IMG/VR virus record: IMGVR_UViG_3300033405_000002
Location: 243,595 to 307,594 of that record
DNA: 64,000 bases
DNA from: a virus
Taxonomy: Duplodnaviria; Heunggongvirae; Uroviricota; Caudoviricetes
Reading direction: 5' to 3' (one strand)
Part shown: in pieces, positions 1 through 64,000 of the stretch
How positions within the stretch are numbered: the stretch's first letter is position 1
How the letters are laid out: every line of letters starts with the position of its first letter
Program-made: the position numbers and the translations under genes
The notes under the pieces: generated by a model
Told to the model about the DNA's origin: nothing
The model's database searches: none
What the model saw: the letters and a program-made list of their open reading frames with translations, nothing else

Positions 1-10000: not shown

Positions 10001-11831
10001 ATCTTATCAGCAGGATTATTGGACTGCGCCTGATCTAACTACGTCTAACCGTCTCGCGTGGGTTTTCCCGTTCATGCTTACGGACAATTACGTTACCTTC
10101 TTACGTCCAACCATGTCAGAACTGGACAACCTTCCGGGCAATGCAACCTACGGTCGTTCCGCCGCGCAGAGCATCTGTTACCTACCGACATACTGGAAGT
10201 GGACAGGATCGCAATGGGTGATGGCTAACAACTGGGCTGATGCGGTTGCCAATCCGTACTCCGTACCAAACACAGCAGGCACTCCAATACCGCTGCCATA
10301 CGGTTTACAGGTAGCATTTGGACAGTCAAACTCTGATTCTTACACACAGAACGAGTTCCACACGTTCAACCTGTGCTGGGGCAACACAAAGTACGCCCGC
10401 AAGATGCGCCAATCGTGGGCGCAGTTTGCTGGTCAATCATTCCAGAACCAAGAGACGCGCACTGTCGCGAGTCAGAATGCTCTCAGTCTGAATTTCATCG
10501 ACACCGATACAGGGGCGATTACTTGGACAGCGCCAACAAGCACCAGCCCCTCGCCGCAAACCGCGACGTTGACCACACCGAGCTTAGGCTGGGCAACGCA
10601 GGCGTACTGGAACATGTTTGACACGAACAATAATGCGTTCGGCGCTACGCCGCTGTCCTTGGTGTGGACACCGAACACTTTCCAACAGGGGTCATTTGTC
10701 TATCAACCACCACAAGTGGCACCAACGTCAAGTGGCGGGTTTTACAATTGGACAGTTAACGGCAATGCTTACGCATCTCAGTCTAGCGGTGACTCAACCC
10801 CGTCTTGGTACGCGTTCAGTGGTTGTCCGCAAAATTACTGGAACAGTAACTTCAGCGGCGGCGGCATGTGGATCACGATCAAGCTACCCACAGCAACAAC
10901 GGTGCTGTCTTACGGCTTCCGTAACGTGTGGCAGAACGAGGGCGCACCGAGCGAGTATGTTCCGTCATCGTGGACACTGCAAGGCTCAAACGACAACAGC
11001 ACTTGGACGCCAATAGATTCCCGTTCAGGGGTTTCTCCGATGCGTAGCGTTGCTTACAACGTATCAGCACCCGGTTCTTATCAATACTACCGCTTGTTCA
11101 TCAACGCAATCGGTTATCAGACATCCATTGCGATGTTCAGGCTGAGCACCGCCGTGCTGCAAAACACATGCAGCTTTGTTGACTTAGCCCTTTACGCATA
11201 CGGTTCGTCTGTATCCTCGTCTTACATTTACCCGTGGATTCGCAACTGGCAGATGTCCCGTGGTTACACGTTCCAAGTTAGCACTACGCCAAGCCCTGTG
11301 TACCCAACGAACTACACCACGATTACACCGTTGTGGCGCTCGCACAACGGCTATGTGTTTTCATTCAATCGTCAGACGAACATCACCGGACTGGCAATTA
11401 CGGTGCAGTCTGGCTATTTCTGGAACAACAACCCGAATCAGGTTGGTTTTGGCCCGTTCTATTTGCTCGACTACGGTGTGAATCAAACAACCTTGAACTC
11501 CGCTCGTCTTGGAATTTCTACGGCAGCGGTGGGAACGCCGCAGATCGCCAGCTTCGATCCGAACTGTCTCGGTGTCGCTACAGACGTGCCAGACATCAGC
11601 ATCGACGGTAACAGCCCGAATCTACTTTCGCCATACGCGATCTATGAAGACAACGCGGTTCATGGCTTCTGGGATTTCCAAGCTGTTCCGGCGAATCAGT
11701 TCAAGCTACACCCGTTCTTTGGGTTTATGTTCTTCGAAGGGAACGGCACCGACAACGGTTCAGCCTATGGTGCGTTGAACGGCAGCGGAACAAACGCAGT
11801 CATCAACTACCAGTGGGGTCGTCGAATCTAA
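7011..11831 (+). CDS. Large tail/baseplate or receptor-binding protein with discoidin (F5/8 type C)-like domain
   Basis: ATG at 7011 preferred over 6993; about 1600 aa, N/T/G/S/Y-rich; three FLNGQ-type beta repeats; WITIKLP...SYGFRN...PSSWTLQGSNDNSTWTPID is discoidin-like. Confidence 0.7.
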   Translation: MGIHPFQIADLNSQFVGNFGGGAPSGSIASEFALVSDNINGGLSRYLKIMGAWSNVAIGTTNTTADSYDQVTGPGNNGSEAPPARPNAGYFMRELAFAGFNTNLIAGGARNGYIGSYVGGILHLDYTHDSNPGVSTNTPPGVDYETIYGHGIHEGWPQGAYIGSQWLDSVNNPLNDGSGTLTNSGSVYTRTAYMPPSYFLMFIDSAGSQTIGSGNVKFHFENRPSLRMGGFYDGNQSGSYQPVWAGSQIYANPSTVSAWLSDPIVNYAGLNYSTNNYHEYYQVTGQRALNSRGLSFHLAKVFDNGYYAFAYPFEEDGQTLGTGITLSGSNISYPYTYVNDQTEYAWAGGRDKGCVIESVISSGTTVTFNVYGGQAFSTGEIVLIQGLSNGNNRWLNGQLVTVNSGATTTQFTATVTGPTYGQTGDYGVAVFNPDFRVRNAATFVINEEYYGLVMDTKCSIWSNKSSMFPLLFFDLANLWTGSTAKRIGGVAVTGVNPGTITSVAVTSNVATVTVNNNYQAGQLVYIQGLTGATFLNGQTLTVLTASPTQFTAAFTISNYGPTLDNGTAGGYKVWFISEDGVLAVYDFTQANGALSLTGTNAPAPATGEAYGSLAVSADHTTIYALYGTMTADPRTTQTGLASARIGILPYTISTGTWGAATYSTLTGRHNGRNLHEMIVARDGKIYILCEDVSFSAGTVKNAYPYTAGVTAPITQIQVAGNVLTVTATNSFVAGQVISINDSDIYQLSNDDWYFTILPTGLSSSQFEVIWNGQSNYGPNADSGTVTLQQSVNWQVMAYDPVALQWNTSKINGGTTPIQYGGNFGCNGNKTTSGLNSPNDSINYWYYNCNAFLHDVASGQLLVQGNWTGNQLQMLNTSGSTASLSNTNLTYLQPTTIFPYDEFVGYAWLAMNNHGYSNQVNPTNDPVVFIHARDYATNADRTMVWINTLNVTPPGNPPDVPTYIAPPGYNWSSPTGLQLTHRNPSVNYGNLGGGYVTTSYQQDYWTAPDLTTSNRLAWVFPFMLTDNYVTFLRPTMSELDNLPGNATYGRSAAQSICYLPTYWKWTGSQWVMANNWADAVANPYSVPNTAGTPIPLPYGLQVAFGQSNSDSYTQNEFHTFNLCWGNTKYARKMRQSWAQFAGQSFQNQETRTVASQNALSLNFIDTDTGAITWTAPTSTSPSPQTATLTTPSLGWATQAYWNMFDTNNNAFGATPLSLVWTPNTFQQGSFVYQPPQVAPTSSGGFYNWTVNGNAYASQSSGDSTPSWYAFSGCPQNYWNSNFSGGGMWITIKLPTATTVLSYGFRNVWQNEGAPSEYVPSSWTLQGSNDNSTWTPIDSRSGVSPMRSVAYNVSAPGSYQYYRLFINAIGYQTSIAMFRLSTAVLQNTCSFVDLALYAYGSSVSSSYIYPWIRNWQMSRGYTFQVSTTPSPVYPTNYTTITPLWRSHNGYVFSFNRQTNITGLAITVQSGYFWNNNPNQVGFGPFYLLDYGVNQTTLNSARLGISTAAVGTPQIASFDPNCLGVATDVPDISIDGNSPNLLSPYAIYEDNAVHGFWDFQAVPANQFKLHPFFGFMFFEGNGTDNGSAYGALNGSGTNAVINYQWGRRI

Positions 11832-11840
11832 GGGAGTGCC

Positions 11841-12506
11841 ATGCCAACTTCAGGAATTCCGCTCAACAACTATTGGGTTGTGACGCCGACCTCGCAATTC
11901 ACCACCAAGGCGTATGGCAACTTGGCGGGCACTGATTTGTTTTTTTACGTGAATGACACGGGCGCACTCGTGGTTGTAAACCAGAATAGCGCGTCCGTAT
12001 CCGCACACCCACCGGACGGTGCGTCTGCACCGGGGTCAATTACCTACACGCTGGCTCCTGCGGCAAAATGGGTGGATTGTGTTTCCGTGGCACCATACGG
12101 CACCGTGCATACTTACTACGCCGATCCTAGCGGGACAATCTGGTACATCCCGTACTCAGCATTTCCCGGCAGAGCTTCAGCCACACAGGTGACAACTGTA
12201 AACGCTGTCACATTCTCGGTCGCGCACCTTCCAAACTCTACGCCGAACGCATTTGTGATGATCGTGGATGACGGCATTCGTCATTGGCTTTACGTAGCCA
12301 CTGACCCACTTTTCCAGAACTTGTTGAACCCGGCAGTTGCGGTTTACAACAACAGCTTGGATCAGTCAATCTACGTTACGCGCCCGTCTATCTCAATGCA
12401 CCCGAATGACACGACACTTGCTACGGTTTCGTGTCATGAGATCATCATTCAAACCAGTTTGTCCGACGTCGGCTTCTACGAAATTGAAATTCCGGGAGTA
12501 AGTTAA
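11841..12506 (+). CDS. Putative virion structural protein
   Basis: 221 aa, RBS GGGAG, same operon and composition as upstream structural genes. Confidence 0.6.
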   Translation: MPTSGIPLNNYWVVTPTSQFTTKAYGNLAGTDLFFYVNDTGALVVVNQNSASVSAHPPDGASAPGSITYTLAPAAKWVDCVSVAPYGTVHTYYADPSGTIWYIPYSAFPGRASATQVTTVNAVTFSVAHLPNSTPNAFVMIVDDGIRHWLYVATDPLFQNLLNPAVAVYNNSLDQSIYVTRPSISMHPNDTTLATVSCHEIIIQTSLSDVGFYEIEIPGVS

Positions 12507-12844
12507 TGGCCTTACTTCCAAGTTTCGCGATCATCGCAGAGTACAGCCCGACAGGTGACAGCGGCCTCACACCAGAGATCAACGCTTTCTTCTCGATCCC
12601 GGCGTCAACCGCCCCCGGTCAATCTGTCACGCTGATCTGGTATACGACGAACGTTCCGCAGGTGGGGATCACTGGAAACAATGGCATTGACCCGCCTCTG
12701 AACACTGGCTTGCTACCAAGTGCTGTAGGATCAGGAACTTACGTGGTTAGTTTCACGCACACAATTACGTTGACACTCACGGCGTATGACGCGATAGGGA
12801 ACCCGCTGGGGATCACGAAGAGTATCACGGTGACTATCACGTGA
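12506..12844 (+). CDS. Small Ig-like virion protein
   Basis: 112 aa; PGQSVTLIWYTTN...TITLTLTAYD...TKSITVTIT Ig/PKD-like strand pattern. Confidence 0.6.
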   Translation: MALLPSFAIIAEYSPTGDSGLTPEINAFFSIPASTAPGQSVTLIWYTTNVPQVGITGNNGIDPPLNTGLLPSAVGSGTYVVSFTHTITLTLTAYDAIGNPLGITKSITVTIT

Positions 12845-12925
12845 CGCTTCGCAAGTTGTAGAAATCCCAACTACTGACCCTTTTTGTAGGGGTCGTAATT
12901 CCCCTATTCGCGAAAAGGAAATCCA

Positions 12926-13162
12926 ATGGCCAAAAAGATCGCAAAAATCGACGCAGACGCAATGAACTCACTGTATGCCAGCGAGTTCGAGCGCATCTCT
13001 GGTTCCAAGGTCGCCGCAGCAGGCGATGTGAAGGATCAGAATGGCGCACCAGAAGCACCACAGGCATTCAAGGATCATGATGAGTACCTTGATCTTCTTC
13101 AGTCCGTATTGAAGGAAGATGCCTCGGAAGACTTCAACCCCAACGACACCAAGCTCGACTAA
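12926..13162 (+). CDS. Small acidic protein with KxA motif (putative head protein)
   Basis: 78 aa, RBS AAGGA, SKVAAAGD motif. Confidence 0.65.
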   Translation: MAKKIAKIDADAMNSLYASEFERISGSKVAAAGDVKDQNGAPEAPQAFKDHDEYLDLLQSVLKEDASEDFNPNDTKLD

Positions 13163-13171
13163 GGAAGCACA

Positions 13172-16100
13172 ATGAAGTACGCCGCAAAAATCCTCGGCGC
13201 TGCAATGGCAGAGCCGAAGAAGGCGGACTTGAGCAAGCTTTCCAAACTAGAGCCGGGTCAGATCGTCAGGACTATCGACGGGTCTGCCTTCCGTGTTCGG
13301 TCCAAGATCGACGGGCCAGACGGATTCGTCTTCAAGCTGGCAACCCTTGCAGGAAAGCCTGTCCAGACACCCGCCGACTTTCGTCCGGTAGGTCTCGCTA
13401 TGGCGCGGTTCGCGTCATGGCTGAAGTGGAAGCTCGCCTACAACCACAACTTCGACATGTACGTGAACTCGTACATCGAGCAGTTCAATCAGCAACACCC
13501 AGACACCCCACTCCCCGTTCCGGTCATCGGTCGTGACGGGAAGCCCATGCAGTGGGCGAAGTGGTTCCAATCCGCAATCGTCCCGAAGCTTCATGTCCCA
13601 CAAAAGGGTGAAACGGGAGATGAACTGAAAGACGAAGCAATCCACGAGATGCTTTTCACGTCTTTTGGTCAGCGGCACATCCTTGAGCAGTTCGCCAAGA
13701 AAATCAAAAACCTTGGTGACGAAGCCCACAAGCAGGACTTGTCCCCGCAGCTTCGTGCTTTTCTTATCAGCACCTTCCTGTACCGCGTGAGCGAGATGCG
13801 CGAGAAACTCCAGCGTATGCACCCTGTAACCGGGGACGAAGAATACGACCTTGAGTACCTGCACAAAAAGCTGAGAAACACACGTGACCCCGGCCTCAAA
13901 GAAGAGTTGGAGCGCGAGATCGAACGATTGACTGGCTACGCTGGTGGTTCCCGCGAAGTACCAATGGTTCAGCCGTCTGAAGAAGATGAAGGCGCGGAAG
14001 TTAATATCCTCGAAACGCCGGAGCACGGTGTCGGCGAAGCAGATTTTGAGAGCATAGAAGCTCAACGCGACATCGCCAAATTCCGCGAAGGCTTCTACAA
14101 GTGGCTGAAGGGCACACAAGGTAAAGCGGCGAACGGCTACGCTTTCATGTTCGACCTGATCTGGGTCTTAGTATCTAAAGGGGACGAAGACTTTAAGCGT
14201 GGCGATCTGGAAGAAGTTTGGAAGCAGAAGACAGGGCTGAGCACGGGTTCATTCAAGGAATATTACACGAACCTTCCCGCCATGCTTGAAAAATATGTCG
14301 CCCTACATAATGACGAGCTTGAAGGTAACATAATTCTCGATCTCATGGATGTCATTCGCCAAGAGCGCGAAAGACGGACTAAGGCAGAGCGCCGTAAGCA
14401 GAAAGCCCAGCCAGCGACAGCATCTCTCAATCTCGCGGCATCTGACGAAGAATTGCCGTGGCTTGAAGAGATGGCAGTTGACAAAAAGGGCGCACAGAAA
14501 ACGGCCGATGAATACGAAGATCATGTGAAGCGTGTTGATCCGAATTATCAGGAAGAAAAAGATTCCTACGACTTCCCCAAGAATTGGAAGGAAGAAGAGA
14601 CGGAGGAAACTCACGATAAGAAAAAGAAGAAGACCGCAAAGCTGGTCGCTGGGACAGAGCTTACGCCGGAGATGCGCAAGCAAGTTCAAGACGCTTTCAT
14701 TTATCGCTGGACTTTAGACAATCCGCGCCGCGCTGACGTATACCACTGCGATAAGTGCGACGTCGCCAATCAGCCCTACGTCAACGAGCAGTCCGCCGAA
14801 GGTCACCAGCATCCGACCATTCCAATGATCTCTGACGATCAATGGATTCAAGAACACTCATTTTACTTCACGAACGATGGTCGCTTGCAAGCCCGCCGTC
14901 ACGCTCAGCCCGCGTATCTAGCACAGCACAACGCGAGCCGTGTTGCATCTGTTGCGCAGAAGTTTGCGGTGGAGAAGGCAGCGTGGAATCCCGGCGAAGG
15001 TCAGTGCCGTGAGTGCGGCGCTCCATTAAACAACGCTGAAGGTACGCTCTGTGGTCAGTGCTTGGCGGAGGGCGCTGAAGATCGCTTAGACCCTTTCGAC
15101 AAGTTTTCAGCCTGTCATCACATCAAGACCATCTGCCGTAAGTGCGGTAACGTTCAAACCTGCCGTTGCTCGACCCCCAAAGTTTCCTCGTTCGTAGACT
15201 CATGCTCGAACTGCAAAGAAGCTATGCTTGGTCATGACTTTGACAACGCCGATGGTCAAGCAATCCGTGACGAAACTTATCCCGATACAGGCTTCACGAT
15301 GAACGAAGCCGATACTACGGAGTTCAAAGAGCCGCGTGTCGCTGGTATCAGTGATCGCTATATGACACCGCAGCAAATGGTGCAAGAGTTCAACCGACCG
15401 GGCGGTCAGGGCGATCAACTACGCTCCGAAGAACATTTTGAAAAAGAAGAAGTACCGATTACCACCAAAATGCGTCGCGGCTTAGGTGATCCGGCTATTC
15501 CCCGCAAGGAAGGCGCTGGCTCCAACAGCGGAGATGACGACGTGCGTGGCGTAGGCGACTTGTGGCACGAGCTTTTCTACGGAGATCGCTTACAGCAAAT
15601 TTCAGGTAAAGCAATGGTAGACGGCATGGAGAAAGAGAGTGCTGTCGCCGCGCCGGAGAACTGGCAATGTCAGAACTGCGGTCATGAAGGTATGATGACC
15701 ACCAGCGGGAAATGTGAAGCGTGTGGTTCAGAAGCCTTGGTGAGCACGCTCCCGGCGAAGCCGGAGCACGCACGTCCCGGTATCGGCGAGCATAGCACAG
15801 GACGTTTCCCGGCTGAGAAGACAGGACAAGGCAGTGGAAATACAACGGTCACCATGCAGGAGCAGAATGTGACCACGCCATCAACCCAGAATAAAGGCGA
15901 ACCGATGGCGGTGCCGGATGCGATTGACCAGAACCCCGGCCCACACAGCCCGAATGCACCGTATCTCGCGCCACGCACGCCGAACATCCAGCCGCGCATC
16001 GTGAATGTTCCGAGCGGAACCCAAGCTGAGTCTTTGGCATCTTCAACCGCCAGTAAGCAGGGTTCTGAGGACGCTGACTGGAACGATGACATCCGTCCAG

Positions 16101-16975
16101 AAGATATTGACACTCATCCCGGCGAAGAAGCTGAGGATGAAGAACAGTGTCCACAGTGCGAAGGCTACAACACAGAAGTTGCACAGACAGAAGAAGGCAA
16201 CGAGCTTTACTGCCATGACTGCGCAGCGGTTACTGACATGTGGTTCCCCGGCACCCGCCCTGACTTAGAGTCTGAAAAAGTTCAAGAACCGTTCCACTGG
16301 CACGGCCCCGAGCCGACCAAAGTAAAAGAGCAGACCATTCCGGGTGAAGAACACTCAACCACGGATGACATGGATTTTCATCGCTTTATGAAAAGCATTG
16401 GAGCTTCCAAGCGTAAGATTGCTGTGCATTACACGCCCGAAGGTGAAGAACTTCCCGCTGATTACAACCCGGCAGACTATGACATCGACCCCTTCTCGGT
16501 TTCGAGCATGAGCGATCAGGAAAAGGAAAACTACCTGCTTAGCCACGGCTGGCTTAAAGAGAACGAGCACCACGGCGCAACGTGGTGGATGGGGCAGCAG
16601 ATGTGGTGGAAGGAAGGTTACGAGGAAGAAATCCCGTACCAGAGCACCGATGACGCTATGGAAAAGGAACTTGACCTTCAGGAAGCCGCAGCCGAGCGTT
16701 TGATGAAGCAGGGTGCCGCACCAGTCACCGTCAACCCAAACGTCGCCCAGCAGGAAGCCTTGCACGCGCAACAGACCAATCAAGGCGTTGCCGGACCTCC
16801 AGCCGCCGTTGCGATCATGCCGGGACAGGGACAGCAGCAAGGGCCGGAAGAGACCACCATTGGCAGGCACACGGTTGAGCCGGAGCTTCCGAACGCAAAC
16901 TATCACATGCAGAGCAGCCTAGCGGCTGCCGAAGAAGAACGCTTGCTTAAAGAAGCGGGTCTCGAAGAAAGCTAA
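13172..16975 (+). CDS. Large mosaic polyprotein (sigma-like domain, several Zn ribbons, KxA motifs)
   Basis: 1267 aa; multiple CxxC...CxxC pairs; domains separated by KTA/KEA/RVA/KIA-type motifs. Confidence 0.75.
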   Translation: MKYAAKILGAAMAEPKKADLSKLSKLEPGQIVRTIDGSAFRVRSKIDGPDGFVFKLATLAGKPVQTPADFRPVGLAMARFASWLKWKLAYNHNFDMYVNSYIEQFNQQHPDTPLPVPVIGRDGKPMQWAKWFQSAIVPKLHVPQKGETGDELKDEAIHEMLFTSFGQRHILEQFAKKIKNLGDEAHKQDLSPQLRAFLISTFLYRVSEMREKLQRMHPVTGDEEYDLEYLHKKLRNTRDPGLKEELEREIERLTGYAGGSREVPMVQPSEEDEGAEVNILETPEHGVGEADFESIEAQRDIAKFREGFYKWLKGTQGKAANGYAFMFDLIWVLVSKGDEDFKRGDLEEVWKQKTGLSTGSFKEYYTNLPAMLEKYVALHNDELEGNIILDLMDVIRQERERRTKAERRKQKAQPATASLNLAASDEELPWLEEMAVDKKGAQKTADEYEDHVKRVDPNYQEEKDSYDFPKNWKEEETEETHDKKKKKTAKLVAGTELTPEMRKQVQDAFIYRWTLDNPRRADVYHCDKCDVANQPYVNEQSAEGHQHPTIPMISDDQWIQEHSFYFTNDGRLQARRHAQPAYLAQHNASRVASVAQKFAVEKAAWNPGEGQCRECGAPLNNAEGTLCGQCLAEGAEDRLDPFDKFSACHHIKTICRKCGNVQTCRCSTPKVSSFVDSCSNCKEAMLGHDFDNADGQAIRDETYPDTGFTMNEADTTEFKEPRVAGISDRYMTPQQMVQEFNRPGGQGDQLRSEEHFEKEEVPITTKMRRGLGDPAIPRKEGAGSNSGDDDVRGVGDLWHELFYGDRLQQISGKAMVDGMEKESAVAAPENWQCQNCGHEGMMTTSGKCEACGSEALVSTLPAKPEHARPGIGEHSTGRFPAEKTGQGSGNTTVTMQEQNVTTPSTQNKGEPMAVPDAIDQNPGPHSPNAPYLAPRTPNIQPRIVNVPSGTQAESLASSTASKQGSEDADWNDDIRPEDIDTHPGEEAEDEEQCPQCEGYNTEVAQTEEGNELYCHDCAAVTDMWFPGTRPDLESEKVQEPFHWHGPEPTKVKEQTIPGEEHSTTDDMDFHRFMKSIGASKRKIAVHYTPEGEELPADYNPADYDIDPFSVSSMSDQEKENYLLSHGWLKENEHHGATWWMGQQMWWKEGYEEEIPYQSTDDAMEKELDLQEAAAERLMKQGAAPVTVNPNVAQQEALHAQQTNQGVAGPPAAVAIMPGQGQQQGPEETTIGRHTVEPELPNANYHMQSSLAAAEEERLLKEAGLEES

Positions 16976-17006
16976 TTACCAAACCCATTAGGAGAGGGGC
17001 TATTTT

Positions 17007-17990
17007 ATGGCAAATCCAGCAGAAATTCGTAAGAAGATTGAGGCCCGCAAGGTCGCAAAGCAGGCAGCACAGAAGGCAAAGTTCGCCAAGATGCGTCACG
17101 TCGCGGAGAACGAGCCGATGGGAGTCGAGAAAGACCTGACCCAGCTTGCCGATGCGTGCGCAGCGCAGGCGGAAGCGTTTGAAAACCTGAAAGAGAACCT
17201 TGACCTGATCCTAGCCCCCAAAGAAGCGTCGTTGAAGATTCGTGTTGCAGCCGCACGCAATTACGCTAAGTCCTTTAAGCGCATCGCGGAAGAGGCCCCC
17301 GAACAACTGGCGGAAGCTCTCTCCGAAGCCTACCACAGCCTTGATGAACAGGCTGGCGCTCTTGAGCAACTGGCTGGCACCCTAGGCATTGACCTTGGCG
17401 CGACTCCAACCGAAGAAGCATTCGCACAAGAAGGCATCCAAGAACTGAACGAAGCCGATGAAGAAGGCGTCCCCGTTGGCGACGTACCGGAGCCGGGAAT
17501 GGAAGACGGCGAAGAGAAGGAAGCAGCCGGAGACGGCAGCGCCGGATTCGTGACCGACCGTGGTGCAGACGGCAACCCGAAGAAGCCAGAAGAAGTCAAT
17601 GTTCCCCGCGTGGCAGCGGGCGGCGGTGAGGCTGGATTCGTGACCGACCGTGACAACAAAGGCAAGCCGGAGCGTCCGGCGAAGGTTGAAATCCCACAAG
17701 CGCAAGGCAAGTCTGAAGCGCTTGGAAACAAAGGTGGTTCAACGAAAGGCGAGCCAGCAGCCAAGTTTGTGAAAGACATTCCTCAAGCACAAGGCAAGGC
17801 GGAAGTTGGCGCAGGGAAATCTTCTGCGCAGAATAAGCCAATGAAACAGATCGTGCCGTCTGGCACACCGACTGGCTTACCCGCCGAATCCTTCGTGAAG
17901 GACATTCCGCAGTCGCAGGGTAGTTCTGAGCTTAACAAGTCAGCAAGGACAGCCCCCGCCCGCAGAACAGCCGCTCGCGGGAGCCTTTGA
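17007..17990 (+). CDS. Repetitive scaffold-like head protein
   Basis: 327 aa; helical N-terminus, repeats GFVTDR x2 and [FV]-x-[KE]-[DE]IPQ[AS]QG x3, several KxA motifs. Confidence 0.55.
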   Translation: MANPAEIRKKIEARKVAKQAAQKAKFAKMRHVAENEPMGVEKDLTQLADACAAQAEAFENLKENLDLILAPKEASLKIRVAAARNYAKSFKRIAEEAPEQLAEALSEAYHSLDEQAGALEQLAGTLGIDLGATPTEEAFAQEGIQELNEADEEGVPVGDVPEPGMEDGEEKEAAGDGSAGFVTDRGADGNPKKPEEVNVPRVAAGGGEAGFVTDRDNKGKPERPAKVEIPQAQGKSEALGNKGGSTKGEPAAKFVKDIPQAQGKAEVGAGKSSAQNKPMKQIVPSGTPTGLPAESFVKDIPQSQGSSELNKSARTAPARRTAARGSL

Positions 17991-17999
17991 TAATTCGTC

Positions 18000-18029
18000 T
18001 GGACAAATAGGCCGCCGCGCACGTATACT
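18000..18029 (+). promoter_or_regulatory. Sigma70-like promoter TGGACA-N18-TATACT
   Basis: -35 at 18000-18005, -10 at 18024-18029, upstream of RBS GAGGTG and ATG 18046; the same pair recurs at 21887-21916. Confidence 0.65.
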
Positions 18030-18045
18030 TAGTCGAGGTGTCCAC

Positions 18046-18591
18046 ATGGCTGCAAAGGCACTCCTACGTGGAGATGTCGTTGAAATTCTGGAAGAAGGGC
18101 CCGGAACCCTAGTCAAGGTCGTGCGTGAAGGCGGCGATGAGTTCGATGCTTTCACGGTCAAGAAAACCGACCTAAAACCACTACCAAAGCCAAAGCGCGA
18201 AAAAGGCGCACCACAAGCCGCACCAGCGGAAACTCAAGAGATGAAGGATTTGGAAACTTACGTCGAAGGCGTGGGTTGCGTCATCCGCGTTGAGACCCGT
18301 CCCGATTATCGTCCAGCAGTCATCGCTCAATATGAAGCGGACGTGAAGCGCCCGATTACACCACAAGAAGAGAAAGCCATCATTGACATCCCGAACAGGA
18401 ACATCATCCCTGCGGAGTGGCGTACCACGTTCCCCGCGCCGCCGCCCGATGTGCAGGTGAACTATCCGCACGATGAGCGTCAGGGCATGTGGCGAGTCAA
18501 CTACAAAGACTTCGCTCGTTACCTGATCCTGAACGGATTCGTGCTAGGTACGAATCCACCGAAGCCACAAGCGGCTACCGCAACCGTTTAG
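18046..18591 (+). CDS. Hypothetical protein
   Basis: 181 aa with its own promoter and RBS GAGGTG. Confidence 0.7.
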   Translation: MAAKALLRGDVVEILEEGPGTLVKVVREGGDEFDAFTVKKTDLKPLPKPKREKGAPQAAPAETQEMKDLETYVEGVGCVIRVETRPDYRPAVIAQYEADVKRPITPQEEKAIIDIPNRNIIPAEWRTTFPAPPPDVQVNYPHDERQGMWRVNYKDFARYLILNGFVLGTNPPKPQAATATV

Positions 18592-19205
18592 TCTTCGGCT
18601 TCAAGTGCTTTCTGCTGCTCGATTCGAGCGTTTTTCAACGATTCAATATCCCCCGGCTTGCCGGAACTGAATTTCGTCGGCTCCGTGTAGGTACCTTCTG
18701 GTTTCGCGTCAAACACACTGATGAATTGACCGCGACCGAAGTACGTTCGCGGTTGCCAGACGTACAATCCAGTCAACTCAAACTTGTGCCATTTTTTCCA
18801 AAGCCCTTTCGGGTCGGCTGGGATAAACCAGTGCTGGAAGATAATGCGCTTGCTCGCCACGCGGGATAGCTCGCAGAGCAGGTCGTGGTTCCATTGAAAT
18901 TTGCCGTTGTATGGCGGATCACATAGCACGGACTCAAAAGACTCGTCAGGGAACGGGAGCTTCGCGGCGTCACATACGATGTCCGGCTTTACTTCCGGGT
19001 CGAAATCCGCTCGCACGTCACCAAGCGGCGAATGACCGCAGCAGACATGGAGAGATTTGGGGATGAGTAGAGTTGCTAAGACTTCACTGACTTCTTCAGG
19101 CCAAAGAACTTCCTTGACTGTGTAAAGGTGCTTCGTCCCTGCTAAGGGCACTGTGCCCCGCGTTGCATGAATTGCTGGCTGATTCTTGTAGGTCACTGTT
19201 CCCAT
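18588..19205 (-). CDS. SAM-dependent methyltransferase (DPPY amino-MTase type)
   Basis: LHVCCG...DFDPEVKPDIVCDAAKLPF...VLCDPPY. Confidence 0.75.
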   Translation of the reverse strand: MGTVTYKNQPAIHATRGTVPLAGTKHLYTVKEVLWPEEVSEVLATLLIPKSLHVCCGHSPLGDVRADFDPEVKPDIVCDAAKLPFPDESFESVLCDPPYNGKFQWNHDLLCELSRVASKRIIFQHWFIPADPKGLWKKWHKFELTGLYVWQPRTYFGRGQFISVFDAKPEGTYTEPTKFSSGKPGDIESLKNARIEQQKALEAED

Positions 19206-19800
19206 GCCAGCTAATACTGTACTTTTTTACAAGTTCTCTGACCTTTTCCCTCCCATGCCAGAATCTTTTTTGCTCCGGCTGGTTGTGCAGACAGGCGGGG
19301 GCATCCGAATTCGCCAAATTTCGGCCTATGCTGGTGGGTTCATACCGCATCGCTCGTGGTGCTCCGAGAAAATTGGCCCGCTTTGGGTTGCATAGGCCCG
19401 TGACGATCATGTCGCATTCGCGGTAGAAATAATCGTCACGCCCGTGCTCGTACTCGTAGATGTCAAGTGCTTCCATCGCGAGGTCTCGCTGGAAGATCGC
19501 ACCGTAACCAATCGTGGTGAATGGTGCGCGGTAGAGTAGGTTCCAACGGCAGTTGTGATGGGTAACGAAACGCCCATCCCAGCAGCGGATCAGTTTACTG
19601 AAATCAGTAACGAGAAAATCATCATCCTGCGTGTAAACCAATGGGTACTTGGCAAAGGACACCGCGTCAAAGCGACCGTAAACGGATCGGGAATCGGTAG
19701 TAACGATGATCTCCCCGAACCCAGACAGAGAGTCCATAATCTCCGGGCAGATCGCAGAGTCACGAGTGACCAAGCAAGCAGAGATGGATTTCAAGTCCAT
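19096..19800 (-). CDS. GT-A fold glycosyltransferase
   Basis: ISACLVTR...VYTQDDD (DxD)...GYGAIF...ECD; C-terminal tail overlaps the next gene. Confidence 0.65.
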   Translation of the reverse strand: MDLKSISACLVTRDSAICPEIMDSLSGFGEIIVTTDSRSVYGRFDAVSFAKYPLVYTQDDDFLVTDFSKLIRCWDGRFVTHHNCRWNLLYRAPFTTIGYGAIFQRDLAMEALDIYEYEHGRDDYFYRECDMIVTGLCNPKRANFLGAPRAMRYEPTSIGRNLANSDAPACLHNQPEQKRFWHGREKVRELVKKYSISWHGNSDLQESASNSCNAGHSALSRDEAPLHSQGSSLA

Positions 19801-20675
19801 TAGGCGGCTATCGGGACACCGTTTAATCTGGCACGCACGCCTTTCGCTAGATCAATTTTGTAGTTCGGCGTTTTGGTGCCGTAGGATTTTTTCACGTAGC
19901 TGGTGATGCGTGCCCATTCAGGATACCTCCGCACGATCTCTTCCAGATTCCTCTGGCGATCTCGCAACCCGCCTCTCGCGTAGTCCTTAGAGTTAATCTG
20001 AAACTCGAACACTAGACCGTTGTGCTTGAGCACGTTGAATTCTCCGCACTTGTCCAAGACGTGCATTTGAGCTTCAGCGTCAGCACCAACACCGAAGTCA
20101 GCATCAAATGGATTTGGGCTTTCTTTGAAGAATCCCAAGCAACCGCTCCAACCGAAGGTGGGTTTGAACGGCGTGTCGATCTTCAGCCCACACTTGCCGT
20201 CCGCGTTGAAGCTCGTGGTGAAATAATCGAAGCCTTCCCGTCTCGCCAACCGCGCCAACCGTTTTAACTCGCGTTGAATGACATGAATTGGCTCTATGGG
20301 AAACGACCAGTATTTGTCGTTCGGTGTGCCGTCACGATGTTTCCTCTTCAGCCGCTTTGACACTCCACGTGGGGCCTTCAGGTCATCATCTAGCAGAAAG
20401 CCAATGTCGTCCGTTGACATGAGTTCTTGGCACAGCGCGTATCCGTGGTAGCGGAGCTTGCCGAATGGGACACCGTTCTCGTTTGACCAGTTGTGTGTGA
20501 CAATCTCAACGCGTCTCTTGCCGATGAGCTTGGACGTTTCCAACATATTCTCAAACGCGGCCCTATCGGACTCGTGGACATAGGCGACATACCTCGCACC
20601 GTGGATCGGTAGCTTAGACAGAGACAACGCGAATTTATAGGGTCGGTTGGACGCTACCACAAATACCATGCTCAT
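19800..20675 (-). CDS. Glycosyltransferase resembling TET-associated (TAGT/GREB1-like) DNA-base glycosyltransferases
   Basis: VVASNRP...YVAYVHESDRAAF...FLLDDDL...DAEAQMHVL...GG pattern parallels phage TAGT family; adjacent to DNA MTases. Confidence 0.55.
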   Translation of the reverse strand: MSMVFVVASNRPYKFALSLSKLPIHGARYVAYVHESDRAAFENMLETSKLIGKRRVEIVTHNWSNENGVPFGKLRYHGYALCQELMSTDDIGFLLDDDLKAPRGVSKRLKRKHRDGTPNDKYWSFPIEPIHVIQRELKRLARLARREGFDYFTTSFNADGKCGLKIDTPFKPTFGWSGCLGFFKESPNPFDADFGVGADAEAQMHVLDKCGEFNVLKHNGLVFEFQINSKDYARGGLRDRQRNLEEIVRRYPEWARITSYVKKSYGTKTPNYKIDLAKGVRARLNGVPIAA

Positions 20676-20679
20676 CCTT

Positions 20680-21480
20680 TTATTCTACCTCCACCGGAGT
20701 GACGAGAGCGATGCGCTGGGCAGCGATTTTGGCGTATTCTTCAGATAAGTCTATGCCGATGAAGCGGCGGCCGTTTTTGATCGCCATCTTTCCGGTTGTC
20801 CCGCTTCCCATCATCGGATCGAGAACCAGATCGCCGGGATTCGACCAACTCAAGATATGATCTTCCGCTAATTTCTCTGGAAAGACGGCCGGATGTTCTT
20901 TGGCGAATGGGTCAGAAGCGCTCGCGGTGCCAGTGGCATACGTCCAGATGTTGCCACGTATCTTCAGGTCGGCGATCTTCTCCGATTTGTGCGCTGGCTC
21001 CAGAACACCTTTCTCATCTTGCCGGAACGTGCGCTTGCTTGCAGATTTTCCCGCGTGTAAACACGGCTCCATAATCGGATTGAACGTCTTCGGCTTGCCT
21101 TTGCTGAGCACGAACATATACTCGAACTTCTGCTCGTAGCGATTGTGAGTTAGTGGCGGCTTCTCACTAGCGTAGATCATGGTGTCGTGCAGGTTGAAGC
21201 CAATCTCTTTGAAGTAGAGAGCTTGCCGGAAACTGTTGCCAGACTCCGTGCCGTCCTTGGTTTGGTCGCCAACTACCCAGACCACGACTCCCCCCGGCGC
21301 GGTCGCGTGCCAGAGTCCGGCTGCGATGGCTGGAAAGTTGAACGAGTATCCCTGATACGTGCGAAGACCGTCATACGGCGGCGAAGTTACGGTAAGATCA
21401 ACTGAGTCGGCTGGGAGCCTCAGGAGTTGTTCAGCGGAATCGCCCACAATCAGCCAATGCGTGCTTGGATAGAGTGCCAT
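20680..21480 (-). CDS. DNA N4-cytosine/N6-adenine methyltransferase (beta class)
   Basis: VTSPPY motif IV, HPAVFP, LVLDPMMGSGTTG motif I, FIGIDL. Confidence 0.92.
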   Translation of the reverse strand: MALYPSTHWLIVGDSAEQLLRLPADSVDLTVTSPPYDGLRTYQGYSFNFPAIAAGLWHATAPGGVVVWVVGDQTKDGTESGNSFRQALYFKEIGFNLHDTMIYASEKPPLTHNRYEQKFEYMFVLSKGKPKTFNPIMEPCLHAGKSASKRTFRQDEKGVLEPAHKSEKIADLKIRGNIWTYATGTASASDPFAKEHPAVFPEKLAEDHILSWSNPGDLVLDPMMGSGTTGKMAIKNGRRFIGIDLSEEYAKIAAQRIALVTPVEVE

Positions 21481-21494
21481 TACCTCAGTTTATC

Positions 21495-21860
21495 ATGAAT
21501 CGCTTGGGTCGTGGAGCGCATCAAATAGACGCCATGCCTGACAGCCGTAAAGCCGAACGCGCTTTCAACAAGAAAATGCAGCGCCGGATCACCTATCGCG
21601 TGGATGTTATCACGTCATCCGGCACCTACGCGGAGTACACCAGCAGCAACGGAGTGGACAAGGCGTTTGCCGAGTCTCTGGCGGCTTACTTGAAGACGCG
21701 GGGACAAGGCGGCAGGCTGGTGCGGCTTCCGTCCGGTAAGATCGTTGAAACATGGCCCCTGACTGGCACGCTGGCATCGCCAACCGAGTATCAAGATTTG
21801 GCACAGGCGTACCGGGACGCGCACCCGAATCCGGTGGTTTTGGAAGAAAATACTCTGTAA
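21495..21860 (+). CDS. Hypothetical protein
   Basis: ORF 21465-21860; start uncertain (ATG 21495 chosen). Confidence 0.5.
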   Translation: MNRLGRGAHQIDAMPDSRKAERAFNKKMQRRITYRVDVITSSGTYAEYTSSNGVDKAFAESLAAYLKTRGQGGRLVRLPSGKIVETWPLTGTLASPTEYQDLAQAYRDAHPNPVVLEENTL

Positions 21861-21886
21861 AGTGTTGAAAACAAACCCCCACTGAT

Positions 21887-21916
21887 TGGACATTTTTCAC
21901 CCTTCGGTTGTATACT
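21887..21916 (+). promoter_or_regulatory. Sigma70-like promoter TGGACA-N18-TATACT
   Basis: -35 at 21887-21892, -10 at 21911-21916, then RBS GGAGGG and ATG 21932. Confidence 0.7.
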
Positions 21917-21931
21917 AGGACTGGAGGGAAT

Positions 21932-22600
21932 ATGAGCCGAAGCTGCTGGGAAGCCGGGACACTGAAATTCAGCGTGAAAGAATACGGCGCGTTCCGCCGT
22001 GGCATGATTCAGTGGTACAACGAGCGTCAGGGACGCATCCACGCCAGCGCAGTTTCCGTTTACACGCGCATCAAAGCCGAAGGCAAAGGCAAGCGCAACT
22101 TCGATTACGACGAAGCGTTCCGTAAGGCTGCTGATCTCTCCTACGGCTCCATGTACAGCCGCCCGATTGATGGCGACGACGAAATCTACAACGTGCTGTT
22201 CCCTTCCGAGAAGGTTGAAGGCAAGGGCTGGCAGCGCTCCAAGAAGCCGCACGCTCCCAAGAAGAAGGATTTCCCCACGCTCAAGCTGACCGCCGAGTCG
22301 ATCAGTGTTGATGATGGCGAAGCGTCCATCCGGTTCGATAACAAGACTCGCACCGTCCGGTGGGGAGTCTCCGAGAACAACCACGCGGTTGAACGTGCGC
22401 GTGAGCACGCTATCGGACGTGAGTTCTTCTCGCGCCTGTCTCGCGTCAACTGGACTCGCGGCACAGGTGGACAGATCATCGGGAACGATGAGTACAATCA
22501 GGACAGCGAATACGTTGGCGGCGGTGGAAATTACATCACAGCCGAATACGGGCCATCGAAGAAAGCCAGCGGCTTCCGCCGCACGTTAGGAGCATTCTAA
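21932..22600 (+). CDS. Hypothetical early protein
   Basis: ATG 21932 with GGAGGG; strong C/G-ending codon bias. Confidence 0.8.
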   Translation: MSRSCWEAGTLKFSVKEYGAFRRGMIQWYNERQGRIHASAVSVYTRIKAEGKGKRNFDYDEAFRKAADLSYGSMYSRPIDGDDEIYNVLFPSEKVEGKGWQRSKKPHAPKKKDFPTLKLTAESISVDDGEASIRFDNKTRTVRWGVSENNHAVERAREHAIGREFFSRLSRVNWTRGTGGQIIGNDEYNQDSEYVGGGGNYITAEYGPSKKASGFRRTLGAF

Positions 22601-22950
22601 TGACGCCACAAGAGCAGGAGCATTGGGATCACGAATTCGGTAGCTTCGGTAGTGAGTTCGAAGCCGCTTACGCGCTGAGCGCACGCGAAACTCATATCGA
22701 GCGTCAGGACGCGGAAATTGACGCGCTGACCGCCGCTGGCAAGTTCGTGGTGGTCGAACAGCACGAAGTTTGCTGCCGCTTCACGGACGCGCTCTTAGGC
22801 GTGACCAGAACCATTGTCTCAGTCCACGATACGGAAGCCGCCGCCCTCGCCGCAGCCGGGAACGTTGAAGAATATGGCATCGCATACCCATGCACCGTTT
22901 GTGAACTGGTTGTACCTGCAAGCGATTCGCAGGACGATATTCCTTTCTAA
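22600..22950 (+). CDS. Hypothetical protein ending in DDIPF
   Basis: Coupled start (TAATG); C-terminal DDIPF resembles the SSB-type acidic tail. Confidence 0.7.
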   Translation: MTPQEQEHWDHEFGSFGSEFEAAYALSARETHIERQDAEIDALTAAGKFVVVEQHEVCCRFTDALLGVTRTIVSVHDTEAAALAAAGNVEEYGIAYPCTVCELVVPASDSQDDIPF

Positions 22951-22960
22951 GGGGGAAACC

Positions 22961-23107
22961 ATGAGTGCAGCTTGGGGAGCCACAGGAGTACCAGCGATTC
23001 AAGAAGAAGCACAGGCGAAACGGATGATCCGTTTGTGGGGAATGCTGGCGGTTGCTGGATCGTTCTTGCTTTACGTCTACTCTCACCTAAACATGCGCCT
23101 GTTCTAA
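22961..23107 (+). CDS. Small membrane protein
   Basis: 48 aa from ATG 22961 (RBS GGGGG); hydrophobic LWGMLAVAGSFLLYVY. Confidence 0.6.
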   Translation: MSAAWGATGVPAIQEEAQAKRMIRLWGMLAVAGSFLLYVYSHLNMRLF

Positions 23108-23113
23108 AACACA

Positions 23114-23138
23114 AAGCGCCGGGGGTCTCCCGGTGCTT
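23114..23138. terminator. Terminator hairpin between convergent genes
   Basis: AAGCGCCGGG-ggtct-CCCGGTGCTT (one G-U pair). Confidence 0.65.
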
Positions 23139-23154
23139 CTCACTTCCACCACGC

Positions 23155-23799
23155 TTAGTTTAGGAAGCTCTCTTTTGCCACAGCTTCCCAATCTTTGCCG
23201 CTGGCAACCACGAAGTCATCCAACGCTTCGCCGCCGTCTTGCGCAAGTGCTGGGGCGTGCATCAGGCTGACCGATGTTTCAGTCCAAACCTTCGCCAGCG
23301 CTCCATGGAACAAGTTACGGAAACAAGTTTTGAGGTCCGGGGAGTTTACAGAAACCAGCCAGCCGGAACCATAGTTGTCTTTGCGTGCTGCTTCTGGATC
23401 GCGCACGGCGTTCTCATTGACTTCGGCGATGGTGCCTTCTACTGGTGAAAGGATGTTGATGCTTTTGCCGTCGCGCACGATGGTCGCGAGCTTTGCGCCT
23501 TGGCGAACCCAAGTGCCGCGCTGCGGAAGCGTGATACTGTCAATCTTGCCGATGAGCTTAGATGCGAAGTCGTCCATGCCAACGCGAACAAGGTTCGGGG
23601 ACTCACCAAGGGCCCACGTGTGACCGGGATGATAGGAGAGATTTTCAGGGAGACGGAAACCGTTTACAAGAGAGTATGCCGGGAGTTTCTTCGCCGGACG
23701 TTCTGTTACTGCTACTGGAACAGCGACCTTGCCACGGCTGTGAATCCAGTCGATAAGCAAGAACATGATGAAAGTGAGAAGAACCAAGATGACTGTCAT
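23155..23799 (-). CDS. gcvH: Glycine cleavage H (GcvH)-like protein with N-terminal TM helix
   Basis: YHPGHTW...VRVGMDDFA...ILSPVEGTIAEVN...DNYGSGWL; start reassigned to ATG 23799 with RBS GGAGG; canonical lipoyl-Lys position is Gly, with Lys one residue downstream. Confidence 0.8.
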   Translation of the reverse strand: MTVILVLLTFIMFLLIDWIHSRGKVAVPVAVTERPAKKLPAYSLVNGFRLPENLSYHPGHTWALGESPNLVRVGMDDFASKLIGKIDSITLPQRGTWVRQGAKLATIVRDGKSINILSPVEGTIAEVNENAVRDPEAARKDNYGSGWLVSVNSPDLKTCFRNLFHGALAKVWTETSVSLMHAPALAQDGGEALDDFVVASGKDWEAVAKESFLN

Positions 23800-23821
23800 A
23801 ACTGCCTCCGCTGTTACTAAG

Positions 23822-23836
23822 GCAATCGCCGTGCCA
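23822..23836 (-). promoter_or_regulatory. Sigma-54 (-24/-12) promoter
   Basis: TGGCACG-GCGA-TTGC, perfect GG-N10-GC consensus, about 22 nt upstream of the gcvH-like ATG. Confidence 0.8.
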
Positions 23837-23962
23837 AACTCGACAGTCATATTTTTCAGTGGATTACGAAGGTGCGGAAAAACGTAATGATGTGGTTCGC
23901 AACAGTGGAATTTTTCAGCACCGTCCGTTCTCTGCTTTTTCAATCACTTGGAGCCGCTTAAT

Positions 23963-24000
23963 ATCGCAACAGCTACCGTGGTGAATCGCAACACCTACCG
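23963..24000. repeat. 16-bp direct repeat (candidate enhancer-binding sites)
   Basis: ATCGCAACAGCTACCG (23963-23978) and ATCGCAACACCTACCG (23985-24000), 22-bp period; partial third copy TCGCAACAG near 23898. Confidence 0.7.
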
Positions 24001-24076
24001 TAAATGGAAGTACAGGTACAGGGCGAAGGCTATTACGCCGACGATTTTTACTACGATAGGCGGGCTTTGGTCTTAA

Positions 24077-24814
24077 TCAACGGTTTGCCCTGCTGACGAA
24101 CATGTGTTCGAACTCCGGGTCTTCCACTTTGATGCGGAACTCACCGAGCAAAGCCGGATCAACGCGGTAGATGTGCCCCAGCTTTTGCATCTTGCGCTTG
24201 CTGTATCCCACACCCGACGGATTTGCCTTGTCGATCAGACTGTGAATGTACGCGCCAAGGGCGTGTTCTTGCGCGTCCTTCGATTCCATAAGCTGCTTGG
24301 AGGCACGGCTCATGGCGCGGCGAATATCCGGTCGGTGTAGGTGATGCACTTCGGCGATCCGTTGGAACGACCGTGTCTTGGCATACAGGTCTATGATCTC
24401 CGAAAGATTGATCTTGTCCAAACTGCCTTCCAACCCAGCACGTGTCAAAATCTCGTGCATACGCTCCACGGTCGGCTCCCCCATCATAATGAAGCACGCC
24501 AGAGTCTTGACCGCCATACGGATGCGGAATGAGCACACCGTCTGCGTGGACTTGTGGATGATGGCAAGTGTGTTCTGTGTCTTGCTAAGCAGATAGTACG
24601 AGAGCAGGAGTTCTTGGTCTTCCTTTTTCAAATGCCGCAGCATCCGCAGAAATTCCGAGAAGTGATCGAGCACGTAGGTTAGGATGTCGTCTTCTGAAAG
24701 CTCCGGCTGCGTCTCCAAGCCGATGCACGACATTCCGTGAAGCTGTTCTTCTTCGGTCAGCAGCATTGCTCTGGCCGATGTGATGCTGTCAAAGTACGGT
24801 GTATTCTCGCTCAA
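24077..24814 (-). CDS. Transcription factor with tandem sigma70 region-4-like HTH domains
   Basis: LKKEDQELLLSYYLLSKTQNTLAIIHKSTQTVCSFRIRMAVKTL and second HTH RSFQRIAEVHHLHRPDIRRAMSRA; start uncertain (TTG 24814 or ATG 24922). Confidence 0.6.
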   Translation of the reverse strand: MSENTPYFDSITSARAMLLTEEEQLHGMSCIGLETQPELSEDDILTYVLDHFSEFLRMLRHLKKEDQELLLSYYLLSKTQNTLAIIHKSTQTVCSFRIRMAVKTLACFIMMGEPTVERMHEILTRAGLEGSLDKINLSEIIDLYAKTRSFQRIAEVHHLHRPDIRRAMSRASKQLMESKDAQEHALGAYIHSLIDKANPSGVGYSKRKMQKLGHIYRVDPALLGEFRIKVEDPEFEHMFVSRANR

Positions 24815-24951
24815 TGTCCTTTTCCTCAATAAAGCTGATATTTTTCCCTTGACCCAATGAAAAATTTTGGATAAGGTGCATAATAGGACAAGTGTCGCCC
24901 CGATGGGCCTTAGCGTCCGCACGCACCCTAATACTGAAATTTTTGGAAAAC

Positions 24952-24985
24952 CGAAAAAAGAAGGGGAGCCTGTGTAGGCTCCCCT
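24952..24985 (-). terminator. Rho-independent terminator for 25019-26611
   Basis: AGGGGAGCCT-gtgt-AGGCTCCCCT with T tract on the minus strand. Confidence 0.85.
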
Positions 24986-25018
24986 CGCAGCATCCCCAGA
25001 TTCGGGGAGAGGCTGTGC

Positions 25019-26611
25019 TTAGCTTGACTTGATTGCGATGGAACCGACCAGCACGGGGTAACCGAGCGGGTTGGAGAAGTTCGGGTTGAAGCTGCCAGCC
25101 GAGCCAGCCGCCGTCAAAGCGTATTCCACCAAGTAGTGAGCTTCGGAACCAACCAGCGTTCCGTTGCCGATTTGCGTCATTGCAGCACCAGATGCAGCGC
25201 CAGCCGTCACATTGACTGTGCCGGGAGCGAAGGCGTTGCCGCTCTTCATCAAACCGATTGACAAGAGCATGTCGCCGTCTGCCGCCGTGGTAACGAGAGC
25301 AGCCGGAGCCGTTGCTGGGTTAGACGTAGTTTCCGTTGTTGAGATGGACACGGCGTCAACTGGAGAAGATGCCGCAGCACCGCTCACGTTGATAACCATA
25401 AAGTTCACGCCGCCGTCGAAGATCGGCACAGAGCCGCCAGACCAATCAGCAGGAACGTTGATTCCCGGCTGGAACATCGAGTTCAGATTGACCTTGTAGG
25501 TGCCAGCCGCCACGTTCGGTGCGACCCAGATGTACATGCTTGGGTAGTAGCCGTCAATGCTCCACATGCTGGACGGGAACGGAGACGAAGCTGTGAGGCT
25601 GGTCGCCAAGTTCGAGCCGTAAGCATAAACCTTGCCGCCACTGATTGTTAGCTGACCGCTGAAGGTTGCCGGAGTCACGCTGCCATTGCTTGGCGGGCCA
25701 GAGAACGGATAAGAGACGGTGTAGTCTGAATCCGCGATAGCCACGAAAGCTTCCAGCGTCCATGCGTTGCCGTTTGGTGTCGCCGTTCCGGTGTCATCAG
25801 CATTGCTGTAGTTCGCATGTGTGAAGTTCGCCGTAAACTGTGTTGCTGTGGCACCAGACAGAACCGTAACGGTCTGACCGTTCAGGAAAGATTCCTGTGT
25901 GCCTTGGAGCACTACGGTTTGACCAGTCGAGAGCGCTGCTTGACCAGTGTTCTCAAGGGTTACTGTCAGGACGTTGCTTGTGATGGATGTTGCGATGATG
26001 TCCTGCGGAACGCCATCAGCGAGGTCCGAGATCGTCGGCGCTGCGTTGAAGTCGTTTAGACCAGCCAACTGACCAAGCGCAAAGCTTGGGGTGCCAGTGC
26101 CAGCCGCGACAGGCGCGTTGCTGTATGGCGGGTATGGCGGGGTGTACGGCGCGGAGCCGTGTAGGAGATCGAAGTTGACAGGCTGGCGCAGACCAAATGC
26201 AATTGCGATCAAGCAGTCGCCAGCGTTTGCGTTCACAAGAACGTTGTCACCAGTCTGGTTCGACCAGAGGTTGGCGATCTTGGACGCGTATTGCGATGGG
26301 GTGCCGTTCGTGGTGTACGAAGCCGTCGCCGCATGAGTTTCCGCTACAGCATAGGCGTTGTTCAACAGAATGGTGGTTGCGGTGCTGAACAGAACCGTAA
26401 AGGTTCCGTTATTGCTCGCATTGGTGAAGCCGCTAATGGTTAGCGCTTGATTGGCAAGACCGTTGTTTGCACCGCCAGTGATGGTGCCTGTGTAAACGGC
26501 GCTGCCGACCACACCATACGATGTGCGAGCGGAGATGACCGAAGCTGCGACAGCAGTAAGAGCAAAAGAGTCGCCACGCTGCGGGTTTAGAACGATGTTG
26601 TTTGTAGGCAT
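25019..26611 (-). CDS. Virion structural/tail-associated protein
   Basis: 530 aa, Ala/Thr/Gly/Ser-rich; carries the FLNGQ beta repeat shared with 7011 and 49493. Confidence 0.7.
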   Translation of the reverse strand: MPTNNIVLNPQRGDSFALTAVAASVISARTSYGVVGSAVYTGTITGGANNGLANQALTISGFTNASNNGTFTVLFSTATTILLNNAYAVAETHAATASYTTNGTPSQYASKIANLWSNQTGDNVLVNANAGDCLIAIAFGLRQPVNFDLLHGSAPYTPPYPPYSNAPVAAGTGTPSFALGQLAGLNDFNAAPTISDLADGVPQDIIATSITSNVLTVTLENTGQAALSTGQTVVLQGTQESFLNGQTVTVLSGATATQFTANFTHANYSNADDTGTATPNGNAWTLEAFVAIADSDYTVSYPFSGPPSNGSVTPATFSGQLTISGGKVYAYGSNLATSLTASSPFPSSMWSIDGYYPSMYIWVAPNVAAGTYKVNLNSMFQPGINVPADWSGGSVPIFDGGVNFMVINVSGAAASSPVDAVSISTTETTSNPATAPAALVTTAADGDMLLSIGLMKSGNAFAPGTVNVTAGAASGAAMTQIGNGTLVGSEAHYLVEYALTAAGSAGSFNPNFSNPLGYPVLVGSIAIKSS

Positions 26612-26703
26612 CGAGATGAGTTCCTTGAGGAAATGTCCTCTACATGACGATGCGTAGCGGAAAAACCTGACTTTCAGAAGCTAATTAGGGGATATTTAGG
26701 AGA

Positions 26704-27201
26704 ATGGGACGCAAACGGCTTTTCAACGACAAAGAGAAATGGTGCAACAAATGCCAAAAGTGGTTAGCATTGGACGCCTTCGGCGAGAACAAGAGAACAG
26801 CATCCGGTAGGCAAGACTACTGCAAAACCTGTCACAACGCGTACACCGGGTCATTCTGGGCTAAGGTTGCGGCTTACGAACAGCTTCTTCAACAGAAGTG
26901 GCGCATGTCTCCCGGAGATTATCTTGAACTTTGGCGCTCACAGGACAAGAAGTGTGCGATCTGTAGCGCGGCGCTCACGCTTTACCATCGAGACACGCAT
27001 GTTCATGTCTTCGGCTATGCCAAACGATTACTCTGCACAACTTGCAAACGCGGGATGGAGTGCTTCAGGGATGACCCCACATTGTTAGTGAAGGCGTTGG
27101 AGCATATCAAAGATTCCAGCGGCGATGAGAATAAGGGTGAGCAAACCCAGCCCAGTCAGGACAAGAGCGCCGGAGAAAATTCTGAGCAAGCCAAAAGCTA
27201 A
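26704..27201 (+). CDS. Endonuclease VII-like protein, probably catalytically degenerate
   Basis: N-terminal CxxC...CxxC, then QDKKCAIC...LLCTTCKRG...FRDDPTLL; DH and Asn catalytic residues not found. Confidence 0.75.
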   Translation: MGRKRLFNDKEKWCNKCQKWLALDAFGENKRTASGRQDYCKTCHNAYTGSFWAKVAAYEQLLQQKWRMSPGDYLELWRSQDKKCAICSAALTLYHRDTHVHVFGYAKRLLCTTCKRGMECFRDDPTLLVKALEHIKDSSGDENKGEQTQPSQDKSAGENSEQAKS

Positions 27202-27222
27202 ACGCTTTGCTTCTTTGTCCAT
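27085..27222 (-). CDS. Small antisense membrane peptide (45 aa)
   Basis: MDKEAKRLAFGLLRIFSGALVLTGLGLLTLILIAAGIFDMLQRLH; GAAGG upstream; absent from the ORF track because of size. Confidence 0.5.
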   Translation of the reverse strand: MDKEAKRLAFGLLRIFSGALVLTGLGLLTLILIAAGIFDMLQRLH

Positions 27223-27443
27223 AAAAACCTTCAAAATCGGATGCCGGAACTACGGTCCCGCCTGCCCCGGCACCCATCAAGGGGAATACGCCCTTGCACG
27301 AGACCCAACACGAGTCGGGTTATTGGCGTGTCGCAGGACTCTACTTACGATCTTGATATTACGCTTCCACTGGTCTGAAAGCAAATTTGCGGTTTCCAAT
27401 GGAATTTCCGAGCTACGGCACACTTAGTTGAGAGGGCTACCAC

Positions 27444-28280
27444 ATGCAGGTTCAGAATCTTCAAATTTACAGTTCTTCGATTGCGGTCGGTGGGAACGGC
27501 CCGTGGATTGACATCAGCAATCTCGTCTCCCTGTCTGTTCAGATCAACACTTTTACCACAGGCAGCACCGACATTGAAGTCTCCAACGACCCGAACGTGA
27601 TGATCGACGGTGCAGGCATCGGCGCTCCGAGCGCCGCCCCAACTCTGCGACAGTTTGCGGCAGGCTCCACGTTTCAGTCTGGCGTCAGCAATCTGGCAGG
27701 CGGCACCTTCTTTGTTACAACGACCTTCATCACGAAGTGGGGCGAGACCGTAGCGAGCGCGGAATCATCACTTGCTGTCACAGCGGGCAACTATCTTTTC
27801 GTCGCTGCCCCAACGCCAACCGCAGCACAGGCACCTTACGTCACTGGATGGAATTGCTACGTGGGCCTCGCAAGCGGTGCAGAAGTTCTCCAAACCGCTC
27901 CCCCGTATTCTTCGCAGCGCACCATTGATAGCACAGGCACCCAGACCCCGCTTGGCAGCGGCGTCAGCGGCACAGGCGGCATTCATTTCACAATCACGGG
28001 CGCACTGCCGCTTCAGCAGAATTTTGCAATGGTTAACGGCTTCCAGCAAACTGAGTGGACAGCCCCAGTATCGGATCAGTCCGGTGGGGCAAACTCTGGC
28101 GTCAGCGTAACTAACGGCGCTGGGTTCACAACCTCCGCGTCGGATGAGAACACAACCGTTGCTGTCTTCTACTCAGGGAGCAACGTGATGTGGACACCAT
28201 CTTGTATGACTTGGAAGTTCTTGCGCGTCACGCACGGCGGTGCAAGCACCGTGGCGTATCTGAACGGTCAGAAAGGCTAA
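27444..28280 (+). CDS. Putative virion structural protein
   Basis: 278 aa, RBS GAGAGG, Ser/Thr/Gly/Ala-rich. Confidence 0.65.
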   Translation: MQVQNLQIYSSSIAVGGNGPWIDISNLVSLSVQINTFTTGSTDIEVSNDPNVMIDGAGIGAPSAAPTLRQFAAGSTFQSGVSNLAGGTFFVTTTFITKWGETVASAESSLAVTAGNYLFVAAPTPTAAQAPYVTGWNCYVGLASGAEVLQTAPPYSSQRTIDSTGTQTPLGSGVSGTGGIHFTITGALPLQQNFAMVNGFQQTEWTAPVSDQSGGANSGVSVTNGAGFTTSASDENTTVAVFYSGSNVMWTPSCMTWKFLRVTHGGASTVAYLNGQKG

Positions 28281-28283
28281 CCA

Positions 28284-28598
28284 ATGAGAAAAATTTATTC
28301 AAAGACGGCAGCCGGAGTTGGTGTTAGGAAAGAAGAGAACATCTTCCAGAAGAACCACTTCGCATCCGCGTCCCCGATTCCGCAAGATGTCCAGCGCTAC
28401 ATTGACCAGTTCTCAATGCACCGTATCGCTGGCAACGTCTACGAATGTCCGAGCACAAAGGATTTCTGGAAAGTGCAGGGCAACAAGATCGTGAAGCTCG
28501 TCGGTAACGAAGTGAACGCCGGGGAGTCCATTCCCGCCGCGCCGGATGACAAGCCAGCAGCTTTCTTGGCAAATATCCTTGACGACTTGGAGTTTTAA
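28284..28598 (+). CDS. Hypothetical protein with KTA motif
   Basis: 104 aa in a tightly packed operon; SKTAAG. Confidence 0.7.
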   Translation: MRKIYSKTAAGVGVRKEENIFQKNHFASASPIPQDVQRYIDQFSMHRIAGNVYECPSTKDFWKVQGNKIVKLVGNEVNAGESIPAAPDDKPAAFLANILDDLEF

Positions 28599-28600
28599 CT

Positions 28601-30460
28601 ATGGCAAAAAAGGAACATCAATACGACAGCATCATCGACGCTTTCCTCGCTGACCGTGAGCCGGATTGGAAGGCTTTGGACATGGAAGACGCCAAGAAGT
28701 CCGGCGATGAATGGATGGATCGCGCCCATGAGAATGTGGACACTGACTTCGAGGATGAAGTTGCGGAATCCGCGTCCAAGCACACGCCGATTTGGGGGCC
28801 GAAGAGTGGCTCCGAGATTTACGAGCAGCGCATCGCTGACAAAGAGAAGGCACAGCCGCGTCTCGGTTCAGTGACGGAGAACTGGCACAAGGATGCACGT
28901 CGCGACGAAGCCGCCTACAACACAGAGATGGGTGACAACGATCTTCTGATGGCGGAAGTGACGGAAGACCTCGCTAAGGCTGATCCGAAGTTCAAAGAGA
29001 ACAGCATCGGCGGTAAGGAAGTCTCCGACGCAGAAATTCTCAAGTACGTGAAAGACCTGCTCAACCAAGGCATGTCTCCGAAGAAGGTTGCGGAGAAGTT
29101 GGAGAAGCGTGCAGAGATTGAGTTGTTCAATCACCAGAGCGCTACTGATTATTTGCAGCGCAACGCTGGCTTGATTGGTTTGGCGTACCTTGAGCCGAAC
29201 ACTTACATGGACAAGAACTCGCCGACTTATGAGCACACGGCGAGCGCCAATGATTGCGTCAAGCAGAAGCAGGCTTGGGAACATGCGGGTATCAAGCCGC
29301 AGGCTAAGTCTGTGAAGCAGGTGTCGGCTTGCAAAGGCTGCGCGTACTTCAAGCAGAGCACCGCTGGTAAGACTTGCAATCTGTATCATCTTCCAGTTGT
29401 GGCGAACACACAGGAGTTGACGCAGATTGTGAACCACCTGACCCCCGGAGTGCCGACGAAGCAAAAGCACGCGGCATTGGTTGTTCTCGCGAATGGCGAC
29501 GGTAAGCGCGTTGAGCCAGTTGTGGCAAGCGCACAGACGAATTTGGTTAAGACCGCTGATGCACGCGTGAAGAACCAAGAGAAGCGTACCGCCAGCATGT
29601 TTGGCGATCCGCGAGAGCAGAAGACATTGTTCTCGTCTGAGCACGTGGCACGCCTGCATGACAAGGGCGTATCGCTTGAACAGATTTACAACTGGGCTGA
29701 TTCTAAGTTCGGAAGCATTGACACGAGTCTTGCGTTCCGTGGCTTTGTCCAGTCCTTCAAGAAGGACGCGAAGGGCCAGATTGTTCTTGCCAGTGCAGAC
29801 TGCAAGTTCTTGAACAGCATCGGTATTCGCAACGAGGCGTATAAGGATGGCGCGAAGTGCGCATCTTGCCCGTCTCACTTTGGGCGTACCACTAAGACGG
29901 CTTCGGCTGAATCGGATTGGGATTTGCCGGGTGCATCGCGTGTCGAACAGAAGTTTGCTTCGAAGACACCGGACGCTGTGCGTAACGCCAAGCCGGAACC
30001 GAAGGAAATTGTTGTGACAGCATCTAAGGTGCGCAAGCTGCATCAAGCCGGACACAGCGTCGAGAAGATTTACAACGGTGCGGCATCCAAGGTTGGTTCG
30101 GTGCAGGCTAAGAAAGCTGTAGCCGGATTCATCGAGGACATGAAGAAGCATCCCGGCAAGGTTGCCGTGTCTGAAAAAGACCGTGCATTCTTGATCGGCA
30201 AACTGGGCTTCAAGCCTGAAACAGTTCGTATGCTCGATCCGCAGCGCCGTCCTGTAACACAGGTTGTGGCTGCTGTGCCGGATGACCAGCAAGTTCTTTG
30301 GTATCCCGGTAAGACAGCGGGTGAGAAGAAAACCACAGACGGTCATGCGCTTCTTAACGAGTACGATCTGAGCAAGCCCGTTGAAGGGCCAGATATTGAC
30401 ACGAGCGGCCCAAAGCGTGATGACGTTGAGATGAACCCAACGTTTAAGATGGAGTTTTAA
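28601..30460 (+). CDS. Putative internal head protein with KxA motifs
   Basis: 619 aa; KTAD, RTAS, KTAS, KFAS, VTAS motifs; Cys clusters. Confidence 0.7.
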   Translation: MAKKEHQYDSIIDAFLADREPDWKALDMEDAKKSGDEWMDRAHENVDTDFEDEVAESASKHTPIWGPKSGSEIYEQRIADKEKAQPRLGSVTENWHKDARRDEAAYNTEMGDNDLLMAEVTEDLAKADPKFKENSIGGKEVSDAEILKYVKDLLNQGMSPKKVAEKLEKRAEIELFNHQSATDYLQRNAGLIGLAYLEPNTYMDKNSPTYEHTASANDCVKQKQAWEHAGIKPQAKSVKQVSACKGCAYFKQSTAGKTCNLYHLPVVANTQELTQIVNHLTPGVPTKQKHAALVVLANGDGKRVEPVVASAQTNLVKTADARVKNQEKRTASMFGDPREQKTLFSSEHVARLHDKGVSLEQIYNWADSKFGSIDTSLAFRGFVQSFKKDAKGQIVLASADCKFLNSIGIRNEAYKDGAKCASCPSHFGRTTKTASAESDWDLPGASRVEQKFASKTPDAVRNAKPEPKEIVVTASKVRKLHQAGHSVEKIYNGAASKVGSVQAKKAVAGFIEDMKKHPGKVAVSEKDRAFLIGKLGFKPETVRMLDPQRRPVTQVVAAVPDDQQVLWYPGKTAGEKKTTDGHALLNEYDLSKPVEGPDIDTSGPKRDDVEMNPTFKMEF

Positions 30461-30461
30461 C

Positions 30462-30965
30462 ATGGACGAGTACAAGATCAGAATCAACACGGATGGAGAA
30501 GTAAGCTCTGAAAGGGAAGTCTCCGACCGTGAACGTGAGTCCAAACTGGACTACATTCTGGAACTGATTAACGACCCAGAGACGCCTCCGGGCCCGATCA
30601 AGCGCCTTATCGCAGCCGAGATCGCAAGCGTCAACCGCTTGATGATTCGCTACGGCAACGACGTGAGCATTCTTGAAGGACTCAAGATCAAGGCTCTTTC
30701 GGAACAAGTCAAGGGTCTGCGCGAACTTGGCAAGGAAGTTATGGAAGCGGACGTAATCGGCCGCAAGGACATCCTGAATTGGGAAGGCAAGAAGTTTCGT
30801 TACGCCATCGACGAGTATCGTGAAGGCGCGAAGCAAGCCATGCGTGAAGCTGGGTTGGATGACAGCACGATGAACAGCGTGCTCAACCACTGGCGCGATA
30901 TTATGTCGGCGCGTGAGCAGGATATTCGCCGAGCGATTGACAAGATGGATAACACGAAGTCGTAA
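30462..30965 (+). CDS. Helical protein (possible terminase small subunit-like; unverified)
   Basis: 167 aa all-alpha; functional guess from size and character only. Confidence 0.3.
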   Translation: MDEYKIRINTDGEVSSEREVSDRERESKLDYILELINDPETPPGPIKRLIAAEIASVNRLMIRYGNDVSILEGLKIKALSEQVKGLRELGKEVMEADVIGRKDILNWEGKKFRYAIDEYREGAKQAMREAGLDDSTMNSVLNHWRDIMSAREQDIRRAIDKMDNTKS

Positions 30966-33900
30966 ATGGAGAAACCAATGGACAAGGTGCTCAAAACAGC
31001 CGGAGTTAGTGGCAACAGCGTAGCTGGCAAAAGCTATCAGATGTTTACCGTCAGCGAAGAGTTGCTGGCTAAGGTGGTCGAAGCGGTGCAGGCGGGCGAG
31101 AAGGAAGCTCGTAGCTCCGGTATCGTCCAGTCGTTCGAAGTCTTCTATCACGGCTTCCGTCAGAACATCGCAATCGGACGCATTTATATCGTCCCCGCAT
31201 CGGTCTGCTCTGACCGTAAGAATTTCCCTGTGGCTCTGCTCTACGGCGCGATTGTGCGCGTGTTCGGCACGGGCGGCGAGGAACTTGCCGACCTGATCGA
31301 AAAGAAGATCGGTGACAGCGAGTTCGACGAATACTCTCAAGCTGACTTTGATTCAATCAAGAAAGACTTGTTCGTGGATGAGACAACGGGCAAGGAAGCC
31401 AGCCTTATCGTTTACGCACCCATGTGGGAGAACAAGCGCGAGTTCATCGCGTTTCACTTCACCAAGGACAGCGAGAAGCTGAAGCACAACCTGCGTCACC
31501 AAGTCTTCTCCGCTTACTACGATCCGCGTGTATCCAGCGCGTTTGACGCGATGATGACGAACGTGAACACCACCAAGGTTGATGTCACTGACATCACCCC
31601 GAAGATTCCGTTCCCGTTCCTTTCTGAAAATTTGCTGAAAGAATACCCGAAGCTTATCAAGCAGGCGGGTGACAAGCGTCCGAAAGTTCTGCTCAACCAC
31701 AAGACCGCTGATGCGGTCACTAAGGAAGTTCTTGAGCCAGCCGAGATGGACGTGTTCGACTCACTCAATCAAGCTCTTGAGAACAGCTTGACCCCAAGCG
31801 TTGACAGTGCCGAAGAAGCAGGCTACAAGACCCCATCCACCAAGGATGACGTGCCTCGCGTAGCATCCATGACGAAGGTTTCCTACGTAGCGCACTGCCC
31901 CGGACACAAGAACTCCAAGGGCGAGTCCGCTGAATGGTGTGTGAAGTCTCACAAGGACGACCACATTATCTCCAGCCACAAGACTGAAGCAGAAGCTAAG
32001 CAGCATCTTCAGGACATGCACGCACACAGTGGCAGCAAGCAAGCCGCCGATGGCACGGTTGAGGAGAATCCGCAAGCGGCGCACGAAACCCCGGTTACGA
32101 ACGTTGGGCCGGGAACTGAAGCCGAGAAGTTGCAGAAGAACACCGTCCAAGGTATCAAGGACGGCCCGAAGGATGTTGGGCGCAGCGGTCAGCCGCCAAT
32201 TGGGATTCCGATTGACGAAACGGGTGTGCCTCGCCGCGAAGGTGAGAAGCAGCCCAAGGCGGCAAAGAGAACCAAGGGCATGATCCCGACGATGGACATT
32301 CGTCCTGAGATCGGCAAGAAGAACGACATGTCCAAGCTGGAGATGGACAGATTCAGGAACGGCGGATACGTGGAGCGTGAGCACCCGGAAGGCATTCGTC
32401 AGTTCTGCGCTGATTTAGGTAGCGACAAGCAAGCAGGCGACGCGCTTCGTGACCACGCCAAGCAGCTTCAAGCTGGCGGGTACGGTGACCAGCCGCTTGA
32501 GAAGTCGGCGACCGATAAGTGGGGAAATGCTAAGGTCTCGATCAACTTCCCGAAGAAGGCAGCCGACGACTTCACACGCGCCTACATCGAAGCCGCTCTT
32601 TGGTCTTCGACGGACAACTCTACGCCTAGCGGCGGCGAGTCTCTGGATAAGAACTACGGCCCGGAAGACATCGCGCCTGAGTCTCTGCGTGAGATCGGGC
32701 AAGTTTGTCAAGAGTTCCAGCGCGAGAACGCTGAGCTTCTTCAAGAAGCATATCAGCGTCCCGGCTATGGACGTAAGGGACAGTGGAGTTCCGAAGCTCA
32801 GGCAGGACATGACTTCTGGTTGAGCCGCAACGGTCACGGGACAGGTTTCTGGGATCGTCAAGCACTTGAAGAAGGTGGGCTTGGAGACAAGTTGCACGCA
32901 GCCGCGAAAGCTTACGGTGAGTCTGATCCGTACATTGGCGACAATGGAGAAATCTACTTCTACGAAGAGAGCGGCAAAGGCAAGCCGCCCGCAGAAGTTC
33001 AGGCGAGCTACGTAGCGAGCAAGATGGGCAAAATCGTGGACTCCGATTGGGGACATGAAGTTGCATCCGACGCGGCGAAGAAAGCACGTGCCAAGAAAGA
33101 ATCCAACCTTGATAAGTTCCGCAGCAAGGAAGCAGTGTCTCTGGACATTGACTCTATCTGGGACGAAATCACGGAAGACATGGGGCCAGCCCCGATCATC
33201 GAACTCGAACACAACCCGGACAACCCCGCACCTTCGAACACTGAAGAAGCTGGGCCGAGTTTTGGAACTGAAGGCGAGTCCGAGAGTGAAGCGCCGAGCG
33301 AAGAAAAGAAGCCATCCGTTGCGCCGCGTAAGCGTGACGTTGGCGATCTGCCGGAAGCGATGCGCAGTGACGAGCCAGAAGATGACAAGTCAATGACCGA
33401 CTCTGAAGCTGACGCACAGGAAGACAGCACGCCAGAAGATGAACCAAAATGGCACACGTCCGCTCATTTCGCGGATTTCGTGGACGAAGTTTACGAAGAC
33501 ACGAACAATGAAGACGAAGTTCCTGAAGGTTATCAGCGCGTGAATTGTGACCAGTGCGAGATGCTTTCGATCAACGGAATCCCCTGCCATGAGCAAGGGT
33601 GCCCGAACAGCAACTCCCGCTGGGATGCCGATTCACAGAGTTGGATCAAGCAGCGCGAATGCCGCGAATGCGGCGGGACCGTGGACGCAGATGATCCTTG
33701 CTGTAACGCACCGTTTGAAGAAGACGACGAGATCGTGACATTCGGTGACCAAGAGGAAGATGAGCACGAAGCATCGGCAAAGACAGCAAGCGGTCATCCG
33801 TATGACGTGTTTGTCAACGGTGTTTGGGCGAATCGTGTGTTCTACGATGAGCCAGACGCCGCAGATGATGTGAAGCGCAGCTTGATTAACCATGACGGTT

Positions 33901-35447
33901 ACTATCCGGGCATCGAAGTTGAGCCGGGTGGGGTGAACATCCCGCACGGTCAATGCTGGACGGAAGAAGAACTCCAGATGGGTCACCGCGACCGTCGCCG
34001 TCGCCGTGGTTCGAATAAGAACGCGGACACCGCTGACAACCCAGCCAACGAAAAGGGCGGGGAAGGCGCAATGGACCCGAAGACCAACAAGGACAAGGCT
34101 AAGACCGCTGATACAGCCGACAACGAGTATGACATCGACGCAGCGCCGAAGCCGAAGGACAAAGAGCTTGGTCAGTCTCCAACGGTAGAGTGCCACAAAA
34201 AGACCGATGAAAAAGGTCAAGTGTACGCAAGCAAGAAGAAGGCGGACACAGCCGACAACCCAGCAAACATGGCTGGCGGCGATGGCGCTATTGCAGTGAA
34301 GGATCGTGCAGTGGTTAAAGACACAAGCGGCCCGACGCCGGACAACACCAAGGCAGCTTCCAAGAAGAAGGCGGAAGCGGTCTCCGGCGACATCGCAGAA
34401 GCCAAGTCTGAAGTTGACTATTGCAAGTCCGAAGTTGCGGATGAGCCAAGAGCCACGGACACCGTGAACCCGGAGCACTTTGCTGGGTATGACGATGATT
34501 TGGTTTGCGAGATTTGTCCAAGCCCTGTTGGTGAAGACGTTGGCAAGCCCGGAATTACATGCAAGGGTTGCGGCATGACTCTGTGCAGCAAGGCGTGCCT
34601 TGACTCGCACTACAAGTCTTCACCGGAATGCGAACTTGAAGCCAAGAAGGTGAGCGCGGATGTTTCAGGCGACATGTCTGAAGCGAAGTCCGAACTCAAC
34701 TACAACAAGGCAGATATGGCAAACGAGCCACAAGCTACGCAAGTGACGGCTCCAGTTGACATGGAACAGAAAACGGCGGAAGACATCTCCGGCGATATGT
34801 CCGAAGCGTCATCCGAAGTTGACTACAACAAGTCGCAGATTGCAGACGAACCAGCGGCGGAAGACACGGTTAACCCAGAACATTTCGCTGGCAGCAAGAA
34901 AGCTGACAAGGGCGTATGCAGTGAGTGCGGGAGACAGCGCACGCTTGGCCCGAACGGTATGTGCCATGAGTGCGAACAGAATGAGCGCGACAACCAAGGC
35001 GTGAAATCTTCTTCCAAGAAGAAGGCGCTAGGGCCGTGCATGTGCGGCGACACCAATTGCCCGTCCTGTGGAAGCGCGATGGGAACTTGGCCGCCAGCGG
35101 TATGTCCTCTCGATGGCAAACCCGCTGAAGATTGCACTGAGCACTTCGACGAGAACGGTGAAGTCCTTCCGCAGTTCGCGGAAGCGATGAAAGCCGCCGA
35201 AGAAGAATACATCGAGGCACAACGCAAGGCAGATCAGGGCTTGGCAGAATCAATTCAGGAAGACTCCCGCCTAGCGGAAGAATTCTGGAATGAGGAAGCA
35301 AAGGCTCAAGCAGAGCACGAGCACCGTGGTTCCAAAGAAGCAGCCGCAGGCGACGAGTTTCCAGAAGATGTGCAATTTGACTTCGGCGCAGGCGACCTAG
35401 CAGACATCGTGATGACTGAGGACGAAGACGCCGATGACACAAAGTAA
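30966..35447 (+). CDS. Large mosaic polyprotein with many KxA motifs and acidic peptide repeats
   Basis: 1493 aa; about 20 K-x-A motifs; AGHDFWLSRNGHGTGFWDR domain; Zn-binding modules; repeats DTADNPAN and SGDxxEAxSExDY. Confidence 0.8.
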   Translation: MEKPMDKVLKTAGVSGNSVAGKSYQMFTVSEELLAKVVEAVQAGEKEARSSGIVQSFEVFYHGFRQNIAIGRIYIVPASVCSDRKNFPVALLYGAIVRVFGTGGEELADLIEKKIGDSEFDEYSQADFDSIKKDLFVDETTGKEASLIVYAPMWENKREFIAFHFTKDSEKLKHNLRHQVFSAYYDPRVSSAFDAMMTNVNTTKVDVTDITPKIPFPFLSENLLKEYPKLIKQAGDKRPKVLLNHKTADAVTKEVLEPAEMDVFDSLNQALENSLTPSVDSAEEAGYKTPSTKDDVPRVASMTKVSYVAHCPGHKNSKGESAEWCVKSHKDDHIISSHKTEAEAKQHLQDMHAHSGSKQAADGTVEENPQAAHETPVTNVGPGTEAEKLQKNTVQGIKDGPKDVGRSGQPPIGIPIDETGVPRREGEKQPKAAKRTKGMIPTMDIRPEIGKKNDMSKLEMDRFRNGGYVEREHPEGIRQFCADLGSDKQAGDALRDHAKQLQAGGYGDQPLEKSATDKWGNAKVSINFPKKAADDFTRAYIEAALWSSTDNSTPSGGESLDKNYGPEDIAPESLREIGQVCQEFQRENAELLQEAYQRPGYGRKGQWSSEAQAGHDFWLSRNGHGTGFWDRQALEEGGLGDKLHAAAKAYGESDPYIGDNGEIYFYEESGKGKPPAEVQASYVASKMGKIVDSDWGHEVASDAAKKARAKKESNLDKFRSKEAVSLDIDSIWDEITEDMGPAPIIELEHNPDNPAPSNTEEAGPSFGTEGESESEAPSEEKKPSVAPRKRDVGDLPEAMRSDEPEDDKSMTDSEADAQEDSTPEDEPKWHTSAHFADFVDEVYEDTNNEDEVPEGYQRVNCDQCEMLSINGIPCHEQGCPNSNSRWDADSQSWIKQRECRECGGTVDADDPCCNAPFEEDDEIVTFGDQEEDEHEASAKTASGHPYDVFVNGVWANRVFYDEPDAADDVKRSLINHDGYYPGIEVEPGGVNIPHGQCWTEEELQMGHRDRRRRRGSNKNADTADNPANEKGGEGAMDPKTNKDKAKTADTADNEYDIDAAPKPKDKELGQSPTVECHKKTDEKGQVYASKKKADTADNPANMAGGDGAIAVKDRAVVKDTSGPTPDNTKAASKKKAEAVSGDIAEAKSEVDYCKSEVADEPRATDTVNPEHFAGYDDDLVCEICPSPVGEDVGKPGITCKGCGMTLCSKACLDSHYKSSPECELEAKKVSADVSGDMSEAKSELNYNKADMANEPQATQVTAPVDMEQKTAEDISGDMSEASSEVDYNKSQIADEPAAEDTVNPEHFAGSKKADKGVCSECGRQRTLGPNGMCHECEQNERDNQGVKSSSKKKALGPCMCGDTNCPSCGSAMGTWPPAVCPLDGKPAEDCTEHFDENGEVLPQFAEAMKAAEEEYIEAQRKADQGLAESIQEDSRLAEEFWNEEAKAQAEHEHRGSKEAAAGDEFPEDVQFDFGAGDLADIVMTEDEDADDTK

Positions 35448-38400
35448 GTACGCAATCAAGGGCATTCACGTTTTCTTCGGCGGCAAGCTACACACCGCCA
35501 AGGATTACGTCGATGCGTCCATGCAGTTCACTGGTTGGCGTGATGCGAACGGCTTAGGCGCGTCCGATCTGAGCGCCAAGGACGGCACAATCTACGTTGA
35601 CGGCGAAAAGAAAGCTCGTGTGTCATACAACGGGCGAATCTGGGACTTGGCAACGGGTTCCTCGATCAGCGCCAGCCTGCGCGACAAGTGCAATAAAATC
35701 AGCAAGATGAACCTGCCAAGGGCTATCGCCGAAATGGAGAAGCTGCTGGATCAGACCGGATCGCAAGAAGCACGCGATGCCGTCAACTACCTGCGCGAAA
35801 TGGCGGGCATGGAACCGCTGAAGTCAAAGCAGGAAAAGATTCCCGGCATGGGCGAGCCGAAAGCTCAGCCGAGCGGTGCTCTTGTTGTGGTGCCTGCTAA
35901 CGCATTGGTTATGCCGGACAATGCCGCTTGGACGAACCGCTTCAAGATCAAGTCCGAATCTTCAGATCGCATGTATACCATCGCCCAGAACAAGAAGGGA
36001 CGTTTCTGGGGTTGCGATTGTCCCGGCTGGGTTGGTCACGGTGGTCAACAGTGCAAGCACCTTCGTGCATTGGGACTTCCCGGTAACCGCAAGCCGTTTG
36101 AAGCATCGCTGAAACTCCCGGCTGGCGGCGGCGCGAAAGAAGAACCAAAAGAAGAGAAGCGCTACGAACAGCAGCGTGTGTTTACCAGACCGCCACAACA
36201 GGAGTCAGAAGGTGGACTAGCGGTAGTTCGCGTGCCGTCCGACTCTGAAATTATGCCGGACAACGCAAGCTGGACAAACCGTTTCCAGATCAAGTCCGAA
36301 ACATCTGATCGCCTCTATACAATCGCGCAGAATAAGCACCGCAAGTATTGGGCTTGTAGTTGCCCCGGCTGGATCGGGCACCGTAAGTGCAAGCACCTGA
36401 CTGCGCTTGGACTGCCGAACAAAGAACAGCCGTTCGAGGCAACATTGAAGCAAGGTAGCAAAAAGATGGGTGCAGGTAGCTGGCTCGATCCTGAAGGCAA
36501 ATTACCGCCAGCGCCAGACTATTTTAACCAGAACTACGAACGAGTAGGGGACAACAAAGCAAGATGCAAGCGCTGTGGCGAGGACGTTATTTGTAACATC
36601 GTTGGGCTAGGGGAGCACGACAGGATGGCTCACCCTAAGAAAACGAGTGCTGAACTTATGCACAGTGACAACGATTTGAATCTGAAAATGGAACCTGCTA
36701 CACCGACCAGCGCACCGCAAGTGCCGGGGCCGGAAGCTGGGCCGAGTAACGATGAGTTGCACGCCAGCGGACACGCAGAAAACGGCGAGAATGGTTCTCC
36801 GGTATTCGACGGCAAGATGAAGCACCCGGAGCGCCAAAACGTGAATGCAATCCGTGAAGCGCTTGAGACTCAGGTTGAGATGGAAGTTGGTAAGCCCATC
36901 CAGCAGAAGCAAGAAGAGATGGCGATTAAAGAAAAGGTTCAGGATGCGGCGATGGCAAAGGGTCTCGAACCCGGTCAAGTCGCACCGGGCGCGGCGGAAG
37001 TTACCGCCAAGCCGGGGACACAGATCATCATCAATGTGGCATCCGAGAATATCGAAGCTCCGTCCATCGGCGGTGAACACCAAGACGGTGCCACAGCCGG
37101 ACATGCTGGCGGTGCATTTGGAGGTACTGACTTGGAAGGCCCATCATTCCACGTAGGATTCGTGCTCAAGGGACACCACCGTGAAGTGTCGTTTTCGTCA
37201 CTCGCGGCGGCGGACAAGTTTGTTAAGGAAGCTACCACGAAGTTCAAGATCGCTGGCAACTGGACGATGAAGTGCCCATGGTGCGGCGGGCAAGCATCGA
37301 AAGACAAGCCAATGGACACGTGGAAGTGCGACTGCGGTTGGACTTCGGACAAAGACTCGAAGAAGGCGGACGGTCCTATCCCTATGCGCGATCAAAAGCA
37401 GGCGGCTGATGCCGATCCCGCAAAGCGCCAGCTTGTGCTCGAAATGCTCAAGCAGGGCCCAAAGACGACCGGAGAACTGGAAAAAGCCCTAGGCGGTGGT
37501 AAGTACACCAACTTAGCTTACCCGGTCATGCAGGCGCTCGCCCAAGAAGGCTTGGTCAAGCACAAGAAGATGCGCTGGGAACTCAAGCAAGCCAGTGAGA
37601 TGACTTGGCATGAAGCCAAGGAAGTGTTCGCTAAGAACGCAGGCTACCTCACCATTGATGAAGTGAAGAAGGCTGGTCAAGAGTACCTGAAGATGGTGCG
37701 CACCGCAGCTATCCGTGTGTCACAAGGACAGGACGATCAGGGATTCCACATGCTGGTTGATATGAACGGACGTGAATATGTTCTGCGTGGTCAAGATGCA
37801 GATGCGTTCCGCCGTGAGTATGCTGCGATCCCGAAGCCGGAAGCCGCAGTCAACAAGTTGGTTGAGAAATACCTGTGGAAGTTGCAGCCGTACAAAAAGC
37901 AACAGATTCAGCACCCAACGCCGGACAAAACCCGCGCTGAAGGCTTGGCTGATTCGGATGCTTACTGGTCTGGTCACGAAAAAGGCCCGAACGACTACAA
38001 ACGCTACATGACTCCGGGTGGTTGGGCGAAGGGTCAGCACGCATCGAAGAACGCGTACTACGATCCAGAAGGCGTTGAAGGCTACAGCAACTACAGCACG
38101 TACTACATGCACGTTCTGATGCACAACGAGCCGATGTCTGACAACATCATGCACCAATTGGTGGAGCACGCCATTGAAACTGGTGAGACCGCTGAGCAAC
38201 TCGGTCAAAAGTATCAGAAGTTTTTCAAGAAGCAGTTGCGCCAGATGAAGCGCGAGCACGACGAGAACGCGGCTGAAATCCGTCAAGATCGTGGTGCGCA
38301 CGAGCGCCGTCAGCTAACTGGCGAACCGTTGCCGTCCACAGGTGAGTATGCAAAGGACATGGCGAACGAGCTTTGGGACATGCGCCACGAAGTCGGTATG

Positions 38401-39453
38401 GCTACGGTGGAAGAACCATTCCAAGAGCCGAACTGGACGGAGATCGCCGAGACCGAGCTTGAGAACGAACGTGCAGAACGCGGCATTGAGCCGGAGTCCA
38501 AGACGATCACCGACAAGGACAAAGAGCTAGGTAAAAGCATGGGAATCAAGATGGAGTCCTCGCGCAAGAAGGCAGGAGAAGGTATGGCAAAAACAGAAGA
38601 GCAACTCGAAAAGGAAGCAGGATTCAATTTCTTCTTCCCCGGACAGGTACTCAAAGAGTTCTACCCGGAAATCCAGCATGAAATCGTGGATTACCCGAAC
38701 GCCACGAACCAACCGATGAACACGGTGAACCCGGAGATCGTCGGCGAGACGCCGCAAGGCGACCTCGAAGGTATGCTTGACAGCGCACTGGACACGTCCG
38801 TGGTTGAAATGATCCAGTTACCGGGAGACATCGGTGATGTTGAGCCGCTAGAAATGGCGGCGTCCAAGCAAGCGGCAGATTACGTTTCCACCGACGTCGG
38901 GGGGAGCATGGGCATTGGTCGCGACGGCAAACCTGAAGTTCTCGAAGGCGCACCGCTCCGCAAAGAGAACGACATCCGTGGCTACATGTTCACGGACGAG
39001 TTCTACGGTCAATATGATGGCGTTAATGGCGCAGCGTTGCAGGTTGCCAGCATGAAGACGGCAGCCGGGGACGAGCCAAGACAGTTCGCTATGTTCTTGA
39101 AGCGTGTCTGCGGAGAAATCTGTGCAACGATGATCGCAGCGTTCAAGGTTACGAGCCGTCCGTTACTGGACAAGGTTCCGGGCGTTGGTGAAATCCAGCT
39201 AGATCAGATCGAACAAGGCTCACAGCCTATGCCGATGGGCGTTTCCACGCAAGGTGGTCGCGTGAAATACCTGATGGACAAGCTGAATGACGGCGACATC
39301 AAGGCAGCAATCAACGAAGCGTGGGCGCAAGGCGCGGTGTGGCATGACGGCGCTAACGGCGGATTTGTGTATGAAGTATTCGTCCGCCCAGAGACAATCG
39401 ACACGGACAGCATGAAGATGGTCTACAAGTTCGTGTGCGGCACGAGAGAATAA
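35434..39453 (+). CDS. Large mosaic polyprotein with tandem SWIM Zn fingers and KxA motifs
   Basis: 1339 aa; two CxCPGW...CKHL repeats, a wHTH-like segment and Zn ribbons. Confidence 0.8.
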   Translation: MTQSKYAIKGIHVFFGGKLHTAKDYVDASMQFTGWRDANGLGASDLSAKDGTIYVDGEKKARVSYNGRIWDLATGSSISASLRDKCNKISKMNLPRAIAEMEKLLDQTGSQEARDAVNYLREMAGMEPLKSKQEKIPGMGEPKAQPSGALVVVPANALVMPDNAAWTNRFKIKSESSDRMYTIAQNKKGRFWGCDCPGWVGHGGQQCKHLRALGLPGNRKPFEASLKLPAGGGAKEEPKEEKRYEQQRVFTRPPQQESEGGLAVVRVPSDSEIMPDNASWTNRFQIKSETSDRLYTIAQNKHRKYWACSCPGWIGHRKCKHLTALGLPNKEQPFEATLKQGSKKMGAGSWLDPEGKLPPAPDYFNQNYERVGDNKARCKRCGEDVICNIVGLGEHDRMAHPKKTSAELMHSDNDLNLKMEPATPTSAPQVPGPEAGPSNDELHASGHAENGENGSPVFDGKMKHPERQNVNAIREALETQVEMEVGKPIQQKQEEMAIKEKVQDAAMAKGLEPGQVAPGAAEVTAKPGTQIIINVASENIEAPSIGGEHQDGATAGHAGGAFGGTDLEGPSFHVGFVLKGHHREVSFSSLAAADKFVKEATTKFKIAGNWTMKCPWCGGQASKDKPMDTWKCDCGWTSDKDSKKADGPIPMRDQKQAADADPAKRQLVLEMLKQGPKTTGELEKALGGGKYTNLAYPVMQALAQEGLVKHKKMRWELKQASEMTWHEAKEVFAKNAGYLTIDEVKKAGQEYLKMVRTAAIRVSQGQDDQGFHMLVDMNGREYVLRGQDADAFRREYAAIPKPEAAVNKLVEKYLWKLQPYKKQQIQHPTPDKTRAEGLADSDAYWSGHEKGPNDYKRYMTPGGWAKGQHASKNAYYDPEGVEGYSNYSTYYMHVLMHNEPMSDNIMHQLVEHAIETGETAEQLGQKYQKFFKKQLRQMKREHDENAAEIRQDRGAHERRQLTGEPLPSTGEYAKDMANELWDMRHEVGMATVEEPFQEPNWTEIAETELENERAERGIEPESKTITDKDKELGKSMGIKMESSRKKAGEGMAKTEEQLEKEAGFNFFFPGQVLKEFYPEIQHEIVDYPNATNQPMNTVNPEIVGETPQGDLEGMLDSALDTSVVEMIQLPGDIGDVEPLEMAASKQAADYVSTDVGGSMGIGRDGKPEVLEGAPLRKENDIRGYMFTDEFYGQYDGVNGAALQVASMKTAAGDEPRQFAMFLKRVCGEICATMIAAFKVTSRPLLDKVPGVGEIQLDQIEQGSQPMPMGVSTQGGRVKYLMDKLNDGDIKAAINEAWAQGAVWHDGANGGFVYEVFVRPETIDTDSMKMVYKFVCGTRE

Positions 39454-39456
39454 CCG

Positions 39457-39690
39457 ATGGAAGTTTACTTGGTTTGGACGCTGAAAAGCGATCAGTACGG
39501 AACATCAGACCTCAACGGCGTGTATGCTTCAGACACACTCGCCAATGCGGTTGCTGAACGTATCAATCGAACTGGCGGTTACGCCACTGTCCAACCGCTT
39601 CCAGTGCTAACAGAGGACTTAGGTAAACGGGCGTCCGAGATTGTCAAAGAAGCTAACGCCGCTTCCAGTGCTAACAGAGGACTTAGGTAA
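39457..39690 (+). CDS. Small hypothetical protein, C-terminus altered by a tandem duplication
   Basis: 77 aa; frame shifted by the 64-bp duplication. Confidence 0.6.
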   Translation: MEVYLVWTLKSDQYGTSDLNGVYASDTLANAVAERINRTGGYATVQPLPVLTEDLGKRASEIVKEANAASSANRGLR

Positions 39691-39727
39691 ACGGGCGTCC
39701 GAGATTGTCAAAGAAGCTAACGCCGCT
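39595..39727. repeat. Exact 64-bp tandem duplication
   Basis: 39600-39663 identical to 39664-39727; CCGCT at 39595, 39659 and 39723. Confidence 0.95.
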
Positions 39728-39750
39728 ATCGCGAAGCATACGAGGAAACA

Positions 39751-40128
39751 ATGATCCGCAGATTTGCAAGCACTGGTTTCGCCAAGACAGGCGCGGTGCA
39801 AGAAGGCTATCCCGTTCAATCTCGCGACTGGCATGAGGTCGTTGATGAGTTGGACACTCGCCTTGAGGCTCTAACTGAGTCTGAAGAAGAAGAGGCGATT
39901 GTTGACTTGTGGTTGGAAGACCCGCGTTCTTTCATGGAAGGCGAGATCAATCCGAGCCACATGCACACAGGTTCTATGGTGCGCCGCCTGCAAACTGGTG
40001 GTATGGGTTTGCAACGCCATAGTGACGTGCAACACAAGACTGCATCCGCTTCGAATTGGGATCAGGAATTCGCTGATGCTAAAGCACACGCAGCATCGGT
40101 GCTGAGCAAATTAGGAAACGGGAGATAA
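39751..40128 (+). CDS. Hypothetical protein with KxA motifs
   Basis: 125 aa; RFAS, KTGA, KTAS. Confidence 0.7.
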   Translation: MIRRFASTGFAKTGAVQEGYPVQSRDWHEVVDELDTRLEALTESEEEEAIVDLWLEDPRSFMEGEINPSHMHTGSMVRRLQTGGMGLQRHSDVQHKTASASNWDQEFADAKAHAASVLSKLGNGR

Positions 40129-40130
40129 GT

Positions 40131-40220
40131 ATGAAGCTACCTTGGGGTTTGTCTTGGTTTGATGCAATTATCGCGCTTGCCGTGATAGTGTGCGTGATTT
40201 ATGTGCTTGCCGTCCATTAA
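40131..40220 (+). CDS. 29-aa membrane peptide
   Basis: MKLPWGLSWFDAIIALAVIVCVIYVLAVH; RBS GGAG. Confidence 0.55.
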   Translation: MKLPWGLSWFDAIIALAVIVCVIYVLAVH

Positions 40221-40284
40221 GTGAAGGACGATTTATGGGCATAAAAATTCCCTGCGTGGACACGCAAAATCAAGGACTATAAAA

Positions 40285-41067
40285 ATGAATCACGGAGCAC
40301 TCGGTAAGAAAAACGCTCGCTTTGACTCGCGCACACTTAAACTCGCCCACTACAAAACAGCAACTTACGTCCCACCGCCTTTCTTCGACAACACACTTGG
40401 CATGAAGTCATTCGGCATGATGCTGAATGGTCCGAACAGCTACGTGGGCACGGGCAGCGCGTACATTGACCAAGGCATCGGCGATTGCACAATTGCTGCC
40501 GTTGGTCATGCGATCCAAATTTTCACCAAGAACACCATCACCCCGCCTGACTCTCTGATTCTCCAGAAGTACGAACAGTGGGATGGTTTTGACATCAACA
40601 ACCCACAGGCAACAGACAACGGCGGCGAGTGCTTGACTGTTCTGACAGACTGGAAGAACCAGACCTTCGGCGGACACGTGCTTAAAGGCTTCGTTGATCC
40701 ACAGCCACAAAACTTCGGTCACATCATGCACAGCATCGCTGAATTCGGCGGCGTGTACATCGGACTTCAACTTCCGATGTCTGCACAGACGCAGATCAAC
40801 GCTGGTCAGATTTGGGATGTGGTTGCGGATGACGGCGGCGTGTGGGGTGGTCACTGTGTGTTCTGCCCAGCCTACCACGTCAAGGACACAATGGCGAGCG
40901 GTGCAAACACCATCACGTGCATTACGTGGGGCGGCTTGCAGAAGATGACTGTTGCGTTCTGGGATAAATACTGCGATGAGAGCCACACGCTTCTAGCATC
41001 TGCTTGGCAGCCGAAGGGTATTGCTCTGGCACAACTTTGGGCGGACTTGCAGTCCATCAACGGCTAA
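40285..41067 (+). CDS. Papain-like cysteine peptidase
   Basis: GDCTIAA (Cys), DNGG, WGGHCV (His), ITWG. Confidence 0.75.
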   Translation: MNHGALGKKNARFDSRTLKLAHYKTATYVPPPFFDNTLGMKSFGMMLNGPNSYVGTGSAYIDQGIGDCTIAAVGHAIQIFTKNTITPPDSLILQKYEQWDGFDINNPQATDNGGECLTVLTDWKNQTFGGHVLKGFVDPQPQNFGHIMHSIAEFGGVYIGLQLPMSAQTQINAGQIWDVVADDGGVWGGHCVFCPAYHVKDTMASGANTITCITWGGLQKMTVAFWDKYCDESHTLLASAWQPKGIALAQLWADLQSING

Positions 41068-41068
41068 C

Positions 41069-41193
41069 TGAAATATGGACTCAGGGGCTTCGGCCGCGAG
41101 TCGATAATGGGACGCCGGACCTCTCACGCCGCGTCCCGCAAATTTGAACGAAATATGGACGCCATGAGGCACCTCTAACCTTTACGCGTCGAT
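41069..41193 (+). ncRNA. Candidate structured RNA: three related hairpins
   Basis: GAAATATG-GACTC...GAGTC-GAT and GAAATATG-GACGC...GCGTC-GAT (80 nt apart, compensatory change); middle GGGACGC...GCGTCCC. Confidence 0.45.
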
Positions 41194-41196
41194 CAA

Positions 41197-41229
41197 GGGG
41201 CCGTGAATCTACGCACGGCCCCATTTTTC
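41197..41229 (+). terminator. Rho-independent terminator
   Basis: GGGGCCGTG-aatctacg-CACGGCCCC-ATTTTT. Confidence 0.8.
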
Positions 41230-41267
41230 CAATAATTAAGCCAATACGCACCCCTTATGTAGAGAAT

Positions 41268-43373
41268 ATGCCGCCAATCAGTAGGAACAAGCGGTTTTCA
41301 CAAGCCGCAAAGAACAGCATCTTCGGCGCGTCCATCGCAGAAGGCATTGAAGACCCGTCAAAAATCATGGACGCCATCGAGTTCATCGAGGGCCCAAACG
41401 GTATCGGGATAGTTCTGCGTCCTGTCCAGCGCGTCATCGTCAAAGCGATTTATGGCGTGCCGTTCGACAAGAAGTACGCGTGGGCTGACCGCATCCCGCA
41501 GTGGGGTCTGGTGCCGATGTATGACATCTACCGCGACAAGAAGTTGCGTCCCGATGTCACTGAAGAAGAATATCTCCACATCACTTATAATGAAGGCCGT
41601 GGAAATATTGACAACTGGCAGGACATCCCAGCGGAAGGCTTCAACGAAGCTTGTATCTTTGCCGGACGCCGTGGCGGAAAATCAGAACTCGTCGCCGCCA
41701 TCGCTTGCTACAAGCTGTATCTGCTGCTGAACATCAGAAGCCCGCAGGAATACTTCGGCTTGGTCAGTGGTTCCAACATTGACTTCACATTCTTGGCGCA
41801 GGACGAAAAGGGCGCTGGGCGCTTGTTCAAGAAGCTGCGTGAACAGGTCAATCGTGCCTCTTGGTTTGCTCCGTATCTGCGTGACAACAACACCAAAGAT
41901 TTATCTTTCGTTTCGTTGGCTGACCGCGAGCAGCGCGACATCAATCCTACAATTCAAGTTTCATGTCTGCCTTGCACTACGAACGCTGTACGTTCGCCTT
42001 CGTCTGTGTTTCTAGCTCTGGACGAGTTCGCTCACTTCCGTTCTGCCAAAGGTTCAACGTCAGACGATATGTACGCCGCCGCAACGCCGTCTACTGGTGA
42101 CTTCCACCACGAAGTGAAAGGTGCGTCCCCATTTGGCGGAAGCGCCGCTGAGCCGGACATAGAAGAAGAGACCGAAGAGCCGGAAGAGTTAATGGAGTTT
42201 GAGGATGCGAACGAAAAAGTTGAAATCCAAGACTCGATGATTCTCTCCATTTCATCGCCTCTAAAAAAGATCGGTAAGATGTACGAACTTCACCGCCTAG
42301 CAATTGATGAAGGCGTGAGTTCCGGCATTTTCACACTGAACGTGCCATCAGCCGAGATGAACCCGAAGCTGCTGCCAAAGTTCTTGAAGTCTGAGTACAA
42401 AAAGAACCCGCTCACGTTCAAAGCTGAGTACGGCGGCAAGTTCTTGGAATCGTCCGAATCGTATGTGACGGAAACCGCAGTCAAAGCTTGCACTGACGTG
42501 CAGTGGGACGAGAAGGGTCTTCCAATCGAATCATCCGCACGCCTTAACATCATGCGCTTCGTGCCGAAGAGCATCGGCGTGAACTATTTCTGGGGTTTCG
42601 ATCTTGGTATGACGAACGACGCATCAGCGCTCGCTATTGCCCACCTTGAACCCGGTGGACCTCACGGAAGCATCAAGCTGGTCTACGATTACATTGACCG
42701 CATGATGGTTGGTGAGGCGGGCGAATGGCCCGGAGTTGTCAATGGGATCGGACAGCAGAAGTATAAGAACTACCAAGTGCTCCCGCTTGAAGATATTCTC
42801 GCTTGGTTGCGCGAGATGAACAAAGCTCTGCCTTGCTTTAAGGGCGCGACTGACCAACACGGCGGTCAGCAGCTTGTTCAGCTTCTCGAATTGAACGAGA
42901 TCAGGAACATGGAACTCGTCAACCTGACCCCGGCGATCAACTCGCAGATGGCGTATGCACTTCGCGGTTACATTGAGAACAAGCTATGCTCGTTCCCGCT
43001 CGTGCCAAAGTTCATCCAAGAACTGAAGCTGGTTGAACTCGAAGTAGCGTCCAAGTACCAGATTCGTGTCGCAGCCCCACAGGAAAAGGGCGCACACGAT
43101 GACATGGCGGACGCTGCGATGTTGTGCGCGTTCTTGGCGCAGCGCTGGTTGATCGAAGAAGGAAACTTGCACATGGACCCAAGCGGTCTGAGCCTGCTCA
43201 TGCAGTCCCATCAGCACCTAGCGCCAACTCCGCTACTTAGTCTTGATGGCGTGCCTCTTCAAACTCTGCGTGTGATGGACAAGTTAAGAAGCACCGAAAA
43301 ACATGCAAATTTCTATAGCGGTGTTGCTCCGGTTAGCCCTTGGCACAAGCGCGGTGGACGCCGGGGCCGATAA
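41268..43373 (+). CDS. terL: Terminase large subunit
   Basis: Walker A AGRRGGKS, Walker B LALDE, motif ISSP, RNase H-like FWGFDLG and C-terminal HDDMAD. Confidence 0.92.
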   Translation: MPPISRNKRFSQAAKNSIFGASIAEGIEDPSKIMDAIEFIEGPNGIGIVLRPVQRVIVKAIYGVPFDKKYAWADRIPQWGLVPMYDIYRDKKLRPDVTEEEYLHITYNEGRGNIDNWQDIPAEGFNEACIFAGRRGGKSELVAAIACYKLYLLLNIRSPQEYFGLVSGSNIDFTFLAQDEKGAGRLFKKLREQVNRASWFAPYLRDNNTKDLSFVSLADREQRDINPTIQVSCLPCTTNAVRSPSSVFLALDEFAHFRSAKGSTSDDMYAAATPSTGDFHHEVKGASPFGGSAAEPDIEEETEEPEELMEFEDANEKVEIQDSMILSISSPLKKIGKMYELHRLAIDEGVSSGIFTLNVPSAEMNPKLLPKFLKSEYKKNPLTFKAEYGGKFLESSESYVTETAVKACTDVQWDEKGLPIESSARLNIMRFVPKSIGVNYFWGFDLGMTNDASALAIAHLEPGGPHGSIKLVYDYIDRMMVGEAGEWPGVVNGIGQQKYKNYQVLPLEDILAWLREMNKALPCFKGATDQHGGQQLVQLLELNEIRNMELVNLTPAINSQMAYALRGYIENKLCSFPLVPKFIQELKLVELEVASKYQIRVAAPQEKGAHDDMADAAMLCAFLAQRWLIEEGNLHMDPSGLSLLMQSHQHLAPTPLLSLDGVPLQTLRVMDKLRSTEKHANFYSGVAPVSPWHKRGGRRGR

Positions 43374-43428
43374 AATTCCCTACTACAGCCTCCATTTATA
43401 GCGGCAGCCAAAGTCGCAGAGGAGAGCC

Positions 43429-43824
43429 ATGTTCTTTCAAGCAGACCCAGTTTCAGCCATCCAAGAATTCGGCCCTTACGTGGGCGGTGTTGTCGTCTGC
43501 GCCGGACTATTTATCTGGAACACAATCCAGATGAACGCGATCAACCGCAACCTTGAAGCCAACACTAAGGCAATCACTGACAGCAATACGGAACTCAAGG
43601 GTCAGCTAGAAAGCCAAGTGCAGGCTCAGCACGATCTTGCCAACAGCGTTCACCAACTAGCCGACGCTATCCATCACCAAGCAGAAGTCGCCGCCGAAGA
43701 ACTGGGCATCGTGCGTGAAGTGCTCTCCAAACAGGACGTTCTAGCCGCCAACCAGACCACAATCATGACCAACTTCCAGCGCGTGGTTGAGCAACTTATT
43801 TCCGTGGTCAGGGGGGAAAAGTAA
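43429..43824 (+). CDS. Membrane-anchored coiled-coil protein (holin/spanin-like candidate)
   Basis: N-terminal TM YVGGVVVCAGLFIW, then coiled coil; RBS GAGGAG. Confidence 0.55.
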   Translation: MFFQADPVSAIQEFGPYVGGVVVCAGLFIWNTIQMNAINRNLEANTKAITDSNTELKGQLESQVQAQHDLANSVHQLADAIHHQAEVAAEELGIVREVLSKQDVLAANQTTIMTNFQRVVEQLISVVRGEK

Positions 43825-43825
43825 C

Positions 43826-44068
43826 ATGGCAAAGGCAGCACCATCTATTCTACCTTGCATCCCAAGCTCCTGCGCGATAGCGTCCGCCGCCTGCCGCAAC
43901 GCTCTCGAAGCAACCGTGGCGAAGTTTGAAGAAGCTCTCGAACAAGCAACACCCGCAACTATTCGGCGCAGAATCAAGAAGGCGAAAGACCTTGATCTGG
44001 ATTTTTCCTCCCCCGAAATCATTACGATTGAACAAGTTGCAAGCGCCGAAGACAAGGCAGAAAAATAG
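43826..44068 (+). CDS. Hypothetical protein
   Basis: ATG 43826 just after the previous stop. Confidence 0.55.
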   Translation: MAKAAPSILPCIPSSCAIASAACRNALEATVAKFEEALEQATPATIRRRIKKAKDLDLDFSSPEIITIEQVASAEDKAEK

Positions 44069-44089
44069 CTAATAATTTTCTGAATCTTC

Positions 44090-44118
44090 TTGACATTAGG
44101 CCGCATCTGATATACCAT
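44090..44118 (+). promoter_or_regulatory. Sigma70 promoter TTGACA-N17-TACCAT
   Basis: Consensus -35 and 17-bp spacer upstream of 44155. Confidence 0.8.
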
Positions 44119-44154
44119 TAGCCCTTGAAGTGACCCGTTTCCCACGGTTCAACT

Positions 44155-44355
44155 ATGAAGAAGAACATCGTTCTATCCGAGCGACAAAAACCCCGTGCTC
44201 TTGAAACCATGAAGAACATCTACGCGGCGCACTCTGCCACGTGTTCTGACGGCGCTTCCTGCCATTTCATGGTCAACCTGAAGAGAGAAATTAAATCTCT
44301 CGAAGGTCAGCTTGGTGCCGCCACGCTGGAAGTCAAGCACACTGTGGTAAAATAG
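44155..44355 (+). CDS. Small hypothetical early protein
   Basis: 66 aa downstream of the sigma70 promoter. Confidence 0.65.
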   Translation: MKKNIVLSERQKPRALETMKNIYAAHSATCSDGASCHFMVNLKREIKSLEGQLGAATLEVKHTVVK

Positions 44356-44431
44356 GCTCTGAATAATCGAGAAGGTAGGCGTCAGGAAACCGACTCCCTG
44401 AACGTCCGCCTCTTGCTTTCTGTGGAGGAAA

Positions 44432-45760
44432 ATGACAGTGGAAACCACAAAGTCGGTGAAAGTCTACGCACTCCAAAGCCCTGAATCCAAAATCCTTTTT
44501 CGTTTGGAAGACAAAGCTGAAGAAGCCGCCCTTATCTCATACGTGTACACGTTGACCGGGCCGCGCAGACCCCAACCGTCAGTTGAGCCAGAGAAAACAG
44601 TTTACAAAAATCTCCGTCCATGGAAGAAAGTTCCAGTGCCGCGCTACGTCGTGGTCGCCGAAAGTCAAGACCTGATCGGTTCCCTCGTGGTCGCGTGGGA
44701 TGGCAAAAAATCCCTTCAAGGCGATGCGCCGTGGGGCCGTCCGGTTATCGGGACTATCGCTGACAAGGCAGAAGACTGCTACACGATTAACGCCAACATC
44801 GAAGGAATCGCCGCCGCAGTACAGCTTGAAGAAGACCGCCGCCAGAAGGAAATCATCAAAGCCCAGAAGGAAGCAGCACAAGCACCCGCCCCGCCGCCAG
44901 AACCAGTGGTTGTGATTGAGCCGCCAGTTCAGGAACCAGAACCAGTAATGGTCAGCGGCACACCCTACAAAGATGAACCGCAGGAGCCGTACACGGGCGA
45001 TCCTTTTACCGTGAGCGCCGATGGTCATTTCGTTGGAGACGACGGGTTCGTTGTGCCGCGCAACTTCGATGAGTTCTATGAGCGGTATCCGAAGTACATC
45101 ATGAATTGGGTCAAGAAAAGACTCAACCGTTTCCAAGTAGATGAAGATGTGGAAGACTGGTCGCAAGACTTGATTATCCACATGAAGTTCTTGCCGCAAG
45201 GCTCGAAGCACCGTCAGCCGGGGGCCAACGGTCGTGAAGTTGGTTGTCAGGATGTGATCGAAACGTTCAACCCGTATCAGCAATACGGCGCTTCGGAACG
45301 CCGCTTCCGCTACTACGTCAATTTCTGTCTCGCCAACAAGTTCAACACCGTGCAATCAAAGCGGCAGAAGAACCCTGTGTGCCGTCCGGGAAACTTGGCG
45401 TTCGGCGCAGCGGCGGACATTGACGAAGTGCATGGTCAGGGAGATGAGTTCATTCATTCAAACTCGTCGCACCTTACTGCGCTGGCGGAACGCAAGGAAA
45501 AGCAGCATGACGACCGCCTGTATACGAACCAGTTCAAACGCTTTGTGAAGAAGGAAGACCCCACGGTCTATCCGGCTATCGAAGCGCTGGAAGCTACAGG
45601 GCCGATGGGGGAAGCCGCCGCGTATATGGGTGTTTCTGAGCAGGAGTTTACACGGCTGCGAGCACGCTTGAAGCAGCTTGGCGAATGCTTTCTCCAGAAG
45701 TCAGTTGTCCCCAAGCAGCGGAAGCCATACAAAAAACGCACGGCCGCGAGTCAATCGTAA
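44432..45760 (+). CDS. ECF-like sigma factor with long N-terminal extension
   Basis: FDEFYERY...EDVEDWSQDLII (region 2), FRYYVNFCLANKF, C-terminal HTH MGEAAAYMGVSEQEFTRLRARL. Confidence 0.65.
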   Translation: MTVETTKSVKVYALQSPESKILFRLEDKAEEAALISYVYTLTGPRRPQPSVEPEKTVYKNLRPWKKVPVPRYVVVAESQDLIGSLVVAWDGKKSLQGDAPWGRPVIGTIADKAEDCYTINANIEGIAAAVQLEEDRRQKEIIKAQKEAAQAPAPPPEPVVVIEPPVQEPEPVMVSGTPYKDEPQEPYTGDPFTVSADGHFVGDDGFVVPRNFDEFYERYPKYIMNWVKKRLNRFQVDEDVEDWSQDLIIHMKFLPQGSKHRQPGANGREVGCQDVIETFNPYQQYGASERRFRYYVNFCLANKFNTVQSKRQKNPVCRPGNLAFGAAADIDEVHGQGDEFIHSNSSHLTALAERKEKQHDDRLYTNQFKRFVKKEDPTVYPAIEALEATGPMGEAAAYMGVSEQEFTRLRARLKQLGECFLQKSVVPKQRKPYKKRTAASQS

Positions 45761-45792
45761 CCGCTTTGGCATCTAAGTAGCTGGAGGCTCTC

Positions 45793-46011
45793 ATGTCCAA
45801 GGCAAATCCGAATTGGGGAAAACCTGAAGTTGGACCCGTTGTAGTGGAATTGACGCTCTTCGAGAAGAAGGTCGCAGAGCTTCAGCTTCAGCCGGATGAA
45901 TACGTTACGTCCGAAGCCCTGCGCGTCTGGGTGCGTGAGCACCGCAATACGCACTACGTGCCGGAACCCTTGCTGGAAGCATGGGGATTTGTGATCGACA
46001 CTTCATTTTGA
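45793..46011 (+). CDS. Small conserved hypothetical protein (Acidobacteriota-like, from memory)
   Basis: FEKKVAELQLQPDEYVTSEALRVWVREHRNTHYVPEPLLEAWG; RBS GGAGG. Confidence 0.7.
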   Translation: MSKANPNWGKPEVGPVVVELTLFEKKVAELQLQPDEYVTSEALRVWVREHRNTHYVPEPLLEAWGFVIDTSF

Positions 46012-46071
46012 CGCCGGAGTGTGGTATTCTGTAATTAGGCAGGCGAGAAGCCAATCCTATAGGAGATCAAC

Positions 46072-46308
46072 ATGGCAACAAAGGCAACCACGACCGGGTA
46101 CACTTCGTTCGAGCCGTTTATCGTCAACGTCCTCGCGAAGTATCCGTGCCGCACGATCCGTAATCTGTACACGTTTGCGAAGAAGCGCGACCTGAAGCTC
46201 GTTTCGACCAACAAGCATTGGGAGCGCAAGCTGCGCCGCGATGTGTTCAACCTCGTTCAAGAGGGTGTGGTTTACCACAACACAGACGGCACTTACGAAC
46301 TGGCGTAA
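46072..46308 (+). CDS. Small winged-helix-like protein
   Basis: 78 aa, RBS AGGAG; RRDVFNLVQEGVVYHNTDGTYEL wing pattern. Confidence 0.65.
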   Translation: MATKATTTGYTSFEPFIVNVLAKYPCRTIRNLYTFAKKRDLKLVSTNKHWERKLRRDVFNLVQEGVVYHNTDGTYELA

Positions 46309-46333
46309 GCCAACGACGTCGGTCAGCGATTTG

Positions 46334-46358
46334 AAAAGGCACCCATCGGGTGCCTTTT
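46334..46358. terminator. Terminator hairpin
   Basis: AAAAGGCACCC-atc-GGGTGCCTTTT. Confidence 0.85.
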
Positions 46359-46394
46359 CTGCTTTCTCCAGTATTAGACTGCTGGAGGGAACCC

Positions 46395-47186
46395 TTGGCA
46401 CTTTCTCATGGCAGTCTGTTTAGCGGGATCGGCGGCATTGATCTCGGTCTGGAATGGGCTGGATTCGAAACAGCTTGGCAGGTAGAGAACAACGAATTCT
46501 GTAACCAAGTCCTTGAGAAACAGTGGCCCGGAGTTCAAAGATTCCTTGATGTCAGAAGCGTCGGAAAAGATAATCTCAAACCAGTCAACCTCATCAGCGG
46601 CGGTTTCCCCTGCCAAGACATCAGCATCGGAGCGCAGTTCAAAGAACGTGGACTCGGCGGCTCCCGCAGCGGACTCTGGGTCGAATACGCCCGCATCGTC
46701 CGAGAGCTACAACCAGCTTGGGTGCTCGTTGAGAACGTTCCTAACCTCAAGGATTTCGGCGCTGACATCGTTATCTCTGACTTGGAAGCAGCAGGCTACT
46801 CCTGTTGGACGAGCGTGGTGGGTGTTGACGCCTTCAAAGCACCGTTCAAAAGACACCGCGTTTTCATCCTCGCGCATCACAACTCCCACGGCACTCGGAG
46901 TATTGGAGAAGGAATGGCCGCAGGATGGACGCTTTCACCTGAATGCCAGAGGGCGCTGGCGCAAGCGTGCCAAGACTGGAATTACTGGCAGCATGAACTG
47001 GGCGCAGGAAATGCTCGTTCGATCAGTGGTGCAGAAGAATCCGAATCTGATTCCTACGCCAGAGGTCTGCGAACAATTTATGGGGTTCCCGACGGGCTGG
47101 ACAGACTTAAAGCGTTAGGCAACGCTTGCACCCCGGTGATTCCTGCTATAATTGGATCATTCATCCAGAATTACGAGAAGGTGTGA
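46395..47186 (+). CDS. DNA cytosine-5 methyltransferase (alpha polypeptide)
   Basis: TTG start with GGAGGG; SLFSGIGG (I), GGFPCQ (IV), ENV (VI), HRVF (VIII), RLKALGNA (X); motif IX absent. Confidence 0.92.
   Translation: MALSHGSLFSGIGGIDLGLEWAGFETAWQVENNEFCNQVLEKQWPGVQRFLDVRSVGKDNLKPVNLISGGFPCQDISIGAQFKERGLGGSRSGLWVEYARIVRELQPAWVLVENVPNLKDFGADIVISDLEAAGYSCWTSVVGVDAFKAPFKRHRVFILAHHNSHGTRSIGEGMAAGWTLSPECQRALAQACQDWNYWQHELGAGNARSISGAEESESDSYARGLRTIYGVPDGLDRLKALGNACTPVIPAIIGSFIQNYEKV
46549..47118 (+). CDS. Overprinted C5-MTase beta polypeptide (supplies motif IX)
   Basis: Alternate-frame ORF 46513-47118 nested in the MTase gene, ending PTPEVCEQFMGFPTGWTDL; start uncertain. Confidence 0.7.
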   Translation: MSEASEKIISNQSTSSAAVSPAKTSASERSSKNVDSAAPAADSGSNTPASSESYNQLGCSLRTFLTSRISALTSLSLTWKQQATPVGRAWWVLTPSKHRSKDTAFSSSRITTPTALGVLEKEWPQDGRFHLNARGRWRKRAKTGITGSMNWAQEMLVRSVVQKNPNLIPTPEVCEQFMGFPTGWTDLKR

Positions 47187-47356
47187 TGGACATGTTTGAG
47201 CAGTACGAAAAGGAAATGGAAGAGTTCAAACATCAACAGGGCTGCTCGGTCAAATTCAATGGCGAGCCGTGTGGCAAAGAAGGCTTCTGCATAGTCAACG
47301 GGGAATGGGTTTGCGTTGAGTGCTGGGAGCGAATCAAAACAAGACTGGACGCATGA
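47186..47356 (+). CDS. Small Zn-binding hypothetical protein
   Basis: Coupled start TGATG; Cys pairs C..C and CVEC. Confidence 0.6.
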   Translation: MDMFEQYEKEMEEFKHQQGCSVKFNGEPCGKEGFCIVNGEWVCVECWERIKTRLDA

Positions 47357-47523
47357 AAACAAAAACGCAATTCGATGCCGCAACCAGCATCCCGCTTCGG
47401 CGCGTGCTGGAAATCTTGGACGAGATTTTCCCCCATCAACCGACACCGTTCGCGGATCAGGGCGGCTGCGCACCGTTGTGCAAGCGCTGCAAGCTTGACC
47501 GCAAGCTCTTCAAACTGTTATAA
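47353..47523 (+). CDS. Small hypothetical protein
   Basis: ATGA-type overlap with the previous gene. Confidence 0.55.
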   Translation: MKTKTQFDAATSIPLRRVLEILDEIFPHQPTPFADQGGCAPLCKRCKLDRKLFKLL

Positions 47524-47559
47524 TCAAACCAGAAAAGGACTGAGAACCGGACTCAGTAC

Positions 47560-47594
47560 GGGCGGCTAGGCTTAGGCTTGGGTCGCCCTTTTTT
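47560..47594 (+). terminator. Probable terminator
   Basis: GGGCGGC...GTCGCCC followed by TTTTTT. Confidence 0.5.
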
Positions 47595-47635
47595 AACGTC
47601 GCTGTAACATGTCTTCGCATCTAATTAGTAAGGAC

Positions 47636-48406
47636 ATGATTTGTGAAACGCTAATCGTGAGCGACGTTCATCTCGGCTCCAACCTTTCGTTGGCAGCCGA
47701 TCTTCTGCATCTTTTGAAAAATTCCCATTTCAAACGCCTTATCCTTCTCGGTGACATCTTCCAAGACCTCAATTTCTCTCGGCTCACCCGCGAGCACTGG
47801 AAATTGATCTCGTACATTCGCAAGCTGAGCAACCCGAAGCGCGGTGTTGAAGTTGTGTGGGTGGAAGGAAACCACGACGCCGGAGTCACAGAAGTCATGG
47901 AGCACCTGCTAGGCGTCAAAGTTTATCAGGAATACACATGGCAGTGGAATGGCGAGACATGCCTTGCGATGCACGGTCATCAGTTCGATAAGCTGTGGGC
48001 GCATGGGGCCCCTGTTGTCGGGAGCATTTTCACACCATTTTACCTTTGGTTTCAGCACATCAACTTTTTGAAGAAGTGGCTCCCCCGGCTGCTGGACAAA
48101 TTTCACACGCATTGGGAACGGTTAGACATGAAGGTTGCGGACGGAGCTTTGCGGCACGCCCGCCATGTTGGTGCGCGGTATGTGTTTTGCGGTCACACGC
48201 ATAACCCTTACCATGAAATCCGAGACAATGTAGAGTATTGGAACACGGGCGACTGGGTTGGCACGTCTCAGTACGGCACCTACATCACTTTAACAAACAA
48301 GGTTGAATCTCATGAATACCGAACTGACGATTGTCATCCCAGCGAAGAACGAAGCATCGAACATCGGGAACTTGCTGAAGTCAATAGCACGGCAAACGTA
48401 TCTTAA
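47636..48406 (+). CDS. LpxH-like calcineurin-type metallophosphoesterase
   Basis: SDVHLG, LGDIF, GNHD, HGHQFD, GHTH motifs; ATG 47636 with AAGGA. Confidence 0.88.
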   Translation: MICETLIVSDVHLGSNLSLAADLLHLLKNSHFKRLILLGDIFQDLNFSRLTREHWKLISYIRKLSNPKRGVEVVWVEGNHDAGVTEVMEHLLGVKVYQEYTWQWNGETCLAMHGHQFDKLWAHGAPVVGSIFTPFYLWFQHINFLKKWLPRLLDKFHTHWERLDMKVADGALRHARHVGARYVFCGHTHNPYHEIRDNVEYWNTGDWVGTSQYGTYITLTNKVESHEYRTDDCHPSEERSIEHRELAEVNSTANVS

Positions 48407-49034
48407 GACGCGTCGTCCTGAAATCATCCTTGCCGATGCTGGCTCAGCCGATGACACCGCACGTGCCGCCCATAACGCTGCTTGGCTCTACGGTCTGAGA
48501 CTGACTTGCACGCACGGCGGGCTTCCGGCAGTTGGGCGCAACGTTGGCGCTCGACTCGCAAAAACCCGCTACTTGCTTTTCCTTGACGCGGATGTCCAAC
48601 TCGAAGACCCTGAATTTGTAGAGACCGCGATCAACACAATGCGAGCGAAAGGCTTGCACTGCGTAACCACGGACATCCATTGCCCCACCGGGAAGTGGCG
48701 ATCTAAGCTGGCGTACTTCGTCAACAACATTTACCAACGAATCAGTCGTTTCGGCGGCACGCCGTTTGCAACCGGGATGTGCATGTTTTTTGATCGCAAG
48801 ATGTTCGAGCAACTGGGCGGGTTCAACGAAAAAGCACTCTTCGCCGAAGACTACATGCTTTCCAAACAAGTCAACTGGAAGCGCTTCCGCGTCATTCGTG
48901 GCGGCGTAGCAACATCTGATCGTCGCATGGCGAAGATGGGCTATTGGGGTCTGGCTAAACTCTTCCTTTACACCGCTGCCTTCTCTCACCGCGAGTCTAC
49001 TTTCACCAAAGATCACGGCTACTGGAAAAGTTGA
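48312..49034 (+). CDS. Glycosyltransferase family 2
   Basis: TIVIPAKNE, DAGSADDT, GRNVGA, FLDAD, AED motifs. Confidence 0.9.
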   Translation: MNTELTIVIPAKNEASNIGNLLKSIARQTYLKTRRPEIILADAGSADDTARAAHNAAWLYGLRLTCTHGGLPAVGRNVGARLAKTRYLLFLDADVQLEDPEFVETAINTMRAKGLHCVTTDIHCPTGKWRSKLAYFVNNIYQRISRFGGTPFATGMCMFFDRKMFEQLGGFNEKALFAEDYMLSKQVNWKRFRVIRGGVATSDRRMAKMGYWGLAKLFLYTAAFSHRESTFTKDHGYWKS

Positions 49035-49114
49035 GTTATTTGAGCCTAAGAACCCCCTAAAATCCCCAATGACATAAGCAAAAGACTATGGGAATCTCCA
49101 ATAGGAGGCTTCCT

Positions 49115-49255
49115 ATGTTCAGTCTTATCAAGCTTGCAATTGACCTTGCTACAGCCGTCGCGATCTTTTGCGCGGGCGTAAAAGTAGGCGACGATTTTCC
49201 CAATTTTGCCACGAAAGTTAACAGCTTCGTGACATGGGTGATCTCGAAACTCTAA
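49115..49255 (+). CDS. 46-aa membrane protein
   Basis: MFSLIKLAIDLATAVAIFCAGVKVG...; RBS AGGAGG; stop overlaps the next ATG. Confidence 0.65.
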   Translation: MFSLIKLAIDLATAVAIFCAGVKVGDDFPNFATKVNSFVTWVISKL

Positions 49256-49479
49256 TGCCGGAACTCGTTGACCAGTACGGCAAAAAGCTTGCCGGGGACG
49301 CTGTTGTAGCCGAAAGCTGGATTCGCAGAAATCTGGTCAAGCTGCACATCGGGGCAATCGCAACGGGTTGGGGTGTTTTCGAGTGGCTGGCACCGATAGC
49401 AGCCAACAAGGTTCATCAGTTTGTTCTGCACATTTTTTGGGGAGATTTTGTTCACAAACTCTTCCACATAGCGAAGTAA
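49255..49479 (+). CDS. Small hydrophobic protein
   Basis: TAATG coupling; amphipathic/hydrophobic helices. Confidence 0.6.
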   Translation: MPELVDQYGKKLAGDAVVAESWIRRNLVKLHIGAIATGWGVFEWLAPIAANKVHQFVLHIFWGDFVHKLFHIAK

Positions 49480-49492
49480 GAGGAAAACAATT

Positions 49493-50245
49493 ATGGCATT
49501 CACAGCGATTCCGAACACACCAGCAATCACGTTGCAGCCCACAGGTCCGGCAGGCCCAACATCCCTGAACCCGGTGTACTCCGCAACTGACCCCACCAAC
49601 GGGAACTATTTCACGGCAACGGGCCGCGATCTCGTGACGTTCTATTGCTATCCGACAACGACCGCACCAGCTTGGCTTGCTACGAGCAACTACACTGTTG
49701 GTGCAGTGGTAAACTTCGCTGGCGAAAACGCCTCGATTACGAACGTAGCCATTGCAACTAATGTGGCAACGCTCACCGCGATCAACGCCTTCACAGTCGG
49801 TGAAGTGGTTAACCTTTCGGGTCTCACCACAGCAACGTTCTTGAATGGACAAGTTGTCACGGTCACAGGTTCAACGGGCACGACATTCACATTCACCTTC
49901 GCTCACGCTGATTATCCATCGGCGGCGGATACAGGAAGTGTTACCAACACAGCGGGGGCGTTCATCGCTACCGCAGCCAGTGGCCCCAACAATGGCGGCG
50001 CTCGCAACCCACACACTCCGGCGTACTGGTCAGCTTATGTTGATGCTGACGCGACTGTCACGCTTTACTCCGCACCGGACATGTGTACAGGACGCAAGTC
50101 TGACGTAGACGGCTATGATGTCCCGCTTGGTGCAGGTTCGGTTGAGTTCTTGGTATTACCATCGTCCGTCTTCACTCAGGCGAATGGACAAGTTCAATTC
50201 CTGACTAGCAGCAACCTCATCTACGTGTACGTCCGTAGCTTATAA
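49493..50245 (+). CDS. Virion structural protein
   Basis: 250 aa Thr/Ala-rich; FLNGQ beta repeat; RBS GAGGA. Confidence 0.7.
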   Translation: MAFTAIPNTPAITLQPTGPAGPTSLNPVYSATDPTNGNYFTATGRDLVTFYCYPTTTAPAWLATSNYTVGAVVNFAGENASITNVAIATNVATLTAINAFTVGEVVNLSGLTTATFLNGQVVTVTGSTGTTFTFTFAHADYPSAADTGSVTNTAGAFIATAASGPNNGGARNPHTPAYWSAYVDADATVTLYSAPDMCTGRKSDVDGYDVPLGAGSVEFLVLPSSVFTQANGQVQFLTSSNLIYVYVRSL

Positions 50246-50261
50246 ATAGTCAGGAGCAGGA

Positions 50262-51737
50262 ATGGCACAACAAAACGCAATCATCAACGGCAGTCTTACA
50301 TTCACCGGAACATCCGCTGGATCAGTGGTTATTCAGGCGCAGTCGCTTGGCAGCAATCTAACGCTCAACCTGCCGAACACGCTCCCCGTTCAGAATCAGC
50401 TTCTTAGCGTCGCCAGCGTCGCTGGCAATCTAGTGACACTTAGCTGGGCAAGCCCATCGTCACAGGGCAGCGGCGGCGGGAGTGGCACCGTCACGAGTGT
50501 GGCTCTTACGGCCCCAGCCATTTTCTCCGTAGCGGGTTCCCCGGTTACGACAAGCGGCACACTGGCACTAACTCTTGCCACTCAAAGCGCGAACACCGTT
50601 TGGGCAGGTCCGGCAACGGGCGCTGCTGCGGCACCCACCTTCCGCGCCTTGGTTGCGGCTGACATTCCTGCTCTGCCGTACCTCAGCAACACAACAGTTT
50701 TGGCAGGTAGCATCGGTCCTGTCACGCACCAGTGGGTGAACACCTACAACGCCAGCACCGGGGCGTTCACGACTTCACAACCTCAATTCTCAGACATCGC
50801 CGGATCACTTTCGTTATCGGTTCTTTCGTCTGGGGGTGCGAGCACAGGTCAAGTTTTGACGTACAACGGAACCGCATGGGCACCAGCCGCAGGCGGCGGC
50901 GGGGCGGTCTCAAGCGTCTTCGGGCGCACGGGTGCGGTCGTTGCAACTTCCGGCGATTACACGGTGGATCAAGTCACAGGTGCGGCTCCGCTGGCGTCCC
51001 CGACGTTTACAGGCACGATCAACGGCGGCGCGGCGAACTTCGCTCAACTCCAAGCCAGCGGTTTGAACTCAACTGGCACAGGCTTTGAGATTCTGGATTC
51101 ATCCACCACTGGTTTGTCTATCGTGGAAGAAGGCACGGGCGGAATCAGCGTCCAAGCCAGCACAGGCGGCTTCTCAATCAACACCACGAGCGGCGTGTAT
51201 GCGTTTGACGTTGAAGGCAACGGAATGTCACTCGCTACAGGCAATGGCACGATCACCATTAGCAACACTGGTGCTATCGGACTTTCCCCGTTCACCGGAC
51301 AGGGAGTTACGATCAGCGGCTCTTTGACCACGCCGGACGGCGTAACCTACGCAACCACGGCACCGACCACTGGTCAAGTGCTGACAGCAACGAGTGCTAC
51401 GGCGGCTCATTGGGCAACCCCGGCAAGCGGTCCAACGCTTTATGACTCGCAAGGTGACGCGGCGGCAGCGGGTGACAACCACATCGCCTCCGGCACAGCA
51501 ACACTCAGCGCGGGAACGGCAACCGTATCTCTCACTGGCGCGTCAGCTTTCGCCAACTACTACGTTGTGCAGTTGACTTACGGTTCGGCACCGGGCGGCA
51601 CGCCTCCGGCTGTTCTGTACCCCACGGCTCAGACAGGCTCCGGCTTCACAATCAACTCCACAGACGCCACGGACAGCACCAGTGTCATCAACTGGACCGC
51701 AATCGGCACAGGTCATCACAGCGCACCAGCGAGCTAA
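50262..51737 (+). CDS. Tail fibre-like protein
   Basis: VSSVFGRTGAVV, APLASPTFTG and TGQVLT...W repeats typical of tail fibres. Confidence 0.75.
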   Translation: MAQQNAIINGSLTFTGTSAGSVVIQAQSLGSNLTLNLPNTLPVQNQLLSVASVAGNLVTLSWASPSSQGSGGGSGTVTSVALTAPAIFSVAGSPVTTSGTLALTLATQSANTVWAGPATGAAAAPTFRALVAADIPALPYLSNTTVLAGSIGPVTHQWVNTYNASTGAFTTSQPQFSDIAGSLSLSVLSSGGASTGQVLTYNGTAWAPAAGGGGAVSSVFGRTGAVVATSGDYTVDQVTGAAPLASPTFTGTINGGAANFAQLQASGLNSTGTGFEILDSSTTGLSIVEEGTGGISVQASTGGFSINTTSGVYAFDVEGNGMSLATGNGTITISNTGAIGLSPFTGQGVTISGSLTTPDGVTYATTAPTTGQVLTATSATAAHWATPASGPTLYDSQGDAAAAGDNHIASGTATLSAGTATVSLTGASAFANYYVVQLTYGSAPGGTPPAVLYPTAQTGSGFTINSTDATDSTSVINWTAIGTGHHSAPAS

Positions 51738-51765
51738 ACCTAGCCTTTTGTACATGATCTAAAGT

Positions 51766-51799
51766 AACGGCTACCGCCTCAAAACGGTAGCCGTTTTTG
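51766..51799 (+). terminator. Rho-independent terminator
   Basis: AACGGCTACCG-cctcaaaa-CGGTAGCCGTT-TTT. Confidence 0.85.
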
Positions 51800-51817
51800 C
51801 TTTCCGCGCCGTATCCT

Positions 51818-51994
51818 ATGAGCATGGAAAAAGAAACCACACCCCGGAAAGTTCGCTCCGTCCGCCGCCTGTTCAGCCCTGACGCCAAGTGTCAAGCCTG
51901 CCCGTTTCTCGGAACGCCAGAAGAACCAGTTTGGGAGATGACTTTCGAAGACGGCACGGTCAAAAAGCTGCATGGAGATTGCCAAAAGGCGTAA
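51818..51994 (+). CDS. Small hypothetical protein
   Basis: CxxC...HxxC pattern; start uncertain. Confidence 0.45.
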   Translation: MSMEKETTPRKVRSVRRLFSPDAKCQACPFLGTPEEPVWEMTFEDGTVKKLHGDCQKA

Positions 51995-52082
51995 TTCTGA
52001 GTATTAGGCCTCTGAAATCGACAATAAAGACATCGGAAATTCAACTTTTCCGACTTCGTGACATCAATTTTAGAGGTGCCTT

Positions 52083-52853
52083 ATGGCAAAAGCTAAGCAA
52101 CAGGCTTCGAAAACCCCCAAAAAGCGGTCTACGAAGTATTCCAAACTCGCGGCGGTCTGCTCGAAAGAGCTTGCCGCAAAGAAGAAAGCTCTCGTCCTAG
52201 CGGAGAAACGGCTTGCAAAGGCTCAGAAGACGCACACAGACCTTTTGAGCGAGGTAGCACGCCTTGACATGCTGGATCGCTCTCTACGAGCCGTAAACGA
52301 AGGGCTAGAGCCACCCCAGAACGTGAAGTACGTCTACACCTACCCGCAATGGGTCTGGAACCCGTACCCGAACCAGTGGTGGTATCCAACCTACACCTAT
52401 CCCGGCACGTACACGGTCACCCTTGGCGCGACGAACCTTCAGACCACTCCCACGGTCTATAACAACGGCGGCGTCACGCTAGGCAACATCCAAGCAACGT
52501 CTGGGCAGTTCAACTGCACAACAACAGGCGTCAACGCCGTCAACACGGTCACGACCACCGGATGCAGCGATTACAACTCGTCCAGCGGTTTGATCTCCAA
52601 CGACAGCGGGATAAGCGGTCAGTTGTTAACGTGTTCGAACTCAGGCGGTCTCGCATGGCAGTCAGCGCCAGCCCTTAGCGGGGGCGACACGGTGAGCTTC
52701 ACCAATAGCGTACCAGCTACGGTCACGTCAACGGCTGATCTCGTGGTGGATTTATCCACCGGAGCCACGGCCGATGGCGAGTGTGACGGCTATTGCGAAC
52801 CCGCATGTGAAAAGTGTGCGGTTGAAGCAGAACCCGTGGGGCACGGCGGCTAA
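52083..52853 (+). CDS. Hypothetical protein (basic coiled coil, Tyr/Pro/Trp segment, Thr-rich tail)
   Basis: 256 aa, RBS GAGGTG. Confidence 0.75.
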   Translation: MAKAKQQASKTPKKRSTKYSKLAAVCSKELAAKKKALVLAEKRLAKAQKTHTDLLSEVARLDMLDRSLRAVNEGLEPPQNVKYVYTYPQWVWNPYPNQWWYPTYTYPGTYTVTLGATNLQTTPTVYNNGGVTLGNIQATSGQFNCTTTGVNAVNTVTTTGCSDYNSSSGLISNDSGISGQLLTCSNSGGLAWQSAPALSGGDTVSFTNSVPATVTSTADLVVDLSTGATADGECDGYCEPACEKCAVEAEPVGHGG

Positions 52854-52871
52854 ACTTTCCGTCTCCTAAGT

Positions 52872-53171
52872 ATGGAACTTCGGGGCGAGCATTTCTGGCA
52901 TCGTGCGGCAAAGGATCACCCGTCGTGGGACGATTACTACTGCGCAGGCTGGGGGCTTGACCCCGATTTTCACCGGGAGCGGAACATGTTCAATCCATAC
53001 GACGCCGAATTGCCAGACGAGCCGTTGTTCTACACCAGCACGCATCATCCGCTCGATTTCTCCTGCCAGTGCAAGTATTGTGTCCGCTTGCACACCATCA
53101 CAATGCAAGATCGCGACTTTCTTGATACTATTGGAGTAGCATGGCGCGAGAAGACTTCCGATACACCGTAG
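52872..53171 (+). CDS. Hypothetical protein
   Basis: 99 aa ORF in a dense small-gene cluster. Confidence 0.55.
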   Translation: MELRGEHFWHRAAKDHPSWDDYYCAGWGLDPDFHRERNMFNPYDAELPDEPLFYTSTHHPLDFSCQCKYCVRLHTITMQDRDFLDTIGVAWREKTSDTP

Positions 53172-53410
53172 CCGACGAAAGCCGCTTCTGTTACTACACT
53201 CGGTATTCAATGACAGGGGAAGGGTACTATTACCCTCCAAAAGAGGCTTGGGATTTGTGCTGCCCGAAGTGCGGTGAAGACCGGATCGCAATTTTAGAAG
53301 AGGCAGATGGAACGAAGATGCACTTGGACGATGTGGCCCAGTGCTGGATGTGCAAACACGTATTCAAAGTCACGGAGAATTGTTGGAAATGGCGCAAGAC
53401 GAAGAACTAG
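53141..53410 (+). CDS. Zn-ribbon protein
   Basis: CPKCG...CWMCKH...TENCWK. Confidence 0.65.
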   Translation: MAREDFRYTVADESRFCYYTRYSMTGEGYYYPPKEAWDLCCPKCGEDRIAILEEADGTKMHLDDVAQCWMCKHVFKVTENCWKWRKTKN

Positions 53411-53649
53411 ACGGACACGAACTAACACTGGACGAGATTCGCGAGCGTGCCTCGTTCTGCATGGCAACGAAGGTTGAAGAAGACGGTGAAGTCTACGACT
53501 TAAACTGCCCGAAGTGCGGCTGTGATAAAATCGTATGTAAGAACCCCGATCTGGGCGAGAAAGCACGTTGCTACGAGTGCGGCCACGAGTTCACCATCAC
53601 CGAAAATTGCTGGAAGTACACTCACAAACTTGATCTTGAGGAAGAATGA
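53389..53649 (+). CDS. Zn-ribbon protein (paralog of the previous gene)
   Basis: CPKCG...CYECGH...TENCWK. Confidence 0.7.
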   Translation: MAQDEELDGHELTLDEIRERASFCMATKVEEDGEVYDLNCPKCGCDKIVCKNPDLGEKARCYECGHEFTITENCWKYTHKLDLEEE

Positions 53650-53864
53650 AACACGTCTATCGACACTATGGAAACCTTGGCGTCACGATCTGTCAGAACT
53701 GCGCCAAGTTCAAAGCCGACATCGAAGCTGAGCACCACTACGTCTTCGAGCACGGTTACTGCGATCCGCCGCACTGCCCTCGCTGTCAGGCTGAAGTGTG
53801 CCAACCTACTGATCCTGCTAATCTTAGTCAGTTCGTAAAAACTGAACCGCAAGACATTCTTTAG
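53646..53864 (+). CDS. Small Cys/His-rich protein
   Basis: ATGA overlap; CQNC and CPRC. Confidence 0.6.
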   Translation: MKHVYRHYGNLGVTICQNCAKFKADIEAEHHYVFEHGYCDPPHCPRCQAEVCQPTDPANLSQFVKTEPQDIL

Positions 53865-53877
53865 TCATCTAAGAGAC

Positions 53878-54144
53878 ATGACCGAAGTTTACGAAGGTGG
53901 TAGCTTCGTCCGCAACTGGCTCATCGACACGTTGACCAAAGATGTCGTGACCGGGAAACCCGTCTGGTTCACCTTGCTCGTTCTGTCATCACTGCTTGGC
54001 GGCTGGATGTTCGCGACCACCGGAAGTTGGCTTGAAGCGATCCGCTGGGACATACTCGGCTTTTTCCTGCTCTGGTTTCTGACGAAGATTGCCGAACAGG
54101 TTGCTATCGTCATTGTTAAAGTTCTGCTCCTAATCATCCCTTAA
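53878..54144 (+). CDS. Small membrane protein (2-3 TM)
   Basis: Hydrophobic segments VWFTLLVLSSLLGGWMF and ILGFFLLWFL. Confidence 0.7.
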   Translation: MTEVYEGGSFVRNWLIDTLTKDVVTGKPVWFTLLVLSSLLGGWMFATTGSWLEAIRWDILGFFLLWFLTKIAEQVAIVIVKVLLLIIP

Positions 54145-54159
54145 TGCGTATTGGATAAC

Positions 54160-54333
54160 ATGTCCAAACGCAAGACCGCACGCGAAACCATCCTTGCCTT
54201 CATTGATGAAGTAATGGCTGAGACCGTAGCCGCGCACGAAGAATTGTGCGTAGACCTTCAGTGTTCCGTTGAGAAACCATGTCCCTATTGCCATCTCAGT
54301 GAAGTCATGATGAAGGTTCTCGCCAAATACTGA
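54160..54333 (+). CDS. Small hypothetical protein
   Basis: ATG 54160; C...C...CPYC. Confidence 0.55.
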   Translation: MSKRKTARETILAFIDEVMAETVAAHEELCVDLQCSVEKPCPYCHLSEVMMKVLAKY

Positions 54334-54343
54334 AACCCTTTAC

Positions 54344-54796
54344 ATGGCGAGAAAAGGTCAGGAATTCACGTGGAAAAACTTCCCCCGGCGCAAGACAGCG
54401 GCGGGTTGGCATTGTCGTAAGTGCGGTGTGGTGCTAACAGGCCGCAAAACTTCATGGTGCAGTAAGGACTGTCTCAAGGCGGTTCTACTTCTGGTAGATT
54501 GGAACACGATCCGCAACAAGGTGAGGCGGCGCGACAAATGGCGTTGCCAAATGCCGCTTCCGGGCGGCGGAATCTGCGGTCAACCTGCTTCGGATGTTGA
54601 CCACATCATTGAACTTCAGGATGGCGGCAGCTTCCATGACCTTGCCAATTTACGCTCGCTCTGTTACGAATGCCATAAAGCGAAAACAGCCGCTTGCCGT
54701 AAAATTCGTGCAATGAAGAAAAAGATCGAAAAACTTGAGAAAGCCAGTATCAAAGCAATGGAGACCAGTGAACATGACCAACTTCAGCAAAATTAA
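54344..54796 (+). CDS. HNH endonuclease
   Basis: RRRDKWRCQ...VDHIIELQDGG...NLRSLCYECHKAKT plus an N-terminal Zn finger. Confidence 0.9.
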   Translation: MARKGQEFTWKNFPRRKTAAGWHCRKCGVVLTGRKTSWCSKDCLKAVLLLVDWNTIRNKVRRRDKWRCQMPLPGGGICGQPASDVDHIIELQDGGSFHDLANLRSLCYECHKAKTAACRKIRAMKKKIEKLEKASIKAMETSEHDQLQQN

Positions 54797-55070
54797 AATC
54801 GGCGCGTATTTCGAAGCCGGGGACGAAAAGTTCAAGAAGACATCCGAGTTGACCTACGATGACATGGCGGGCATCGAACGATACATTGATCCGTTCTTCG
54901 ACAAGAAGATCGGGCAGGCCGCCAAAGTCACCACGATTGACACTAGTGCCAAGATCGCGCCGCCTCCCGGCCCGATTGATGTCAGCGCCAAGGTGGTTTC
55001 AACCACGGGCGAGACAGGCAAGTCCAAGACCAAGAAAGCCAAGAAGTCCACGAAGAAAACAAAGAAGTAA
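54774..55070 (+). CDS. Hypothetical protein with Lys-rich tail
   Basis: ATG 54774 with GGAG upstream. Confidence 0.65.
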   Translation: MTNFSKIKIGAYFEAGDEKFKKTSELTYDDMAGIERYIDPFFDKKIGQAAKVTTIDTSAKIAPPPGPIDVSAKVVSTTGETGKSKTKKAKKSTKKTKK

Positions 55071-55303
55071 TGCACGGACCTTGGGACACGCACGTACCTT
55101 GCGCAGATTGCGGGAAAGACCTTGCCTTCTGTTCTTGCTACAAGCCGGAAGAAGTTCGCGCTGAGCCACAATACTGTGGCGACTGCTTTTGGAAACGCTA
55201 CAACACTCAATTGGTCGAGGGCGCACATAAAGAGTGCGGTGTGGTAAAATGTCCATTGAATGGTGTTGAGTTCCACGAGCACACAGCATTATCACGGGGC
55301 TAA
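55070..55303 (+). CDS. Small Zn-binding protein
   Basis: TAATG coupling; CADC, CGDC. Confidence 0.6.
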   Translation: MHGPWDTHVPCADCGKDLAFCSCYKPEEVRAEPQYCGDCFWKRYNTQLVEGAHKECGVVKCPLNGVEFHEHTALSRG

Positions 55304-55313
55304 CGGAGATAAA

Positions 55314-55889
55314 ATGGGTAAGGGATATATCAAGCAAAAGAATGCAATGAAGAAGCTCTACCTGAACCAAGCGGTGAAGGAAATCGAGCGCCTTGAAGCG
55401 GAGAACAAAGCACTCAAGGAAGACCCTAACACTGTCATCGGTCAGTTCATCGGACAGTTCCGTGAGATGTATTCCCAGAACAGTCGCTTGTCTACGTTGT
55501 CCGCTTGTCTCATCCAGAAGCTAGGAGACAAGGTTACGCTGAGCAAAGCTGAGATGGAACAGTTCACATCCAAGCGCATCAACATCAAATGGGAAATTCC
55601 AGACGGCGTGGAGCCGAAGGACGCCACGGAGTTCATCTTCACTTACGAGCTTCAGGAAGTCCAGCCGCCAGTGCAGCCGCAGCCGGAGCAAGTTGAATGC
55701 ACCGACCCGAACTGCTCTCTGCCTAAAGACCTCAAGCACACGCATACCGTGCCTGTGGCACCGCCGACAGAAGACCCCACTGTGACTGTAAATGAAGTCC
55801 CATCCCCGCTCGAAGAGATTGAGCCGGGAGATGTCGTTAACGTCAATGGGGAAGATTGCACGGTTACGTCAGTAGAGCACAACGGCTAA
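55314..55889 (+). CDS. Hypothetical coiled-coil protein
   Basis: ATG 55314 with GGAG. Confidence 0.7.
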   Translation: MGKGYIKQKNAMKKLYLNQAVKEIERLEAENKALKEDPNTVIGQFIGQFREMYSQNSRLSTLSACLIQKLGDKVTLSKAEMEQFTSKRINIKWEIPDGVEPKDATEFIFTYELQEVQPPVQPQPEQVECTDPNCSLPKDLKHTHTVPVAPPTEDPTVTVNEVPSPLEEIEPGDVVNVNGEDCTVTSVEHNG

Positions 55890-55963
55890 ACCTTCGGCAA
55901 TCCCCGTTTGCCAATCTAAAAATTTTCATCAAACGCGTTTCGTCAGTAGAGGCGAAGCGCGTT

Positions 55964-56734
55964 ATGTTTTTCAAAAACCCCTTCAAGAAGACAACTTTCA
56001 AGGCATATTGGTGGGCAGAAGTCCCGAATTTCGGGGACGCCCTAGCCCCACTTTTGCTCGAACACTTCGCCGAAATTAAAGTGGAATGGGGAAGTATCAG
56101 CCATTCGTCCATCGCGTCTATCGGCTCGATTCTTGAGCACATCCCGCCGCTCTGGGACGGCTATATCCTTGGTTCTGGGCGCTTGATGCCGGATTCCCGG
56201 CTGCACTTAGTCCAGCGCAGAACAGGCGTAAGCGCTAAGATTCTGTCTGTGCGCGGCCCGTTGACCGCACGCGGTATTCCCGGCAGCTTTGGGATCGGCG
56301 ACCCCGGTATCCTCGCGGACGAGTTGGTTGGTTTCCAAGAGAAGCAGTGGGATTTAGGGATTCTCCCGCACTGGCAGGATACGGAGCTTGCACCCCGGTT
56401 CAAGAAAATGATCCCAGAAAAATTTTCGATCCATGTTATCAATCCGTCTGATGATCCGCTTGATGTTGTCCGGCAGATCGGGGCCAGCCGCAGACTTGTG
56501 ACCTCATCGCTTCACGGCATGATCGTGGCGGATGGCTTTGGTGTTCCGCGCCGCGTTGAGACCTGTCCCGCTATGGCGCGAGACGGCGGGGACTTTAAGT
56601 TCCGAGATTACTGCGCGTCAGTTCAGATGAAGTTCGAGACTGGCAAAATGATGGAGCCTGTGCGGTTCCGCGTTGAGGATGTGAAGTTTCAAGTCTACGA
56701 CGCCTATCGCGCTTTGGGGAAGGCACTGAAATGA
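55964..56734 (+). CDS. Polysaccharide pyruvyltransferase family protein (ExoV-like)
   Basis: NFGDAL, SIGSIL, VRGPLT, GDPG, SSLHGMIVADGFGVP. Confidence 0.85.
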   Translation: MFFKNPFKKTTFKAYWWAEVPNFGDALAPLLLEHFAEIKVEWGSISHSSIASIGSILEHIPPLWDGYILGSGRLMPDSRLHLVQRRTGVSAKILSVRGPLTARGIPGSFGIGDPGILADELVGFQEKQWDLGILPHWQDTELAPRFKKMIPEKFSIHVINPSDDPLDVVRQIGASRRLVTSSLHGMIVADGFGVPRRVETCPAMARDGGDFKFRDYCASVQMKFETGKMMEPVRFRVEDVKFQVYDAYRALGKALK

Positions 56735-57642
56735 CTGGGCACTTGGTTTTAGAAATCTTGGGAGGGGCGGTTGCCATGCTGGGAATCTTCGCCACGCTGT
56801 TTCGCCGGAAGAAGGGCTACGGGATCAGTATCTTGATTCCGTTCCGCTGCTTGGACAAGACAAACCAGCGCTGGAAGAACGTGGAATGGCTGAAGCGTTA
56901 CTGGGCGGCTCAGCTTCCCGGCGCGGAGATCATCATTGGCGAAGACTCTGAACTAGACAAGCCGTTCTCCAAGTCGGTCGCGGTAAACAATGCCGCTTCA
57001 AAAGCGAAAGGCGATATTTACGTGATCGTTGACGCAGACGGTTACATTTCGCCGGACGCTGTGTTACACTGCGCAGAAGAAATCCGTGCCGCTCGTAAGA
57101 AGGGAAAAAGGCTGTGGTTCGTACCATATCGTCAGTTCTATCGGTTGACTGAAGACGCATCGCGTCAGTTGCTTGAATCTGACCCGGCAAACCCGCTCGA
57201 ATTTCCGTGTCCGCCGAGGGCTAGTATGATGCAGAGCGACACTGATCCAACTATGGGGCACTGGTATGGGGCTATGATTCAGATCATGTCTCGTGAAGCC
57301 TTCGAGTTTGTAGGCGGTTGGGACCCACGCTTCCGTGGTTGGGGCGGTGAAGATCACGCCGCGATGCGAGCGATGGACACGATCTACGGGCCGCACAAGA
57401 CGCTTCCCGGTCAAGTGCTGCACGTCTGGCATCCGCAGTTAGGGCCGCAAGGTGTCGAAAATTCCGTGCATTGGAAGAACCGCATGTGGGAGAATCAAGA
57501 CACAGTGCAAGTGAACAACAAGCTGTCATGGCGCTACTATCATGCTTCGAACAAGCCTGATCTCATGCGCAAACTGTTAAACGAGGGGCACAAGCTGATT
57601 CCCGTTACCGGGAACCCGCCGCGCCGAAGAAACTCCATGTAA
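56731..57642 (+). CDS. Membrane-anchored GT2/GT7-type glycosyltransferase
   Basis: N-terminal TM, ISILIPFR, FSKSVAVNNAA, DAD, GGWDPRFRGWGGED, HVWH. Confidence 0.88.
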   Translation: MTGHLVLEILGGAVAMLGIFATLFRRKKGYGISILIPFRCLDKTNQRWKNVEWLKRYWAAQLPGAEIIIGEDSELDKPFSKSVAVNNAASKAKGDIYVIVDADGYISPDAVLHCAEEIRAARKKGKRLWFVPYRQFYRLTEDASRQLLESDPANPLEFPCPPRASMMQSDTDPTMGHWYGAMIQIMSREAFEFVGGWDPRFRGWGGEDHAAMRAMDTIYGPHKTLPGQVLHVWHPQLGPQGVENSVHWKNRMWENQDTVQVNNKLSWRYYHASNKPDLMRKLLNEGHKLIPVTGNPPRRRNSM

Positions 57643-57657
57643 ATTTTGAGGGACAAC

Positions 57658-57789
57658 ATGAACAACCACAAGGGTTTGGCACGTTACTGGCTAAAATTTC
57701 TGATCGCCGCCTACCAAGCCTGCGGTTGGCTGTCCCACAGGTTCTTGTCGGCCGCCATCAAGTTCACGGCTACAGAACTCCATAAGTAA
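57658..57789 (+). CDS. 43-aa amphipathic peptide
   Basis: RBS GAGGG; MNNHKGLARYWLKFLIAAYQACGW... Confidence 0.45.
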   Translation: MNNHKGLARYWLKFLIAAYQACGWLSHRFLSAAIKFTATELHK

Positions 57790-57869
57790 GAGACGTTTAT
57801 TCATACGTGGCTTCGGTCAAGCATCAGGTGGGCTAAGACCCGGTTGCTCCGAAAGCATCTTTCACCGAG

Positions 57870-57902
57870 GGCGGGGACTGCCAAGCTTCCCGCCCCATTT
57901 TC
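57870..57902 (+). terminator. Probable terminator
   Basis: GGGCGGG...CCCGCCC followed by CATTTT. Confidence 0.55.
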
Positions 57903-57991
57903 TGACTTCCTGTGGTATTATATGACAGAGGGAGCCTTCCCAAGGGAGAACATGACAATGCAATTTCATTAGTTGACCTGAGGAGGCAACA

Positions 57992-58660
57992 TTGTCTATG
58001 TTCAAAACACTGCTCAAAGGGCTGGCTGAAGTAGACGCCTACCTGCGTAATACAACACTCAAAAAAGACAACGAACTCATCGAGTGGGACCACGACTATT
58101 TCTTCGGTCCCAATCATGACCCTATCCGTACCCGTGTCTACTGGTTCGTCCGCGTTTGGTGCGGGCGCATCTGGGAAGCCCCCGGCAACGCCTATGACTA
58201 CGTAAAGTGGTTCATCCAGCGCGGTCACCGTGGTTGGGCCGACCGTGACACATGGGGACTGCACGACTACATGTCTAGCTGGCTCCCCGACGCTCTCCGT
58301 CATCTCAAGAACACCAAACACGGCATCCCAATGTGCGTCTTCGAAGGATTGCCCACCGAGAACAACGACGGCTACACCCACAGCAAGGAAACTTTCGCCA
58401 TCGCAGAAGCCCGCTGGGATGCGATCATGGACAAGATGATCGCTGGATTTGAAGCCAGCCAGCGTATTCAAGAAGGACTCTACGAGAAGGAACTTGGCCC
58501 GTATCCCGGTCGCCGTCCTGATGGTGTTACCAAGGCCGAATACAAGAAGGTTCTCGATGACCGCTACCAAGCGATCCGTGCCTGTGAAGAACGCGACATG
58601 AAAATTTTTGAAGAAGGAATGGCTCTTTTCGCAAAGCACTACTGGAGCCTGTGGGACTGA
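57992..58660 (+). CDS. Hypothetical phage protein
   Basis: RBS GAGGAGG; extended -10 TGTGGTATTAT at 57911-57921; ends FAKHYWSLWD, a recurrent phage hypothetical ending. Confidence 0.8.
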   Translation: MSMFKTLLKGLAEVDAYLRNTTLKKDNELIEWDHDYFFGPNHDPIRTRVYWFVRVWCGRIWEAPGNAYDYVKWFIQRGHRGWADRDTWGLHDYMSSWLPDALRHLKNTKHGIPMCVFEGLPTENNDGYTHSKETFAIAEARWDAIMDKMIAGFEASQRIQEGLYEKELGPYPGRRPDGVTKAEYKKVLDDRYQAIRACEERDMKIFEEGMALFAKHYWSLWD

Positions 58661-58661
58661 C

Positions 58662-58958
58662 ATGGCTATCAAATTCGAACGCAAACTCGGCTACGCCAGT
58701 ATTGGCGACTATATGACGATTGGCTGGTCGCAACAGTGGTCAGCCGTCTTCGATCCTACGCACTACAACTGGGTGGACTTCACGTTCATCAATGCAGAGA
58801 TTGAGTGGGACAGGAAGTGCGGCAGTCTCGAAGGCAACTTTGAACTGTTGGGCTTCCGTCTTTGGATTTGCATTTCCGTCCACGAGCCGGACAAAGAAAT
58901 TTTGGACGCATTGAAAGAAGTAGCTGGAGAGGCTGAGAAGAATGCACCAGATCAATAA
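58662..58958 (+). CDS. Hypothetical protein
   Basis: ATG 58662 right after the previous stop. Confidence 0.65.
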   Translation: MAIKFERKLGYASIGDYMTIGWSQQWSAVFDPTHYNWVDFTFINAEIEWDRKCGSLEGNFELLGFRLWICISVHEPDKEILDALKEVAGEAEKNAPDQ

Positions 58959-59547
58959 CGCATACGACGCCTATCACTTCTTGTACAGTCACCCGAAGTT
59001 CATGCTGCGGGAACGATACGAGATCACCCCGGAAGAATACGACAAGGGTTTGGCTGACGGCTATTTGGTCACCAAGGATCGTGGCGGCAAGTGCTACCGT
59101 GAACAACGGCACCTGTTCCGCCACGCCATTGAACACAACCTTGACATCTTCTACGCCAAGGTGGATGAAACCGGGCGCGTCAACGATGACCGCCAAAAGA
59201 ACGTGAACGTTGAATGCTGGCTGGAATTCGGTCAACTCGAATGGGGCTACATGTCAGGCGGTGAGTACGATTGGGACACTGAAACTGGTCTGCTCAACTA
59301 CCACGACGTCGATCTTGACACCGGGGGCCCGACGTTTGACGAGGCTCTGATAAGCCTCGCCAAACTCGTGCTCGAACATCATGGGGACTACGAAGACTTG
59401 CCGTATAAAGAGCAACGTGCTAAGCAGTGTGGAGAGACAGTTCCATGTGCTGACTGTCGGGATGCGAAGGCGTGGGCGCGTCGTCATGGTCTGACGCCAA
59501 AAGACGCTCCTGACGTTTCACCCGCACCTTCCACTTCCGAAGAGTAG
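58942..59547 (+). CDS. Hypothetical protein
   Basis: 201 aa with GGAG RBS. Confidence 0.75.
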   Translation: MHQINNAYDAYHFLYSHPKFMLRERYEITPEEYDKGLADGYLVTKDRGGKCYREQRHLFRHAIEHNLDIFYAKVDETGRVNDDRQKNVNVECWLEFGQLEWGYMSGGEYDWDTETGLLNYHDVDLDTGGPTFDEALISLAKLVLEHHGDYEDLPYKEQRAKQCGETVPCADCRDAKAWARRHGLTPKDAPDVSPAPSTSEE

Positions 59548-60016
59548 TGTTCGCCAGCTTCAGCTTGCGCTCCCACTCACGGACTTTGCTTTGTGCCTTG
59601 GCAAGCGCCTTGGCGCGTTTCTCAGTCAAGGACGGCTTGACAGGTGCAGCCTTAACGCCGATAGGATAGTCCAGCGCGTAAGCGTACCGCTCACGCCATC
59701 CCGGACCCCAAGTGTATCGCGTGGAATTCATCTCGCGGTGCTTCATTCCCTTAGCGTGCGCCAGTTCGTGAGCGATCACCATAGCCAGCGCCACAGGGTC
59801 AAGATTGGTGCGCGGCAGATTGAGCCGCATACGGACGTTGGGGTCTTTCATCGTGCCGTAGTAACACCAGCCGCCGATGTTGCCGTTGCGCCGATACTTG
59901 ATTGTGATGCGTCCCCGGTTTTTCAACTGACCGGGATCAAGCTCGTCCTGCGCAACTCGATAAACCAGCCGCATGATGTCCCGCGTATCCCAATGCGTGT
60001 GGTTGACAATTTTCAT
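59420..60016 (-). CDS. Zincin-like metalloprotease (HExxH) with C-terminal coiled coil
   Basis: VIAHELAHAKGMKH; ATG 60016 with AGGAG; overlaps the convergent gene by 128 nt. Confidence 0.75.
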   Translation of the reverse strand: MKIVNHTHWDTRDIMRLVYRVAQDELDPGQLKNRGRITIKYRRNGNIGGWCYYGTMKDPNVRMRLNLPRTNLDPVALAMVIAHELAHAKGMKHREMNSTRYTWGPGWRERYAYALDYPIGVKAAPVKPSLTEKRAKALAKAQSKVREWERKLKLANTTLRKWKVRVKRQERLLASDHDDAPTPSHPDSQHMELSLHTA

Positions 60017-60219
60017 AGCGTCTCCTGTTCTGGCATTACGTCCACAATGGTGACAGTACATTTGATGCTGGTGATACGCTTTTTGGCAACCTTTTTTAAG
60101 AGATTGCCGAAGGCGCGACCAATGGCTACCTTACTGGTTGAGCCTTTGGCACGTCCGGTTTGGAAGATGTTTCCGCCTTTCAATTCTGGAAACATCGCTT
60201 CAACAGTGGCAAGCTTCAT
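60013..60219 (-). CDS. Small basic early protein
   Basis: ATG 60219 with AAGGGGG; ATGA overlap with the next gene. Confidence 0.75.
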   Translation of the reverse strand: MKLATVEAMFPELKGGNIFQTGRAKGSTSKVAIGRAFGNLLKKVAKKRITSIKCTVTIVDVMPEQETL

Positions 60220-60248
60220 GGTTCCCCCTTTGTTTGACTTACACAACC

Positions 60249-60257
60249 ATTATACCA
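60249..60257 (-). promoter_or_regulatory. Extended -10 promoter TGGTATAAT
   Basis: TGn-TATAAT about 30 nt upstream of ATG 60219. Confidence 0.7.
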
Positions 60258-60358
60258 TAGTGATTTTCTGCGACATGCGTTTTCGCCTGTATTCATGCGG
60301 TTTGGACGCACTAAGGCATTTATTTTCAGTAGTGAGATTTCTGCTTGACAGGATTTTC

Positions 60359-63300
60359 TTAAACGTAGCGGTCGTTCTTTGTAACCTGCAATGGGGCGTC
60401 ATAACGCACCGATTCGTAGATGCGCAGGCAGTCTTCCCATGTGCCCTGTGAGTTTTGCCATTCGGCGTAGAGTTCATCTTCCTTGCGCTTGAGCGTGTAC
60501 GTCAAAGGCTCCGCAACGGAGTTCTCGTCAGGTTCCAGATTTGCCTTATTGAAGCGGGATAGCGGTACGCGGATGATCGCTTCTTCTGCTTCGGCCTCGT
60601 AGTCTAGTTCTGCATCCACGGCTTCTTCAGCGTAGGTCGCGGCGATTCTTTCTGTGCCCCAATAGCTCCCGGCTTCCATCACGCCGTCAAGCATGATCTT
60701 TTCAGCGATAGTAGCGGTTGTGCCATGGTACAAGTAAACTTCGGCGGCGGCTTCCTTGTTGAAGTCATCACTCTCGGCTTCTTCTTCATCGTACTCGCGT
60801 CCTTCGGAGTCTTGGATCGCGTGCTTTAACTCATGGTCAATGCTTTTACCGATCCCCATTGGGTAGTCGCGGTGAGCTTCAAGATCAATCAGCACGACCG
60901 GGTATCCGCATGTCCCGTCAATGTACATCGCAACCGCGTTGAGATGAGACAGGTCAACATCCCAGAGTTCAAACGGTTGCTTGGTACGTTGGTAGAGACG
61001 CTGCGCTACGCCAACCGCAAGCTCGGCAAGCTCCGGGTCGCTATTCGCACGCGGCTCATAATCCCAAGAAGGTTGGTAGTCATGGTGTCCGTTGTCTTCC
61101 GGCGCACGCCAGAGTAGTCCCGGTTCATCGGCTGAAGCCGTCTTCTTCCCGATTGCTGCGAGTCCGGCTTCCGTAATTACACGGTCGTCCTTCCAGACTT
61201 CAGGATATTTGTTGGCACGCGCAACCCAACCGCGCTTCTCCATAGCTTCCATCGTCCGCGTCGGGACATACCAGATCGTGTTGCCGTCTTCTCCCTTGGG
61301 GATTCCGAAAGTATCATAACTTGTGACCGGATCAACTGTCCAGAATCCTCCCTTCACACGGTAGAGCGCCTTGCCGTCCGCCATGTGCTGTAAACCGTCA
61401 AGTTGCGTGGGCGTAGGCTTGCTGGCAGCCGTTACCCATCTTTTCTCCGGTTCCGGCTTTTGCCAATCTCCATAGCTCCGTCTGATGCCTGTGATTTCGA
61501 CATCCGTTCCGGGTTTGACGTAGACTTCTTTTTCACCCCAGCAGAATCTCTTGTTCTGCAAGAACGTTTCTTCCCAATCAACCGCGTCTTCACGAATTTG
61601 TGTGCGAAGAAGGGTAAGATTGTTTCGATCTCCGCGCATAGCATCTTCGGCTAAGCCTTCATCCACAGACCAGAACGGTCCAACATTTTCAAAATTGATC
61701 TCTTCAGGCGCGACCCCAAGTCCGCGATACACAGTAAGCGGGAATTTCAACTGCGCCTTGAACTCGTCAAATTTTACTTTATCTTCAGCGAGCGAACCAT
61801 ATTTTTTAACGTCAGCCCACAGGTCTTCGGGATGCGTGGCGGTGTCACGTCTGATTTCTTTGATCTTTGGAACGCTTTGCTCGAAGATACCAATGGCGGT
61901 GTGTCCCACGTTTCCGTGTCCTTCGACCTGTGCGTAGTCGTTGATCTTTACGCCGTCGTAGCCCATCTTAGCAAGCTGTTCAAACTTCCCGTATTCGCGA
62001 TATTGAGGATCGAGCAAATCACCTTCGTTCTGCCCGCCTTCCGTCATATCGAAAACATTCAACGGTTGTTGAACTTCAAACACGCACACGGTGCCTTCTT
62101 CAAACTTGTTTGGCAGCAGTTCTTCATGACCGTTTTCCATGTGCAGCTTCAAACGGTACTGTCCGCGATGGTAGTTGTCTTCAGGACGCTCCGGCTCGTA
62201 GCCGTATTCCGCCAGCTTCTTCTTGACATACTGCATCAAGGCTTCTTCCCGGCCCACCTGCCAATCGTTGGCGGCTTTGTAATAGTCGTCCTGCTTCTCG
62301 AACTTGGTCTTGTCCGGGTACGGATGCGGATACAAAGTCTCAAGCAATTTCGGTGCGCGGTAGGAGTTAGGGCGTCCGGTTGCGTCGTACTTGATGTCAG
62401 TGTACTCGAACCCCAGTTGCTTCTGTAGGTCTGCGACTCCACTGCGGTCATTCGGGCAGGAAGCGATGGACTTTAACGTCGCCATCATCTCCAAACCAGC
62501 AGGGGGAATGTACGTGCGAGCAAATGTTGGACTTTGCGTAGTCCACAGGCAACCGTCCGATGCAGGTTTGTGCGTATGAATTTCATCTTCGCCGATGCCA
62601 CGATACAACAGGGTTCCGGCTGGAATGGTCAACCCAGCACGCGCCGGGGCGGGCGTTGCGGCAAACAAGGATTTCTGTGGCTCTGCGTTCGCCAGTGTCC
62701 ATGCTGGGACTGTGCTTTCATGTCCCGCATCCCATTTGACCACGATCAATGGGCGCATATCCGGGCTTGTGTCGTTTGGGGCTGGTCTAAGTACCTTCTT
62801 GACTTCACCTTTCAATCGTAGATGTTTGTCCAGAAAAGTTGGAAGGTAAAAAACGCGTGTCCCACGTTTGATTTCATCGTAACCCATAGCGGTTACAAGC
62901 TTCGACGCGATCTTGCCGGGGATTTCCTTTTCGCCGGACGCCTCCCGTTTGGACATACCGAACGGCACACTGGCGTAAACATCCAACAGCTTCTCTTCTT
63001 TCGGCTCTTCCTTTTTCTTTTCCTGCTTTGGTTTGCGCGGCAAGTCGGCGGGAATCGGGGACACCGGAGCGACTGGTTCTACGCGAACCGATGCGGTGAA
63101 GCGCGGGTCTCGCGGATTAAAGGACTGTGCCCATACGGATTTGATCTGGTTTGGCTCAAACGCAACCCATGCGGTGCCGCCTTCTACCACATTCTTGTAG
63201 TGAATACCGTCATAACCCGCCGCCTCAAGGCGCTGGCGTGCTTGGCTGGCAAGTTCATACGCAGCGTCGCGGAGTAGGTCGTCGGAGCCTTCACCCCCAC

Positions 63301-64000
63301 GCGCTTCTTCAAACAAGAAGCGGTTCTTTTCGGTGCGGAAGGCTTGGTCATTTTCGTACTTGTTGTACCACTCGTTGATCGCCGCTTCGCCCTCGTTAGT
63401 GTCTGCATACGGTTGAATGCCGTCCGCTTCCATTGCGATTTCGAGTGCGTCCCCACTGACTTTCCCTTGGTTGATGAACTCGCGCAAGTTGTGTTCAGAG
63501 CCGAAGTCCTTTGGGTTAGTGATACGCAAGTATACTTGAATAACGCGGGGCATCTCTTTGTCCCCTTCGTATCGTGTGCTTGTCCAGCCTTTACCTTCGG
63601 CAAACTGATTTGCTACATTAGGCTGCACGGCAAAGTGAGCGCCCATTAGCGAAGTAGGGTCAGCGCCACTACCTGAAGACATCGGCTGCCCTTCGTAATC
63701 ACTGTCATCAACAGGTGGGCCGTCCACGCTGAACGTGTCAAAATTTACGGAAGAGCGCGTGCCATGGTACACCGGGAGCGGGTTGCCGTTTGAATCCACA
63801 ACCTTGCTGCCGTCGAACCATTGGCGGAACTTCGCGTCTTGCGAATTCGGGAACATCTCTTTCTGTTCCGCACCCTTTTTCCGTTTCTCCGGCTCGTCTT
63901 CAATGTCATAACCGCCATCAGACTCGTAGTCATTCTCGACTGGCTGCGGTGTGGGGTTCCCGTTTACACCTTTCCACATGTACTGATCGGACTCATCTCC
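60359..64000 (-). CDS. Polyvalent protein with four ADP-ribosyltransferase-like domains, SH3-like/QxxLF module, wHTH and HExxH peptidase; 5' partial
   Basis: Frame open to the window edge; FRQWFDGSKVVDSNGNPLPVYHGT (ART-PolyVal type), LLYRG, VYRG...FWS...EKE, LYHGT, HELKH. Confidence 0.82.
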   Translation of the reverse strand, partial: GDESDQYMWKGVNGNPTPQPVENDYESDGGYDIEDEPEKRKKGAEQKEMFPNSQDAKFRQWFDGSKVVDSNGNPLPVYHGTRSSVNFDTFSVDGPPVDDSDYEGQPMSSGSGADPTSLMGAHFAVQPNVANQFAEGKGWTSTRYEGDKEMPRVIQVYLRITNPKDFGSEHNLREFINQGKVSGDALEIAMEADGIQPYADTNEGEAAINEWYNKYENDQAFRTEKNRFLFEEARGGEGSDDLLRDAAYELASQARQRLEAAGYDGIHYKNVVEGGTAWVAFEPNQIKSVWAQSFNPRDPRFTASVRVEPVAPVSPIPADLPRKPKQEKKKEEPKEEKLLDVYASVPFGMSKREASGEKEIPGKIASKLVTAMGYDEIKRGTRVFYLPTFLDKHLRLKGEVKKVLRPAPNDTSPDMRPLIVVKWDAGHESTVPAWTLANAEPQKSLFAATPAPARAGLTIPAGTLLYRGIGEDEIHTHKPASDGCLWTTQSPTFARTYIPPAGLEMMATLKSIASCPNDRSGVADLQKQLGFEYTDIKYDATGRPNSYRAPKLLETLYPHPYPDKTKFEKQDDYYKAANDWQVGREEALMQYVKKKLAEYGYEPERPEDNYHRGQYRLKLHMENGHEELLPNKFEEGTVCVFEVQQPLNVFDMTEGGQNEGDLLDPQYREYGKFEQLAKMGYDGVKINDYAQVEGHGNVGHTAIGIFEQSVPKIKEIRRDTATHPEDLWADVKKYGSLAEDKVKFDEFKAQLKFPLTVYRGLGVAPEEINFENVGPFWSVDEGLAEDAMRGDRNNLTLLRTQIREDAVDWEETFLQNKRFCWGEKEVYVKPGTDVEITGIRRSYGDWQKPEPEKRWVTAASKPTPTQLDGLQHMADGKALYRVKGGFWTVDPVTSYDTFGIPKGEDGNTIWYVPTRTMEAMEKRGWVARANKYPEVWKDDRVITEAGLAAIGKKTASADEPGLLWRAPEDNGHHDYQPSWDYEPRANSDPELAELAVGVAQRLYQRTKQPFELWDVDLSHLNAVAMYIDGTCGYPVVLIDLEAHRDYPMGIGKSIDHELKHAIQDSEGREYDEEEAESDDFNKEAAAEVYLYHGTTATIAEKIMLDGVMEAGSYWGTERIAATYAEEAVDAELDYEAEAEEAIIRVPLSRFNKANLEPDENSVAEPLTYTLKRKEDELYAEWQNSQGTWEDCLRIYESVRYDAPLQVTKNDRYV

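Follow-up and report, generated by a model that had tools for sequence, protein, structure and literature searches.

A clade-restricted family of modular proteins encoded among the head genes of Tunturi_5-like soil jumbo phages

Introduction

Here, we identify a 1267-residue phage protein, P0001, as the founder of a new, lineage-specific family of modular proteins that is confined to one clade. The gene (13172..16975, + strand, from the open reading frame list and its translation) lies in a 64,000-nucleotide stretch of DNA, hereafter the window, that covers positions 243595-307594 of a 332,300-bp IMG/VR virus record graded complete by CheckV. The isolate closest to it is Tunturiibacter phage Tunturi_5, a myovirus with a 309-kb genome and a host among the Acidobacteriota. 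The family, its architecture, its predicted fold, a conserved junction within it and its synteny with the capsid gene are directly established by our analysis. We tentatively favor a model in which P0001 represents a new family of modular proteins encoded in the head-gene clusters of soil jumbo phages like Tunturi_5, with an N-terminal module that would attach them to DNA and/or the inside of the capsid and with acidic Zn-ribbon modules as variable cargo. The initial annotation of this DNA had proposed a sigma factor-like domain embedded in a virion polyprotein. The support that we find for a packaged sigma factor is limited to a sigma region 4-like fold in one predicted domain, and P0001 is thus best read as a modular, probably DNA-associated head protein.

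Genomic setting of P0001

The major head protein gene of this phage (535-1494, +) encodes a protein with 72% identity to its Tunturi_5 counterpart and 35% to that of Bacillus phage G. Upstream of it stand, in order, a head maturation protease (311 residues; PHROG 18299, E 8e-16), a 758-residue ORF and a 206-residue ORF, neither ORF belonging to a known family; the protease and the 758-residue ORF occupy G000:C1:240102-243322 (L007:10103-13322), outside the window. Downstream of the capsid gene, and on the same strand, follow an array of Tudor barrels, a 1612-residue tail fiber-like protein, several small ORFs and P0001, which starts 10 nt past the preceding same-strand ORF. The order of genes around P0001 is matched in Tunturi_5, where the homolog gp345 lies downstream of the capsid gene, and a homolog on an 894-kb contig sits 5 kb downstream of its capsid gene and is flanked by the same small ORFs. 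Because its gene lies within a same-strand run of late structural genes, P0001 would most likely be expressed late, incorporated into the head and delivered along with the DNA.

An alternative is that P0001 never enters the virion, and is instead a late intracellular DNA-binding regulator or anti-defense protein that is encoded among structural genes by chance. The presence of an HTH-like domain is consistent with this idea, as is the Tunturi_5 annotation, in which the gene after gp345 is labeled an exonuclease rather than a structural protein. Moreover, the Tunturi_5 paper names Phold as an annotation tool and makes no mention of mass spectrometry, so that the label of gp345 as a 'virion structural protein' has no proteomic backing there, a point that also counts against our preferred reading. 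Yet synteny with the capsid gene is kept in distant relatives, and both the size of P0001 and its acidic, disordered tail would be unusual for a regulator; we consider this alternative improbable.

Several further observations concern the neighborhood. The gene next to P0001 (17007-17990) is unrelated to Tunturi_5 gp346, the annotated 'exonuclease', and we found no sequence similarity between the barrel of P0001 and the six barrels of the ORF at 2492-4873. Near the far end of the window, a 1206-residue protein of the polyvalent type, probably injected, is encoded at 60359-63979 (-) and has an ADP-ribosyltransferase domain of the ART-PolyVal kind (E 3.7e-16). The contig mentioned above (894,233 bases, JGI metagenome 3300035696) carries both a homolog of P0001, P0008, and a homolog of the sigma-like gene at 44432, P0135, with a capsid gene nearby; its length reflects either a phage genome of exceptional size or an assembly that has been mis-joined or concatenated.

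A conserved N-terminal module joined to variable acidic modules

P0001 begins with an SH3/Tudor-like small beta barrel (13253..13387, +; residues 28-72), whose strands are predicted by AlphaFold2 at residues 31-33, 39-48 and 51-57. Helical domain A follows (13394..13819, +; residues 75-216), and then a helical hairpin insertion (13838..13939, +; residues 223-256, with predicted helices at 223-236 and 240-256) that in alignment A1 is confined to P0001, P0003, P0004 and P0017. A conserved acidic linker (13940..14044, +; residues 257-291), predicted to be disordered (pLDDT 49-65), has the consensus SMxQP...NILETEEHGVGE with near-invariant residues E262, S264, M265, Q267, P268, N278 and L280. Helical domain B (14045..14407, +; residues 292-412) comprises a predicted four-helix, sigma4/LuxR-like HTH (residues ~292-380), in which the helix-turn-helix proper spans residues 343-378 (nt 14198-14305), and a subsequent basic helix (residues 387-412). 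The module closes with the junction motif QPATASLNLAAS (14408..14443, +; residues 413-424), for which the family consensus is [RK]PA..[AS]SLx[ILV]A and then acidic residues. The remainder of the protein (14444..16972, +; residues 425-1267) is variable and strongly acidic (net charge about -70), has nine CxxC motifs and contains two conserved modules, the 'FIYRWT' module (residues 485-610; nt 14624-15001) and a C-terminal module (residues 1187-1265; nt 16730-16966); searches of this acidic region against Pfam returned no family.

Relatives of P0001 form about 90 sequence clusters in metagenomes, among which soil predominates. Twenty-two close relatives show 30-52% identity over residues 1-440, and clustering at 50% leaves 91 representative homologs. 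As alignments A1 and A2 show, all of them share residues 1 to ~425; beyond that point the homologs vary in content and in length (about 460 to 1940 residues), and the 'FIYRWT' module, Zn-ribbon units and C-terminal module recur among them in shuffled order and positions. P0001 matches no Pfam or PHROG family. Among isolated phages, the sole relative that we found is gp345 (667 residues) of Tunturi_5, a phage of Acidobacteriota; gp345 is matched by the family profile over positions 11-377 (E 2.5e-50), with 25% identity to P0001 over residues 1-216; the same profile search found no homolog in phage G or LR745208.

Every string on which the proposal of a sigma-like domain at 13439-14437 (residues 90-422) had been built is present in P0001, between residues 85 and 423: KWKLA at 85-89, DELKDEAIHEMLF at 150-162, ILEQF at 170-174, LRAFLISTFLYRVSEMREK at 194-212, KFREGFYKWLK at 303-313, GDLEEVWKQKTGLSTGSFKEYY at 344-365 and SLNLAAS at 417-423. 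The strings assigned there to sigma region 2 fall within domain A. Of the two boundaries that had been drawn, the left one, KWKLA, lies inside a predicted helix (residues 75-89) where most homologs have YHLAY, and marks neither a domain edge nor a conserved site; the right one, SLNLA, is real, since the junction motif closes the conserved module in nearly all homologs.

Predicted fold of the N-terminal module

An AlphaFold2 model of residues 1-430, computed from an alignment of 80 sequences, has a mean pLDDT of 82.9 and contains, in order, the SH3/Tudor barrel, domain A, the acidic linker and domain B. In Foldseek searches of the PDB and BFVD, neither the whole model nor domain A gave a match at E <=0.001, and the barrel alone was recognized. 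Over ~50 residues and with probabilities of 0.6-0.9, the barrel matches the Tudor domains of LBR and ERCC6-L2 and the C-terminal domain of UvrD, and it also resembles small uncharacterized phage proteins in BFVD (probability up to 0.99). A structure search of the ESM Atlas returned RapA, Mfd and UvrD-type proteins at TM scores of 0.16-0.24, which are too weak to use and which we attribute to the Tudor barrel.

A second structure search, independent of Foldseek and run against 48,161 PDB representatives, returned a run of sigma region-4 domains for residues 296-380, at least ten of them among the top 50 matches. These include M. tuberculosis SigL (6dv9_F, score 5.4), CnrH (4cxf_A, 5.1, 17% identity), SigD region 4 (3vep_D, 4.9), SigH (3mzy_A, 4.8), SigW (5wuq_A, 4.6) and SigF (8jzt_A, 4.5, with 56/57 residues aligned at 2.0 A), as well as BldN, SigK and SigL region 4 bound to RslA; interspersed among them are the HTH domains of Fur, Zur, SarX and EsrB. 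Domain B is thus modeled as the four-helix HTH of a sigma region-4 fold. The sequence signature of this HTH, TGLSxGSFK, is not retained in Tunturi_5 gp345, which also counts against our preferred reading.

Region 2 is what makes a protein a sigma factor, and for that reason we folded domain A separately (residues 72-220; pLDDT 89.7, pTM 0.80). Its structural alignments to sigma region 2 span all of that region, in order, yet they rank no higher than those to dozens of unrelated helical proteins, and the domain, at ~140 residues, has more numerous helices than sigma region 2. Since the sigma2 matches do not rise above these unrelated proteins, the modeled structure leans against an identity of domain A with region 2. 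Two full-length sigma chains, SigB (8x6g_H) and M. tuberculosis 9m98_F, can be aligned to the two domains in sequence order, covering 141-167 residues, though at an rmsd of 22-27 A. The predicted combination of a sigma2 and a sigma4 fold is therefore borne out in its second part, with a sigma4-like HTH in domain B, while the fold of domain A is not assignable; at the level of the model, only half of the sigma reading finds support.

These results can also be read in purely structural terms. P0001 would then be a head protein of assembly, such as a core, scaffold-like or decoration protein, whose helices make protein contacts, whose HTH is incidental, whose acidic tail fills or organizes the capsid interior, and which has no role on DNA or in the host. 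The position of the gene in the head cluster, beside the protease and capsid genes, is what one would expect of such a protein, and a long, acidic, low-complexity tail could be suited to filling a capsid; the noise-level fold matches and the failure of the HTH signature to be conserved in Tunturi_5 point the same way. On the other hand, shuffled and swappable Zn-ribbon modules resemble cargo more than a lattice, and the many sigma4/LuxR-type matches converge specifically on a single four-helix arrangement. We regard a purely structural role as unlikely on balance, while giving it more weight than any other alternative to the modular head protein that we favor.

Comparison with sigma factors at the sequence level

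In contrast to the predicted fold of domain B, a sigma factor in P0001 is invisible to every sequence and profile method that we applied. Across 80 members of the family, no sigma model from Pfam gave a match at E 0.05. When the genome was searched in six frames with Sigma70_r2 (PF04542) and Sigma70_r4_2 (PF08281) at E 10, P0001 was not returned; the only match to Sigma70_r2 in the genome, at G000:C1:128321-128515, belongs to a canonical ECF sigma factor. Searches of PDB sequences by phmmer and with profiles of the P0001 family found no sigma factor. We also built an ECF alignment of 38 members from relatives of the phage's own canonical sigma, to which hhalign gave domain A a probability of 0.3% (E 0.23), with the best stretch on region 2.1-2.2 as had been proposed, and domain B a probability of 0.4% (E 0.16); against the phage's own sigma the probability was below 1%. 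A protein-language-model search (ESM Atlas feature) with residues 75-420 gave no usable match. A predicted complex of residues 72-420 with E. coli beta' 200-350 and beta 820-940, in which the E. coli subunits are a stand-in and which was run without controls, scored 0.01 against a mark of 0.32, a value that speaks on neither side of the question of binding. Judged from sequence, the resemblance of the quoted strings to sigma motifs does not exceed chance.

These data bear directly on the proposal that residues 90-422 form a packaged, diverged sigma factor or sigma-like appropriator of RNA polymerase, made up of a sigma2-like domain, a linker and a sigma4-like domain, that would be released at SLNLA, injected, and redirect the host polymerase. 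The succession of domain A, the acidic linker and the four-helix HTH mimics the domain order of ECF sigma factors, and the proposal can further call on the run of region-4 matches, the two sigma chains that align across both domains, the register of domain A's best hhalign stretch, and a probable dependence of the phage on the host enzyme (see below). The silence of the Pfam, six-frame, PDB, hhalign and language-model searches and the undistinguished sigma2 matches of domain A, with its extra helices, argue against it, and we judge a packaged sigma factor improbable.

Other sigma factor and RNA polymerase genes

The same proposal had drawn a parallel, in order, between P0001 and the region-2 and region-4 motifs of a free-standing sigma-like gene, P0002 (44432..45760, +; 442 residues, no Pfam match). 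This parallel did not hold up, as BLASTP with residues 80-440 gave a best E of 0.42 and profile-profile comparison a probability of 0.8%; with BLASTP and hhalign of both families empty, we reject paralogy of the two proteins. The language-model neighbors of P0002, unlike the empty result for P0001, are viral sigma-factor clusters (score 0.92) in which 20-82% of members carry Sigma70_r2, and hhalign places its best stretch on ECF sigmas in the register of regions 1.2-2.1, though without significance (E 0.017). These neighbors and this register make a divergent sigma plausible, and P0002, with 156 homologs, many of them from contigs of 170-890 kb, is probably a divergent phage sigma factor with a 200-residue N-terminal extension.

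The canonical ECF sigma factor of the phage (G000:C1:127988-128515, = L003:1087-1818, -; 243 residues) lies outside the window and scores above the curated cut-offs of both Sigma70_r2 and Sigma70_r4_2. Other large phage-like contigs carry its closest relatives, and among the more distant ones are sigma factors labeled Acidobacteria and NC10. A separate 281-residue ORF (24077-24922, -) gives two matches of the Sigma70_r4_2 type, both weak (E 0.017 and 0.05), a pattern that suggests two HTH units.

Pfam searches of the whole genome for RNA polymerase (Rpb1 domain 2, Rpb2 domain 6 and T7-type) detected none, with the caveats that the T7-type control was silent and that diverged polymerases of jumbo phages could escape such models. 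As no polymerase is detectable, the phage appears to rely on the host enzyme, and probably uses it together with its own sigma factor or factors. Such dependence leaves room for the idea of a packaged sigma factor without supporting it.

The conserved junction and possible processing

The junction that closes the N-terminal module is retained in Tunturi_5 gp345 as TTSLHLADVEQ, and could serve as a site of processing or of docking. As the recognition site of a protease acting genome-wide it is unsupported: the pattern [ST]Lx[LIVM]A occurs at only 19 sites in 382 ORFs and is not clustered in head proteins, and since it is not enriched elsewhere in the genome it is unlike a general protease site, which we also count against our preferred reading. 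K-x-A, by comparison, is mildly enriched in P0001 (13 observed against 7.1 expected, z 2.4), and occurs 25 times against 12 expected in a 1493-residue protein (30966-35447, +; z ~4) and 23 times against 11.6 in the 758-residue ORF after the protease, which possibly encodes a scaffold or core protein that the protease cleaves. The capsid protein has an N-terminal RQKLAASLGP (residues 20-35) that is kept in Tunturi_5, and an internal RSLNLAKAE (residues 130-137) that repeats the SLNLA of the P0001 junction, possibly by coincidence.

Discussion

We propose a two-part model for P0001 in which the N-terminal module (residues 1-425), with its barrel, helical domain, linker and HTH, would anchor the protein to the capsid interior and/or the packaged DNA, and the junction SLx[LI]A with its following acidic residues would divide this anchor from swappable, acidic Zn-ribbon cargo. 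In this model, a location in the virion, contact of the HTH with DNA, and whatever cleavage may take place at the junction are inferences.

A bolder reading would make the N-terminal module a virion-delivered, extremely diverged sigma-like or otherwise polymerase-directed DNA-binding factor, cut at SLx[LI]A by the head maturation protease and injected along with the phage DNA, so that a phage lacking its own RNA polymerase could seize host transcription from the first minute; we hold this to be the least probable of the readings considered here. If P0001 is packaged and its HTH module does act on DNA or RNA polymerase, jumbo phages that lack an RNA polymerase would have a new way to prepare the next infection, and this route would join virion RNA polymerases and injected modifiers of the T4 Alt type. 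On a conservative reading, P0001 defines a new clade-restricted family, whose three-domain N-terminal module is predicted well and ends at a sharply conserved junction, beyond which cargo modules are freely shuffled. In either case, the family is open to direct experiment in the cultured Tunturi_5 system.

Comparison with known systems places P0001 near several groups of proteins. ECF (group IV) sigma factors such as M. tuberculosis SigL (6dv9_F), CnrH (4cxf_A) and SigW (5wuq_A) share no sequence or profile similarity with it. Unlike these factors, the P0001 module is the N-terminus of a 1267-residue protein, preceded by an SH3 barrel and followed by 840 residues of acidic region, its domain A is not recognizable as region 2, and the same genome holds an ordinary ECF sigma.

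SPP1 gp7/MuF minor head proteins have a conserved N-terminal part and polymorphic C-terminal cargo, and are encoded in head modules. P0001 is like them in its conserved N-terminus, its variable C-terminal cargo and its place in a head module, and by analogy we propose a similar role as a DNA-associated, ejected protein. The likeness is architectural only, as neither P0001 (Pfam and PHROG) nor its 80 homologs (Pfam) match Phage_Mu_F or a related family; we count the lack of homology to MuF/gp7 or to known head proteins in Pfam and PHROG against our preferred reading.

The polyvalent proteins of phages and conjugative elements, and injected proteins of the P1 DarB type, are very large and modular, with Zn ribbons and shuffled modules. 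P0001 resembles them in its size, its beads-on-a-string organization, its Zn ribbons and its shuffled modules, and a DarB-like gene lies near Tunturi_5 gp345. P0001 differs from these proteins in having no recognizable enzymatic domain, its conserved part being a barrel, a helical domain and an HTH module. The closest comparison is with gp345 itself, which at half the length, with a different tail and without the HTH signature, is nonetheless a true homolog of P0001: it retains the junction, TSLHLA followed by acidic residues, and its place downstream of the capsid gene.

Follow-up and report, generated by a model that had tools for sequence, protein, structure and literature searches.

A multi-domain gene of an uncultivated phage, encoding a polyvalent protein with several putative ADP-ribosyltransferase-fold modules

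The gene and its modular architecture

The gene reported here lies on the minus strand of an uncultivated phage record in IMG/VR, of 332,300 bp, and its product is a protein of 1,733 amino acids. In the window, by which we mean the whole stretch of 64,000 nucleotides that was analysed, the listing and translation of open reading frames place one open frame on the minus strand, which fills positions 60359–64000 (aa 521–1733 and the stop codon) and extends past the window end; on the same basis the full gene occupies 303953–309154 of the genome (L002:1954–7155). Its ATG start codon, at the window-equivalent position 65560, is preceded by AAGGAA and overlaps the stop codon of an upstream gene, for a protein of 2,982 aa, within ATGCCTGA. 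The original prediction of a single minus-strand frame made up of separate segments is upheld, with segment coordinates good to about 50 nucleotides, and the 5' end that was missing from it has been recovered: the 520 N-terminal residues outside the window add a further ART-PolyVal domain, a NUDIX domain and a GNAT-like module.

The chain comprises eleven modules. From the N-terminus these are a 100-aa module, an ART-PolyVal domain, a NUDIX domain, a small GNAT-like module, another ART-PolyVal domain and a 120-aa stretch, followed by a 290-aa ADP-ribosyltransferase (ART)-fold domain, a 120-aa R-S-ExE ART-fold domain, a MarR/PadR-like winged helix, an HExxH module and a 130-aa C-terminal module. 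Pfam recognises ART-PolyVal twice, well over the cut-off, together with NUDIX, and six of the eleven modules have no Pfam family match. We count five putative ART-fold domains from four families in the one chain, the C-terminal one being judged ART-like by indirect signals; three of the ART families lie outside Pfam coverage. Four ART-like domains had been proposed, a count which, within the window, stands for the three that have a Pfam match or a confident fold and is carried for the fourth by those indirect signals, and which is too low for the whole gene, since the fifth ART-fold domain, an ART-PolyVal, lies beyond the window.

Of the small GNAT-like module (aa 451–556) the window holds the C-terminal end, at 63893–64000 on the minus strand, the remainder lying beyond it. 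Its Pfam match to Acetyltransf_10 is weak (E 0.024, under the cut-off); its counterpart in the homologues P0005, P0008 and P0010 bears precomputed GNAT Pfam matches, and the module is shuffled as one unit among the homologues. The Nudix box of the preceding domain, read by eye from the sequence, is non-canonical, with Met replacing the first Glu and Val replacing the Arg. At 62666–63034 (minus strand; aa 843–965) lies a linker and module, earlier labelled SH3, whose N-terminal end bears the motifs REAS and KIAS. This stretch has no Pfam or NCBIfam match, no homologue among the 159 proteins collected and language-model neighbours that score at most 0.79.

The ART-fold modules and their partners

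The second ART-PolyVal domain of the chain occupies 63035–63892 on the minus strand (aa 557–842). Its match to PF18760 covers aa 589–812 (window 63125–63796) and scores 66.4 bits, where the cut-off is 31.2 (E 6e-18), which confirms the first ART proposed for the window, at about 63850–63090; in the homologue alignment (A3) neither the His of strand 1 nor the Asp of YDG varies.

The module at 61787–62665 (minus strand; aa 966–1258) belongs to a large family, with more than 100 homologues collected and stand-alone relatives in phage-like contigs, which none of Pfam's families fits. Its AF2 model (pLDDT 92.9) is closest to MbcT (Z 10.1 over 142 aa, rmsd 4.1), then to diphtheria toxin (Z 9.2) and ParT (Z 8.7), with RES toxins and PARPs next (VIA). 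All but one of the ranked PDB-representative matches down to Z 5 belong to the ART superfamily, the one exception being an undescribed pre-ejectosome chain of cyanophage A4 (Z 6.9), and the ESM Atlas neighbours have RES clusters at the top and also include ART-PolyVal and PARP clusters. The second ART-like domain, expected at 62620–61830, is accordingly recognised as an independent module whose model predicts an ART fold with confidence. The nearest structures, the RES NAD+-degrading toxins (MbcT, NatT and Xre-RES) and the diphtheria-type ARTs, nevertheless share no significant sequence similarity with aa 966–1258, which differs from them in a predicted inserted region of about 130 residues (model residues about 64–190) with a 29-residue helix, and in conserved residues of its own (W, Y, D, Q, N and H); compared with the RES toxins it has no antitoxin partner. 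Strand 1 carries Arg, a position that is His in 50 of 60 relatives.

Immediately following is a minimal R-S-ExE ART-fold domain at 61421–61786 (minus strand; aa 1259–1380), with R1279 on strand 1, S1298 on strand 2 and E1343-x-E1345 opening strand 5. Among 13 homologues (alignment A5) the ExE, a Trp and a Gly are invariant, and the Arg is retained by every homologue that covers its position. The AF2 model (pLDDT 88) matches TreTu (Z 7.3 over 96 aa), TreX and IcmQ (both Z 6.8) and, in Foldseek, cholera toxin A (probability 0.91) and pertussis S1, as well as the LT and LT-II A chains and Tpt1; the fold scores are modest, with E-values of 0.04–0.3 over lengths of 96–97 aa. The nearest folds are thus those of the TreX/TreTu Rhs C-terminal ART toxins and of the cholera, heat-labile and pertussis A chains (Z 6.8–7.3), with which the module has the catalytic-type motif in common; a relation at the level of sequence is absent, and the module sits in a phage protein whereas those toxins are secreted. 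The third proposed domain, R-S-ExE in type and placed at 61740–61440, therefore holds at the level of fold and motif, through the Arg and Ser strands, the ExE and these modest ART matches.

The winged helix-turn-helix (61145–61420, minus strand; aa 1381–1472) is found as predicted, with dozens of consistent fold matches and Z 8.3–8.7 (rmsd 2.4–2.6 over about 70 aa; VIA) to MarR, BpsR, MepR and PadR proteins. The HExxH module follows at 60761–61144 (minus strand; aa 1473–1600). In 19 homologues (A7) H-E-L-x-H is invariant, as are a Gln three residues later and E..AE 12–16 residues past the second His, which bears out the HELKH motif noted earlier, though the label of peptidase is based on that motif. 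Pfam matches to putative zinc peptidases are weak (DUF5700, E 0.013), and neither the PDB sequence search nor the curated peptidase families gave a match; we regard the module as a candidate small zincin metallopeptidase.

The C-terminal mini-domain (60362–60760, minus strand; aa 1601–1733) carries L-Y-H-G-T, Y-W-G-T and A-E-P motifs, of which the His is invariant and Y, G, T, W, G, E and P are nearly so in the family alignment (A2). Profile searches with these 130 aa returned no significant match. All 11 of the sub-threshold PDB profile matches are to ARTs (Tpt1 at E 0.05, PARP10) and all fall at the HGT strand, the homologue P0081 has Tpt1-like, PARP, Arr and Tox-ART-HYD1 language-model neighbours at 0.91–0.94, and hhalign gives 18% probability against ART-PolyVal. 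The mini-domain is probably a small H-type ART; of the fourth ART-like domain once placed at 60745–60400, the distinct module stands and its ART identity is suggested by these sub-threshold profile and language-model signals.

Junction motifs, neighbouring genes and relatives

Several module boundaries are marked by short motifs on the minus strand. F-T-A-S (63089–63100; aa 821–824), at the end of the second ART-PolyVal domain, is kept as [FY]-T-A-S in homologues (A3) and is a variant of the signature described below. V-T-A-A-S (61421–61435; aa 1376–1380), between the R-S-ExE domain and the winged helix, is kept as V/I-x-A/S-A/S at the end of the R-S-ExE module in 11 of 13 homologues. K-T-A-S (61133–61144; aa 1473–1476) separates the winged helix from the HExxH module, which starts with K-x-A-S-A in most of 19 homologues, and K-E-A-A (60746–60757; aa 1602–1605) lies between the HExxH module and the putative C-terminal mini-ART, with K/T-x-A/S-A/S upstream of the LYHGT strand in most of 25 homologues. 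Of 71 module junctions in 24 homologues, 53.5% have [KR]-x-A-[ASGD] no more than 10 aa away, as against 8.7% (sd 3.5) of random positions, and three control motifs do not leave the range given by random resampling. The separators first picked out by eye (RFTAS, REASG, VTAAS, KKTAS and KEAAA) are therefore real as a class. K-x-A is not enriched over the whole 1,733-aa protein, and four of the nine strict copies of [KR]-x-A-[ASGD] fall within domains.

On the same strand lie the genes for the 2,982-aa polyvalent protein (ART-PolyVal, 2H and GNAT), for a SprT-like protein and for an InPase and RelA/SpoT protein. The next gene downstream (59420–60061, minus strand; 213 aa) gives weak SprT/YgjP-like zincin signals in Pfam, both under the cut-off (YgjP-like, E 2.9e-4; SprT-like, E 5e-3), and possibly belongs to the same effector gene block.

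The modules recur, in changed orders, in 1,000–5,000-aa proteins encoded on metagenomic phage contigs; our N-terminal module, for example, forms the C-terminus of P0006 and lies inside P0005, P0008 and P0013. The last of these also bears an SLT lytic transglycosylase domain, which is typical of ejected virion proteins. In a cultured relative, Tunturiibacter phage Tunturi_5, the gene order is shared, an InPase gene being followed by a protein with NUDIX, three ART-PolyVal and GNAT domains.

A polyvalent effector and its alternatives

The two ART-PolyVal domains, the NUDIX domain, the shuffling of modules and the InPase, RelA/SpoT and 2H neighbourhood bear out the original prediction of a polyvalent phage effector. 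The gene richly exemplifies a class already described, that of phage effectors which are probably injected, and is no new type of system. Packaging and injection have been predicted for polyvalent proteins, whose commonest enzymes are ARTs (PMC5512222; PMC9503650), and the typical domains of the phage-type, virion-packaged ones include ART-PolyVal, 2H, GNAT, InPase, RelA/SpoT and SprT-like (PMC5512222). Like the proteins so named by Iyer, Burroughs, Anand, de Souza and Aravind (2017, J Bacteriol 199:e00245-17), ours is a long phage-encoded chain of unrelated effector domains, with the signature enzyme ART-PolyVal in several copies, NUDIX, GNAT and HExxH present, InPase, RelA/SpoT and 2H in adjoining genes, and domains shuffled among relatives. 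Unlike them, it has no Pfam family for six of its eleven modules and no match to the LPD and MPTase-PolyVal families, and it combines an R-S-ExE-type ART and [KR]-x-A-[ASGD] junctions with no visible MuF or portal link. According to Iyer et al. 2017 (PMC5512222), no modifying domain is commoner in polyvalent proteins than the ART, which one protein may carry up to 12 times, and genuine members showed no R-S-E ARTs of the Alt/VIP2 type; several ARTs in one chain are hence not the rarity they had been taken for, and it is the mix of ART families, R-S-ExE type included, that is less usual.

On balance we lean towards a phage polyvalent protein, built of small effector modules that fold independently, that is made late, packed with its neighbour, cut at its junctions and injected, and that serves host takeover and counter-defence. 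Once packaged, cut at its linkers and injected, it probably attacks host NAD+/ADP-ribose biology and host macromolecules. The 1,733-aa protein would be made late and packed into the head together with the 2,982-aa polyvalent protein; the junction motifs would be cut by a head-maturation protease or by the embedded HExxH module, and the pieces would enter the host along with the DNA. There the ART domains may draw on NAD+ for modifying a range of host targets, be they proteins, nucleic acids or small molecules, or may simply consume it; the NUDIX domain may cleave nucleotide diphosphate compounds, of the ADP-ribose type or other, while the GNAT module may acetylate some target and the winged helix may bind nucleic acid. 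Judged by analogy with T4 Alt and giant-phage ejection proteins, the combined effect would be to take over the host early and to counter its defences. Against this reading count the absence of K-x-A enrichment along the chain and the strict motif copies within domains, the HExxH module's failure to match a curated peptidase family, the non-canonical Nudix box, and the lack of a MuF or portal link and of a recognisable prohead protease in the S77 and S78 searches.

Alt of phage T4 is a head-packaged, gp21-processed R-S-E ADP-ribosyltransferase. It resembles the present protein in the proposed logic, that of a head-carried, protease-trimmed and injected ART modifying host proteins, and in the R / S / ExE arrangement, and differs in that the module here is of about 120 aa and that packaging and cleavage are here what we infer. 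A link to Alt had been suggested, but Pfam and PHROGs yielded nothing that ties the protein to Alt, ModA or ModB by sequence or by family, so Alt serves as an analogy only. According to two reports (PMC7411985, PMC10052503), giant phages such as SPN3US and phiKZ pack many large ejection (E) proteins alongside the genome, have them cut by the prohead protease at a short motif and eject them into the host. That motif is A/S/G-x-E (small-x-Glu) as against basic-x-Ala-small here, and no homology of these proteins to the 1,733-aa protein was found.

A less probable, though not negligible, explanation is that of an unpackaged, cytoplasmic multi-enzyme counter-defence protein, made after infection and acting inside the cell, whether as the whole chain or after processing itself with its HExxH module. 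The junction motif would in that case be no more than a preferred flexible linker, or else the place where the embedded peptidase cuts. The SLT domain of P0013, typical of ejected proteins, tells against this, and the junction signature suggests cutting by a separate protease and not by the embedded peptidase alone. The gene showed neither fusion nor adjacency to MuF or portal genes, structural genes are not adjacent to it and the terminase gene lies about 17 kb away; the gene block is on the strand opposite to the window's large structural and cargo genes, and Pfam S77 and S78 searches found no recognisable prohead protease, all of which would suit an unpackaged protein. The literature lends weight to both sides: metallopeptidases embedded in the chain have been proposed to do the processing of polyvalent proteins (PMC5512222), and the InPase, RelA/SpoT, 2H and ART-PolyVal set has been assigned to virion-packaged proteins.

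Somewhat more doubtful is a protein that is mainly a destroyer of NAD+/ADP-ribose signals and not a set of transferases acting on proteins, in which the RES-like ART domain, and perhaps other modules, would hydrolyse or phosphorolyse NAD+ or immune signals derived from ADP-ribose and the NUDIX domain would finish the task. NAD-dependent defence, such as Thoeris-type signalling, would be blunted. The top structural matches of aa 966–1258, namely the NAD+ phosphorylase MbcT and RES-domain toxins, point this way, as do the NUDIX domain fused within the same chain and the 2H phosphoesterase of the upstream 2,982-aa protein, which has a weak Acb1-like signal; a review describes viral Nudix and 2H domains in roles of this kind (PMC9503650). 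However, NAD+ depletion normally hurts the phage too, the R-S-ExE domain resembles protein-targeting toxins, ART-PolyVal has been placed with protein-modifying clades (PMC5512222), and similarity of fold does not separate transferase from NADase.

That several ART-like modules are catalytically dead, acting in binding, as decoys or as bulk head cargo so that active enzymes are fewer than domains, is very improbable: the strand-1 change of His to Arg in aa 966–1258, the non-canonical Nudix box and the small C-terminal mini-domain with no significant profile match might suggest it, but the (near-)invariance of the candidate catalytic residues in each family (ExE in A5, Asp and Gln in A1, His in A2, His and Asp in A3) speaks for activity being under selection, and a strand-1 Arg is the normal NAD-binding residue of R-S-E ARTs.

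Modular architecture of the polyvalent protein

The open frame under study exits the window (genome 243595-307594) at its right edge, and its missing 5' end was recovered from the genome sequence, a record of 332,300 bp with a CheckV completeness of 100%, as the original prediction had proposed. The full frame lies on the minus strand (L002:1954-7155, L002 being a stretch of the genome that extends past the window), begins at an ATG at genome position 309154 that is preceded by AAGGAA, and encodes a complete protein of 1,733 aa, here called P0002.

A word-index search and an exhaustive HMMER search together yielded 779 proteins with E-values no higher than 0.001, and module borders were drawn from BLAST and phmmer comparisons of P0002 with 150-odd of these. 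Similarity to P0002 takes the form of discrete blocks that are reordered among other proteins, and such module shuffling is the behaviour published for polyvalent proteins (PMC5512222). The first module, m1 (aa 1-105), stands at the N-terminus of P0002 and of its homologues P0004 and P0011, at the C-terminus of P0006 and at internal positions in P0005, P0008 and P0013; m8 is directly followed by m11 in P0033. P0013 also carries an SLT transglycosylase domain, together with PARP/Tpt1 signals. Among cultured phages the nearest relative is Tunturiibacter phage Tunturi_5, whose gp273 (1,489 aa: NUDIX, three ART-PolyVal domains and GNAT) is a shorter version of the P0002 architecture. A cluster look-up gave no informative names.

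We divide P0002 into eleven modules, m1 to m11 from the N- to the C-terminus, and a fold or family could be assigned to six of them; m1, m6 (aa 843-965), m7, m8, m9, m10 and m11 have no match in Pfam, PHROGs or NCBIfam. In polyvalent proteins a single chain combines many different effector domains, 2-15 in number (PMC5512222). P0002 has its eleven modules in one chain, derives from a virus record whose window also encodes large terminase and tail protein genes, and contains the signature ART-PolyVal domain (PF18760) twice above the gathering score. The class in which we place it, that of polyvalent effectors with several ADP-ribosyltransferases (ARTs) that are predicted to be injected, has been published. 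Up to 12 ART copies have been described in one chain (PMC5512222), so that their number in P0002 is not in itself unusual; the mix of ART families is less usual.

Within m6, aa about 885-960, the candidate SH3-like domain of the original prediction, gave no Pfam or NCBIfam family match, no homologue among the collected proteins and weak language-model leads. The sole other similarity to aa 843-970 in the genome is a weak 33-aa match (E 0.02) at window 2912-3013, which sits inside an ORF at window 2492-4873 (+) and is too faint to establish a recurring SH3+QxxLF module.

The ART-fold modules

Two modules are recognised directly by PF18760: m2 (aa 106-278; match at aa 111-265, 46.8 bits against a cut-off of 31.2, E 7e-12) and m5 (aa 557-842; match at aa 589-812, 66.4 bits against the same cut-off of 31.2, E 6e-18), the second of which is the first ART segment of the original prediction. 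The family has an H-Y-D active site, with the His on strand 1 and the Asp on strand 5 (PMC5512222). All 12 sequences aligned for m5 (A3) keep the YHGT His and the YDG Asp, their placement on strands being by analogy with the published description. Between m2 and m5 lie m3 (aa 279-450), a NUDIX domain (PF00293, aa 302-417, 39.3 bits against a cut-off of 21.1, E 8e-10), and m4 (aa 451-556), which gives a sub-threshold Pfam signal for GNAT in P0002 and has clear GNAT matches in its counterparts from relatives. The Nudix box of m3, as read from the sequence, keeps the E-x2-E-E glutamates and has its first Glu and its Arg replaced; an NCBIfam search did not resolve the NUDIX subfamily.

The module m7 (aa 966-1258) belongs to a large family, more than 100 of the matches listed covering it, most of them stand-alone proteins of about 300 aa; two such proteins were traced and both lie in phage-like contigs. 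Profile methods place it poorly: among 60 relatives there was one weak ART-PolyVal match, hhalign of m7 against the ART-PolyVal alignment gave 14% probability and just the shared G-Y-D-G strand, and a PDB profile search gave no match. An AlphaFold2 model built on a 60-sequence alignment reached a pLDDT of 92.9, and its fold was compared, independently of Foldseek, with 48,161 PDB representatives using VIA-align. The best match was MbcT (Z 10.1 over 142 aa, rmsd 4.1), followed by the diphtheria toxin catalytic domain (Z 9.2), ParT (Z 8.7) and then RES toxins, PARPs and exotoxin A, and every ranked match among the PDB representatives down to Z 5 belongs to the ART superfamily except one cyanophage A4 pre-ejectosome chain. 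The nearest shape clusters in the ESM Atlas are RES, ART-PolyVal and PARP. Foldseek against the PDB returned nothing at E 0.001 or better for this model or for that of aa 1259-1472, and the ART assignment of m7 and of m8 is based on the VIA-align matches and on the agreement among the weak Foldseek rows. From the predicted model we take m7 to be a domain of the ART fold that carries a large insert, representing a family without a curated model, in agreement with the second ART-like segment of the original prediction.

Members of the m7 family share an invariant Trp with a Tyr 11 residues on; a late strand carries an Asp and a Gln that are likewise invariant, and an Asn and a His are also kept. 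Fifty of the 60 members have His at the strand-1 position (aa 987 of P0002; 60-sequence alignment A1); the other ten, which are those most similar to P0002, have Arg, and eight of them form part of proteins of about 480-2,480 aa. Such a His-to-Arg switch, if functional, would bring both classical types of ART active site together in a single family. As an observation apart, the m7 model aligns (Z 6.9 over 112 aa) with residues 1419-1606 of chain B of PDB 9k3a, the structure of a virion ejection protein; an ART-like domain goes unmentioned in the paper describing this cyanophage A4 pre-ejectosome structure.

For the region that follows, a single model of aa 1259-1733 was abandoned along with its alignment (A4), in which MAFFT had stacked unrelated fragments, a fault that we reproduced locally. 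The model used covers aa 1259-1472 only, was built on an alignment checked beforehand for correct fragment placement and has a pLDDT of 88; m8 (aa 1259-1380) occupies its residues 11-116. By VIA-align m8 matches the Rhs ART toxins TreTu (Z 7.3 over 96 aa) and TreX (Z 6.8) and the ART-like domain of IcmQ (Z 6.8), and Foldseek finds cholera toxin A (probability 0.91, E 0.057) as well as pertussis S1, heat-labile enterotoxin A chains and Tpt1. These scores are individually modest, and the rows of appreciable probability outside the winged helix are all ARTs. Thirteen m8 sequences (alignment A5) share an invariant ExE, Trp, Gly and Pro, keep the Arg of Y-R wherever they span that site, and have Ser or Thr after the Trp in 10 cases and Ala in three. 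In the model, strands 17-23, 38-40 and 87-90 hold or border R1279, S1298 and E1343/E1345 respectively, giving the canonical R-S-ExE layout with Arg on strand 1, Ser on strand 2 and ExE at the entry to strand 5. The R-S-ExE signature that had been read from the sequence is therefore borne out by motif and by predicted fold. Placement in the T4 Alt/VIP2 clade was not achieved with Pfam, PHROGs or NCBIfam, none of which matched m8, and an SH3 assignment for this module was rejected, the PDB profile matches being insignificant (E 0.3-1.5). The family is found in P0002 and at least seven related polyvalent proteins, and this small R-S-ExE family extends the published picture of ARTs in polyvalent proteins (PMC5512222).

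The C-terminal module, m11 (aa 1601-1733), opens with an invariant L-Y-H-G-T strand and has Y-W-G-T and A-E-P later in the sequence (alignment A2). A PDB profile search with m11 gave nothing significant; below threshold it returned 11 matches, every one an ART (PARP10 and, at E 0.05-0.3, Tpt1) and every one aligning at the H-G-T strand. For a homologue that stands alone, the clusters neighbouring it by language model (0.91-0.94) are named RNA 2'-phosphotransferase, PARP, Arr and Tox-ART-HYD1, and hhalign against ART-PolyVal gave 18% probability and a short motif match. Judged from its sequence, m11 probably has an ART fold and is treated here as a candidate small H-type ART (Tpt1/KptA, Arr or PARP-like).

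With m11 so counted, it is noteworthy that P0002 carries five ART-fold domains of four families, three of these families, that of m11 among them, being without a curated model. Equally noteworthy are the occurrence of the R-S-ExE type within a polyvalent protein and the change from His to Arg at the NAD-binding position in one family.

Winged helix, HExxH module and module junctions

The second part of the aa 1259-1472 model (residues 123-214) is m9 (aa 1381-1472), a winged helix in which dozens of consistent rows agree; MarR, BpsR, MepR and PadR are matched at Z 8.3-8.7 and rmsd 2.4-2.6 over about 70 aa, which confirms the predicted wHTH. In m10 (aa 1473-1600) the H-E-L-x-H motif, a Gln and an acidic E..AE stretch are invariant in 19 homologues (alignment A7), and candidate Glu residues for the third zinc ligand position lie 12-16 residues past the second His. 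No Pfam match exceeds threshold, the weak signals being to putative zinc peptidase families, and a PDB profile search with m10 gave just insignificant peptide deformylase matches. The zincin proposed at this position is accordingly upheld in its motif and lacks a significant peptidase family match; m10 is a reasonable candidate for an embedded zincin metallopeptidase.

Many module families start or end with a string of the form basic-x-Ala-small, for example K-T-A-S-A before m10, V-T-A-A-S after m8 and F-T-A-S after m5. At 71 non-redundant phmmer-defined junctions in 24 homologous proteins, [KR]-x-A-[ASGD] occurs within 10 residues of 53.5% of the junctions against 8.7% of positions drawn at random from these proteins (500 resamplings, sd 3.5, highest value 21%). 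For comparison, three control motifs are found at 4-16% of junctions and 5-6% of random positions, and none exceeds the top of its 500 resamples. The separators suggested earlier are real as a class. P0002 contains nine copies of the strict motif, of which five are at or near junctions; K-x-A shows no enrichment over the whole of P0002, the significance being confined to the position-specific junction test. Several other large proteins of the phage have K-[KT]-A at 4 to 11 times the genome average (1.06 per 1,000 aa), those at window 28601-39453 and genome 241045-243321 being rich in it, and whole P0002 is not raised.

A proposed route of action and its genomic setting

Directly upstream of P0002, just past the right edge of the window and on the minus strand (L003:148-9096 of a second genome stretch; genome 309147-318095), lies the gene of a second polyvalent protein, of 2,982 aa. 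Its stop codon and the P0002 start ATG overlap within ATGCCTGA, an overlap that makes coupled translation probable, and the two giant genes are probably a translationally coupled pair. The 2,982-aa protein contains four ART-PolyVal stretches, a 2H/LigT-like phosphoesterase with a weak Acb1-like signal, GNAT and a Cys-rich block of CxxC repeats, and its N-terminus is an LYHGT module resembling m11. Further upstream, also on the minus strand, are a SprT-like gene (132 aa; L003:9113-9511) and an InPase+RelA/SpoT gene (447 aa; L003:9532-10875); Tunturi_5 has the same arrangement, with an InPase gene before that of gp273. On its downstream side, P0002 is followed by a gene of 213 aa whose zincin signals are weak.

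The analysis of P0002 shows how its modules are arranged, which folds and families they match, that residues of catalytic type are conserved and that the junctions bear a signature. To this can be added a route of action, on balance the reading we favour, proposed from the published polyvalent model (PMC5512222; PMC9503650) and by analogy with T4 Alt and the ejection proteins of giant phages (PMC7411985; PMC10052503). P0002 would be synthesised late, packaged in the virion and then cut at its module junctions; the released pieces would be injected into the host, where the ART domains may modify host targets using NAD+.

The main alternative, which we consider rather unlikely, is that P0002 acts as a cytoplasmic enzyme chain that is never packaged. 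A search of the genome found no Pfam S77 or S78 match for a prohead protease; the phage is so divergent that absence does not follow. Most of the large window proteins lack a PHROG match, which marks this as a very divergent jumbo phage. A second alternative, in which consumption of NAD+ or ADP-ribose signals is the main activity of the ART-fold domains, we regard as improbable; the predicted fold of m7 would be compatible with ADP-ribose transfer and with NAD+ degradation alike, which fold does not tell apart.

Returning to packaging and injection, we tentatively advance a fuller possibility in which P0002 and the 2,982-aa protein together form a cassette system. Its ART-fold domains, about nine or ten in number, would represent four families or more, among them the R-S-ExE ART and a large uncurated family that has exchanged His for Arg in its phage-fused branch; each domain would be freed at the basic-x-Ala-small junctions, injected and directed to a different host target. 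ADP-ribosylation is a central weapon for phage and host alike. To our knowledge, ART targets are known only for T4 Alt/ModA/ModB and a few toxins. P0002 offers five compact ART-fold domains (m11 as a candidate), one of them from an uncurated family with several hundred metagenomic relatives and, because a short motif marks the domain borders, the modules should be expressible singly.

A few kilobases from this effector block, at window 55856-57642 (+), a pyruvyl-transferase-like gene adjoins a family-2 glycosyltransferase gene.
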